The notes below the pieces were generated by a model that saw only the letters and a list, made by a program, of their open reading frames with translations, did no database searches and was not told the DNA's origin. From Raillietiella orientalis (Eukaryota), in NCBI GenBank assembly GCA_036172245.1, contig JAYWIR010000003.1, positions 7,130,001-7,194,000 on the forward strand: DNA of 64,000 bases, read 5' to 3'. Each line of letters starts with the position of its first letter. Within the stretch, counting starts at the first letter, position 1. Shown piece by piece: positions 1-64,000 of the stretch. Both the position numbers and the translations under genes were made by a program.

Positions 1-3000
1 AAAGGAAATCCTCCTAGGTTTCCTTGCGGAAGAGGAAGTTGGACTTCTTTGGAAGAACTTCAGTCCGATCGAAAGGTTCCAACGCAGACCAGCAGCACTG
101 CACGGGAAACTCCAGTGCTGGAAGTGCGTGTCACCTGCTGGGGGCACACAGAGCTGCCCAGACACATCGGGAGACTGCCAGCTTCCTATTGAAGAACGTC
201 CAGCAGATCCGGGTAACTCCCGCCTTTCTACAGGTGGTCAGCCGGGCTGCCAACCATTCTCAGAGAGGGGCGTCGCTCCCGCGATGCTGCAGGGCAACTC
301 TTGCCCTGCTGGTCATCATCTAGAGGATGCCTAACACTGCATTATAGTGGCGCGGAGGAATTCTCTAGGTCCAGCATTACCCCACCGAGAGAGACCCTCA
401 CGAAAGGGCACGTAGGACGCAACAATTACGGACGGACACCGCGTCGTCCGTGCCCGAGGTGTCGACCCCTTCTCCGTGCTAATTGCTGAACTCCCTGGCA
501 ACAGCACGACACCTGCAGGTCTCCTTCTTGCAGAGAGGCCATCCCCCTCTGTGCCAAATTCGTCTTGTGGCGGCTACGGAGCGGACGGGATGCCAACCCT
601 CCACAGCCGACCGAGAGCCTGAGGCCCTCGAGACGAGACACCGTGAGCAAGGGCAGGAATGCTCCATTCCCATGCCTCCTGAGGGAGTCGTGATAAATTT
701 GAGCTCCTGAAGTCCGCCTCTCTCGGCGACGCGATCCTCGAAGCATCCTGTGCACGCAGCATCAGCGTGCAGCTTCAGGAAGTGCTCGGGCGTCCCGGAG
801 TCCGACGCCGCTTGCGAGCCCTTCGCCAATGCCTCCGAGAGAGCGGAGAAGAAAAGAGGAAAGCAGGGGACAACTGCCAGCCTCTCCTGCAAGACGAGCT
901 CTTCCTCAAGCCGCTCCCTTGACCTCTTCAAGACAGTGGGTCCGCGCTCGTCTATTTTGAGTGCTTCCGCCCTTCTCTTGCAGATGCGCCGAAAGCACCC
1001 GTCCATGAGAATCCAGCATCGGAAGAGAAGGGCAGAAGGATGCATCCCGAGACTCGCAGCGCTGCTTCTGCCGTGGCGCCCAACCGAGACTGGGCGACCC
1101 GTAGGTCCCACCCTCGGTAGCGGTGAAGACCAGTCGGATCCCGACGAAGAGGATTCAGCCCTCCGGCTCCCCTCCCGCGGGTGGTCAAACCGGCAGGAGG
1201 GCCCCTTGTAAACCACACGATCTCCCTGCTGCGGAAGCACGCGTAGACTCCATGCTGATAGATGAATTATAGGTCAGGAGGAAGGAAAATGCTGGGTACC
1301 TGGATACTCTTTCCCCGCAGACCAACCACGAGCTGCTCCTTTCCGTCTAAAGCCTCGGGTTCGTCGTGTCCCTTATGGGAGCCTCGGGATAGCTTCTGCA
1401 AGGGACACGAGGGAACCCCCGGGAAGTGGATACTTGCCACCGCCATGCTCCTAGCGCTGTCCTTGCTATAAGACCTATCTGGCTTGGAGGGAGGGTTCTT
1501 GAAGGATCGAGGATCCCGGAAGCCGGCCCGAAAGCTCCTGGACGCCACCACACTAGGTGTTGGCGCCCAGGGACTGCACCGGTGGATAGGCAATCTCGAC
1601 ATTCCCCTGAATGGGACAGAATGGGTCTCCAGCATCGTCCTGAACGATTCGATGTTTTCTCGCCGGTGGTGGCAACAGACGACGACACTTTCAGCGCGGC
1701 AATGGAACTTCCCGAGACGCCAGCGATATCGGAGGAGGGGGGAAGCGTCTTCTTGAACTGTGTTAGGTGGACAAGGCGTTCGGATCGCTCTCGCGCCGGA
1801 TTCTAGAGGCAGGTACGTCCGTGGCGGATGCCAACGAATGGAGGCATCCCTCGTGCACCAGGAGCGTCCCCTTCCTTTCTTTCTTTCCTCCGGCAGAATC
1901 TGTGGAAGTCCTTGACCCCACAGGGACGCTCTCAAACCCCACCGCCAACACTGACGATGCTTTGGTGCGTGCGTGCAGCAGTCGTGAGTAGGAGGAAGAT
2001 GGCTGTATCCGTTCCATATCTCGCAAGACGTGGAGGACAGCCGGATGACCGATGAAAAATCACGAAGGATGGTGCAGGATTCATCGCAGCCAAGCTGTAA
2101 GAAAGACTCGAGACAATCCCCCGATGATCTTCCCCTCACCAATGGGACTGCCCTCCCAGGGGAGAGAACTAAGGAGGAGGGAGGACAATGAATAAATAAA
2201 TATGGAATGGGATGGACCGGTCTCACGGTATTATGCTTGATTCCCGAGGGCCCGCGTTTCAGGCAGGGGAGGACAGGAATGGAGGAGAGTGGAGGAGCAG
2301 CGCTCTCGCCGGTTTCGGGCTGATGTGCCCACGAGCGTTCGCAAGTTCCCTCGTGCCCCACTTCCCGGATTGGGCCATTCCACCGCCCTCCGCATGCAAG
2401 CGACAGCGATCGCAGGTGGCTCCCCGGGATGATGGCCGCGCCCTCCGTCTTCCCTCCGTTCCGAAGGCCACCGCTGCTCGTCGGTGACAGAGCACCGTCA
2501 GTGACCGGGTGACCGTTAAGCCTGAAGGCGCGACCACCTCTCCAAAGACCGTCTCTTCTGGGGCGACACTGAGGAACTGGACTGCGTTCCCATCCCTGAC
2601 GCAGTCCCCCTCATTCCTGAGGCACGTGCAAGAGCGTTCCCACTGTCCCGCAGTGGGGTCACTTCCTTGGCAACTGGGGCATGGCGGCCTTCCGGGGGAG
2701 ATCCCAGTGGTGAGGCCAGCAAGCTGTCGGTCCGCTGCGGTACCGGAGAGGGAGGGCGGAGACGTCTATCAAGAAGTGGGGGGTCTCGAAGGTCTCGCGG
2801 GGGATGCCAGAGATGCCATCCGTCTGTGGAAACCCTGAGCAGGAACTTGGGTGCAGGCCTCGTTCGCCAGGAAAGAGGTTTTTTACTATTCAATGGACTT
2901 CGTGACCCCGAAGGTACGGTAGCATCCTATTCCTCCCTATTCAACGTAAGAAGTAATGGACGCATGGCGTCCTCAGTGATCACACGCAAAGATCTAGGAA

Positions 3001-6000
3001 GATGGCTAACAAACATCGAACAAACAAACTAAACACTCGCATTGGTGTTCGGGAGGATTGGGCTTTTCACATGCATTCACCTTTGCGGTGATTGCTGTCT
3101 CCAAGCATTCCCGTCGTTACCAAGTTAAGAGCGGAACGTCCACTGTCTTCTCATTAGGTCTTGGAAAGCTTCTTCGAGAAGTGCGGTTCCGAGTCCCTCG
3201 TGGCTCTTCCTAACACCGGCGTTGCAGCCTCCTGCGATCCAGGACTGCGTTTCCACGCGACGCTCAGAACGAGAGAGGAGGCAGGGCCTTGGTTGAGGAC
3301 CCTCTTTGCGGTGCGCGACTCCCTCGAGGGTGCAACCCACTCCTTTGTCCTCCAACATAACCGATCCACTCATCGAGAATAAACACACGCGAAAGCGTTG
3401 CAAAAGTTTGAGAACATGCAAGAAGAGAGGAGAGAGGGCGCTTCCATAGGTATTCCCATCGCCGTCTTCCCATTAACTGTGGTTCCATCCTCGAATTCTG
3501 GATCCTTCAGCTAGGGAATCGACGTGGTTCGCCACCGAAGTTCGCTCCAGTATCTCCCAAATCGGTCTGCCCCGGCCCCCACGCAACGGGATCGGGAGGG
3601 ACAACCCGATAAGATAAGCGGGTAAAAAGGATTCGAACCATCTTCCTCAGGCTCGGCAGTGGCAGTTCCGGGTCGCAGTTGCAATGTCGGTGCTCCGCCT
3701 CAGGCTTTCGGGAGGGTGCGCTTACAGGCTCAGAACCTGCGTCTTGCGCATTTGGTTGCGCGGCCGACATACTCACAGCTCCCTCGGTGGTGTATCTCGT
3801 GGAGCGAGCAGCGCCTTTTTGTGCTTTGATTTGATCCCCTTCTACGAAGATCAGGGGTGCCAGCTTTACTAGGTACAGAAGCAGACAAGGAGCAGAGGGG
3901 GGGAGAAGTAGGACAAAAAGTAGATCGATAAAAATAAATGCAAGTGAGACGAATCGGTGTTATAGTAGGGTGCATGATCTTCGGGGGTCTGCGTGGGATC
4001 GGCACAAAAGGCGATGGGATGCTGCCACCGGTTTCGAGCGAGTCAGCCATCCTTGCCTTTCTGTTTATTCACAGACGACCATCGAGTCTGTTTGCTCACC
4101 CACAGAAGAGGCACCTTCTGAACCGGCACGAGTCAGGGAGGCAACGCTCCGATAGACCCAGGGGGATGACGTTCACTGGGACCTGCTAACGGGCGCTCAG
4201 GGAGTCGGTGAGGCCCTCACGGCAGGGCAGGGTTCCGAGCAAGGGAAGGGGCACACAGAGTCATGGGACGGCAGAGGATGGAGATGGCTATGCAGGCGGG
4301 CTGGCACGGGAAGCAGCAAGAAGTTCCAGTATCTCCCTGGGCAGCAGAGTTCCGAGCTCATCCCCGGCAGCCGACATCAATGAGGTGGCTGGCCGCTGGT
4401 GCCGACCAGCAGTCACCGTAGGTGCCACATCTCCTTCTGCCAATTCAGCCGTTCGTTTGAGGAGAGAGGCGGCCAAAGAGGAAGCGGTCTGTCATCCCGA
4501 AGAGGTCAGCATCCGAGCGACGAGGTCCCTAGGAGGAAGGGCTGAGGTGCTCCTGCGACGCCCACGTCCATCCCTGTTGCTGCATACGCGCATCAGATGA
4601 GCGCGCACGCAGAAGGAAGGGCTGCGCATTGCTACGCGGCTGAGGCGTGGTGAGTGTTCAGGCAAGATGGTCACTTGCTGGTGGCGCGGAGGTCGAGCAT
4701 GAGCGTCCACGAGGATGAACGGGACCTTCAAGTTTTCGCGGCAGGTTCCAAAGGTTGCCCGTGACCCATTCCCGAGAGGATGCGATCGGACCTGGCACTC
4801 CAGGGACGAGGGAAGGCAACGGCACTTTCTTGCTCCTGCAGGAATTTTCCACAGGGGCGCTGGAGAAGCGAGTCAAAGAGAGGAAAGAGGAAGTGTGCGG
4901 GATAGACTCTCCGTCCCCGCGCCGGCAAAGAAATGCCTCGGAGCGATCGCCACGAATTCTCCGGGAGGAGCGGCGAAAGGCATCCCGGGACGCGAGGGCT
5001 TCCCTTCGAGATGGAAGAGACTCCCTCCGTGGAGGAAGCGGAGCGCCTCCAGGGATGTCTGCCGGAGGCTCAGACTGGGCAGCGGACCGGAAGGAAGAAA
5101 CAACCCTCGTGCGGCTGCAGTACCGAGCAGAAGGCGAAGCGTGGAAAAGGCAGGGAGGAAGCTTCCGGCCCGAGCGCGGGCGCGTCTCGCCCCAGGGGCG
5201 GGAGTGGATTCCAGTAGGAAATTCGGCGTCCCTCAGATCAGCAAAAGAGCATGAGATGGGCTCTGTCCTCTGCGCTTCAGCTCGGTCGGCGGCGGGAGGA
5301 GCGACGAGTTCCGTGACGTCTTCCCCTCCCCTCCCCCCTTCCCCCTCTGCTGCCACCCTGTGCGGGAGACACGGAACCCGCCGCTCCTCGCCCGCCCACC
5401 TGACGAGGAGGATCCTCCTCCCTCCCTTCCGGGATCTCTCCCAGGTTCCATCGTTCACAACCGACGACGAATTATCCCTCCCCACCTCACCCCACCCTTC
5501 TTCTTCTCCGGGATCACTTTCCCCCCTCCCACCCCACCCCATTCCTCTGCCGGGGAATTGTTTTCTGGAACAGCGAGGACTTGCCGAAGAGCCTCCGTCC
5601 TCTTCATCCGCTCGCATGATCGATTCGTCCGCAGCCTCCGCACCAAGGAGACTGCGAGCGTGCGGAGCAGTAATTTAGAAAGCCATAAATTGCAGCTACA
5701 CGCGATCCTTCCGATATTGAACGCGGCTCTCGGCAAACATCCGAGGGACGCTCTGCTGTTGCTTCACTTCCATGGCGCCAATTTGTCTTCTCCGAGGAGC
5801 GCTTTTGGTCCTCGTCGGGAAGGCGCCTTTCCGCGCGCATGCGCGCTTGTTCCCGGCGGCGGAGTCCCATTTTTTCCTGCGGGACGCGTCCCCGAGGAAC
5901 GCGGCTAAGAGCGCGCAGCTCGACGAATGGGGTCCTGAATTATTCACTCACGGGGAAGAACGCGCCTCGCGCCCACCCCGTGAGGTCCGTTCTTCCCGCA

Positions 6001-9000
6001 GCCCCTCCCGGCGTCCCGTTTCGTTCCCCTCAGTGCGCGCATTCCGTCATCCCCGCGGCGGCGGAACGAGAACCCTGCGGAAAGGGCGGTCGCGGGAGAG
6101 GTTCAGGAGGTCGTTTGGCGACGTGGTCTCACACAGAGGGGCGGCGGAGGCTGGCGCGATAAGTGGGGGGGTTCTGCCGACCCTGAGCGCGAGAGGGACG
6201 CGGCGAGGAAGGAGAGAGATGCGCGCCTATGCAGCCTCCTCGGCTTGGAGCTCTGCTTTCAGCACCCCCCCCCCCTTTCCCCTCCCGCGCGGCGAAGACA
6301 AACAGCTCAGGTCCGCCCGAACCCTCTCGGGACGAGCGATCAGCAGCCACAGCCTCTGCTAGCTTCGGATCTGCAACAGGAGAAGGTAGGCTGCAAGCTG
6401 GGAGCCGGGAACGCATGGCGTGCCCGGGAGGGAAGGGGAGAGAAAACTCTGCAATCCAGAAAGAGTCTTCCCTTGAAGTGGGAACGGAGTGTCCCTCTTT
6501 CCTCCTGGATTGCCGAGCCGCTTGCTGGGAGTGAACCAACGAAAGTCATCCCGAAAGTTCCAGAGCCACGGGAGCAGAAGCCATGGACTGAGGAACCGAT
6601 TCCCTGGACACTGAGAATGGGACCCGAGATGGCGCCGTCGGTCGCAGCCACCCAGCAAAGCAATTGCGCCTTCTGGGGGGCACTCTGGCGACGAATATTC
6701 CGGGTGTCTCTCCGGAGATGCATCTCTAGGGATGAGAGGATGAATGCTCTCTGCAGATGCGTGTGCAGCCAGCCATCCGGCTATCCCGAAAAGTCGGGCG
6801 TTCGACGGGGACCCTGGGATTCGCGGTGGTCGGCTACCCCGCCTTGTCCACCCACAACGACCCATCGGAGGTCGTCGTCGGCTTCCGATCCCCGCAGTGG
6901 GAGGAAACCGCACGACGGGTCCAGGATCTTTCTGGGAGCTGCGGAGCCGAGTTTGCAGCGCCTCTGCAAAAGTCAAGCGCGGAGGAAAAAGCTGGGACAC
7001 GGGATCCTGAAGACGAGAAGCTTCACGCCGGTGGGGTCATGCTCGAATTTCCTCTCTCCGCTGAATATACGTGGCCTCGGCACGGAGCCCCCCGCAGGCC
7101 CTCTCGGCTCCCTTCGGTCTACGGGGACGCAGAGCCTGGAGTCGACGGGAGGAGAAATCCGATCGCGCCAGCCGGCTCCCACCTCACGAGGAAAAGACGA
7201 TGCGATGGTGCCTCAGGCTGCTCCCTCCCTTTCCTGATTTTTGGCAGCTTCCATCTCCCCCCCTCCTTTTCCCTCTTTTTTTTTTTTTCCTACGTGTGAC
7301 GGTTGCTAAGCGCGAACAGGCTGAACGCGTCTCAGGGGGGCCGGAAGAAACGGCAAGGCGGGAGAGGTGCCTCCCAGGAAAGGCGGCGCTCCTTCCTTCG
7401 ACATTTTCTTTCGCATCTCATCCCCCAACGGACTGTGCGGACGCCTTCGGCTCACACTGGACGGGGATGGACGCGCCAAGTGTCCTCCGACGCCCGCACG
7501 CGTCTCCGGGGACGTCGCTTCCCCGTTCTCTCGTGCCAGACGAACGGACTTGCTCCGGCCGCCATCCTGCGCCGCGTCCTCGGAACCGACGAAGAGTCGG
7601 CGCTTCGCCAGCCCGCCTTTCCGTCCCCGTGCTGTGAAGAGCGTGACTCGACCCGAGTCCTCATCCTGAGGTCATGGAGAAAGACCGAGCGACTAGGTCT
7701 CCGTGACCCTGGCTCCCTCCCTCCACCACTTTCCACCCCTCTATTGCTCCAGGCGTTTCTCCCAGCGAAACGATTCCATTTCAGCCCCAGTACCCTCCCC
7801 GTGAAGGGTTCCAGTAGGGATCCATTCCCTACTCTGCGAGATGATGGAGGAGTGCTCTGGCGGTAACCAGAAGTCGTGTCCTTGCCAGTCCCCAGGACGA
7901 GCACAGCCAGCGTGATCGCGGGAGATCGCGGGGCAGGGAAGGAATCCCTCTCTCCCCTTACTGAGTTACGTGAAAGTTAAGGAACGAGACAACGTGATCA
8001 GAGACGTTGGTCACATCGGGTGTTTGTTTCGGGGACGTCCCTTTGTTGGACGAAAGAGCGGGAACACTGTGCCTTGGACCGTGCGTTGCTAGGCAAAGCT
8101 CCGTCCTCGATCGGCTTCATCTGCGAGCATCTCCCTGTCCGGGAGGTAGGGAGGGCTCGCTGAAAAGCCCCCGCATCGAAGGCTCGGTCCGAAGAGGCAG
8201 CATGAGACTCCCCACCTCGGGGGGTCCATTCCTAGATGGGAGGAGCGAAGGCCAGCAACGCTCCGATATGCATGCCGCGACCACCCACGCTTGGGATCGT
8301 CGGCAACGATCTCCAGACGCCAGGTTTTCCGTCTTCTATTTCGAGAAAACGCGGACAAGCAAGCGGGCCTGCGGAGGAGGGGGGTGGTTCACGATGGCGG
8401 TGAGACGTCCACCCACGTGACGAGCGAAGACTCGGATGGGAGACTGCCGCAGTCCGCGAGGAGGCGGCCTCCTCGTGCAGCGCACCGCCCCCATCAGACC
8501 AGAGAAAAGCGTCCTCTTGGGCCAGAGGCTGAATGCATCCCCACATCAACCGGTAGGTGTGCCGCCGCCGCATATCCTCCGGCAGCTGGATGATCCGAGG
8601 GTTGCCGCGCTTTGGGTCTGGAGGAAGCAGAAACCTTCGAGGGGTTGCGAGGTGGTGCGAGGACTCCTCATGAAGGGCGAGTATTCTTTGCCCTTGTCCA
8701 CCGGATCCGCGGTCACCATGCCTCTGCGATACCCCTTCCGGCAGATCCTCCAGGATCAGAGAGGAAGCAATTGGTCGGCTCCTGCACCACCGGTGGCGCA
8801 TCGCGGGTGAGACTGCGAGGCGCTGCCCAGCCTTCCGCTTCGAGAGCGCCCCTTCTCAAGAGAGGCCACCGAGCCGGCTTTGCCTAGGGACACGTTTGTG
8901 CAGGACGAGGTTTACCTGTCTCGAAGGGCAGCGTGGAAGGAGGCGCGCTCCTAGTTCGAGCGGGTTGGAACCGTGACCTCGCTGGACGGAGGTCACGTCC

Positions 9001-12000
9001 CCCGCCGGAGGAAGTCTGGAAGACGCCGCCCTCTCCCCCTTCCAGCTCTGGAAGAGACAGGCTGTAAATGCGCGTACGGCAGGCAGAGAGGATCTGGGCA
9101 CTGGGAGCGCACGGGTGCCAGCGGTCGCCGTTGGCCTCAGGCGGTCTCCGAGTCTTCTCGGGGCAGGGAGGCAGAGGCCGAAGGATCAGAGCTGCGAGAT
9201 GACAGGCGAGATTCACAACGAAGGCTGAGCGGAGGGGAGCCTGCCCTCCATTCTGCCCTTCACTTCCCACTCCATCCCGGAGAGACCACGTCCTCTCGTC
9301 TTCTTGGCGGACGGCGCATGCGGAGACGTCTCCGAGAAAGCTGCCCGCAGGCCTCGCAAGGTCACTCAGACTCCCGGCGCGGTGACAGAGCAAAGAAAGT
9401 GTTACCGAGGAAACTGCCCGCTGGCGCAAAAGGTACATTTTGCTTCATTTTATTTTCATCGGTTCTTTATCTCCTTCGGCAAGCGTTTCTCCTCCGGTTG
9501 CCTGGAAACCATAAACTACCGGCTGACAGCTGCTGGAATTCTCTCCGCCTCGGAGAGGAACCATTAATTTGTTCCCCGGCGCGAGCAGCCGACCGGCCTC
9601 CGGAATTGCACGGCCCTCATCTCTTCCAAGGAGTCCTACGCTGAGGTGCAGCCTCTGGATAATTTAATCATCGTGGACCCGGAAGCCGGAGAGGATCCTC
9701 CCGCCGCTGCGGCGGGGAATGAGACAGGGCCTCTCGCGCTTACTGCAAAGGCGGGATGGAGCGCTCCGCACCAAGGGTCGCACTTTCCAAGGGCCGCACT
9801 GCCTCGGAGGAGGCCAGGCCGAGGGCACGAAACTCCGGCCTGAGCGATGACAGCGACACCGGTCTCTCCCCTCGGGCCCACTTCGGGCGCCAGGCAGGCC
9901 CGGTGAAGTTCGCCAGAACCCGCGATCCGGCTAATCATTTCTGCACAGATCGCCCCTCAACCAGTCTGGGAGTCCAGGAGGGAGCCCGCGATTATGCGCG
10001 TCTGGGTGATCTTCCCGTTCTAGGCACTGCGCCGTCCAGGGAACTCTGGGAGACCTCCAGCAGACTCCCAAAACGCGACGCAGTAAGTGGGGGGGATGGG
10101 TAATGATCTCTGTGGCGCAGCTTCCCAGAGGCGATCCGCAAGCGATCTTCCGGACCAGGCATGACTTCGGTTTCTACTCGTCTGGGCTGCATACGCTCCT
10201 ACCTGCTCGTCGTCCTCCCCTACTTTCTGCACCCAGTGGGGAACTTCCGACGTTCCCGTTTCGGGTTGATCCAGGTCGTCCCCTCCTCTGCCATCCCCAC
10301 GCGGACTTCACCCGCTCGGATAAGAAAGACCTGGTGACCCGTGACGTAGGTCACTTCTGAGCGTTTGCTGTGGGCGCAATCTACAGTGAAACACAAAGTA
10401 GGAAGGACAGTGGGTCTCGTGTGGGGTCGAAGTCAAAGTCCGACTCGTTGGCTGTATTCTGCCCGGGGAGCCACAGCGGTGGCTGAGAGTACCCGAGGAC
10501 GAAATCCAATAAACCGAAGACGAGGATGGGGCTACAGAGAAAGAGGAGGAGTCACAAGTGCTCGGGAGCGTCTCCTAACTCGCTAGAGATATGGGTTAGG
10601 TTGTTTGTTTGAGCCTTCTTCCCAGGTAGGGTCACCCCCACTTGTTCTCTGGTTCGAGGTGCCGTACCTGCTCCGTCATTTGGATCCTTCTGTGCAAGGT
10701 GCGCGGTCAAGCGAACGCAACGCAGTCCGGAGGGACGTCCCTCCCCCCGGCGAACTCTGCACGGAAGGCATTGGCATAGGAAGAACGCCGCTGCATAAGG
10801 GATGGCCCACAAGGTCAGAAAAGCCGCTTTCTCGGGGCGACCTCTGTTCCTCTTGCCAAGGGCCTTCCGGGAGCGACATTTCCGATGGAGGTGGCTGCAG
10901 AGCAGGGCAAGGTGTCACACCTAACAGAGCGCCCCAGGCAAAGTTTTTCGATACCTTCTCTGGGGACACCTTTACTCCAGGGTCGCAAGCAGCGCCGTGA
11001 CTCTCGGGGCGCATTGCGCTTCCCTCCCGAGGCCTGCCGCTGCGACCGGCGCGCCCCACCGAATGCCGGGATGAGCTCCGAGCCGGATCGACTCTCGTGG
11101 ACCTCAATGGGACTCCCCAGAATGCCCCTGTGGCCCTGGAATGCCGCCTGGTGGAGCAGAGTTCCTCGCGCCGGCGCCAGGATGGTAGCGCCACGCGTCC
11201 ACAAGCACACATGGGCTCGCGAGGGAGACGGAGGGAAGCTGTAAGTTTCAGGTGGCAGCTCTGGGGCGAAGAGAACTTCCGCTCTTGAGCATGCCTCGAA
11301 GGCGGGGTACCCCTCCGTTACTCCACTTGAGAGCAACGGAGGACATCCCCAAGAGCGGAAGTTCTTCTCCCGCTGCTGCCCCTCGCTTCCTTCAGGCAAA
11401 CACAGCAGCTGCCTCGGTAAAGAGGATCTTCCCTTCCTTGATGCGTCGATGCCAGTCTGCGCCGGGTCGTCAGCCGCCCAGGAGAGAAAAGTACAAGTTA
11501 TCTACTGAGAACAGTGGCCATGGTGATGGCCATGACCACCGCTGGGATGGCCGGAATGGAAGCTCGATAGAAGGCAGGCCGCGAAGGATGAGGAGAAGCA
11601 CAGAGTCCGCTTGCAAAAGTCGAGGGTGACGGATGGCCAGCCGACGGAGGTTTTAGCGGCGCGCATGGGATGAACCTGCTCCTTTCTTGCAAGCCCGCCT
11701 TCCCTCGGGTTACCATCCCGAACACGAGTGGCCGCGACCGAGCCAATAGGGAAACCCAGAGGTGACAGCAAGCCTCAGCTTGCAATCTGGTGCCCGCGTC
11801 CATCTAGCTGGTGCAAAGGACTCTCGCGCACCTGGCGGTGGACACACGGTATTAATCTCCAAGACCGAAATCCTCCACCCAGGTGTGGAACGCAACCCTT
11901 CAGCCCTGCATGAAACAAGGAAAAGTTCTCCTGCAGCAGCAGAAGTGCCTGGGGGCGCGCCTCCCTACGTCATTACCTCGCACCATCTCCATTCTGCCTC

Positions 12001-15000
12001 CAAACAGCCTCGGAAGGCCGCGTGCCCTTCGCTGTCTCGATGTCAGAAGCAGCTTTCTCTGGCTGGGATGCTGCGATCGCCAAGGCAGCTCCCATCACGG
12101 AAGCCCGATGACTTTCTCCCCATTATATTTTTCTCCCTAGACACAATGACTTGTAATTAAAAAAAAAAAAAGAAAGTATCACCCACTTCCTTTCAGACCA
12201 ACCCTAACCCCTACGGCGGAAATTTTGCTCCTGCTCTCCCCATATTTCACGTACCCCTTCCGTGCTGGATTCATGAATAATCGATCCCGTGCTTCCAAAA
12301 CAATAAAGATCGAAACGCAGGATGAACTAATGCATGCAAGAATGCAGGCATTTCTTCGCCCGCTCCCGGCCCCATCAATATCAATCCGGATTCCCTAGAT
12401 GAAGGTCCATCAATCACCCTTATGATGGAACAAGCGTTCTGGAAGAGATGAACGGAAGTTGAGATCAAGCGCCTCCCAACATCCTCCTAGAGGATTTCTG
12501 ACCTTGGAGTATGGAGAGGAGCTCCGCTTCCCGATCACATCCTGGACCCGCACATCCTGACTGCCCACCCTAGCCGCAGAGGGCGAAGATGGTTCGATGG
12601 CATCTCGGCTTGCTCTGAAGGTGCAAGACGGGAGGTCTTTCGCACCTCCTCCCGTCTTTCCGGTGTTTGTCTCCTCCTCTTGAGCGCCACAGGTGAGAGA
12701 ACTTCCTCAGCTTCCCTCGTGGGTTTCCAAGGAGGGAGAAAGGAGGAGATTCGAAACCAGAATTTCGCCGGGACCATCCAGCGCCGCCACTTCCATCTTT
12801 GAATCTTTGAAACCGCCACCTTTTCAGGAACCCGTTCTTCGGAAGGTTTTGGAATCTTTCCGACAGCGCCGCTTCATTTCCCGGAAGCGCCATGGGTTTA
12901 TAGGGAGAGGGAAGGAGGGAGAGGAGGGAGCCACAGGCTGGGGGCCACGGCTCTGCGAGCTTCTCCCGTTGTCCCCACAGGGGCAGAAGGGGAAGTTGAG
13001 GTTGTTGACCCTTGTTGGCTGCAGGAGAGCTTCTTTCTGACCCCCTTTCACCCTGACTGGAGACTTGTCTCTTTCTTGCCGGTTCCCGAAAGGGAAAAAA
13101 AAATTCCCTACAGACAGGAACAATTCGTTGACCATGGTGACCGTTTCCCTGGTAGCCACCGAGCTGGCTACTCCGACAGCCACTCTTGCATGCGCAGTGG
13201 ATGCTCACAAGAGCAACCACTGCGCAACCCTGCTGCCCGCAGGACCCATTGCTCCGGAGTGGGTACAAGGAAAGAGGGGGAACTGGAAATCATCCTCTTC
13301 TGTTGGCCCACTGTTGATGGGGAATTTTCCCTTGTGACCAAGAATCCCTTGCCGGACTCGCCTAGCCTGCCCGATGCTCCCCCCCTTACCAGTTCGCGCT
13401 CCCTGCAAAAAATCCCTTCGCCTGGGAAACATCGCCGTGATGCACGACGCGTCTATGGGGACCTTTCCCTCTGTCTTCTTCACAGGGGTGCTTCGTGGAC
13501 CAGGCGCATCGACTCCCCTTCCCCTCCCCTCACGGCGACCGTGGCGAGAGCGCGGCACCCGATGCCTCCTCCCCTTTCTGAAACGGGAGCGGCGGCGGAC
13601 TTCCCCCGGGAAGACAGGAGGATTCCTCGGGAGCCAAGGAGGTAGCCCAAGCCGCCGTGGCCTTACCGAAACGCGGAATCCCGCGCATAGGAACCGCCAC
13701 CACTTAGGATTGCATGATTGTTGGTGCTCCGTCAGACCGCCTCTCTTCACCTTCTCGCCTCACCCGGTCCGATTCCCTAGCCGCTTTCGTCTTTTTTTTT
13801 TTTCTTCCTCAAGGAGCGCTGAAGAACCGTCCGCCTGCCTGACAGAGGGCTAACGAAGCTCTTGAAGCACCGTCCACTCCACCCAAAGGTGCGTGCGGAA
13901 CTCTTCAAGTGCGGGAGTGATCCTGGAGGGACTGCCCTATGAATCCAGGAAGGACTCCGGAGGGAGGCCGTTCCTCTTACGATTGAGAGGGAACCCCGAA
14001 GTGAACTTCTTCCTTTCTCTCTCCGGAAGGACTCCCGGAGGTAACTACTTCATTATTTCTTCTCCGAAGGGAACCCGGAAGGGATCCACTCCCGGAATTT
14101 CTTCTTTGGAGGGCACTTGCAGGGGAGCCACTCCTGGCTTCCTCCTCTGAAGAGGACCACGGAGAGCCGATTCCCAATTTCTCGGATGGGCGCTCCCCGA
14201 AAGGAACAATTCACTTCCGGGTGGACACATTGGAGAGGCAATCCCTCTCCTCTGGAGAGATGTATCAACCAGCTTCATGGTACCCGATGCAGGGTCACCC
14301 CCTGAGGGGAGGGGGGAAGTTGAAAGAACCCCGGAAGGCCAACTTCCAATTCCTGCCATTTCGCGGAGGCATCCGGTGTTTCTGGCTCCCACCAGAACCG
14401 CATCCGAAGTCTACAGGTCAACCAGCGTCATCCTGCAGGGGTGAGAGGATCGAAACCCACGAAACATCCCCATTTCTCGGCGTCGATCCTCCACGTAGGA
14501 ATTCTAACCCGCAACGCTTGGCGCCACGCGTGGAGGCCGCAGCCAAGGGGCCGCCATCGCTTCTGCCTTTGGGGCAAGGAGCGCGCACCAAAGACCACTC
14601 GGAACCCTCCGCTGACCTGACCTGCATCGCTGGAAGTTACTCTCTCTCCGGGAGCGAAGACGCTTCACCATGAAGACGGGAGGAAGAGACTCCGGTCGCG
14701 CGAATCGCCCAAGATGCGTTGATGGGCACCGGTCGCTAAGAGGGAGGTTCCTTCGGCTCCTCCGAGGAGAGCGCCCTCGGTGGGAACCTGCAGAAGAGAT
14801 GAGCTGCGCTCGATCCCAGACTGAAGGGCACCGCGAGTGACCCATGAGGAAACCGAACTTGAAAGGGAAAGTGATCGGCCTTCAGGAGCGCTCACGCTCC
14901 CTCCCGAACCGGTCTTCGACACCAAGGCGGCATGGAGCATCTGCGCGGGGTCATCGGAAAGAGCCACCGGTCCCGGTGCCCGATACCGACGGCAGCAGAG

Positions 15001-15060
15001 GAATCCCCCCTGTTCCGTTCGAGTGACAGGGGACTCACAGGACGAAACGCCGGCTTCCGG

Positions 15061-15245
15061 CAGATTGAAGGTCGCGGAGATCGGAGTTGGGAGAGAAAGT
15101 GCCGCCGAGGAGGAAGCGTCCTGTTGATGGAAGATGCATTTTGCAGGGCTCTCTGAATAAGTGATGAGTTGGTGATGCGGTGCTGGAAGGGTTCCGCGTG
15201 CGGATGTTATCCATACTAGATGGAAGATTGAGGAGCAGCATAATG
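15061..15245. repeat. Direct repeat, copy 1 (185 bp)
   Basis: Gap-free match to 16379-16563; 30 mismatches by hand count (about 84%); identical 43-bp core at 15153-15195. Confidence 0.9.
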
Positions 15246-16378
15246 GGAAGGGTTGGGAGGATATCATGGAGGGAATAATAGCTCCGAGCACTGTTGAGAT
15301 TAGGATGACAGGGAATGCCGATAAGGAAATAATGGACAGCAGAGGTCATCTTCGCCGACTTTGACGGGATGAATATTCATGATGCCTTTGTTGATTATTG
15401 GGAGTCATCAACAATCGACTAATATTGTCCCCAGTAATAGGGTTGCGGTTTAATCTGATGAAAGGGTGAAGAAGAAGGAACAGATGATGAAAAAGGGGAG
15501 GTCTGCTGCCAGCAGAAGGAAGCAGTCCATCGAAAGTGAATGGACCAGACGGTAGACGGAGAGAGGGGCGATCGAGGGGAAAGGGAGGCGAAGACACGCC
15601 GAGATCCACTGTATTTCCGTCCCCGGTCGAAGCGCCGATCCTTCGTTTCCGCGGCTTCGAGTTCTCGACCGAAAAGCGATGGGGGGAAGGGGAGAGAGCA
15701 GCCATTCCTCAGCAGATTCCAGGCTTCGGGAAAAAGGTCGAAAGGAAATTCATCAAGGAAAGCGCTCTTATCGAGTCCCTCGCCTCTCGCCCTGGCAGTC
15801 TGTGGCGCGGCTGGCCGGCGATGTCCTGCCACACGTCGCGAGAGGGAGAACGATCTCTCTTCGGAGGCACCGCGGCGACACCTGCGCCGCAGAAGCACCC
15901 AGAACTCTGCGCGGCAAAGATCGATCGCAGAACGATTCCGGACTTGGGAAGCATCTGGAAGCAGATGAAGCAGCCAGGATGTCACCGAGGGATGTCGTTC
16001 GCAGTTTACCTCGAGCATCCTTTCAGTGGAGGCTGCGGATTCTGCTCCTGGTCCATCCTCAACTTGGCGCTTCGGAGAGACCCGAGAGCTCCCGCAGCCA
16101 GGAACTTGGAGAAGGCAGAAAGTCGCGGACTTCCAGGAGAATCCGCCCACGCTCGTGAGGATCATTTTACAGAGGATGAGCTGACTTCCCAAAGTCTGTT
16201 GCATTCCGGAGTCCCACTGGCAGTTCAGCAACGAAGTTCTTCCTCGAAGAACCTCGCTGTTCGTTCCTCCCGGTGAAGACTCGCTGCTCCCGGAGAGGTG
16301 GCAGCTTTCAGAGAAGCAGACGAAGGCAGAGGAAGATTCTGGAGGGCCCGGATCATAGCTTTCAGGTGGCTTGCGGTG

Positions 16379-16563
16379 CAGATCAAGGGCGTCAGGAATC
16401 GGAGCTGGGAGAGAAAGAGCTGCCGAAGAGGAAGCGTTCTGTTGGTGGAAGATGCATCTTGCAGAGCTTCCTGAATAAGTGATGAGTTGGTGATGCGGTG
16501 CTGGAAGGGTTCCATGTGCGGATGTTATCCATGTTAGATAAGACATTGACGAGCAGGATAACG
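16379..16563. repeat. Direct repeat, copy 2 (185 bp)
   Basis: Constant 1318-bp offset from copy 1. Confidence 0.9.
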
Positions 16564-17873
16564 TTCCAGCTGCCCTTCTCATGTTCTCGTCTTCTCTATC
16601 CACGCTTCCCCTTTTCTTCCTTATCCTTCCCTCCCGACTGAGAGGAGTGTTGGCACTCCCGACATGGCGAGAGGTCCCCAAAGTGGGGAGAGCAGCGTGC
16701 GAGGAGGGTGCTCTGCAGATCGGCACTCGTGGGCGGCAGCCGAATCCTCGAAACCAGCGAGCACTGCGGTTCTTAGAAAAAGAACTTCGTAGGAGAACGA
16801 AACGGATGAGTCAGTCCGACGTACCAGCCGAGATCCCCGGCAATTTTCTGACGTACGGTCGCATCAACCGTTGTTGCACACGGGTTTGGACTCCCGTTCT
16901 GTTTTCTCGGGGTTTTGACGGATCCGAAGGAACGGTGGAGCTTCCTACAAATCCAGGTGAAGATTCCAGGAAACGCCCTGAGCACTTTGACCGCGCCGAT
17001 GGGAACTTCCCGCACCGCTACCATCCGAATTGTTCACGCCTGCACCTTCGGCTGATGAGGGCGTGCGATGTCCATTTGGAGGGGACCGTATCCAGGCACG
17101 TTGCCAAGTTCACTCCATGGGAACCGACGATCGATGTCCCTCCTCACCGTGAAATTTCGAAACTGCTAAGAGGCTTTCAGCATGAACAAAGCGTTCCCGT
17201 TGGAGAAAAGGACGTGGTCGGAAACATGGAAACCCGGCAGTCGGAGATGAAGCGAGTAGGCAGAAGAGAAGCTCGCCCTGTCCACTGGGAGACACCCGAA
17301 CGGACCAAGAGGGTCGTCCCGATCGGATCCCTGAGCGCCCACATGCGTAAGGAATCTTTGGTGCTTACCTAGCAACGAACATCAGGATCCCTCGGAGCAG
17401 CATAGCATCGAGACAGATCGAACGTCCCGTGGACACCACCACGCCTGCGATGGACCTCCTTGGACCCGCACGCCGGTGCAGGATCGTCGGAGGGTGGTGC
17501 CCCCATGCACCGACGTTCCAGAGACGGAATCGCGGACGAACCGACCATGTCGCTGGCGCCTCACGGTCGCGAGGGAATGTGTCCCTCCCACCTATTGTCC
17601 AGTGACCGCGCTGGCCGGGGGGGCGGACTCATGCACCAGCCGATTCCTCGAGCCGGCGCGGCATGAGAGTGGTCCTGCCCCCTCCTCGTCGCACCTACAA
17701 GGAAGAAGAGGAGGAGGTAGGGCCGCCGTCCGGCTTAGGAAGGCACTCAAGCTTCTGGAAGGACCTCGACGAGAGCAGCTCGCGCCATCGTCCGGAACGA
17801 AGACTCTGATCAGCGACAGTGATCGATGCGGCAGGACAGGTGTCTCCTGTGAGGTCGCCCTGGCAGTGAAGGT

Positions 17874-17919
17874 GGATCCAGCTGGATCCTCAGGAGCCAC
17901 CTCCTGAGGATCCAGCTGG
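17874..17919. repeat. Perfect 19-bp inverted repeat (hairpin) overlapping a 16-bp palindrome
   Basis: ccagctggatcctcaggag-ccac-ctcctgaggatccagctgg (17878-17919); ggatccagctggatcc (17874-17889). Confidence 0.9.
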
Positions 17920-19544
17920 GGCTCCCCGCATGCCTTTTATCCTTCCTTCCGCTGTCCTGCATCCCATCTTTTTCAGGAACGCCCAAAGCAGTCCTCCCTG
18001 CTGCCGAAGCCGGCGTTCTTCGTGGCGGTCGCGCCCATCTTGTGGCGGCGGCAGCAACTCGAGGAGGAGGGGGTAGCCATGCTGGAGGGACGAGGAGGAG
18101 TCTTTCCTTCGCCCTTTCCCTTATTTCCACTTCCCGACGCTTCCAAGTGGTAACGAGGTGGTTGCGTCAGCCCGTCTTAGGCCGAGGTAGGGCACCACGA
18201 AGCCGCCACCCACGCTGCACTGATGTTGCCGAGAGGCGAAGAAGCAAACTGCCACTGCTGACGGTCCATGACTCCGCGCCTCCTCCCGCGGAGAAAGCTG
18301 CAGAGGTGCTCCCTGAGTAGCGTCCCTCTCCCCAGGCAGGGAGCTTCCAGGGAGCACGACGGTTCAGCTTCCATCTGGTCCCCAATCACCCGACAAAGCC
18401 CTGGGGTCCTGATTCGTCTCCAGGGAGATTTGCATTGGGATATGAGGACCTCGTCGACTCGGTGTAGAAGCATCGGGGCTTATCGAAAGGACCGTTCCCG
18501 GGAACTCGGCCGTTTCCCGAACAATGGGCGGCCTCCGGCTCCATTAAGTGGGGGGAAAGTAGGGGCTGCGGGAGGGAGAAAAAGGCGGACCGTATAGTGC
18601 CGGGATGGATCCTGCCCGCCCTCCTGCCCTGCTCCCCTGACCCGGAGTGTTCCCGAGCTCCCGGAGAACCCACTTGATGGCCGCCCGCCACCTAGAGAAC
18701 TAAACGGCTGCGCACACGCAGGCGTGGTTTAGTTTTCAACTAGCAATAATCGCGGCTCAGTCGCCTTCCTCGCCTACGATACTGCCCGTGCGCAAGGCGT
18801 GGTGGGCACGACGCATCGGCGTCTCTTCTCTCCTTCCCTCACCGGCGCTCCTCCTCCGCACGAAAAGGGAAGAGCGCGAACCCCTTCCCCCTCCAGGTCG
18901 AGAAGAGGGTCCACCCCAGAATGTTGCGTCTCCGACCCAGCTGCTTCCTCCGCAGGTCCAGAAGCTTGCGGGTTGTCACCTTCCTTGGCGACGCGGCAAC
19001 TGGCCGTTCTCGTTGTCCGCGTGCACGCAGCCTTCGTCACTGCTCCTTAGGAACCTCACGGGCCCCATGAGGAGTGGACGGGAGACCTGCCGAGGAGCGC
19101 GTGGACCACCTGCCCTACTAGCTCCGAAGAGGGATGGGAGCGGGCAGGGAGGGTGGTCCTCGCTCGAGGATGAGGGATGAGAGCGGGATTCGAGAAGGGA
19201 TGGGAGATCCCGCGGTCACCGTGACAGCGCGCCTCGGACTCCCGGCACTCCTCGCGCCCTGCGGACCTCGGGGCCACTTGCGCGGGCAACGCGCCTCCTC
19301 CAGACGAGCTCGACCATGTGATCGAGGGTCCTGGAAAGCGGTGGCACCATAAGAAGGGATGCAGGGGGGGAGGGAAGGGACATTTGGGTGGACGAGTGTC
19401 GACCCCGCAGGTGTGGTCTCGAATGACAGAAAGGGGGGAGAAAGATGGCTTCCGGGAAAAGCCGGGGGTGCTGCCTTCCTCCTCCCGGCTGGATTCCCTT
19501 CTCCCTACGCATTTCACGCGACCTCCCGCGGATGAGAAAGGGAG

Positions 19545-19720
19545 AGAACGCGCCGGCGGCGCGAGCGCGCCCGGCGCGCACGCGCGGAGCGCGCGCTCCG
19601 GGGACTCCTCGCCAGTCGTATCGCGGGAGGCGGACGTTGCAGAAGGCGCGATACGCGGCTGCGGCGCCCTGCGGCACGAGGGAAGCGGCGGCTACCACAG
19701 GATCGCGGGAGACCCTCCGA
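19545..19720. promoter_or_regulatory. Extreme CpG/GC cluster, candidate DDR promoter or 5' non-coding exon region
   Basis: ggcgcgagcgcgcccggcgcgcacgcgcggagcgcgcgctcc about 1.7 kb upstream of the ATG. A possible acceptor (ccgcag, 21301-21306) just before the ATG hints at a spliced 5' UTR. Confidence 0.3.
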
Positions 19721-21345
19721 TCGGATCCCTCCCAGAAGAAGGCGGCGCGTGTGAGAGGTGGCGCCGGCGGCTACATTCTCTCCCTCGTCCTCCCGACCCC
19801 CGGGCTCGTCCCGCTCTCTCCCGAGGGTTTCGAACTCATCTCCCAGAGGCGGAAGAAGCCCTTCGGCCCTGCGCCCGTGAGCTCCCGGTAGGTCTCGAAC
19901 CTTCTCGCCTCTCCTTTTGCGTCCCCCACGCATGGCCCTCCTCTCTCTTCTCCGGGGAAATGGGAGGAGAGGGAGGGGAGAGTGCGCGCTTCCCGTCAGG
20001 AAGCGAGAGCGGGCCCCACGCGGAGCAAGAAACCGCCTTCCCTGGATGCCCAGACTCTCGCTTCCTGGTAAAGGCGCAGGGAAGGGGAGGCATGGACTCC
20101 CCTTCCCTCCGTTCCCGAGCGGTGAAAGGCTGCAAACAGCCCGTCCAGGTGCCAGCACTTCGGTGGCACTCTCGCGACCTCACCACGCGCCGGTCTCCGT
20201 CACCGGGCAAGGCGCTCGCGGCTCGCGTTCCCAAGGAGGAAGGATCAGAGCGATCAGGGTGGATTCCCCGGGGAGGGGCCCGTCCCAGGATGCTTTCTGA
20301 GCGCTAGAGGGTCGCTCGAGGTGCCTTCGAGAAACCCAAGTGGGGCCGGTCGGGAGCACCCATGAGGTCGCCCGCTCTGAGGGCCCGTGGGGGTGAGGAA
20401 GCTGAGGAAGGTCTTCGGCGAAGCCTCCCCCGCGCAGCCGACCGAAGATGCCGAGGGTCACGAAAGATCTTCGCTCGACCTGGACCAGAGATCCTCTCCT
20501 ACCCGGTGGAGGGGACGCTGGGTCGCTCTTTCCCTGAGACGCTCGCGTTGCTCTTGAGGGGCAGGTGCCCCGAATGGGAAACTTCCTGCTCCTACCCGAG
20601 ATCAGAAGGGACGCAGATTCCCCTCCCTCCATGCCCCTCGTGCGCGTTCTTGGTGGCCTTCTGGTAGAAGTTTTCGGTTGCCAGGGAGATCCGCTGCGTT
20701 TGCTCTTTTTCCCCCCGCCGATCCCGCTGGACCGCTGTCCGCTCGCACCCCTATGGAGGGCCAAGGAAAGGATCACCGGATCACGGAGGGAAGCACCATC
20801 TCCCCTTCCCCTCCTCTGGCAAGCACTTTCCCTCGCCTCCACTCCTCCGGTTTTTCGGGCAACTGCAGAATCGCTCCTTCCGAGGCCACTGCTGTCGCCG
20901 GTCCGCACCCCTTCCACCTTCTCCTCCCCTTCCGTTTGCGAGGTTCTTGCCCTCCCAGACCAAAGCAGGGGCAATATCCAGGTTGCCCCCTTGCAGAGAA
21001 GATGGAGAGATGGGGGCATTCTCTTCCTCTCCACTTTCCTTGCCCCCTGCCCAGGGCAGGGAGGGTTCCTTCAGCCGGAGGCGGACGTCCGCACAGCTCC
21101 GCCGGAGACTCTCCCTCTTCCCCCACTTTCCTTCCTTCGTCTCCCGCAGCCGCCGCGGGTCGGGGAAACCGACCGTCAATCATGCTGCGTATCTTTCCAG
21201 GTGCCCATCGCCCACGCAGACCCTTGTGGACCTCGCGGCAGTGCGCGCGAGCCGCCTGTGATGAGGCCGCGCTGCCAGGCTGACTGGTAGGCGGCGTCCG
21301 CCGCAGGAGTTACCTGCCGATTGGAGTGGAGACGTCGCCGTTGCC

Positions 21346-21445
21346 ATGACAAGGCGGGTCCTGGCCCTTCTGCTGCTGCTCTCCCTTCTGGCGCTGCTGC
21401 TGCCGCCGCCTCGGGCCCCCGGCACTTCGCATGCGCTGCTTCTCG
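21346..21445 (+). CDS. Ddr: DDR exon 1 (signal peptide)
   Basis: gccATG start; MTRRVLALLLLLSLLALLLPPPRAPGTSHALLL; donor G|gtgagt, phase 1. Confidence 0.8.
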
Positions 21446-24400
21446 GTGAGTCTTCTCCCTCCCGCGCTTGCCTCCTCGGGGACCGCTTGCGCAGACGGTG
21501 GGCCTCTTCTAGGTGAGATCCCTCCAGTTTCCTTTCCCTTCCTTCCCTCCTCTTCCCCCTTTTTCCCCCTTCTCCTACTCCTTTTCCTCGCCTCTCCCTA
21601 TGGCATCCTTGGGACTCTTACTTCGAGCTGAGGCGGCCCCGGGCTGTCGCAGTCGTCCCGGAAGGTCGACTGGCTCTCTTCGAGGTGCGGTGGACTCCTC
21701 TCGATGGTCCTCACTCCACCCCCACAGAGGAAGCCGCTCAGCCCTGACGTGCCCCACGACGCGGCGTTGGAGGAGCCACTTGCGAAAGCGGGTGACGCAC
21801 TCGAAGCCGCGTCATCCTCACTCTTCCCAGGTTCTGCTTGGGACCGGAAAACCGGAGCAAAGGTCGCGCGAGCGACCGTCACCGAGCAGCGCCGTCCGTC
21901 CGCTCGCTCCAGGGAGGCCACGTGGTTTCCACGGAGACAAGAAAGGAACCTCCCGTAAAGGGTCTACATGACCCGACGGCAATTGCTCAAGGCGGACAGA
22001 CCGAGTACAGGCAAAGGGTCATTCCCCTAGCAGTCGGGGGGGGGAGGGGTAGAGAGGGGAAAACGGCGTCTGTTTCTGTGGAAACCGCTTGCCAGGGGGG
22101 AGAAACTCCTCTGCTAGGCGATCCCCCCAGCGAGAGCGCAGCCTTCGGCACGTAGCATGTAGTAACCTAAGGAAACGGAAACGTCTCCTCTTCCTCCTCC
22201 TCCTTTTCTTGTACTCCTTGCGGATCATGGAGGCCGCCGAACCCAAGAACATGAAGGACGTCTGTGCACTTCTGATCCTCTTCTCGGGATGATCAGGAGC
22301 GGTGAGCAACTCTGACCCTGTCTGCCCATTCACTCCTGCGGTGATCGGTGAACCCGGCGCCCACCGAGCCTACCAGACCCTTCCAGGCACACCGTGCCCC
22401 CTGACCGCGGTGTCTGGGAGGGCTTCCAGGGGGACCGCGTCTCCGGAGTATGGGTGCATAGGCCCCAGCCGAGCTCAGTTCGCGTCTCGGCCTCTCCCTC
22501 AGAGGTCATGAGGCTGAGGTACTTCTGGCTCCTTACCCTCTCTCTCCCTTCGCCTCAAAGAGGAAGCGGAGGGAGAGATCCGTCTCCTAGCAGAGAAGAA
22601 TGGAGGGTGGGGAAAAAGATGCGAGAGAGGGGGGCGTAGAAGGAAATCCGGAGACTCGCCCCACCTTTCCCATTGTTCTCTTCACCTTCCCTCTTCCTCG
22701 CGGCTCCTGTGAGCGCTCCGGCGCATCCTCCCGAACTCCCAAGGGGTGTCTCGCCTTTGTCCTCTTCCTGCCGTCCCTCCGGAAACCCGGAGGATAGCTT
22801 TGTCGCCCCAGGAGATGAGCTGCGACAGCAAGGGACAACCCGTCCTCGTCAGTAGGAACTCTCAGTCTCCCTTCCGTTTGCAGGGACTTCCCAGGACCAA
22901 GGCAGTGGCGGTCTCTGGGTCTCTCCCTTGCAGAGAAGACGGTAGAATGGGAGGCATGACTTCACTTTCCCTGCTTCCTTCCCGGGTCAGGGAAGAGCCT
23001 CATCAGCCTCCACCCTATATCCCGCAGTATCTATGACTCTCCTGTTTCTCCCCCTTCCTATCCCTCATCGGGAGAACCACGGGATCAGTCAAGTAGCGCG
23101 GGCGGCATCGCACTGGCTCCCGGGAGGGGAGGATAAGGATAGCATATTTGACTGCTCCGAAGGGAGAGCAGGTTGAGACGTGCCGCAGCCCGAGGTGCTG
23201 CGTCTCTAGGAGACGGCCTTGGTCCGGTTCGAAGGAGCCGGGCCAAGACCAGCCGCGGCAAGCTCCGTGGACTAGAAACATCCACGCGGGAGAAGGGATG
23301 CTTTCTCTTCCTTGACCCACCCGCAAGCGGGCACCAAAGCAGCGCCTCTAGCGGGGCCCGCTTCCCGCCCGGGGTATGATGCCTGGCCGCTCATGAGGCA
23401 CTCATATCCTCCATGACCTGCTTACCCTTCTCTTGCAGAGCACTGCGACGAGCCACTGGGTATGGAAAGCGGCCGGATCACGGACGAAGACATCACCGCC
23501 AGCTCCTACTACGACTGGACCAGCGTAGGACCCCGGAACGGAAGGTAGAAGCCAGACAAGGGGGGTGGAGGAGGAAGAGAAGGGGGCAGGGAAGGGATGC
23601 TCCCTCCGGAAACCCTGGAAAGCCGCAACCTGGGATTTCCAGCTCCATAACGCGCTCCCCATGGAGAACGCCCGAGCTCAGAGAGCTCTCTCGCGGAAGG
23701 AACGGGAAGCTCCGAAATGGGCGAATCTGTCGGTCCTCTTTTGCAAATTGCCGGACGCTCCTGGCGGGCTTCCTGACACCGAGGGGGTCTTTCCTGGTAG
23801 AAACCTGGCTTTTGGAAGAGAGCTCATGACTCAGGGAGTCCTCGGGGGGCAGCTGCAAAGGAGACGCCGCCTTCCTTGGGGAAGAGAGTCCTTTCTCCGG
23901 CGGCGAGTGCACCCGCAGGACGCCACGAGGATGTCTGGGCACGTCCACGCGATCCTTCAGCAGAGCAGGGACGGCGGAAGTCGGGAGAAGACAAAAGGAA
24001 GAGGGGGAAAAAAATGGCGTCTTCTTCCTGCAGCGACGTCGAGAGACCCTGCGGGTGCCAGCGAGCCGATCTTGAGCGACTTTTTCCCGACCGGGATGCG
24101 CGAAGGATGACGCACTTCCGCCTGCCATTTCCTCCTTTCCCGAGGTTGAGGGTAGCCTCAGGGAGATCCTCTCCGGCGTCTCGCTGGCCGCGTGACTTTG
24201 GGATGCTCACCTTTCCCCGGATCGCGGGAAAACAACTACCCTCCTGGAGGCCTCTCAGTGGGGCGTTGGCTGCTCTTCCCTCCGCTGAGCCGGTTGCTCC
24301 CGGGTCCGCAGAGCCCCTTCACCCCCGACGAAGACTTCAGACCCAAACCCCCGTCCCATTGTCTCCGCCAACTTCTTCCTGCCACTGCGAGGTCACCCGC

Positions 24401-27400
24401 ATCGTCCTTACGTGCCCCTTGAGGATCCCGCGCCAAGGGCAGGCAGACACGTGTCAGGTCAGCAGCACAAGGTGATGGGTGACCCGGTATATGCTGAGGA
24501 CTTCCCCCATTCCTTCGCCGCCCCGCTCGGGGTGCAGCCCATGCGGCGCAGCGTCTTACCCCCGGAGCACTTCCGGTAGCGTCCCTCAGCCAGACTGCCC
24601 ATCCCGATTTTCCTGGGTGATCACTTTGCCGCAGACCCATGTCTAGGGGAACGACGCTGCCAGATAGAGTCTCCAGGCACATGCAGACTCGTTCCGGGAC
24701 GCTTCCGGAAGGAAGTGGTAGAGGATCGTCGCGCCTCCCTCGATTTCCCCTTTGTCCCAATTTTTGCAGGAGCGAGGGGGAAACGCTCGGTGCTTGCGGA
24801 GTGAGGGGGTGACCGACGAGGGATGGAGATCTCGTGGTTTGGTCCAGGACGAAATAACCCTCAACCTTTTATGGCCGCGGAGGTACGAGAGGAGGCTGCT
24901 GTTAAGTGGGTGTCGCAGTCGAATTACGGGCATTGGGGCTCGGACGAATTGCTGAACTTCTCGCCTTGGACCTGCCTCCCATCCGGGGCCCCGTAGGTCG
25001 ATGAAGGACTCCGCTATCTTCACGTGAGGCACGTGCGAGCTGGCGCGGATCGTGGGTTCCCCCTCGAGGGGACCACCTGTCACGCTCGCTTTCCCGAGTC
25101 GCTCCGCCGTCGCTTCAAAAAGGCGTCGCAGCGAGATCGCGTGACCGATCTGGACGGGGCGCATTTCCTCGGCCGGGCTGCGGCACCTCCTTGCGCGGAA
25201 ACGCCACCAAACGAGCGCGTGGACGTCCCTGGAAGACGCCAACGCAAATGTAGCCCCATTCCCCACGCCTCCCTCGCTGATGCGGCGTTTCTCCCGCGTA
25301 AGAAATGGCGCGCGTCTCAGAAGTCCGGCGTGGCTACCGAACGAGCGCAAGTGGCTCTCGTGTCCCGCCCGTCTTCTGCGACAGAACTGGGGGCAAGAGG
25401 GGGGTCTGCTATGAGGATGAGCTGCCCTATGGCGAGTCGAACAGACCCTTCTCCGACCCACCGCCACACTGGCATTCCTTGCCACGTGGGTGTCCTCCGG
25501 CCGGACTGTCTTCTTCCAGTCTGGTGCTCGTGCGCATCCCTGCAGCCGGCAGTGGCGAAGAACAGGGCACCCCTTTGGCGCATCCAAAAGTGAACAGGCC
25601 GGAAATGTCTCTGGGAACACCAGGGTCATGGAGCACCGGTAACAAGGAAGCCTAGGAGGCTGACGGCAGTATGATGGCACAAAGACCGTTCTGATGGCAC
25701 GCATGACGGCGATCCTGAAAAGGGTGATGGATAAGGAAAGTGATGCCGAACGATGGTGGAGATGGTGACAGGAAGACAAGGAGATGACGAAGACGGTGAC
25801 AGTGTCTTTGCTCCACTAGTAGGGGTGAAGGATTTCGTCGAGAGTTCCTTTGGGGGCAAAGTTCCCTCTGGAGCAAAAGCACTCAAATGCGATTATCCCG
25901 GACCAAACGCCGGGAATGCCCCAGAAAGAATGGTCACCGGCCGCCTCCGGCTTCAAGTGCGTCTCTCCCTCTTTAGTGGCGTGGAGGAGGGCGACACCAA
26001 GCGACAGGCCTGTCCCTCCTCTCCTTTCGGCCAGAGTCCGGTCCGTCATCATCTCGTAACCTTTTGCTGTGCTCTGCCCGCCCCCACCAGGGGGATCTTC
26101 TGCTCGCTTCTCGCATCACCCCGCTTTGAGAGGTTTCCCAGGGAAGAGGGCACGCATCGCCTTCGCCCTGCGCTCGGAGGACAAAGGCTTTTTTTTAGCC
26201 CTGAACGCCGCCGATCTCGATCGCGCTTCCTGCGGGCTCTTTGGAGCCGGGACTTCCTTCCTCTTCTTTTTCTTCTTTTCGCAGGCTAAACTCGGAGAAG
26301 TTCGGAGGCGCTTGGTGCCCGAAGGAGCGCATCTCCGAGGTCGCCTACGAGTACCTGCAGGTGGACCTCCACGGTCTGTTCGTCGTCACCGCCGTTTCCA
26401 CGCAAGGTCGATATGGAAACGGGATGGGACTGGAATACATGGAGCAATACAGCATCGAGTACAGGCGCTCTTCCCAGGAAGCCTGGAAGACTTACAGGAA
26501 CGCCGCGGGCATCAAGGTGAGAGAGACCTGCGTGTAGCGGACTCGCGCGCCCCCGGCATGCAGTTTGCTCTTTCTTCGCACGTCTGCAGCGCAAGGAACT
26601 CCCGCAACCGGCTGCTCCGGCGCCTCCTCGTTGCCCACTTCAGGGGGGGGAAGGTTCCGAGACCCCTACTGGGCGGCAGCGAAGCTCCGAAACCTCGGCT
26701 CATCAGCATCCTATGCGACCTTTCCTCTGGTTCTTCGACGCGCGCTCTGCGGAGAGACAGCCGGCATCTCCCTCTCTTCGTCTCTCTCACTCCCTCTGGT
26801 GCGAAAGTCACGTCCCACCTTTCCTCTCCTACCTCTCTCTCCCTCTCTCTTCGTCAGCAGTCCAGGCGCTGATCTGGTTTCTGCTGGCAGCGACTTTTTC
26901 GGAGATCGCGCGCAGAATCTCTCCTCCCAAAAGGACCCTTGGCGAGGGTTTCAAGAAGGATGAAGAGAAGGCGCCTACCTTCTAAAGAAGTCCCAATGGG
27001 CAGAGTCAGAGGCATCCAAACGACCAGGTGCTCAAGGCTTGCAATTCCTCCAGGAATCCAGAGGTCGCCTTATACTCCGCGAAATGTGCGCACTACTCGA
27101 CAGGAGAAGGAGCAACCAGTGCGGACCTTCAGAGTTCCTCTCTTTCGATGATTTTGCTATTCGGTTGGGAGTGAGGAGAAACAAAACGAGAAAGTGTTTG
27201 CAGAGAAAGGGGGGAAAGGAACGCCCTTCAGCTCCTGGAGAAGAGCGGTTTCTTTCATCTCCTGCTGGCCAGCTTGGGCGGCTTCCTTCCAGGGTCTGCC
27301 TTCGGTTTTCTCTTTCTTTGCCGGGATCTCGACAAAAGCGGGGGCCTCCTTCTTAAACTCACACCCTAGAATGGGACGCGGATCTGGGAGGAGTCCTGGC

Positions 27401-30400
27401 TCCACATCGGACTTTCACCAAATTCGTCCCCTCGTAGACCGAACCGTGGAGGAATGAGCGCATGCGTCCATGCCATCCACTTCTCTCAACAGTAATCGCG
27501 GCTTCTGAGGAGCAACAGCGAAACCATCAAGGACATCAAAGCGTGCGCTCCATGGCACCTTTTGCCGTCGCTAGGAGACAGTCTTCTCATCATGGGAATG
27601 AAGGGGAGTTACCTCGGCTCATCTCAATGAAGTCTTCCTTCTCCCGGAAGAGTAGGCTTCAGCGCGGCGTGGGTGAGGTGGCGGCCAAGGGGCTGCCGCA
27701 GTAGGAGGTGGGTTGCCTGGAGCAAGGGGAGGGGGGCAGGATGACCCCGAGGAAGTGGTTCCTCCACGGCCGCAGGGTCTTTGGGAGGTCTAAGATTTCA
27801 CGAGAAAGGCGTCGCGCGTTCCCGATCCAGACAGGACTCAGGAACTTCCTCCTTTCGTCTCCAGGAAGCCCTCAGATGGGCCTTTTGCTGTCCCTTCCCA
27901 CGAATCAGCCCTCACGCCCCTAGTTGAGCCAGTGGTCTTCTGAAAGCAGCAGGGTCTTATGAGGGACCCTTCGGTCCAGGAGGCTGCGACAGATATTTAC
28001 CATCGCGCCCTCCTGAAGACGAGAAATGGGAGGAGCAAAGCAGGAGGATGGGAATGGGAGGACCTGGCGGCCGGCCTCTCAGGTGGGGACGCCGGCGAGC
28101 CTTCAGGCAGTGGAGGCATCCAAGGACGCAGCGGCGTGGCATAGAGGAGAGGGGCGGGAAAGGGAGTGGCTAGAGTGGGGTCTCAGCTGCAAGCCTCATG
28201 CCGAATTTCTTGCAGCTCCTGGAGGGTAACGCAGACACGACGAGCGTCAGGACGAATCGGCTGGACCACCCTCTGATCGCCAGCGCGGTGCGCGTGGTGC
28301 CATACAGCAAGCACGGACGGACGGTGTGTACCCGCGTCGAGCTGCATGGATGCAGCTTTCCCGGTAGGCGGAAATGAGAGTGGGGGAAGGAGGACAAGGA
28401 CGGACGGCACGTGTGCAGCCGCGTGGGGACGCTCCTGCGTCCGGAGGGATGAGGTGGGGCGTGGCGTGGAGCTATGAATGAGGGGCAGAAAAATACGATG
28501 ATCCTGAATTTCATACGGAGCACCGGGGATTTGGGGTGAGCGCGGAGTCGAGCTGCTGGATAGGTGAGGCAGATTGGATGTAATGGGCGGGTTAGGGAGA
28601 GAACGGGAAGGGAGGAGGTAGAGTGGGGGTGCGGTTGCTCATGGGTAAGAAAAGTTGGGATGAGGAGAAGGGGACGGCATGCTGGAGATGGGATGAGCTA
28701 CGGCTATTAGCACGGCGATGAGCAAAAGGGGTGCAGCAGCACAAGTAAGGATGGGGTCAAGAGCTGGAATGAACGCCAAATGCTTCACCCCAATTCGGCG
28801 GAACAGATGTAAACTCGGACAGAAGACGGGATCAGACGAGGTCACACACTGTTTGATGTGTAAGAATTGGCATATTGGGGTGATGCGGCTGGAGGGAGAG
28901 GGAACACGAGGGTGGAGAGGAGGGTACAAAATGGCTAGGAGAACTCGAGTGGGCTTGGCAAGGTCGAGGAGTAGGGAAGTGTGGGGGAGATCGGGGTCGG
29001 ATAGAGGGGTGAACTGGAAATGGGCCAGAGAGGAGGATAGAAGGGGCAGTTCTCCCCATGCTTCCTTTTTAGACGGCGTGCTAAGCTACGACATTCCTCA
29101 GGGAACGGAGTTTCCCGGGGCCAACCTGACCTCGTCCGCCTCCTGCCTGGACTCCACCTACGACGGGAGGCAGGTGGGGAGGTTTCTGTACGGAGGCATC
29201 GGGAAGCTTCTCGACGGCCACGTGGGTGACGGAAGCAGCGCCGGAGACTGTGAGTCTTCTGCCGTGCTTTTTCTCGTCTTCCCTACCCTTTCCTCTCCGT
29301 AGGTTTGAGGTGGGTCGCCTGGGAGCGCACTCAGGAGCCACTAGTGCTGGTCTTTCACTTCGACTCGCCGCGGCGCCTCCTGTCGGCCACGTTCCACGTG
29401 AATGTCCGACCGGAGCTGGGGATACAGGTAGGGTTTAGTTGGAGCGAGCAAAGAGGGTCCATCCCTCCCTTCCTCGCAGGCCTTCCAAAAGGCGCGTGTG
29501 TTCGTTCTCGACGGGGGAAAGGCGGCGAGTTCCCGCGAGAAGGAGGCCGCTGTGGGTATTCGGCACGACTCCAGGAGGACAGACATCCCTCACAACGTGA
29601 CCATCCCTCTGGGGGGACGCGTCGGTCGGACCGTTGAGCTCGAGCTCTATCCCACGAGCAGGTGGACTATGATCAGTGAGGTCTTCTTCAGCAGCAGCGG
29701 CAGCAGCTACGGTGGTCAGTGCATGCTTCGGAGAGATGGGGGAGGAAAACAGTGGGGGATGGTGGTCACCGCACCTCCTATCCAGAGGCTATCGGCGAGG
29801 ATGGGGTGGCCTTTGCTGCTGCTGCTGCTGCTTCCGAAGTCGATGTCAGGGGGGAGTCAGCATCCCCTTCAGCAGCCGAAATGACCTTCGCAGATGAACT
29901 CCCTCCAGTATCCACGGAAACGATCCTGCTCCTGGAGAAAGGTGAGAGCTGACCCATCCCAGACACGGCGGGCGGAGAAGGGTCAACGCACTCGCCCTTC
30001 CTTTCCAGACGCCTACAGCGATCGCGACCTCACGTACATGGGCGTAGTCATCGGCTGTTTGGCAGCGGTGGCCCTCATCACCTCCGCAACCGTGTACTGT
30101 GTCGTCCTGCGCAACCAGAAGCTGACGGCCCACGGGTCGCCTCGGGTGCTTTTGGAAGATGCCAGGAAGTTCGCGTTCGGCACGAACCAAGTGAGAAAGA
30201 GTGAAGAGTTGGGATGAGACGGATGTTCAGGATGAGGACGGGATGAATCTGGATCGCGATGCGCCTGGGAACGGTGGGGCTAAAAGTCTGGTGAAAGAGG
30301 AACGAAGGCACAGTTGGTCTTAGGATGTGCGCGAGGGAGATCACGGGGCGAAATTAGAAGGATTGGGGGGTGATGCCCTCTGGGGAATCGGATCTGAGGG

Positions 30401-33400
30401 AATTTGTCTTTATCTCTTGTCCCTCTCTTGCGAGCAGGTGACCTGCGACGACGCTGAGGACCGCGTGGTCGTCAAGGGCAGCTGCTGCTACGTCAACCGC
30501 ATCTACGAGACCCCCACGCCTTCCTGGAGGACGCTGCCGAGACCGTCGCTCAAGACGAGGAAGCGCGCCACCCCAGGAGGGGGTGGAAAAGGTGAGGATC
30601 CTATCTGAACCTCTTTCACACCTCTTCCCGCTTTAGAGTTCCCGTCCGATCACGAGTACGTGTCCCCGGAACTGCTGCCCCTGGTGGAGGTGGCTCAGAC
30701 CACCCTGGAAACCACCGAAGACGACAATGATGACGACGCGAGCGGCGCGGCGAGGACAGCCCCTACGGAGGCGTCATCCTTGGACCTTGAGCGGCCCCCG
30801 AGACACCCCCGGGGAGCGCACCAGAGCGTAGTCGCCTCCCCCTCTCCCGTTCCGAACGACTTACGGCGTCTCAGATGGAAGGACGTGCGGGTCGTAGGGA
30901 GGCTGGGGGAGGGTTCCTTCGGAGAGGTGGGTCTCCTGCCTCATCGGGAAGAGTGGAAGCATGACGTGGCGATTCCTCCTTCTTTTAGATCTACCTCTGC
31001 GAGCTACCGGGACTCCTGGACTCCTCTGGGAGACCCGTGCGGGCGGCCGTCAAATCATTCTCCCCTCCTTCCGCTCCATATCGCCCTTCCCTTCCCGGAT
31101 CTAAGAGAAGGAAGGGGGTGAGGAACGGTGGTGTGAGATCGGAAGCCACCGAGGAGGCCTTCCGGGAGGAGCTTCGCGTCCTGCCACTCCTGCGCCGCAA
31201 CCCTAACGTCGTCCAGGTTTACGGCGCCATTTGCAGGGAGGAGCCGTCGGCCATCGTGTACGAGTATCCGGGTTCCGGAGACCTCAAGCAGTTTCTGGTC
31301 GAGGGTCTCCGCGAAGACTTCAAGGTGGACCCCCTCCGCAAGTATGTGACTCACGCGCGGGCGCAGCGAACGCACAACCCTGCCAAGGGCCTGGGATGGA
31401 CGGGAACATGGTCCACAGTGCCAGCTCGTCGCCTCTCCTCCTGGCTCCCACGGGGGGTCTCCCATCCCTTTGGATTGCTCCCGGACGGCAGCAGTCTCCC
31501 TTATCAACGGCCTGTAGGAGACCATCGGGCTCACCGCGGGACGCCCGTTCCTTCAGAAGGAAGGTCTGATGGAGGGTGCTCTTTCCTTAAGTGTCCGACC
31601 CCATTTCGTGTCTGCGCTTTGTCTGCCGATCCAAAGATCCCTCCACGCGCCCAGAAACCAGCCCAGTCGCTTCGACTCTGCCGGAATTTCACTCTCACCT
31701 TCCCCTCCCCGCCAAAGATCCTGGTCCCTCTTTGCTCCTCCTTTTCCTCGCATCACCCACGCTCGCCCCCGTTCCTCCTTCTACGACCCCATCCGACCTC
31801 TTTCAAGCTCCCCGGCCACGTGGTGGTGCGTCTGCACTCTTCCGCACTCCTCAGATGTGGTGAGAGCCGCCGCATGCCGGAGGTCCGCCTGGTCGCTGCG
31901 CTACTTTGCCTCAGCAGTCTGAGTGCCTCGCGCCACGGGAAGGACGAGCGCAGGCAGGTCACGGCGGACGATCAGTACTCTACCTGCTCCTCGCTCCCAT
32001 GTCCTCCCGGGATGCGGTTTGCTTGCTCGCATGGCCTCCGGGAAAAGGGAGGGTTCTTCCTGGTGTTTTCTTCAGAGAAAATCGAGAGGAGAGCGGATTT
32101 TGGAGAGGGCAATGTCGAGGTCCACCCAGTCTCATGCCGGAGCACCGAAGTGCACCCGATCTCGCGCCACGCGCTCATCCCCGACTCCCCAGCCGGGTGC
32201 TTCGCCAGCGAGGCCCCTGCTTCTGTCGCGTAGGCCGCCCTTCCCCTTGGGTCTGCTTCTCCCGCCCCTCATCTCCCGCTCTCCTTCACCATTCGACCCA
32301 GCATCCACAACGGATCCACCCTTCCCCGGAGGAATCGGCGAGAAAAGCGCGAACCCTTCCTTCCGAGTTTGTTTTCCTCGTGAGGCGCAGCGGGGCAGGA
32401 ATGTCTCACGGCCTCCAGGGGAAGGCGGGAATCCCTAGAGACCTAGGAACCCCCCGTGCGAGAGACTTTCCCACACTGTTCCGTGGAGCAGGTCGTTGGC
32501 TCGGGCAGCGCGTCCTCTCTGCAACCTGCTCTTGGAGGTTTTTCGAAAGCGAGGAGGTCGGAGGTTTCCTGCTGGGCCTTGGAAAACCAAAGCTCTCATT
32601 CTCTTCCCTTCTCATCCCTGAGGGTGCCGTTCGGGCCACGCCCACTCGCGACAGCGATCCTTGGCGGCCAACTAAACGCATTCTCGTTCCAGACTGCTAC
32701 TCTACTTGGTTTCAGAGGTGGCAGCGGGGATGAAGCACCTGGAGTCGCTAAACATCGTGCACCGGGACCTCGCTGCCAGGTACCGGGGAGCCTTGGGAGC
32801 GCGACCCGCCTTTTCCCCTGCCAACCAGCGCGACCCTCATACCTCGCCTTTGTCTTCCCACCCAGCTAGCAGTCATTCCCATGAGCCCAAATGAATGGAC
32901 TGCTTTCGTCCTGGCCTCGTGGGGCATGGGTCTCTCATCCGGGTGCAGGTCCCTTAGCACGTGCGCCCGGGTCTTTGCTATTCACTCCCTGAGGAAGACC
33001 TTCTTGCTTGCCGGTAGTCCGTTATGTAGGAAGCTGCCCGACTTCCGCTGGGTCCGGGAAGGAAGGACTCAGAAGCATCAACAAAGGACCCTTTCCCAGA
33101 TTCACCATCTTGCGGTCCATTCTGTCTCTCCTTTGTAGCGCCTGCAGCTTAAGCGCGCCTCCTCTTGCAAGCTGCACAGGCTGTTCTGCACTTCCCTTCT
33201 TTTCCTTTCCTCCTCCTCCTCCGTCTTTTTTCTTCCTTCCCCTTTCTTCCTCCTCCTCTTCCTTTCCTCCTCCTCCTCCGTCTTTTTTCTTCCTTCCCCT
33301 TTCTTCCTCCTCCTCTTCCTTTCCTCTTCCTCCTCCTCTTCCTTTCCTCTTCCTCCTCCTCTTCCTTTCCTCTTCCTCCTCCCGTCCACACCCTTGCGCC

Positions 33401-36400
33401 ACAGTCCTCTTGCTGACCGATAGAGTTCTCTTCCCGTTCAGGAACTGCTACGTCACTAGCAAACTGACGGTGAAGATCGCTAACTTCGGGCTCGTCAAGG
33501 GACTCTACGAAGAGGATTACTACGACGTAGGCGGAGGACGTTACATCGCTGTGAGATGGGCGTCTCCGGAGGCTGCACTCCAGGTACTGCCCTCCGTGCT
33601 GCTCCACTTTCACCACCACTCTCTAAACCGTGATGCACCTCCTAACCCCTTCCCCCTCCTTGAGCGTTCAGCCGAGCGCCTTTTGCAGTCCCTTCACGCC
33701 CCGCGGGGAGGGGAGCGAGGGACAGAGGCGTTGGTTCTCGAGGGCGGAGAGTGGTCAGGATTCCTTCGTCATCTGACTGGAGGGCATCGATAGCATGTTA
33801 CCCTCGCCTCGGAAAGCTCTCTCCAGAGTCATCCCCAAGCTCCTGCATCTTCCGCGCGGTGTTGGTTGTCGCTGCCGCTTGTCAAGCCTACCGTCACCCT
33901 TGAGGAACAGCAGATGAAGCGGCTCCGTGGTTCTCCCCGTTCGGTTCCTAAAGATCTAGCGGGAAACCTCCGACTTTCTCTTCCCTTTCGGGAGACCATC
34001 AAGAGAGGGGAGGGACCACTTTCTTGTCTCTCTCAGCATCTCCCAGTTTCCCTTCGTAGGTGGGAGGAACGAGCGCTGCAGCGGGAACTGTCGTGGAGCC
34101 TCCGCAGGAGCAAACGATTTCTGTTGCCGCAGCCGCTGGGGCGGCACGGAGGACGACCTAGGAGCAGAGCAGCGGTGTGACTCCCGGAGTAGGAAAACAT
34201 CACTTGTAAACCGGACATCAACAGTGCTCCTCTGATGCCTGGTCCTGTCTCCGCTGAATAATCCGAAGCACTCGTTCCTCGGACACATTCGCCTGCGGGG
34301 GGTCGTTCCTAAAGGGGGACTTCTGTAGACGCGCGCAGATGCGCTCCTCCGGCAGCACTGCGAGGGAAAAAAGGGTCCCGTTCCTCTGAGCGCGCTGTCC
34401 GAGGTGGGCTGGGAACCGCTTCCCCGCCACCGCCTGGGGTGGGCAGCAGCGGAATTGTGGGAGAGGGAGTCTGCAGTTGCTGAGAATCCGCAGGCCCGAG
34501 AGCGTCGGCAGCACCCCATGGAGGAGTTGCGCGGCCGACTGCCCGAGAGGTCTTCCCTCCTGGGAACCCACGGAACTGCTGCAGAAGGAGGGGACCTCGG
34601 GAAGAGGGACGAACCTCAGCAAGAACCAGCACGTCTGCGAGCGCCATCCAGTAGCCGTCGAAGAACTCGCACCCGAGAGAGGAAATCTCTCCAGGAAGCA
34701 CCCCTTACTCGTGGAAAAGAGAAGAGTAAGGGTGTGCAGGGCAAACGCTTGGACTCGGTCCCTTCCGGTGGGACTTCCGGGACAGGCAGACGCGGAGGGA
34801 GAGAAGCGGCGAGGTCTCAAAAAGGACGAGACGAACCCACGTCCGGAGAGCCTCGGGATGTAGGATTGGGGCGGAGAAGACGCGAGTTTTTTGCTCCCCC
34901 TATCGGACGGTGAGGAGAGCTTTCCCCCTGCGAATGCAGAGCCGGGAATGCCATCCGTGCGCTCTGGGAGAGGGTGGCAGCGCGCGCGCTCTTCCCTCTC
35001 TTCCGCGTCCATCAGACATAACCCGGCTGTGCTATCTCTTTCCCGCCCTTTCAGGACGCCTACTCGACGAAAGGAGACATCTGGTCATTTGCAGTCACGT
35101 TCTGGGAAGTGCTGACCTTGGGAAGAGTCACTCCTTACGAAAGCTGGACCAACGAGGAGGTGCTTCAGAACATCGCGACCTTTTCTCAAGACGCAGACGT
35201 GCAGGTGAGCTGGGGAGGGTTTTGGGGGGCGCCACCTTGAGACCCTTTGAAAGCCGTTGCCGCACAGAGCTCGGATCCGTGCCTCCGGAGACGTGCGGAT
35301 TAGCCCTGGGCCTGTTGTTCCCTCCAGCAGACACACAGAGAGGGAGAGAAAAAGGGGAAAACCCACGCATCTCGCGAGCAGGGATTTGGAAAACATGGGA
35401 TACGGTGGGAGGACCATAGAAGGAAGCTTCGCTTCTCTGGGTTTGCTAAAGAAAGCGATGAGAGTGGCGTCCTTTAGAACCAGCGTACGCGTGAGAAAGG
35501 CATCGGGATGATGCAGGATGCGGGCGTGGATGAGAAGCATCCCCATGGAAGGTCTTCGTCCTCCACCTGTTGAGTCCTCCTTTTACCTCATTCCTCCCGG
35601 GAGCACCTTCATTCTTGGATTCGCTGTACCTCGCAATCGTCCCCTTATCCTCTTTGTCTGAGGGACCAGACCTACGGGTCACTTCCAGCGAAGACCTCCT
35701 AAGCGAAGGTTTGCCCTTGTCGGTGGCTCCTTCGGAGTTTGCATCTTTCTTATCACCTTCCTGCCCTTTTCTCAGTTGCTCTTTTTCGTAAGGCGCCGGA
35801 GATGCGTCTGGCATTCATCAGAGATGCTCGGTCCTTCGGCTGCCGAGTCCCTTTGACCCTCCAGATTCGCTCGTCCAGGACCTTTGCTAAAAGAGCGCGG
35901 TGGGGCCTCTTTAGGTCTTGGGGGTCGGGTGGCTTGGCTGCTTCCTCTCTCTTAGCAGGCGCACCCCTTTCCATTCCCCTTTCCAATCCTCCTCTCCTGC
36001 ATTCGGGTCATCTGGAAGTCCGGAACCCATCAGCCTTCTTTCCTGCTTGGGAGGCTTCCGGAGCAGTCGGAAGGGCAGTTGCCCCCTCCTGACACTTGAA
36101 GCGCGCGATTTTCTGACTTACAGATGCGAAAAGCAGCGGTGTCTGGGCCATTTCCTCATGACAGAGGCCGATCCTGGAGTGCGACGTCATGTGGCAGAGT
36201 CTCCTTCACAGCGCGCCCGTCGTTCAGGAACTTGCAGACGTGCCCGGAGGCAGCAGCAAGCCCCAGAAATCGGTCCCAGAGAGCTACCCGCGCGTTTCAA
36301 AGCCATCCTGGAGCACCTTGGGATGCGCTTCGCTGAAAGTTCCGTGCGTTTTTCCCCCTTGCTCCAAAGCTGCTCCCCTTTTTCCTTTTCCACTTTCCAT

Positions 36401-39301
36401 GGCAACCGGGAGTCCATATCACCCGCAGCGCGGGAGCCGATTCCTCCCGGAGACTTCGCGCGCAGGAAAGGGAAAGAGTTAACGCTCCTACCTTTTCGCA
36501 GCCTGATTCCTCATCAGGAAGGAAGAGAGGTGCCTTCTTCCCTTCCTGATGGGAGAAGCAGCATGGAGCGGCGAGGTGGCATGGGGTTGTATGTGTGAAG
36601 TGTGGGTGGGATGGGGGGCAACAATAGATGTTTGACGGCGATGGGGGTGATAGGAAGACGAGTTTACGGATGAGGAAGCCAAGGTCCTCAAGAAGGTCTC
36701 AACTCCCTCACCTCTCTCTGGGAGGCTCGATGACGTCTAAGAGATCGGCCCTCTCCGACTGCAGCGCTTGTCCTGCCTTCACTGGTGCCGATCGCGCTCC
36801 CGTGGCATCGCTGACATGGTGCTAGGATTAATAGAATTGCAGTAATGAGGATTGATCATGGGAGGAGGGGGGTTTGGGAGTGCAGCTGAGCATGCGGTGT
36901 AAGGATGAGAAAAATGGGAAGAGGAAGCGGAAGTGGGACAGAGAAGGAAAGAGAACCCCTATTGCGGGTGGGGTGCTCTTGTCGACTGGAGGAGCTGGCG
37001 ACAGTGGAGACAGAGCATGCTGTTGTCTGGCAGAAGTGCCGCGGAGGCTGAGAAGGAACCAGAGCCAAAAATCGACGAGGCAACCGTAGCCTGGGGTTGC
37101 AGATGGTCTCTCCCTTGGCTTGTTCACGGCTCCAGCTTCGAAGGATCAGTTCCTCTCCTTCGCATCCGAGGGCTTGTGACCCGCATGCCTAGGTCCACAG
37201 TGTAAAGCTGGGAAAGCAGGAACTTTGTTCTTTGTGGTGGCCGAGCTTCGGTCAGCATCCTCAGGAAGGAGGCCTCTGAGAACTCGTGCGCCACACAAGG
37301 GGTCAAACTCAGATGCGGACGCAGCTGAGAGGGTCGGCCACCACCCTTGCACCGTTCTTGGAGAGCCATTCTGCCACTCCATCCCCGCGAAGAGAAGAAA
37401 AGGCTGCCGCACGGTAGATGCTCCACTGCCACGCGGGGTTTCCCTGGACCCCTTCGGCTGTGCGGCCCTTCTCCCAACAGCGAGTTGGCACCCCACCGCT
37501 CATCTCGCCATCCTACTTCCTCGGATAGAACGGTTGTCCTTCCAACCACGCGGAATCAGTTCCTCAACTCCTCACCTAGGAACCAATGCTAAGGATGAGA
37601 GGTGCGCGCTCCACCCGACCACGTTGGCGGGGAAGGCATCTCCAGCTGGCATCGATGCCGAGAAACTGCATCCAGGACCACAGCTAGGGTCGCAGTAACG
37701 AGTGCAAGTGTGGCCGTAAGGAGGCGCCCGCCCCACGGGCACCTATCTAATCTCGGAATGAGTCATCGCGCATTCCACTGCCACGGAAACTCGGACAGCT
37801 GGTTCCTGGCAGCGTCTCTCAAGCGGCGGAGCAGAGAGATAACTCGATTTGGAGATCTCTCCGGTTGCCCTGGGAGATAAGGAGTCCAGACGGCCCTGCG
37901 ATCAGCATCTTGACGCGTCGCCCGCGCAGGAGATGAAGCAGAGAGCTGGTGGTTCTCAAGGAATCCAAGGAGGAGGGGACCCGCAGCCCTCTGCTCTGCT
38001 CTCCCGGGCAGAAGGACTCTCCGGAGCCAGAAGCGCGTCAAGGCGGCGCAGGGAAGGAGGCGTAGGCGCAGCAGGAGCGCGCGTACGCTGAAGTGCTACA
38101 TCTTGCTCCAGGAGCGACGCAGGAGGTCGCGCAGAGCGACCCGCGGTCCATGTCTGCGGCGGCTGACGGACATCAGCGGCGGCCTTCCATAGGCGGTCCA
38201 ACAACATCGTGTGGAAGACGGGAGAGAGTTCCCTGCCAACCCTCCCTTCCGAAATAGGGCGTCCTCGAGATCCCCTAAGCAGCGTCCCTCCTCTCTCTCT
38301 TTCTCTTCCCGCGATGCTGGAGGCTGGGAACGATGCCTTCCCTCATGATCGCCGATCCACCGCTCCAGGATCTCCCTGCGGTCCGCGATGGCTCCTTCCA
38401 GCTTCGCGCTGGGGATTTCCGCCCACGGAACTCCCCGGGTTGGACTCTGGATGATCCCGACTCGCGGATCTGCCCCTTGTCGGGAGAGGGGATGACCCCT
38501 GGCCGTGCCCCCTTCTTCTCGGCTCCAGAGCAGCTTCCTCGGCATCCGTGGGGAACAGGGCAGCTCTTCGCTCCTTCCCTACGATTTCGCGTGCCCATCC
38601 CAACCCTTTTGGGCGGCTGCCGCGCCTCCTCGGACTTCTCGATTGTTCGGAGGTCTCATGGTAGATGGCAATCAAGTACTGCTCCTCGAAATGGGGGAGG
38701 CAGTAGGGCGTCTCGCAACCCCGGCACCGCGTGGGAGCGAGCGAGGACTCGCCTCTCGCCCGGAATCGACTGCAGGAGAAACAGGCTGTCGGGTCTCTCC
38801 GAGACACTGTGGGTAGCCGCGCGTCCTGAGGTTCGAGGTCTCGAGTCCGAAACATGAGCTCCTCCCCTTGAGTCCATGCCTTTTCCAGATCCCCTTCCCG
38901 CCCCAACGAGATCGTTCTGCTGCGCTTTCCTGCGAACCAGGGTTTCATCTGAGCAGTATCCCTCCTCCTCCCGACAGGGAGGCGGCAACCGCTTCCCGGA
39001 AAGGTGAAGGAAGGAAAGTCGCCGCCGAGCGGGGAGCCGAGTTCGCCCCCCAAGGCCAAATCCCGCACGGCCTTCCTCCCCTTGGGAGCGGGAGCGGGAG
39101 GGAAGCTCCTGTGGCCGCCCCACATGACCTCTCTTTTTCCAGGGCTTTTTCCAACGTCCCCCACTCTGCCCCGGGGAAATCTACGACGACCTCGTGGCGG
39201 GATGCTGGAAGCTGGATGCGACGCGGAGGTCCGCATTCCACGAGATCCTGCCTTTCCTGCAGAAGAAGGTCCTGGGATTCGAGCCGGAGATCCCGGAGTG
39301 A
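21346..39301 (+). CDS. Ddr: Discoidin domain receptor tyrosine kinase (DDR family), 16 exons, 931 aa; DFG replaced by NFG
   Basis: Exons 21346-21445, 23439-23544, 26285-26516, 28216-28363, 29073-29249, 29303-29427, 29480-29714, 29786-29941, 30009-30190, 30438-30591, 30637-30926, 30989-31341, 32693-32779, 33442-33583, 35055-35204, 39143-39301. All introns are GT-AG and phases match; total 2796 nt. Motifs: signal peptide; CDEPLGMESGRITDEDITASS, GGAWCP, TQGRYGNG, RVELHGC (discoidin); TM helix; LGEGSFGE, AAVK, HRDLAARNC, YEEDYY, VRWASPE, DIWSFAVTFWE. The exon 7 donor (29714 vs 29711) is slightly ambiguous. Confidence 0.93.
23439..23544 (+). CDS. Ddr: DDR exon 2 (discoidin domain start)
   Basis: ttgcag| (E)HCDEPLGMESGRITDEDITASSYYDWTSVGPRNG(R) |gtag. 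Confidence 0.92.
26285..26516 (+). CDS. Ddr: DDR exon 3 (discoidin domain)
   Basis: LNSEKFGGAWCPKERISEVAYEYLQVDLHGLFVVTAVSTQGRYGNGMGLEYMEQYSIEY...GIK |gtgag. Confidence 0.95.
28216..28363 (+). CDS. Ddr: DDR exon 4 (discoidin domain end)
   Basis: LLEGNADTTSVRTNRLDHPLIASAVRVVPYSKHGRTVCTRVELHGCSFP. Confidence 0.93.
29073..29249 (+). CDS. Ddr: DDR exon 5 (DS-like domain)
   Basis: DGVLSYDIPQG...DSTYDG...LYGGIGKLLDGHVG. Confidence 0.92.
29303..29427 (+). CDS. Ddr: DDR exon 6 (DS-like domain)
   Basis: LRWVAWERTQEPLVLVFHFDSPRRLLSATFHVNVRPELGIQ. Confidence 0.9.
29480..29714 (+). CDS. Ddr: DDR exon 7 (DS-like domain end)
   Basis: AFQKARVF...HNVTIPLGGRVGRTVELELYPTSRWTMISEVFFSS. Confidence 0.88.
29786..29941 (+). 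CDS. Ddr: DDR exon 8 (extracellular juxtamembrane, poly-Ala)
   Basis: tccag| phase-1 exon AIGEDGVAFAAAAAASEVDV...ILLLEK G|gtgag; phases fit both neighbours. Confidence 0.7.
30009..30190 (+). CDS. Ddr: DDR exon 9 (transmembrane helix)
   Basis: YMGVVIGCLAAVALITSATVYCVVL followed by RNQK. Confidence 0.9.
30438..30591 (+). CDS. Ddr: DDR exon 10 (cytoplasmic juxtamembrane)
   Basis: VTCDDAEDRVVVKGSCCYVNRIYETP...GGK G|gtgag. Confidence 0.78.
30637..30926 (+). CDS. Ddr: DDR exon 11 (juxtamembrane and Gly-rich loop)
   Basis: FPSDHEYVSPE...VRVVGRLGEGSFGE |gtggg. Confidence 0.9.
30989..31341 (+). CDS. Ddr: DDR exon 12 (kinase N-lobe)
   Basis: IYLCEL...AAVK...AFREELRVL...NPNVVQVYGAICREEPSAIVYEYPGSGDLKQFL |gtatgt. 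Confidence 0.92.
32693..32779 (+). CDS. Ddr: DDR exon 13 (catalytic loop)
   Basis: LLLYLVSEVAAGMKHLESLNIVHRDLAA(R). Confidence 0.93.
33192..33383. repeat. Polypyrimidine tandem array (57-bp unit x2, then a roughly 23-bp unit x3) in DDR intron 13
   Basis: Almost pure C/T; the 57-bp period shows as the repeated SFPPPPPSFFFLPLSSSSS translation. Confidence 0.9.
33442..33583 (+). CDS. Ddr: DDR exon 14 (activation loop, NFG)
   Basis: NCYVTSKLTVKIANFGLVKGLYEEDYYDVGGGRYIAVRWASPEAALQ. Confidence 0.94.
35055..35204 (+). CDS. Ddr: DDR exon 15 (kinase C-lobe)
   Basis: DAYSTKGDIWSFAVTFWEVLTLGRVTPYESWTNEEVLQNI. Confidence 0.93.
37150..37420 (+). mobile_element. Decayed CR1-like LINE fragment (post-RT region)
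   Basis: APHKGSNSDADAAERVGHHPCTVL...IPAKRR resembles the CR1 consensus WSPH..DIDALERVQRRATK...PYEERL; by eye only. Confidence 0.35.
39143..39301 (+). CDS. Ddr: DDR exon 16 (kinase C-terminus, stop)
   Basis: ttttccag| GFFQRPPLCPGEIYDDLVAGCWKLDATRRSAFHEILPFLQKKVLGFEPEIPE*. Confidence 0.9.
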   Translation, partial: GFFQRPPLCPGEIYDDLVAGCWKLDATRRSAFHEILPFLQKKVLGFEPEIPE

Positions 39302-39434
39302 CGGCGTCCCGGAGTCACGACCCCCGCGGCGCTTACTGCGATGGTTGCTGGAGGCGGAGAGAGCAGGGCATAGCGCCCTTGCCCCCTTCCTCCCCGCACA
39401 CGCCACGTCGGCGCCCTCTGCGGCGCTCTCGAAG

Positions 39435-39440
39435 AATAAA
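39435..39440 (+). terminator. Candidate polyadenylation signal of DDR
   Basis: AATAAA about 135 nt after the TGA, in GC-rich sequence where the hexamer is rare. Confidence 0.55.
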
Positions 39441-42400
39441 CGGCAGGGCGAGACTGTCGCATCGACGATGGGGCGGAAGAGCGGGGATAGAGGTGGGGTT
39501 CCTACATTTTCCGCGGAGGAACAGGCACCTCCCCAGCATCCCGGTGGCAGCACCAGGGTCGCTGATCCCCTCAAGCCCTGACCGGGAGGGTGCGAACGCT
39601 ACAACTCGCCCGTTCCAGGAACTTCCGAGAGGTCTTCCTCTTCTTCCGGCGCTTCTTGCCAGGCTCCGCCCTCCCAAGCGCTCGCTGACGGATTGGGCCA
39701 AGAACGCCGGTATGCCCGTAGACCCAGGAAGCTGGGGTCGCGCGGGAACGGAGCACCAGCGAGCAACCCTTCTCACCCCCGCCTTTGGCCCCTCCTTCTG
39801 CTCGCCTCCCTACTGGACTTTGCGCCCGAGGCGACGCCGCAGACCGCCATCGCGACCTACGCACCAGTAACGTGGAAAGATGGCGGCACTTCAGGATGTC
39901 TTCCGCGTGTCTTCCGTGCGCCATCGCGGGAGCAGGGCAGAGTTTCCAGTGATTCCTCCGTAGCGAGAACGCGGTTTCCAGAGATCCCTGAGACACGAGC
40001 AGAACCCTGCGGCTGCCGCGCCCTCATCGAACCGTGGCGGGACGCTCGGGGAGTGGCCCCTGGGCTGCTACGAGGAGGGCAGGAGCTCGACCGACGGATG
40101 TTTCCGGCTCTTCGGCCAGAAACCCGTCCTCATGTCGCGGCGTGCGGATCGTCTCCAAGGCACGGGACTCCGTAGCAACCCAGGAGGGAGGAACGCTCTC
40201 CCGAGAGAAAAGTCCTGGCTTAGAAGATGTTCGGGACCGAAACACTCGCAATGACATGCGTCCCTGTCGTCCTCCTGAGTGGAACGTGTCCGCCGACCGG
40301 GACGCCCGGGGACGAGGCCGGGTTTCGGAGTAGCGAGGTTGCACCCACTTGGGAGCAGCATCGCGTCCAGGCGTCCTTGGACCCTCGGCAAGAGTTTTCG
40401 CATGGAGCCGTAGCCCTCCCAAAACCGCCTGCTCTTCATCAGGGTAGAGTCACCGGGAGTCACACCCCGATACGACTGGAGCATCCCCCCCCTCTCTGCC
40501 CCTTCTTTTGGCGCGCTCCCGAAGTTGCGGTGTTGCCGATCGTGCCATCAGGTAGACAGTGGGTTCATCCTGCAAAGTCTCTGTTCACTGGTGGAAGCTG
40601 CGCGACTGGACCCGCACTCACCCCGTAGCTACAGCTTGCTCTCTCGAGATCCGGGTATGCAGGCTTCAGAGCGGTGTCGCCCGAGGAGGGAACGCCCTGT
40701 TTGGGGCATTCGGGAAGCGGGTGGCCGTTAGCGCTGCGTCCCGATCTCCCGACGAGAAGGCGGCGTTTCTAGTGAAACCTCTAGAGGTGCCCTTGCCCCT
40801 CTCCACCCGTGCCCTTTCTCGCCTGTAGGCGGCCGCTCGGGACATGTCGGGAGGACATGCTCAGGATGAACGCGTGGCCTGGAGAACGGGACCGGTGCTG
40901 CGGCTCCAAAGTACATCCGCAAAGGAAAAGAAGATAACCGGAAAAATTGAACGTGCGCGGTCGAGGACCGTTCCACGCTCCGTCAGCGCAGCTGCCGCTT
41001 GATGGCAAACGGATGCTGGATGCCCGCGTGACCGATGAGAACCGCCGTTCCTCAGAAAGCAGCTCTCAGGAACAGAAAGAATGGAAGCTTGCAAGCGAGG
41101 AGCAGAAACTCAGACCAGGTTTCACCTCACGGACACCAAGCTTGCGGCAACCAGAGCTGGAAGGAGGAATGGATGCAAGAGCACACTGTTTACGTCATAA
41201 GGCAAGCGTTCGTGATAAGGAGGAGGAGGAGGAAGGCGGGGGGAGAAGAAGAAGTCCTGGAAGACGTCTTTTTGAGGCTGTGCATTCTGGTTGCCTTACT
41301 CTCTGTAAACACACCTAGACCTCCATCTACAGCATGAAATGCACTGCCTCTGTTAAAAGAATGGTCCAAGTTCACTTGGAAGCATCTTTGAAGCAGGAAA
41401 TTCCAAAGACCCAACGCCCACAGGAGCAATAGGTTTGAGGCGAGGTCCCTCCAGCTGAACCAGCTGGATACCGCAGCTCCTCTTTACCGATTAAAATTCT
41501 TGCAGCGTTCCTCGTGCGGAGAAGCAGAAGCTCGGGCTGGGAAAATAGCCGCGAGCCAAGCTGCTGAGAAGCCGAATGGTGAACGAACGGTCGCTCCTCT
41601 TTCTTTTCGCGGCGCTCGGCGCAAAATCAGCGAGGAGGCTGTCGAGGATCCACGTGGACTGCTTGCCGGCGATAGGGGCTCCGGGCGCGAGGTGAAACGC
41701 TGAGGAGGACAGCGAGGGCTGCAACTTATTGGCTGATAAAATTCGCTGCCGAGTAATCCCGCAATGAAAAAGGAGCTTCCCAGAGGGCAGCATCTGATAT
41801 TCAGAGAGGCTCGAAACCTATCTGGAGAGCTGCAGCCTCCGCGATAAATCAGGCGCCTGTAGGGTCATGGAGGGCTTCTGTTTTACCGGGCATGGTGAGC
41901 GCACGTGATTGGGGTTTTAGTCGGTGCCAGCCGGGTTGATTTCTTCTCCTCCTTTCGACTGCTGAGGGTCATTTTTGCTGTTTCCCCCAGAACGAACGGG
42001 TGAGGAGTTCCCTGATTTAGAACAGGGGAAGGGGAGTCGTGACGTGTGTTGATGGAGTGCGACGACTGCTTGAGGTTCTCCTAGTCGACAGGAAAATTTT
42101 GGGCAGCGCGCAACTCTGTGGAGAGTCCCAGGAAAAGTTTGCACTGTGGGTGATGGTTTGGCGTCGCTTCGAAGAACGATTGCGAGTGGGTTTACGGTGA
42201 TGAGGTTCGGTATCGGATTACGGCCGATGTGGCTGCTGCCGAGGGTGCGGTTTATGCTGAGGACAACGATGGGTTCTTCTCTGCTGATCCTTGTAAGCCT
42301 TTCCCTTGTATGGACTGCATCCAATCTCCCTCCTAGCGCCATTTCCAACCCGAGCTTCTTTCCTTGGACGCCAGCAGCTCTTGTCGAGGGACCTTTAGCC

Positions 42401-42679
42401 ATCCGAGGAGCAGGGCGGCAGGGAATCATTCCAACCATCCTTCCGGTGGATAGTTCCTTTGCGTCAACCTGAGGGCATCCTGCGAGCAGCGGGGGTCACC
42501 CATCTCCGTCAGGATTTCGTCCCTAGGAGGAAGCCCGCACGCTGACCTTCCAGAGGTCATTATCTCGATGATGCCCCGGGCGGGTTCCTGATGGACGCAG
42601 AGTTTTTTCCTTGCTGGTCATGGCCCGACCGGGGCACGTGCTGGGCGCCGGTGCGTCCTCCATGCATGTCTCTTCGTCG

Positions 42680-42990
42680 GCCTGAAGCCCCAGGGTGCAA
42701 GGACCCCAACCTATGGAATGGGAAGGCTCGAGCGGCTGGGTTCGCCCAATACAGGGAAGCGGCTGAGGCGCGACTCGTATCATCTTCGAACAAGCTGCAG
42801 CAAGCTCTCCAGCCAGCACCTTTGCTTTCCTTCGGATGTAGAACATACAAGCTTCCCGAAACGTCCCTTTTTTTTGTTTCCGAGGAGAGGGTGTCGAGTT
42901 TCTCTGGTAACAAGGAACAGTTTGCCAGGATTGGACGTGATACGCCCGCTAGGAACTACAGAAGATGCCTTTGCTGAAGGTTCCAGCTAT
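42680..42990 (+). mobile_element. Decayed CR1-like LINE ORF2 C-terminus
   Basis: PGCKDP/YGMGRLERLGSPNTGKRLRRD resembles PGLRDLSYEERL.RLGLPTLE.RR.RGD; RNSLPG resembles WNSLP. Confidence 0.5.
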
Positions 42991-43449
42991 TACCATGGGA
43001 ACGGATGGGACAAGAATGGGAAGAGCAAAGGCATCCAATAACGTGCGTGGCCCGTGTGTGGCATTTCTTGGCGCAGACTTCTTCTGAGATCAAAGATTGC
43101 CTGCCTTTTTTTTTTTTAATTTTTTTATTTTACGGTAAATTACCTAGAGAACATCCTAGGTTGTGCGGCAGGGGGTCACAAAAATTGCCCAGTCATGGTG
43201 TGTCCGCCGAATCCAATTCCATCGACAGATTCAGCGAATGGGCCTTTGAGGAAGATATTTGGCGCCACGGACCCCGCAGGCGTGCACTTTGGGACTCATC
43301 TACTGAACCCCTCAGGAACGCGCTATGACTAACGAAAACATTCTTGTGAGTAGGAGAATGTACTTCGGAGAGTACGTTCAGGAGCTCGAATGGGTTCGGA
43401 CTGATTGGGAGCTTTTGTTCGAGGCATGCCTGGTCACGTTGTCTGGGAG

Positions 43450-43765
43450 ACATTACACAGTTTCTTTAGCTGCTGCTACCATGTGAAAGTGCGGACGCAA
43501 GTTTTCGATAAAGGTCGGTAGAATTCCAGTGGTCAGTAATGCCGTTAGTCTTTTCGTGTCTCGTTGCCTTTCGCTTCCCGGTCCCGTATCGCCCATCTGG
43601 GAGGCGATGCTTGCAGATTGCTGCCGTGTTCCCCGGAACTTTTTTCGAGGTCCAAGGTCATGCAGCGCCTTCGTTGCGGACGCGCTGACGTCGTGCATTG
43701 ATTTGCCCCAGTCGCCTCGACCTCCACGCCGACAGCCCTCGCGTTGTACAAGAAATTTGGCCATC
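43450..43765 (-). mobile_element. Decayed CR1-like LINE fragment
   Basis: DWGKSMHDVSASATKAL...RKKFR...ILPTFIENLRPHF resembles W..HI....SKA.RALG..RR.F...LY.TFVRPHLEY. Confidence 0.4.
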
Positions 43766-45559
43766 TTTCTTTTCGGCCATCATTGCTGAGAGGAAGGCAG
43801 CGAAAAATATCCGGGATCCTCCGACCACTGTTCTTATTGCATGCGGTCGAACGGAACCTCACGGATGGCTCGTAGAAGAGTCCAGAAATTCGTCTTGACG
43901 TCGACGGAGTTCTCGTTATCAAGATTTTGCCAAACTTCTCAGACAATTTGCAAGATTCGTGACGTTTCAGAAAATACAGACGAAACGCTATTCATCGAAA
44001 TGATAGTAAATTACACCACGAGTACGGAGTGATGAAGAAAGAACGTTAGTATGAAGCATTTCATCTGTACAGATAAAGATGCAATAAATATTCAGCTTGT
44101 GAAGATGCAACGAATACTCAGCCGAATTGAACTGGAAATAGGTATTCATGGTTCCGTTATGTAACACGAATATATTTAATTAATTGGCCACTGTTCCATC
44201 AGTGGGTCTCCTGGCATGCAATGTGGTTCAGAGCTGAGGCTCTTCTCCACTTTACGGACACCATAAATTTATACAAGTGCACAACACTGTACAACCCAAC
44301 AGGGGTCGGTGGAAATGGGATGAAAATATGCTTCCGTAGGAACGAGTGAGAACTGAACGAAGGGGGTAATTGAGATTTCTAACCTTTGACGTTTACATGC
44401 ACCATTTAATATGAAAAGGAAATGATAAGTTTGCTGACATTAAATTGAAAAATAATGGAAGTCATTGTGATAAGACAGAGGGGAGGGGGGCGGGGGCTGC
44501 TTGAAAGCGGTTGCACTTGAGACAGCTCATTGGATTATTAGAATTATCTTTTCGTTGATTTCATGAAACGGAACTGTGCAAGCTGGAATTTCTTGTTTGT
44601 GGAAGGGAGAGGGGAGATTCCTTGGTTGATGGGAAACCAATATGGCAGGGAAGCACGCACCGACTTCGAGATCCCATTGTGCCGTTAGCAGCACTTTCAC
44701 ATTTCGTGCTCCGTTCGTTTCGTGCACGTTTCAAAACCATTGATTGAAGTTGGCAGCATTTGGTTTTGGACGCCAGAAATTATCTGAACTGATGCCAAAG
44801 GTGAGACTGAACGCGAAAGTCGCCATCAGTATTTCTTATCTGTAACAAAACGAAAGGAAGTGTTCTGTGGTTTGCTGGCTTCGTACGTAGGCATCACAGA
44901 AAGGTGGTGATTGCATGTAAGACAGAGTCAGGTGCTCCGCTACAGTCGGTGAGGGAAAGAAGAGATGGGGAAGGGAACAACACCCCACGTTAGCAGTGGT
45001 GAGCCCGGAGTTGGGTTTCGCCATCAGTTGCCTCCGACCTGCTGGGTGATCCCTCCGGCTTCTCTTCGTCTTCTCCTTTTTTCGACTGATTGGTTTCGGG
45101 AACCTTTCGGGATCCTTTCGTGCATCTTTGTTGAGGTTTTGAATGACAGTGCATTTCCTCGAGGAAGGATGGGAGCAAGGAGACCGGGGGATGAAGTTTG
45201 GGTCTGTTTTGCAGCAGAATGAAACGAAAGCATTATCAGACACCCTGACTCGGATGAGCCAATAAGTGCAGCACTAATATGATGGAATTTTATTTGGGAT
45301 TGACAGTCGCAAATGATCTCTAGTTGTTCAGTTATTATGATGTGCTCATTTTTCTTCTGATAAAGATGTCATAATAGATACAATTGTGAGCTTCCAAGTA
45401 TCTATGATAGGGTCTTAGGTAAAAATTCTATCATACATATCTCTGCTTTTTAATAAGAAGTATTTAAGAACTACTACTTGAATTTAGTGGGAATCTCAGA
45501 ACAGAAGGATTGGAATGAAGGGCTGAGCAAAAGTTTGCTTAAAACATTCCGTCAAGATA

Positions 45560-46350
45560 TCTTCTCCCTATGATTAATACCACTTGGGGTCTGCTCGTGG
45601 ATGGAGGCTCAGCTGTGGGTTTTTGACTCTGCTGAGGTGCTTAGGTGGCACATTTAATTGGTAGCGTCGATGAAGGATGATTCTGTTGGTAAGGATGTCT
45701 TCTCCTGTGATGCTGGATTTAATGTTACAGTCACAAATCTGCAGTAGGTTTAGGCGGCGAGAACACTCTTTAGAGCTGTGTGCTGCTTGGCTGCGGGATA
45801 AGCGACGTGAGAAAATCAGGAAACGCCTCTCGCGCAGATGACAAATTCCTGTACAGTCAGCTACCTCCAGGGCAGTTGATTCCATAGGGAAGACTGTGAT
45901 CCGGAAATGAGGAAGAAAGTCACGTGAGGAACAGCAGAGTCGCGAAAGGTTCGAATGAATGCGGAATTTCGCGAGGTCAGTGTAGAATTAAGAAACTGCA
46001 AGCCTTGGAGGAGTTGCAGCAGCAGTCTCTTCGACCAGAAATCCTACACGATTCGAGTTCAGCTGGGCATGATCTTCACTGGCAAATCCATCTTTATCAG
46101 TTGGGAGAACCCTTTTGGCTCGGAATGAGTAGGCAATTAAAGTGGCTTTTTGACTGAGCTTCAAAGTGTGTTGGTGGTGCTACAGGCATCGTTAGAGGTG
46201 CCGAAGAAGTTTCCAAGAGTGCTGTATGTAAGTGAAGCGGAAAACTTTATCTTGGGTGCGATGGCGGCGGCCATGAGGAGCCACAGAAGGTAAGCACGCG
46301 GTGACGCAACTTTTAGACGATGGTACAGCTTGCTAACAAGTATTGATTAG
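45560..46350 (+). mobile_element. Decayed CR1-like LINE reverse transcriptase
   Basis: Colinear remnants across frameshifts and stops: SVDEG, LDL, AAWLRDKR, LQGS, ECGIS, WQIH, LVVL..SL, AENFILGAM, YSLL. The order follows the CR1 RT motifs. Confidence 0.45.
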
Positions 46351-46759
46351 TAAACATGAGTCTCAGTGTAACAGTAAATTTGGAACTGACGAAGGAGGGG
46401 CAATCTAGGAAGCATGTATGCAATGTTGATCTCACACATGGGTGAGGAACAGGAAGTAGGATCACTGCTGCAGTGTGCTCCACAGCTCAACTGGTTTCTT
46501 ATGACAGGTATACGTGCAATGGCTGTGACGTAGGGAGATATGAATTTATGCCAAAGTAAAAAGCTCGCAACATGACTGACACTGTGTACAATAACAAGAG
46601 CACTGATGCAAGTGAGTTGTGGTGTCTTCACTGAAGATCAATGAAACCAAAGGGCGAGAGTGACGGTTTTCATAAGGTGAGTTGGAGCTGGGTTTACCAT
46701 ACAATGTGGAGTATGAATACCGTGTGTTCGCTCTCTTATTTGCATCAGAATATGAATTT

Positions 46760-46765
46760 TTTATT
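46760..46765 (-). terminator. Candidate polyadenylation signal of the helicase-RBR gene
   Basis: TTTATT on + (AATAAA on -), about 280 nt past the stop; the region is AT-rich, so a chance match is possible. Confidence 0.35.
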
Positions 46766-47044
46766 TGCTGAAGGGTGGTTAGAGGCTTGCATATGTGAAG
46801 TGAGTTCAGGGGATTGAAAGTTATAATTTCATGACGGAGTGAATCCATGCCATTATGAGAAGCATAGTACATTGCACATTTTGTTATGAAGTGTGAAGTA
46901 CTCACAGTTGAGTAATAAATAACTAAAGAATCCGTTTATCAAAGACAACATGTTTCAGAATATGTGAAAAGAACGAAAACTTACAAATTTCTCCATAAGA
47001 AACTATAATTAATTCATGGAATCTGTGAAACCCAAATCTGTTTA

Positions 47045-47230
47045 CTACTGCCCTTTCTCACATTGGTGCATGTGCACTGATGACTCAGAATCAAAGCAGT
47101 GCATGCAATCCCAGCACAAAAATGTCTTACACTTGGTGCAATGCACACTTTTGCACCCACCAGTTTTCTCAATTGGGGAAGTGCAGTTTGAGCAAAATTT
47201 GTGACATAGTGGATTTTTACGCATCCATTC
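47045..47230 (-). CDS. Helicase-RBR exon 6 (RING2/Rcat, stop)
   Basis: ctgcag| EWMRKNPLCHKFCSNCTSPIEKTGGCKSVHCTKCKTFLCWDCMHCF...HMHQCEKGQ*. Confidence 0.92.
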   Translation of the reverse strand, partial: EWMRKNPLCHKFCSNCTSPIEKTGGCKSVHCTKCKTFLCWDCMHCFDSESSVHMHQCEKGQ

Positions 47231-50200
47231 CTGCAGAAGAAAGGCATGAAAATGAAAACGTTGGACTATCATACCTTCATTTCAGGATCCAAGGACTTCT
47301 CACACATCATGCCCGCAGGATGTTGCGTGTGGCAGCTACTAACATAAAGCTTAAACTTACGTTAGACAAATTTACCTTCCACATATGCGCTGTAAGCAGA
47401 AATAGCATGTTATCATACTCCTTCCTGACCGTAAAACCCCTTCACATGAAGGCACTGGGCAATTAAAGTATGCCTTGTTGCTTAACACAAAGTTCCTCAG
47501 AGCTATACCCTGCAAATCTTTTAGCATTTCCAAATTGCCAGTAAGTGAAGTGATATCCTTGATCACCCACAAATTGGTGCAATTCTGAAGAAATAAGAGT
47601 CGATGTCTGCAATCAATTAGATATACAGACACACTTCCATGCAACACTTCAGAGGGAGTATTTTGTTCTGGACTGAATACTGCAGCTGTGATAATATGCA
47701 AAGCCGGCAATACAAGTGACCACAATACTGCATACGATAGCTCTTTGAATCAGGAGTTACCGGTAACAAACACACAGGGCACTCTTCAGCTTGGAAAACA
47801 CTGAATTCGCTGGTACCATGTGCAAGTCCTTGCAGTGGCTGTGCGACCTTCTTAACAATATCCTGCACCTAAGTTCTGGATTAATAGTGCTGTCCCAAGA
47901 ATGTGCTTACATTTTCAATGGCCTTTTCATCGCCAACAAGCAGCAAACTATGTTTCCTAAAGTTAATCCCAATGCTTAAGCAGCCTGATTGTTGAACAAG
48001 AGTCTCCAAAGTGCACCCATACGTTTTCACCAAGGAGTGGAGCAAACCTCTGGGAAGACCATGCCCTACCATCGGAAAGTCTACTACTTTCCGTTCAGAG
48101 AATTCTGCCACAAGACTGAAACATACAATTGCAGATTCACTCTCACTACACTCTTTCTCAAAGCAACTGTCAGTCATCCAAAGAGGGAGGAATTTCTTTG
48201 GCAGGAAATGCTGCAAAGCAACAACAATCAACTCCAGTTCCCTGTATTCTCCGTGGTCTCGCGATAATCATACTATATCTGAGATCCTGATGAAGTATGG
48301 TTTCTTATTTTCATCAGAATACGAATTTTGTGCAATGCTGCACAGTATATAGCATGATATGGTGATATAGTATGATTTGTGCACTTCCATGATTCAACAC
48401 TTCATAGTCTGGTAAAAAAAAACTGTAGTCAAAGCAATCCAGAATACAATCGCATGCTAGCAGAAAGTGGGAATAAGATTCACGACACCCAACAGAGGAA
48501 CTATGCATGGCATAATGAAGCTTTTTAGAGCAATTAATTTGCTATGCTTTGTGTCCAGGACTATCCAAAGATAACAGGGAATATATCTTTTTCTCGCCCT
48601 TTCCTTTTGCCTATCCCTAATATCTCTGCATATCCTGAATTAAAGCTTTCTGTTAAGAAACCAAGCTGAAATGTGCAGCTCTTACCGTTCGATAGAATGG
48701 TGGGCTGCGTTCACATCATCATCTGCTCCATATAGCACAATTTTCATCATGGACTTTTTAACATCAATCACAGTATTGGTCTTTTCTTTTATTCTTTGAA
48801 GGTAGGACTGCCCACCCAAAGTCACTAACTTTTCATAACCACCTTCCCTGCAGTCTATGGCCTTGCCTCCCGTGAGTCGAAAGAGCATGCCTTGCACTGT
48901 TAGCAGCTGCTCAGTATTACCCCCACTCAGTGTAAAACGCACCCTCCCATTATTCAACACTCTGTACTCCAGAGATATGCCCTCCTTTTTGACATTCTTC
49001 TGAATGCTGACTAGGGATGAACTGATAATTTGTTGCACTTCCTTTTTCATAGTAACAATCCAATTCAGATCTATCTCCACCATAAGTGGGAAGTGTGGTG
49101 AAATTTCTGGTACGATCCTGTTGTCTAGAGCTTTGAAGACCTTCAAACTGTCCTCTTCATTGCGCAGCACCATCAGGACACGGGCGTCTTTTGCTTTGGG
49201 AGAAGTTTTCAAAGACACAATTTCAAAGTCCAACGAAGGCATAATCCTTTTTAGATGTCGCTCTAACATTTGAGGCAAATTATCCATCGATATTACCTCC
49301 CCCATAGGGAGAGACAATTTTAAATCATAGGAGAACCCTTTTTGAAACAGTAAGTTCTTGAGAGTTTTTTCAGACATCAATTGAGGAATGCTTTTGACAT
49401 ACAACGTGTTGATTCCCTTTTTTGACAAAACAACATCAATGGAACTTGCCAGCTTCAAAGGTAAGTGAGCACAAGCAAGGATATAGTCAGCATAATCATC
49501 AAAAGTAATGAACCCATACCCTTTATTTCCACGTTGTTGCACTGATACAACCAGCTTGTGTTTGGAATCCTGTTTCATTTTCATTATATGACCTGGGAGA
49601 ACTGTCACGTTTTCTAAATGAAAGTTTTCCACCACATTTTTGGCTATTGCAAATTGTGTGAAACATACAATTATTTTACGGACATCTTTCATATCCGTTT
49701 TATCCTCATAAAAGATCTTAGAATAAATCGGTGTACCGTAAGAACAAAGTGAATCAATTATCTGCTGTGCCTGTAATTCGCCCTTTACTCCAGTTATTAT
49801 CACTTCATTGTATTCCCCTATATTCAGTATGTCTTTCACAGTCACTCCTGCTCCCACAATGTAATCAGACTCAACTCGATTCATGGACTTGTCCAATAGT
49901 GGAATCCTCACACATTCACCCATAAGCTCCTGCTGTTTTTTCATAATATCAGCCTGAACAGCAGCAATCAGAACCTGAGCAGCTTCTTCTTGAAGTAGTT
50001 CATATAAAATCTGCATGACACCTTCGTCAACTGAAAGGGAAATGTAACAAATAGATGGATTCAAGGCTTCACAGAATGTCTGTCTAAGTTGATTCAGTTT
50101 ACTACCCTGATGGCCTATGAAAGATGACAACACACTGTTGCCTATAGGATGCAATGTTACAACCTTGAACTTTCTTTCCATTACTAACTTAACATCTTCT

Positions 50201-52788
50201 ACATATGAAGGAATCCAAGCCACTAGTCCTTCTGCAATTGCTTCCTTAACTACAGATGCATCAATGGGAATCACATTACACATGAAGTCTTGTGAAGTAG
50301 TCAAAATATTGTCAAACAGCAAAATAGGTGGATCAATCTTGCCTAGAAACATCAAGGAGGAACCAGGATGAATGAAAGCAATCTGTTGCAGATTTGGTGA
50401 ATAATAGCCAGGATTCAAAAGTGGAAGACGAAAACCAATAGTCCAAAAAAAGGAATGTAAGAGTAATTTCTTAAGGCGACGCAGCTTTGCTGCATCCATA
50501 CTTGTGAAATGCATGTTGATTTTCATCTTGAAGTCATATTCCAAGATAGATTTGACCTCATTCACCATTTCACGACAGTTCCTCAATATTCGTGCATTCA
50601 AGTAATTCTGGCAACACCACGCTGACTTAGTCTTTTCATCTACTTCACTCCACTGTTTATACACATTGATATAAGTAAGAAAGTCACCTTCTGGTGAACA
50701 GAATTGTATTTTCTGAGCATCTGCTTTTTTCACATCATCCTCACTGCCAACACGGAAGAATACAGTAGTTGCCACACTCATTATACATGGAAGCACTATT
50801 GCTTCCATTTGAAAATCCCCTTTAATTCCCATAAGAAGCAATTTGGCCAATCGTGGTTCCATTGGAAACTTGGACATTGCAAGACCAAGTTCACTTATTG
50901 ATCTTGGGTGTCTACTCACAGCCCCTAGCCTCACCAGATTTGCCAATGCATTCTCCATGGCAATTTTCGATGGGCAATCAAGAAAATCAAATTCAAACGG
51001 ATTGTGGATTCCCAAGCTCATGAGCTTCAATAAGGCAGACTCTAAGTGGACAGTGAGGATTTCTGGCAGAGTACTGTCTTCCATATTCTGATACTGAGCA
51101 ACAGAATACAGGCAGAAACATTTTCCTGGCTCTGTTCTTCCTGCCCTCCCTGATCTCTGATTAGCTGAGCTTTTGCTAATCAGTCTCAAAACCAGTTGAT
51201 TGACACAAATTGCAGGATTGAAAATCTTCTGCTTACACACACCAGAATCTATAACATACTTAACTCCATTAATTGTTATTGAAGTCTCTGCCACATTAGT
51301 AGCATAAATAATCTTCCTTTTCTGTGCAACATGCTCAAATACTTTTTTCTGCTCCTCCACTTGCAGTCTTCCATGTAGTTTATAGATTACCATTTCTTTG
51401 CTATCAGGATGTTTTTCAAGCAACTTTGCTGCTACTTCAGTGTCATTGGGAGTGGGCAGAAACACTAATACATCGCCTGAAGCTTCTGTTTTGTGAATTT
51501 CTAATGTCTTTTTAACAGCTTCATTTACATAATCGAAATTTTCATCTGTACATTCAGCTGTGTATGTAAAATGTATTGGATATGTGCGGCCAGGAATTTC
51601 TAAGACAGGGCAATTATCAAGATAGCATTGTAACTTATACGGATCTAAGGTGGCTGAACTAATGATTACTTTCAGATCCTTCCTGGAAATCAGTGCTTTT
51701 TTGACCATTCCAAGTAAAAGGTCTGTGTTCAAACTTCTCTCATGAGCTTCATCAATAATGATACAGCCATAGTTGTTGAAAAGAGGATCTGATGCACATT
51801 CATTTAACAAGAGGGAGTCTGTGATGAACAAAATCCTCGTTTCACTTGATTTTTTAATCTGATTGCCAACTTTATATCCAACAGTGCGACCAACTGTTGA
51901 TCCCAATTGCAAAGCAACATACTGAGCCAGCGTGATAGCTGCAATCTTTCTTGGTTGCGTGCATGCAATCATTTTGTTTATAGTATTAGAATTGTATAGA
52001 TATTGCACCAACTGGGTACTTTTACCGGAGCCAGTTTCAGCAGACAGGACACACACTCTGTGCATCTGAAGAACCTGTAGTATTTTTGATTTCTTGCAAT
52101 AAATGGGCAAATCTTGCTGAAAACTTACGCACTCCAAGGCAAAATTTTTGTAATAATGGTACAATTCTTTTTTGAAATCAGCATACTTTGGTGCATCCAG
52201 ATTTGTGACCTTCTCAACGATTTTTGCAACTGAAGAGTTAAATTCACTTTTTTGATCTTCCAGTCTTTGCATTCTATACTGCTGCATGTCAACATCTGTA
52301 AGCTGTTCGAAAGTCTCATCACTGATTTCAAGTTTTTTTAATCTATTTCTTGCTTCCTCCAGTCTGATGTTCAAATCAGCTACCCTTGCCGAATGACTAC
52401 CGAGGCAACAGTTTTTATGGTACTCTATCTTGGCCAAAATTTTTTGACGGTCAGATTCTTTGAAATCCCTTGCTTGTATGTGTTCACACACCTTCCAAGC
52501 TATTATCTCTACTTTGTCGGATTGAAAATGCCGGCACATATTCACGAAGTGGGAAGCTTGCCTGTTGCTCGGGAAGCTCAGCACTCCTTCGACGAAATCT
52601 TTACTTTCTTCCATCCTCGTTACCTCCCACTGGACTTTCCAGCCCTTGAAAATGTTCAACACGTAGTTGCCATTTATGGGGGTCGAAGTGGTGGGTCTGC
52701 ACATAAACTTGATGCCGACATCCGGTACAAAATCTCTATTCTGAAACTGACGGTGCGGCGGCACGGCTTTTTTGCGAAAGTGGCTCAT
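47045..52788 (-). CDS. DEAH-box RNA helicase / KH / RRM / RBR E3 ubiquitin ligase fusion (DEAH11/12-like), 6 exons, 1665 aa
   Basis: Exons 52788-48686, 48115-47911, 47868-47635, 47584-47376, 47335-47275, 47230-47045; GT-AG, phases 2,0,0,2,0; total 4998 nt. Helicase motifs AETGSGKST, TQPRKIAA, DEAHERS, SAT, FLP, TNVAETSITING, QRSGRAGR, then HA2 (MSKFPMEPRLAK) and OB (IHPGS). RING1 CPVC..CGHLYCRLC..KCCMENC; IBR CPVPSC..CYFCLQRICGSCHTQH...C; RING2 CSNCTSPIEKTGGCKSVHCTKCKTFLCWDC. Confidence 0.93.
47275..47335 (-). CDS. Helicase-RBR exon 5 (IBR end)
   Basis: ttagtag| (S)CHTQHPAGMMCEKSLDPEMK |gtatga; completes the IBR Zn ligands. Confidence 0.82.
47376..47584 (-). CDS. Helicase-RBR exon 4 (RING1 end, IBR start)
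   Basis: NCTNLWVIKDI...YFNCPVPSCEGVLR...ITCYFCLQRICG. Confidence 0.9.
47635..47868 (-). CDS. Helicase-RBR exon 3 (RING1)
   Basis: EECPVCLLPV...YRMQYCGHLYCRLCILSQL...LPLKCCME; an in-frame alternative acceptor lies 6 nt downstream. Confidence 0.9.
47911..48115 (-). CDS. Helicase-RBR exon 2 (KH-like linker)
   Basis: tttcag| LVAEFSERK...LPRGLLHSLVKTYGCTLETL...LLLVGDEKAIEN |gtaag. Confidence 0.88.
48686..52788 (-). CDS. Helicase-RBR exon 1 (4103 nt: N-terminal region, DEAH helicase, HA2, OB, KH/RRM-like modules)
   Basis: 1368-codon ORF ending at donor CG|gtaag; all SF2 DEAH motifs intact (DEAH codons 51753-51742). Confidence 0.96.
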
Positions 52789-53279
52789 CTTCTTGCACGG
52801 AAACTTTTTTGTCGTTGTTTTGTCCTTTTTTTTTCACCTTCCCATCTTTTCTCGCCGGAGCAATGCAGTCGGCTTGCACAGCACAACCTTCGGACCACAG
52901 TGCTGCTCTGCTGATGCTGATGCTGCCCGGCTGCCACGAGTCACATCACCGCCTGCATTGTTCGTCACTCGTTCTGCGTGACCACCCCGGCCCGAGGAAC
53001 CGGTTGAGCAAACAAATCTCTCACCCAGCGGGCAGATAAGATAAGGTCACCGTATCGTGTCACGTCGAGCATTTGCAAGGCATCGACAAAAGAGCCAAAA
53101 CAAACGCCGCGAAGGCGGCGGCATTTTTTTTTTTTTTTTCTTTCAAATCTTTGCCAGACGACCCGATGAAATATTTGATGATCGCTTCGTCGGAGTACAA
53201 AGTAACGATTTCCTCGGGACGAAAACGGCGGGTGAATTTTCTTTTCCTTCTTCCTTTTTAATGTAGAGAGCGGTGGACC

Positions 53280-54800
53280 AATGATGTCAAAGAGAAATTT
53301 ACAGACTCTTGGAGAGTGAACTTATCTTTTTAGTCCTTGGCAATTGGCATTTCGGAAACACACACTTCCGCTTATGTCTGCGAGTCGACCATAGGGGGAG
53401 AGGAGGAGGTCCCACTCTTACCCCAACAGCCCGAGTTATGAACCTGGAAAGAATAACCGGAAATGAATGCTTTCAGCTTCGAAATCGAAGCATGAAATTT
53501 TTCCGTTCTCCATGAAATTCTGAAAGAGTATTCGTAGCTGACAACGTGGCTAAAAGGTAAGAACTTCATCCAAGGAATCAATTTTAGTTCCGGGGAATAA
53601 TCAATTCATTTTTCCCCCTGTGAACAACATGGACTTGAAGAACCAACCACATCCTATTATGTTTTTTTTAAATGATGGTGAAGATGATAAGTCAAGTGCA
53701 CCTAAGGTCGTAATTGCAGCATCAAAATGAATCGGGACTGCAGCAGGAACCAAGTAAAAACGCTATGAAATCAATGAATCACTTCTTGGAGACTACAGTC
53801 CACGTTATCACGAGTAGCTGTTGTAATCTTGCCTTCTGTGGTCGGGTTCCTCATCAGCTACCCTCAAAGATGATGGCCACTCCCTTCAGAAACGGACATC
53901 CGGCTACACCGAAGCCCATCCATGCTCAAGCTGGAGCTCTTGTCGATCCACAAATTTAGCATAATGGAGTACTTGGCGGCACGGAAAACTTCACAAAGTC
54001 CACCAGAACAGCCTCTTACGAGAAGGAAACTGCTGAAATGACCAGAGTTTTCAGGAGAGATCGAGGGAGGGGTCGTTGGAGATGCAATTAGTGGCATTGA
54101 GAAGCCCACTGTCGAAAGCAAATTAGGAGGCAGTGTGAAACTTCATCGCGTCAACAGAGGGCAGATTTGCCTGAATTCGTAGTGTACATGCATCTAACGA
54201 AAAAAGGAGGGACGCCGTATTCAGTGTTCATTCAGGGAACTTTATGGCTCCAAATGCCACAAGTGAAGGTGCAGCCGTTCTCAGGGAACTTATTTCTGAG
54301 CAGGGAAGAACCAGAAGGCCATTCCTCTCCCTATAAGAAAGGCGGAGCACAAAATGAGACGGACCAAAATCGGTGTTTACCGATGTTCTGTTGCAGTACC
54401 AACATTTCTCTGAATGGAATTTAACTGAGCGGACCATTAGAAGAGAGTAGAGAAGAGGAGAAGTTTGGTGCCTGAGCGAAGGGCTGCTTATGATCTCATT
54501 TCGTTGGGCGCGAAGGAATGCTATTTCTATCGACCTACTTTCATGATTACAATATCGGCACGAAAACTGAGGGTGGCAATCAGACGGCAGCAGCCCATCC
54601 CTCGCTGATGATCCGGGAGAAGAACAAAAGGGCGAAGGGAAAAACTGAAGAAAGGGTATCAAAAAGAACGGAAGAATAGTATCCAAACTGCCCCAGGAGA
54701 GTCTCCCATGGTTTCCTGGGAGCTCTCTGAAAGGGAGGATCCAAGAACTTTTGCTCAGTACGGAATTGTTTCAGGAAAATCACCTCAGTTCACGAGGTAA
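53280..54800 (+). mobile_element. Decayed CR1-like LINE (endonuclease to RT)
   Basis: TDSW; RVDHRGRGGG (like FR.DR.GRGGGV); ITSSCCNL (like LTSVCCKL); IMEYL; EGGVVGDAI; YSVFIQGT; RNCFRK, all in CR1 order. Confidence 0.45.
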
Positions 54801-57098
54801 GTGGAGCGGGTTAAAGGAGGACTCCAATCGCCTGGACTGCATCGAAAGACTCGAGGTGTAAATGGAAACGCTTGCGGAGTAGCTTCCAGCTGGGGCCTCG
54901 AGGAGGAGACTGAACTCCCGGCAACCGCCTTTTCTGGACCCCGCATCCCCCCTTAGCAGGGAAACAGCGCAACCATGGGAATCATTGGTTGTCGTGGACG
55001 GCGTCCTCAGAAAAGCTTCGTTTTTCCCCGGGACAGCAAATTTCCCTGGATAAATGCCCTGGCAGCCTCTGCCCATTTCTTGCCTGAAGGGCTCTGCAAA
55101 TTCTGACTTCCTCCAGGCTGCTCGGGCCCTGGAGGAAGCAGGCTGCATGGAGTAAGGGAGGACACAGAACGCAGGCCCGGTTGGTTTAGAAAGAACGAGC
55201 TAATGGACGCAGAAAAGTTTGGCTCCCTCGTGGAGAGAGGACCTCTCAGAGGAGGACGATGGAGGTGACTACGACAGAGAGGGAAGGAAGATATTGAGGC
55301 TGGGATGAAACCAGCTGCATTTCTGAACTAAGGAACAGCCAACGCCCAGCACGCTTCACACAGGGAACGAGTTTTCTAATCCAATTTCATTTTTTCGAAT
55401 CGATCCTGGATCGTCATCCGCAATGGGCATTACGGTATGTCCCTTTCTTCATCACTCTTTCAATCCCTGCCTCCCCCTCTTCTTCCATCACATTTTCTTC
55501 CTCTTCCTATTCCCGCCTCCTCCTCACTCCTCTTTTCCATTCGGCTCCTTCCCTGCAGGAGCGGAAGCAACCCAAACCTCGTTCTCCTGCACGCGCAGGG
55601 GACCCGCGTAACCTCAACAGAAGTACCAAGGAGCTTCTCCCGGGACTACCGGAGTACTAGGGTGCGGGTCTGCGGCCTCCTTCGTCCCTGGAGGAGCACC
55701 CCGATCTCGAAAATGGGAAAGTGGAGGAGGGGAGCAGAAAGCTCAGCTCCCTAAGGTCCTGCCGAGCACCATCAATGCCTTCGACCGCAAGCTGCGAGCT
55801 TCTACGAATGCCGTGCTGTCGCGTCGGCGTCCGAAAAAACCACCGCTTCACTTCTGTTCTTTGAAACGAAAGGAGTCGTGAAAATGCATTTAATCCAACA
55901 ATGGTGCCTCGGTACATACATATTGTGGTCACAAAATACATACCAATAAATATATTTCGAATGGGATTAAACTAGGTAGTTTTGTAATCTTAGATACATA
56001 CCAATTCGACAGCATAAGATGAAACCGATGATCATCAATTCTCATTATTCATGATTTAATTGACCAGGATTTTCAAATTCAGTTCCGTCACTTTTGAAAC
56101 GGAGAGGAGGGGGGAATAGGAGGCGTGGGAATTGAGCCAAGGGAACGCTGTGACCGCTGAGGGTGCGTCCCTTGCTTCCGGTCTGCGGGAATTCTTAGGG
56201 CGGGAGTCTGGCCACGTTCCCACAGAATGCTCCAGCCGAAGTGGGAAGACTACTGCGAGACTGCAGGCAAAAAGAACCAAGCGAGTGGTTGGTTCACGGG
56301 GCAGCTGGCGGATGCTGCGACTTCAGATGCCCTTCCGCGCGGACTTTCACTCCGGGACGAGCTGCCCGGTCTCCTCGACGAACACCAGGGGTGGCCCCCG
56401 GTGTCCGTGGACAGCAGGTTGCCCTTCCTCTGTGGCGGCAGGAGTCTTCTTCACTCGCGCTGTCGCACCGAGAGTGTCGCCACTTCCCTGCGACGCACGC
56501 CGACACCGCTGGACGCTGGGGCGTGCGAGCGCCGGAGGGACTGCCGCAGGTGCCGGGAACGGGATAGTTCCGCCCGCACCTGCTTGTGGACTGCGTCGTC
56601 GCCCTCCGGCTTCTAGGCGAACGTTCGGGGACGGCCCTGCGGCCCCGGCTGCATCCCCGGGTGACTTTGCACAACTTCTCTTTCTTTGCGCCGGATGCCG
56701 CAGCCTCGGGACTGTGGCGGCCTGGAGCGAAGCCGGCATCCCGGAAAGGATGCAGAGGACTCGCTTCCCGACCCTCCATTGGGTTTTTCTGTTTATTTTT
56801 TTTTTTTTTTTTCCCCTTTTCTTTTTGCTTTTTCCTCCCCCCTCTCCATCTCCTCCGAGGTGGACCTCGCCGGCCTGCGCACCAGCAACCGACGAGGTTG
56901 CTCGGCAACGGTAACCAGCAACTCGGCGTTCATTGTTAAATGAAGCGTGGTAGGACCACGTGACCTAACACAACAATTGGAAGCCTACTGTTGTTTTCAA
57001 AAAATGCCCCGGCGTGACCGGGTGGCAGCAGAGTGCTCCGCCGTCGGAGAAGTCCGAGCATGTCTCCTCACCCCACTCCACTCCCTTCCGCCTTCGGA

Positions 57099-57155
57099 GG
57101 GCTGTTGGGGTAAGAGTGTCACCTCCTGTCCCCCTATGATCGACTCGGAAACAAG
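57099..57155 (-). mobile_element. Second copy of the CR1-like endonuclease segment, inverted relative to 53371-53432
   Basis: Reverse complement cgagtcgatcatagggggacaggaggtgacactcttaccccaacagccc matches cgagtcgaccatagggggagaggaggaggtcccactcttaccccaacagccc. Confidence 0.6.
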
Positions 57156-57960
57156 CTTGGATTCTCGCAGGGAAGAAACGGCACATCGGTTCCTCACGTA
57201 GGAGCGGAAGTGGAGTTGAAGGAGCAAAGGTCTGAACGAGAGCACGCATAAAGGGGAAGAAGGGTGGACGGAAAACCCTCGGCATAGGCACTTCCTGGTA
57301 GTCCACGGAGTTGTCGCCGCGGTTCAGCTCTGTTCGCCGCACCCAAGGGTTCCTCGCCCCATGGCATCCGGGGGGACACTAGGAGCATGCACGCGCATCC
57401 GATGGCGAAGGAGAGGTCGTCAGCTGCCCCTTCTTCTCTTCCCCTCCTTCGTTCACCCAGACGGTTGTTCTCTATCCCTCTTTGGCACGTCACTCATGCA
57501 GCAGCGGAGACAGCCGACGGCGTCCTCCTGCCCAAGTGGAAGGTCACCGCAGCATGGGAAATTTCGTCCCTCTCCCCGGTTCCCTTCCAGGAAGCGATCT
57601 GGCTCTCTTGTGGCCCCTCCCCGGCCCGGCTGGACACTGGACGGGGACGGATCCTCCTCCCGACCCCTGCTGGAATAGCAGCGGCGGGAGTTTCGACGGC
57701 AGCGGAAGGATCAACACCGCGTGGTGGTAACTGAGAGACTGAGCCTTCGGGGTCCTTCCGGGGATTCAAGGAATCCTTCTGAGTTCCCCTCCGGCCAGGA
57801 GCCGTCCCACGGAGCTCGCTGATAGCCTTCTCGGAAGAGGTTGCCTCTCCAGAGTGTCAGGAAGCGCGCTGCTCTCTTCGGGAAGCACCCTTCGAAGAAA
57901 TGGATCCCAATTTCTTCGAAGAGGGAGAGGAACAAGCTCCTTCCCGAATTTATAGGGTGA

Positions 57961-57985
57961 TTCCTAGGGGGTCACCCCCTAGGAA
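57961..57985. repeat. 25-bp palindrome (12-bp arms, 1-nt centre)
   Basis: ttcctagggggt-c-accccctaggaa. Confidence 0.85.
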
Positions 57986-58731
57986 CCGAAGAATCGACAC
58001 GCGCACCCTCGGCTGGAGTGGACACTATCGAAGAGTTTCGCGAGCCCCTGCGCGGACGGTCCCTTGGGAGGGCGCGGAACCTGCGGAGTTCCACCGGGAC
58101 GGCCGCCGCCACCGGGACGAAGGTGGGCCCAACGGGGAGTCCTCCTCGCCGCTGTCCTCCTAGGAGCTTCCGGAAGCCTTTTGCTGGCGCAGCGCTTGCC
58201 TCTGCGCCATCCGCTTCTTTTCACCGGCGCCTGTTAGGGAGGGGTGGGCGGGGTGGGGAGCGAGCCGCAGTGGTGACAACGTGGCGCACTGTGTGTGGCG
58301 AGGGTAGCGTCGTGGCACCTCCCCACCAACACCGCCCGTCTTCAAGAAACGGACCAACCCGAAAGGGCATGGGTGGAGGCTTCTGGGAGCGCTCCGAAGC
58401 GGGTTTCCTTCCCAAGGACGACGGCTTGCCCGGCCGACAAGAGGACCAGGTCACTGTCGTCCGAAGGAGGAGGATGCTGATCTTAGGCGGGCGACCCCAT
58501 TGCCCTCTTCTGCTTCGGATCGGCAAGCAAGTAAGGTGGTCTCCCTCCCAGGGTGCCCCCTATGACTTGAAGAGCTGACACGCATCCTTGGATGGCGCGG
58601 ACGATGCTGAAGAACTTCATGAGCTTTCTCCCTCCCTAAGGGGGACGAACGGTTCTTTGGCACTTGGTGAACTGCCCACCCCTTTTCTCCTTCAAAAGGA
58701 TGCGATTGAATATGTGGGTGAACTCGCGGCT

Positions 58732-58933
58732 TGATTTACCGCCGCTACATACATCTGACGTAATGAAACGCATGATTTAATGCATACATCGAGTCCCTGA
58801 GCCACGATCCATTGTTAATATTATTGATTTCATACTCCCGTGGCCAAGCACACAGTCCCCGGGTCATGATTTATTATTATTTTATTTATTACGTATTACC
58901 GAGAGCGCGGCTTCAACACGCGGTTTGATTTAT
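58732..58933 (+). promoter_or_regulatory. Cluster of Pbx/Exd-Hox-like composite sites, candidate enhancer
   Basis: TGATTTAC 58732, TGATTTAA 58773, TGATTTCA 58825, TGATTTAT 58867 and 58926, in an AT-rich island free of listed ORFs. Confidence 0.45.
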
Positions 58934-61229
58934 TCCGCCAGGCACGGAGCGAATGGAAAGAAAGAGCTAATGGGAGCAGGTAGCGCCGAAAGACGCAGCA
59001 TCCGGACCGCGTTCGTCGCCGTCGGACATTAGAGGAGGATTCACGCAAGCGGATGCCGTAACGAGCGGGTCCAGCCGATGAGCCGAACGGAAGGGAGAGG
59101 AGACGAGGCCGTTGGGAAAAGAACCCTGCTGGGATGGCGCTCCTGAGGGTCCTCTACATCTCCGGATTCGCCTCCGCGGTGGAGGGATGTCTCTCTCAGA
59201 GCTCCGGAATCCAGCAGTCTCTTTCCTTCTTCCTTCATCCTTCCCGAAGATCGCGGGACGCAGGCACGCTTGTCCCAGGAGGACCGTTCAGGTTCGGCTC
59301 GTCCTCCGCCCTGGGATTCGGATCGGATCAGGGACAGGGAAGAGGGTGGAAGCCCCGTGTGCGACGCCGCCGCTCCGGGAGCCAGCAGTAGCGGCCGGAA
59401 GCGCAGGTTCCCTCCCCCCTCTACTTGGAGGAGTGGGAAGGGAGGAACGCACTCCGTCTGAGTTCTCGGGCTGACTAGCTGCGGAGAGAGCGTACGGCAT
59501 CTCTGCTGACCCTCAGAGAGCAACATCTTCCTCGCCTCAGTCCATTCGGATTCTGGTAGGATTTTTTTTTTTTCTGTAAACGGAGTTTTGCAGAGGAGCT
59601 ACGCGCACATCCTCTCCGTGGACCGTTAGCAGAGGCCGCCCACCTGGGTTCCGAGGAGCGCGTGCCCCGGCTTCTTGTGATGCTGGAGTGGTTAGCCGCC
59701 TGACCCCGAGGTCGGGGTGATGACGACGCCCTCGGATCTGGACAGCCCCGAAGCCCAAACTTGCTGCTGCTCCAGGAAGGACGGAGACTTTTGCCTCCCT
59801 GACCTCGTTCCCCTCGGGCTGAACCTTCGGATCTTCCACCGTGGCTTCGCGCCCTATCGCACACCCCAGAGAGTGGAAGGTAAGGGAACAGGGCTGACCC
59901 ACACGGGTCAGCGTAGGAATGCAGGGGCTTCTAAACCCTCGAAAGAGCCTTGGCAGGTCCCCAAGAAATTTTCGAGGGGCGCCCCTTTCTTCTGTACCCT
60001 GCAAGCATTCAGCAACGCTGTCCCCTGTGCTGGAAACCCTCTCGTGGCGAGGACCCACGTCGTGCCTCCTAAGAGCTGGGCAAATGTCGGCTAGCGAAAC
60101 GTTTGGAAGGAGACCCGGGACGGTCCGGACCCGGAAGCGTAGCAGCGGCTCCGACAAAGCTTTTGCGCCGCCATGTATCCCGGCAACGCTCTGGGGAGTC
60201 GGCCGGTCGAGAAGTATGGCTCTCCCGTTTCCCTCCCACGCACGGCGCACTTCACTCCGCGAGTTCGGGGAGGAGGAAGGGGAGAGGGAGAGGCGCAGTC
60301 GGGGGGAGAGTTGGGCGCGTCTGAACCGCTTCGCGGACCAAGTCAATTTCGCCACTGTCCCGCTGAAGGTTCTGCGACCTTCTTCCATCATCCGACCTTC
60401 CGCCCATCCTCCACCTTCTCGCGCGCCAGCGGTGACCTCCCTCCGAACGACCACCCCCCTCTGGACTCCTTCGGACGGGGTGGCTCTCCGCGCGCCTATT
60501 GGCGCCTGAGACCAGTCCTCATTGTCCGGCTTTCCATCCCTCGAGGGGCCCTTCGGCACCCCTGTTTAAACGCTGCCAGTGGCCGGTCATGACTGTCACC
60601 CGGGTGTGCCGGGGTATTTATCTAAAATAAACATTCTCAATCTCTGTGGCTGGGCAGGTGGTCAAACCACGTCCCTTTTACTGAGCTCCTGCCTGGTGAC
60701 GGGTTCTCAGACCAGTAAGGTCTGCCCTGGCAGCAGAGGGAAGGGGGCAAACAAAGGGAAAAGGAAGCAAAAATAAGTAAATAAACTGGGAGGCGCGGCA
60801 AGGGATCACGCCCTTCTGGGGGCAGTCCTCAGCATCCTTTGAAGGATGCCGGCAAGCCCTTGCTGCAAGCAGTGCTTCATCTGCGGTCATCTCGTTGCCA
60901 TCCTAATGAAGAGGACAGCACAGTGGATGTGTCATCATTGTCGCTGTGCCCTCCTTTAACATCGCTCCAGAAAGCGACGATCCCGCGTAGGCAGCAGAGG
61001 TTTGCTAGAGAGTGGCCGGTGAGGAGAGGACTCTTCACGTAGTTGGCGCCATCATCAACCGCCACTGCAGCGCCCAGGCTGGAGAAGGGGAGATCTATCG
61101 GTAGTTCGGTAGCCTACAGCCAACTCCATCCCATGGATGAGCCACGGTGAGACCAGTGGGATCCAGAACGGAAATGAGGGTTGCAAGAGTCTCCAAAAAG
61201 TGTGCTGGAAGCACTAGCAGCCTGTGATT

Positions 61230-62260
61230 CTGCCCTTCTTCTTCGAGACGGCTGACCCTGAAGAACTCTCGATACCGAGCATCCGTGCTATGTGATGGAA
61301 GACCATTCCACGGGTCATGCCATGTGTCCCTCGCGTACAAGTTATTTGGCAAAACCTCGGGGCACGAGGGCGAATACGCCACGAGTCCTACGGCTTTCCA
61401 CGAGAGGATGAAGAACGACGCCAGAGGCGTTCGCTCCCAGAGGGGAGCATTCTTGAGGGAGCCTGATCTTGCGAACCCGCTAGAACTCTTCTCTTTCTCC
61501 CCTCCCCCTTGCGGGACTCCAGGGAGACTTGGGAAAGAGACGAACTTTTTGCATTCCCTCGATCCTCGAAGTTCGCTTCCACAATCTTTCCGCAGATGCC
61601 GCACAGTCGGGCCGTGCGCGAGTGGGATGCTGTGCCAGTGAGGAAACGCTCCTCCTACTCCCCAGAGCAAAACGACTCTGCAGCCGGTTTTTTCCAACAC
61701 CGCTGCCTTGCACTCACTCCCACTTGCCGCGAAAGTTATCGGTGTATCCCGGAAGCCAAGCTGCTGCCTCGGATTTCGCGAACACCAACGCGGAGATGAT
61801 ATCTTCTTGTCAACCTCCCCCCCCTCCCATCCATCCAGAAGGGAAAAGTCCTCGCGTCCGCTCCCCTCCCCCTCCTGGAGGTCGACTTACTCGCCCAGCC
61901 GTCGTTACCTATCCTTGCGAGTTTAATGGACTGCAAGGGACTGGACTCACTCCCCCAACAGCAACAGCTTTCTCCTGTCTCACGCCCTCCCGGATGTCCA
62001 TTAATTCAAGGGAACGTGCCTTTTTGAGCTGCGGGACTGCTGCCCCCTTTCCACGGGTTTTCTCGACCCTTCGAGACATCCGTGGTTTTCGGAAAGCCAC
62101 GCTTGCAGCTTGCTGATGTCCTTAAGTTCGCAAAGGGCTCTCTTCCAGTCACTCTGCCCACTGATGCAAAAGCAATCAGCAAGGAGCCATCAGTTGCAAG
62201 AGCCTCCATGCACATTAGGTCACACGGGGACGAGGAAGTGTCCTCACCCGATTTTCCCCT
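61230..62260 (-). mobile_element. Decayed CR1-like LINE RT and C-terminus
   Basis: In order on -: SSPCDLM, GREPFANL, FRKP, QEKAVAVGGVS, GVPQG, WNGLPSHSTDA...FFRVSRL. Confidence 0.5.
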
Positions 62261-64000
62261 TTCCACGAGCTCCCATCCCTGAAAAGAGACAAGCAGCCTC
62301 CACCCTCGAAGACTATCAGTGAATCCCTCCTCACTCCGACAGTAATGACGGCAGGCGGCAGAACGCAGTCGATTCCTCGGAGCGACAGGTGGCGCCATCC
62401 TGTCTGGATCTTCAAGGAGATCCAGCCAGGCACACAAGGGCGAGCACAGAACAGCGCTCTAGATAGCCTCTGGCTCTCGGCTGGAGAACAGAAGCAGCTT
62501 TCTTCTCTGTTACCCCTTCTCTGTTCCTTCTCTGGACCCAAGCTACCGTCAGGTATCCGGCTTCCCACGGTTGGCCACTCCACGGCAAAGAAACGGGAGC
62601 AGTCTGCGAATGAGATGACAGTTTCCGTGGACTCCACCGTGATGGTGACCTGACACACTGTCCGAGGAACAAGCTGGCTGAGGCAACCACCCCTAGAGAC
62701 TACCCTGCGGCATCGGGATGAGTAAGGGAGAGACAGAAAGAGAGTCAAGGACTCGTACCCGAAGTGCAGCATCCCACATCCAAAACGTTGTGGAACCAAT
62801 CCGCCTCTTCCGGGCATCATCGATTTTTTTTTTTTCCGATGGCGACCAGTACCAGCTTTGAGGGAAGGTGCCTGCCCTTCGTCTTGCAGGAGAGGCCAAG
62901 ACGCCGCACGGGCGCATGCGCACTTGGACGTACGCGAGCGCAACGGAGCCACCCGGTCCGCTGGAGGTGCCGCGTCAATGGGTCCCTCCCAGGAGGAAAC
63001 GCGGCGAAGACGACGAAGAAACGGCTCCACAGGGAAGCATCTTGAATCGTCCTCTTCCCAATATTCTCCGAGACCCTTTCCGCGTCACCAGCTTCAGTAT
63101 ACCTACCATTTAGACAGCCCTCCTCCCTGGAAGTACCGGACCACCAGTATTCGGTCTGCGCTCTCCGAGCTGAAGATGAGCACCTGAAGTGGATTCCAGA
63201 CTAGACCGTCTGAACCGAGATCCCAGTGACATGGTGACGCACTTCCTGCTGCAGCACGCGAGTCGGAATAGCCGGGTTCTGAGCTAGCTCCCGTAAGAGA
63301 GGAAGCCGTCCTTCCTCTTGGGCTCATGCGAAGCCTGCATACGGCTGCAGGACGGCTCACCCTCTCGGAGAAACGCCGACCCTCCCGAATGGGTTGCACC
63401 AAAGGAGCGGGAAACCATTCCGTGACAAGGGTGGTTTGGCTGCACGGAGGCAACAGGGCTTGTGCAGAAAAAAAATCTTTGGCTGCTAGAAAAAAAGAAA
63501 GGTTGCGTTCCCTGGAAACTACAGTTCCTGTTTTTGACCCTTTCAAGGAGGGAAGTGCTCTCGAAAGCATCCGCCTCCAAAGAAGAGCATGGGGTCATCG
63601 AAAATGACCGAGATCCCAATCGAAGGAATCCTGAACTGGCTTCCGTTGACATCATCGAAAAGGCGCGAGGCGAGATGCCTTCATTCATCTCTGACAGTCC
63701 CCAGTCGATCCCCTGGAGGGGCTGCTGTTTGCTCACTCCTTCCTGCCGATCGCTGCTTCTCCCCCCCCCCTTCTCTTCCAGCGCTCCAGCTGCCGCGCCA
63801 TCTCGCGGAAACCCTGCCGAACCTTCGTCATGCTGAGCCTTCGCGAGCCTCACGGAGCGGGGCAGGCACTCTTCCGCGACCCTCTTGTCTGCTTCCGCCA
63901 CCCTCCTCCACGGAAGAACGGACTCCGCCTGTCAGTCAGGGACGCTCCCTGACAATGGAATTCGACGCGTCGCTCCCTGGAGCTCCGCCGATACGTCCGT

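Follow-up and report, generated by a model that had tools for sequence, protein, structure and literature searches.

Does this stretch of DNA encode a single protein in which an RNA helicase is joined to a RING1-IBR-RING2 (RBR) ubiquitin ligase, and, if so, is such a protein new to animals and what might it do? We analysed the whole stretch of 64,000 nucleotides (the window) and consider it likely that it carries a genuine, probably functional, single-copy gene of the 'Helicase' (Plant I, DEAH11/DEAH12-like) RBR subfamily in a poorly sampled animal. The helicase-RBR family is old, widespread and already described, and the gene is a very divergent new member of it. The gene is unusual in its divergence, in its micro-introns and in lying within an AT-rich, CpG-poor island surrounded by GC-rich DNA.

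Gene model and domain content

The minus strand contains an open frame of 1383 codons (48682-52833), far beyond chance expectation because about 6% of random codons are stops at 40% GC. Six exons join into 4998 nt that encode 1665 amino acids and a stop, with no internal stops. All five introns are of the GT..AG type, and retention of any one of them leads to a stop within 1-9 codons and thus to a truncated protein. This spliced frame had been proposed in a preliminary description of the locus, and joining the exons reproduced it together with its ends and its five junctions, which are predicted from sequence and homology. The high-scoring segment pairs (HSPs) obtained by tblastn with seven homologues are collinear through exons 1 to 6, covering the helicase, KH and RBR parts. 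Over exon 1, six homologues gave 28.9-32.4% identity across 1267-1492 columns, and P0102 gave two HSPs at 45.8% and 26.6%. Short contigs from a single DNA run (X1) are identical to the window at 47114-47264, 48156-48293 and 49665-49866; no joints or variants were present in the short contigs of this run. The features of the gene are as follows.

52501..53500, no strand assigned: CpG-rich stretch at the 5' end of the gene, possible promoter island (CpG observed/expected 0.94-1.23)
48686..52788, minus: exon 1, 4103 nt, amino acids 1-1367 plus 2 nt; N-terminal region, DEAH core, HA2, OB, RRM-like and two KH-like modules (open frame, Pfam, tblastn)
51133..52080, minus: helicase core, DEAD plus Helicase_C, amino acids 237-552 (Pfam, motif alignment, PDB sequence search)
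52032-52015, 51753-51736 and 51159-51136, minus: helicase motifs I (GSGKST), II (DEAHER) and VI (QRSGRAGR)
50248..50949, minus: HA2 (amino acids 614-706) and OB fold (amino acids 772-847) (Pfam, alignment to solved DEAH helicases)
49105..49896, minus: RBD/RRM-like modules, amino acids ~965-1228 (mapped from homologues, AlphaFold2, Foldseek)
48688..49056, minus: two KH-like units, amino acids ~1245-1367 (weak Pfam, model, mapped from homologues)
48116..48685, minus: intron 1, 570 nt, GTAAGA..CAG; read-through stops after 1 codon
47911..48115, minus: exon 2, 205 nt; KH_DEAH11 (Pfam E 3.6e-12, 46.2 bits against a cut-off of 27)
47869..47910, minus: intron 2, 42 nt
47635..47868, minus: exon 3, 234 nt; linker and RING1 (C3HC4, from CPVC at 47781)
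47585..47634, minus: intron 3, 50 nt, GTGTGT..CAG
47376..47584, minus: exon 4, 209 nt; end of RING1 and first part of IBR (Pfam IBR E 8.7e-5)
47336..47375, minus: intron 4, 40 nt
47275..47335, minus: exon 5, 61 nt; end of IBR (CHTQHPAGMMC)
47231..47274, minus: intron 5, 44 nt
47045..47230, minus: exon 6, 186 nt with stop; RING2 (Rcat) (Pfam IBR_1 E 1.5e-5)
47153..47155, minus: codon of the presumed catalytic Cys1630 (EKTGGC, RING2) (alignment)
46760..46765, minus: AATAAA, possible poly(A) signal, 279 nt downstream of the stop

We found helicase motifs I, Ia, II, III, V and VI. In exon 1, DEAD (33.2 bits) and Helicase_C (60.4 bits) exceeded their Pfam cut-offs, and HA2_N, HA2_C and OB_NTP_bind each fell slightly below theirs. 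A PDB sequence search matched residues ~198-849 to DHX8, DHX16, PRP22, PRP16 and PRP43 (E 1e-125 to 1e-118), and a search of the protein atlas led to generic DEAH helicase clusters.

The RRM-like part is weak in Pfam on its own sequence (RRM_1 E 0.004), and its positions were mapped from the Pfam RBD_DEAH11, RRM_DEAH11 and RRM_1 matches of homologues P0003 and P0040. An AlphaFold2 model of the region between the OB fold and the RBR module has a pLDDT of 87.8, and the top PDB matches of the RRM-region model in Foldseek were HuD, HuR, Prp24, raver1 and PABP, with E values of about 1e-5. These results support the prediction, made with confidence in the model, that the region consists of tandem RRM-type domains. 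The two KH-like units gave weak Pfam matches (KH_1 E 0.001, KH_DEAH11_2nd E 0.044) and show the beta-alpha-alpha-beta-beta-alpha order in the AlphaFold2 model. The KH_DEAH11 domain of exon 2 immediately precedes RING1.

RING1 was recognized in exon 3 as zf-C3HC4 (22.5 bits against a cut-off of 21), and removal of intron 3 restores the C-x4-C end of RING1 that is typical of the family in the alignment. IBR and IBR_1 scored just below their cut-offs in single exons (23.0 against 24.3 bits and 25.2 against 27) because introns split both domains. The RBR zinc ligands align with those of 108 homologues, and all ligands of RING1 and RING2 are kept. The IBR histidine is displaced by one residue relative to the family, and RING2 reads GGC-K-S-V-H-C, as opposed to GGC-N-H-M-x-C in the family, so that the family's His at position +2 from the catalytic Cys is missing; that His is only about 60% conserved within the family. 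The Cys1630 column is at least 90% Cys among the 108 homologues, and its codon lies exactly where the preliminary description had put the catalytic residue. The domain order given there, helicase-HA2-OB followed by RRM/KH-like modules and RING1-IBR-RING2, is likewise borne out by Pfam, the alignment and the AlphaFold2 model.

Family placement

Over its whole length the protein can be aligned with more than 100 full-length homologues, found in brachiopods, molluscs, corals, a spider and amphioxus; many of these homologues bear the NCBI name 'DEAH12, chloroplastic-like'. At least 104 of the best 120 matches are helicase plus IBR proteins of similar length, and the best matches have E values of 1e-188 to 1e-150, most of them with 80-100% query cover. 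Four features expected of the subfamily were found: a DEAH/RHA core with ATPase motifs, HA2 and OB fold; DEAH11-type RNA-binding modules between the OB fold and the RBR; a C-terminal RING1-IBR-RING2 with zinc ligands and catalytic Cys, with two His deviations; and collinear similarity to accepted members over the full length.

The end-to-end domain order is that of the Helicase (Plant I) RBR subfamily, represented by Arabidopsis DEAH11/DEAH12 and the animal DEAH12-like proteins: DEAH core, HA2, OB, RBD/RRM, KH, KH_DEAH11 and RING1-IBR-RING2. The length is also similar, 1665 amino acids compared with 1635-1742 in typical DEAH12-like members. Unlike these members, the protein has changes at family-invariant residues of the OB fold and RRM_DEAH11, and its own RRM and first KH modules lie below Pfam thresholds. 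The kinship with the DEAH11/DEAH12 type that had been suggested earlier is upheld by the gene model and Pfam; the likeness to the Arabidopsis proteins is drawn from the DEAH11-named Pfam families for accessory domains and from NCBI match names, the members compared being animal.

The same description had implied that the architecture was a novelty in an animal, and this part of it did not hold. The animal homologues above already have the architecture, and the available text of the papers by Marin reported by 2009-2010 a 'Helicase' RBR subfamily that is common to animals and plants and was repeatedly lost in animal lineages (PMC2904391, PMC3087547). According to the same text, RNF14/ARA54 and Ariadne are the other two RBR subfamilies common to animals and plants (PMC2904391, PMC3087547). 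These ligases have the RING1-IBR-RING2 catalytic module in common with the protein studied here and differ in their accessory domains, which are RWD or Ariadne domains in place of a helicase and RRM/KH modules (PMC2904391, available text).

The spliceosomal DEAH helicases DHX8/PRP22, DHX16/PRP2, DHX38/PRP16 and DHX15/PRP43 align with the core, HA2 and OB fold over about 650 residues, but lack the ~800 residues that follow the OB fold here. An orthologue of DHX8/PRP22 would end soon after the OB fold and have no E3 module; we rejected this assignment because the ~800 further residues carry RRM, KH and RBR domains. The 'DHX8' label on some members (for example, P0102 and P0079) reflects core similarity only.

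Identity to the members found is 29-33% overall and 39.8-44.9% (about 40-45%) in the helicase core. Among the near-length proteins of the best 120 matches none exceeds 33% identity over most of its length, and higher values are local only, reaching 46% across 32% of the query. No closer relative was detected among shorter proteins for query residues 850-1368, and neither the near-length nor the shorter proteins included a relative close enough for a test of purifying selection. In the full-length and core trees the protein forms a long unplaced branch among phyla, and its grouping with a spider sequence may be an artefact of long branches.

Predicted function

Helicase, RNA-binding and E3 activities are predicted from membership of the family. 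We propose that the helicase and the RRM/KH modules would bring the enzyme onto RNA or a ribonucleoprotein (RNP), and that the RBR module would take ubiquitin from an E2 onto Cys1630 and pass it to a protein on or near the RNA. The protein would thus act as an RNA-directed E3, whose helicase ATPase may remodel the RNP or travel along it. Related logic is found in the SNF2-type HLTF/SHPRH/Rad5, in RNF213, in the KH plus RING protein MEX3 and in the helicase ZNFX1. These proteins belong to unrelated helicase/ATPase families and use a plain RING or an RZ finger, not an RBR, and the likeness is one of logic only, in that one polypeptide combines an ATPase or RNA binding with ubiquitin transfer. 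Regulation and substrates are known for RNF14/ARA54 and Ariadne.

A more elaborate reading is that the RBR is kept in an autoinhibited state until RNA binding or the ATP-driven helicase activates it, and that the protein would serve as a sensor for defence against viruses or transposons or for RNP/ribosome quality control. Other RBR ligases, such as Parkin, HHARI and HOIP, are autoinhibited, and the placement of KH_DEAH11 directly before RING1 is consistent with such a switch. Bivalve, limpet and coral genomes each hold several members of the family, in part under neighbouring locus tags, and the family has long branches; these traits are common in defence genes and are not specific to them. 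On the other hand, the gene is single within the 64-kb window and not part of an array, and the literature searched contained neither a functional study nor any other test of an animal helicase-RBR member, nor an experiment on this family in which an accessory domain blocks the RING2 Cys or the E2 site. In the available text of one study the plant DEAH12 is described as an RNA helicase with a transcription factor as its binding partner; 'ubiquitin' occurs in that text only as the name of a promoter (PMC13407882). RNA gating of the E3 is a plausible idea, and for an antiviral or quality-control role we can only speculate; we regard the sensor reading as a whole as rather unlikely. We think it unlikely, and somewhat more so, that the family in general is an RNA/ATP-gated ligase of RNA surveillance or antiviral/transposon defence, of which the fast-evolving single copy here, from an otherwise unsampled lineage of animals, is a specialised sensor. 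In that case the RNA-binding modules might have been re-tuned, as the changed invariant residues of the OB fold and RRM_DEAH11 would suggest, and both catalytic cores kept.

Members of the family carry an RNA helicase and an RBR ligase directly joined, and the family is absent from the usual animal models. The biology of its animal members is a testable question that has already been raised in the literature on RBR evolution. The locus brings no new evidence on function and its own value is modest: it provides a correct six-exon model of a very divergent member, from a lineage without close relatives in protein collections, and the gene could serve as an outlier for mapping the residues that are truly indispensable to the family.

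Sequence divergence and genomic setting

Some observations count against a genuine and functional family member. The branch leading to the protein is very long (2.41, compared with a median of 0.3), and 31 of the 200 columns with an identity of 90% or more across the 108 homologues are changed, including R559C, G789P, W1083V, R1085Q and F386L at positions that are 98-100% conserved in the family. The other 169 columns are kept, among them motifs I-VI, the full set of RING1 and RING2 zinc ligands and the catalytic Cys. The copy might accordingly be decaying or re-purposed, yielding mainly a helicase-only product or an RBR that has lost its E3 function. Read-through of intron 1 would give a 1368-amino-acid helicase with RNA-binding modules, ending after a single intronic codon, and the long branch, the changed columns, the shifted IBR His and the lost His at Cys+2 could be read in the same way. 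The reading frame is nevertheless maintained through six exons across 5 kb, the splice sites are canonical, and the RBR retains all RING1 and RING2 zinc ligands together with the catalytic Cys, which is unexpected for unconstrained DNA of 40% GC. Decay is thus very unlikely, and we favour a probably functional helicase-RBR gene.

The gene body has a GC content of 0.36-0.42, compared with 0.58-0.62 in its flanks; GC3 is 0.41 in the gene and 0.78 in the exons of a neighbouring DDR-like gene, and the CpG observed/expected ratio is 0.39 compared with about 0.85. The CpG-rich 5' end and CpG-poor body would fit a transcribed, germline-methylated gene. GC changes gradually over about 3 kb on both sides of the island, with no sharp edge. 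We found no direct or inverted repeats flanking the island, and none of its 23 open reading frames (0/23) matched a transposon or other Pfam domain; an origin as a mobile element was rejected on these grounds. Short introns are not peculiar to the island, since the DDR-like gene also has one, of 62 nt. That the island is foreign, through an assembly chimera, contamination or horizontal transfer of genomic DNA, is highly improbable: the contrasts in GC, GC3 and CpG and the lack of a close relative among the proteins searched speak for it, but the edges are gradual, flanking repeats and transposon domains were not found, the DDR-like gene shares the short intron, and the helicase core shows much the same identity to every phylum sampled (39.8-44.9%), so that no donor is indicated.

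The preliminary description had also placed the gene beside a DDR gene in an animal genome; the neighbour is a DDR-like receptor gene, and together with the sources of the homologues it fits an animal genome. The neighbour has F5_F8_type_C (36.2 bits), DDR1-2_DS-like (36.4 and 33.5 bits) and tyrosine kinase domains in Pfam, and 33 of the 35 source-named homologues belong to named animal species, with no other kind of organism represented among them. A word-indexed search with a DDR DS-like exon gave no match, and exhaustive HMMER with another DDR exon gave eight weak matches (E of 4.5e-5 or more), of which P0125 and P0126 are 43% and 42% identical in the DS-like part. Among open reading frames of at least 75 amino acids in 1-18 kb, 35-44 kb and 54-64 kb, none had a Pfam match (0/150 and 0/149). 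Between 18 and 35.6 kb one of 123 matched, a DDR discoidin exon; 27 plus-strand frames outside this set of 123 lie within the span of the separate Pfam scan of the DDR region. No tRNAs were found in the window, and its only Rfam match was U4-like.

Gene model and domain content

A 1383-codon open frame on the minus strand (48682-52833) covers the exon 1 region of the helicase-RBR gene, and short open frames matching Pfam KH_DEAH11, RING, IBR and IBR lie 3' of it. We placed five introns from a reading of the DNA, with the homologue alignment as guide, to give the following model.

Predicted exons of the helicase-RBR gene
52788-48686, minus strand, exon 1
48115-47911, minus strand, exon 2, KH_DEAH11
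47868-47635, minus strand, exon 3, zf-C3HC4
47584-47376, minus strand, exon 4, IBR
47335-47275, minus strand, exon 5
47230-47045, minus strand, exon 6, IBR_1

The predicted introns measure 570, 42, 50, 40 and 44 nt, and all five begin with GT and end with AG. Joined, the exons comprise 4998 nt encoding 1665 aa and a stop, with no internal stops, which reproduces the ends, length and five junctions given in the preliminary description. The cysteine of the RING2 EKTGGC motif is residue 1630, and its codon (47155-47153) is the one previously named as catalytic. Retention of any one intron leads to a stop after 1-9 codons; thus the RBR can be obtained from spliced RNA only, as had been claimed. 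The four introns within the RBR part (47231-47910, minus strand) are 40-50 nt long with canonical ends. Given these and a 62-nt intron (30927-30988) in the neighbouring discoidin domain receptor (DDR)-like gene, very short introns seem normal in this genome.

Exon 1 exceeds the Pfam cut-offs for DEAD (33.2 bits) and Helicase_C (60.4 bits), while HA2_N, HA2_C and OB_NTP_bind fall slightly under theirs. Downstream exons, scored with exact borders, match KH_DEAH11 (exon 2, 46.2 bits, cut-off 27), zf-C3HC4 (exon 3, 22.5 bits, cut-off 21), IBR (exon 4, 23.0 bits, cut-off 24.3) and IBR_1 (exon 6, 25.2 bits, cut-off 27). Introns split the domains behind the IBR and IBR_1 matches, hence their sub-threshold scores. 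Alignment with 108 homologues revealed helicase motifs I, Ia, II, III, V and VI, all RING1 and RING2 zinc ligands, the IBR cysteines and the catalytic Cys. Residues ~198-849 (helicase core, HA2 and OB) match the solved structures of DHX8, DHX16, PRP22, PRP16 and PRP43 (E 1e-125 to 1e-118). Profiles, alignment and structures thus agree with the DEAH core, HA2/OB and RING1-IBR-RING2 first read from the DNA.

Between OB and RBR, Pfam scores are weak (RRM_1, E 0.004; KH_1, E 0.001; KH_DEAH11_2nd, E 0.044). Residues 897-1367 were folded with a 48-homologue alignment as input, and the predicted model (mean pLDDT 87.8) has as its best PDB matches the tandem-RRM proteins HuD, HuR, Prp24, raver1, PABP and PUF60 (E about 1e-5, probability 1.0). 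Over its final 130 residues the model shows the KH type I order, beta-alpha-alpha-beta-beta-alpha, in two units. Together with the KH_DEAH11 match, these results bear out the KH- and RRM-like modules proposed earlier. One frame is shown to encode a spliceosomal-type DEAH helicase, RRM-/KH-type modules and the whole RBR, active-site cysteine included.

Domains mapped via the alignment from Pfam domains of two homologues
Residues ~965-1228, RBD/RRM modules
Residues ~1245-1368, KH units
Residues 1380-1448, KH_DEAH11
Residues 1466-1515, RING1
Residues 1541-1595, IBR
Residues 1613-1656, RING2

Family membership and divergence

With exon 1 as query, 2802 proteins among 8000 candidates scored reached E <=0.001. 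The best 120 (E 4e-188 to 4e-150) are mostly 1500-2400 aa long, and 104, counted from the match table, combine helicase families with IBR families (PF01485 and/or PF22191). A source name is attached to 35 of these 120 and is an animal species in 33 (the homologues P0109 and P0120 name no organism). The animals include a brachiopod, bivalves, gastropods, an annelid, corals, a crab, a spider and amphioxus; no vertebrate or insect appears among the 35. In tblastn, seven full-length homologues gave collinear matches across exon 1 and the RBR exons. Six showed 28.9-32.4% identity over 1267-1492 columns of exon 1, and the homologue P0102 matched it in two HSPs (45.8% and 26.6%).

The proposed kinship with Arabidopsis DEAH11/DEAH12 holds: several best matches carry the NCBI name 'ATP-dependent RNA helicase DEAH12, chloroplastic-like', and the homologues match RBD_DEAH11, RRM_DEAH11, KH_DEAH11_1st, KH_DEAH11_2nd and KH_DEAH11, curated Pfam accessory-domain families named for DEAH11. 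Passages of Marin 2010 (PMC2904391) and Marin's U-box paper (PMC3087547) describe 'Helicase' (Plant I), with its DEAD/DEAH helicase domain, as one of three RBR subfamilies common to animals and plants, lost independently in multiple animal lineages. Given this subfamily, the DEAH11 Pfam families and the many animal homologues, the architecture was already known in animals, contrary to the novelty first implied. The gene is a newly found, strongly diverged member of the 'Helicase' RBR subfamily.

Identity to near-length proteins is <=33% over most of the length, and no closer relative was found among these or, with aa 850-1368 as query, among shorter proteins. The helicase core is 39.8-44.9% identical to each of 18 named homologues, favouring no phylum. 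In the full-length tree the protein falls outside a well-supported lophotrochozoan clade on a terminal branch of 2.41 (median 0.3), a placement that carries a long-branch warning. The 108 homologues share 200 columns of at least 90% identity; the protein keeps 169 of these and departs from the other 31, in many cases conservatively. Some of the changes fall outside the catalytic motifs on family-invariant residues: R559C, G789P/H790L (OB region) and W1083V/R1085Q (RRM_DEAH11). The IBR histidine is shifted by one residue, and RING2 has GGC-K-S-V-H-C in place of the GGC-N-H-M-x-C typical of most members; the histidine of the latter motif is only about 60% conserved across the family.

Elsewhere in the family, P0021, a homologue labelled as the crab Petrolisthes, nests inside scallop sequences with full support, which suggests contamination of that assembly, or transfer. 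Neighbouring paralogues occur in several invertebrates (for example Patella caerulea tags 004162/004163 and Mercenaria LOC123554058/LOC123554061), and the related helicase P0028 has OST-HTH and NYN domains in place of the RBR.

Possible mode of action

By analogy with these domain families elsewhere, the helicase and RNA-binding modules would position the enzyme on RNA or an RNP, which ATP hydrolysis may move or remodel. An E2 would hand ubiquitin to Cys1630 for transfer by the RBR to a protein located on this RNA or RNP. Release of RBR autoinhibition by RNA or ATP, as first proposed, is a hypothesis bearing on the whole family. Our literature search found no paper testing any animal helicase-RBR member; in passages of PMC13407882, cotton DEAH12 is handled as an RNA helicase with a transcription factor as binding partner.

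Composition and the neighbouring receptor gene

The gene lies in an AT-rich island (44000-54500; GC 0.36-0.47) where CpG o/e falls to 0.05-0.4 in the gene body; the body as a whole has GC 0.36-0.42, GC3 0.41 and CpG o/e 0.39. Its 5' end is marked by a kilobase rich in CpG (52.5-53.5 kb, o/e 0.94-1.23), and AATAAA occurs 279 nt past the stop codon. Outside the island, GC is 0.56-0.65, CpG o/e is about 0.8-0.9, and recognisable coding sequence and repeats are almost absent. At E 1e-4, Pfam matched none of 23 ORFs within the island; outside it, the DDR-like gene aside, the 421 ORFs of at least 75 aa that were scanned likewise gave no match. Germline methylation of the gene body, considered as sole cause, would not cover the 20-point GC difference.

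The sole other recognisable gene in the window is the DDR-like receptor (26306-33580, plus strand), whose discoidin, DS-like and tyrosine-kinase matches agree with its initial identification.

Recognised exons of the DDR-like gene
Near 26.3 and 28.2 kb, plus strand, F5_F8_type_C discoidin (36.2 bits)
Near 29.1 and 29.5 kb, plus strand, DDR1-2_DS-like (36.4 and 33.5 bits)
30.9-31.3 and 33.4-33.6 kb, plus strand, PK_Tyr_Ser-Thr (29.6 and 34.5 bits)

These pieces have GC3 0.78. The gene is very diverged (DS-like exon <=43% identical to any cluster representative), and its kinase has NFG in place of the expected DFG; it may thus encode a pseudokinase or be in decay. A polypyrimidine (TCC-rich) tandem array occupies 33195-33411 within a DDR intron.

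A foreign or misassembled island would fit the composition, but the GC shift at its borders is gradual, spread over a few kilobases, no flanking repeats were found, a short intron occurs in the DDR-like neighbour too, and nothing indicates a donor. A helicase-RBR locus that is decaying or helicase-only is unlikely, because the six-exon frame is intact and the ligands are conserved. Support for an animal origin of the locus comes from the DDR-like gene and from the animal homologues. Neither gene has a close relative among the proteins searched, which suggests a group that is poorly sampled or evolves fast.

Elsewhere in the window, a U4 snRNA match to Rfam (18724-18799, minus strand; 57.7 bits, gathering score 46) covers 76 nt against a 138-position model and is probably a truncated copy or pseudogene. 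A 184-nt element is present in two copies (15060-15243 and 16378-16561), 84% identical and 1.3 kb apart.
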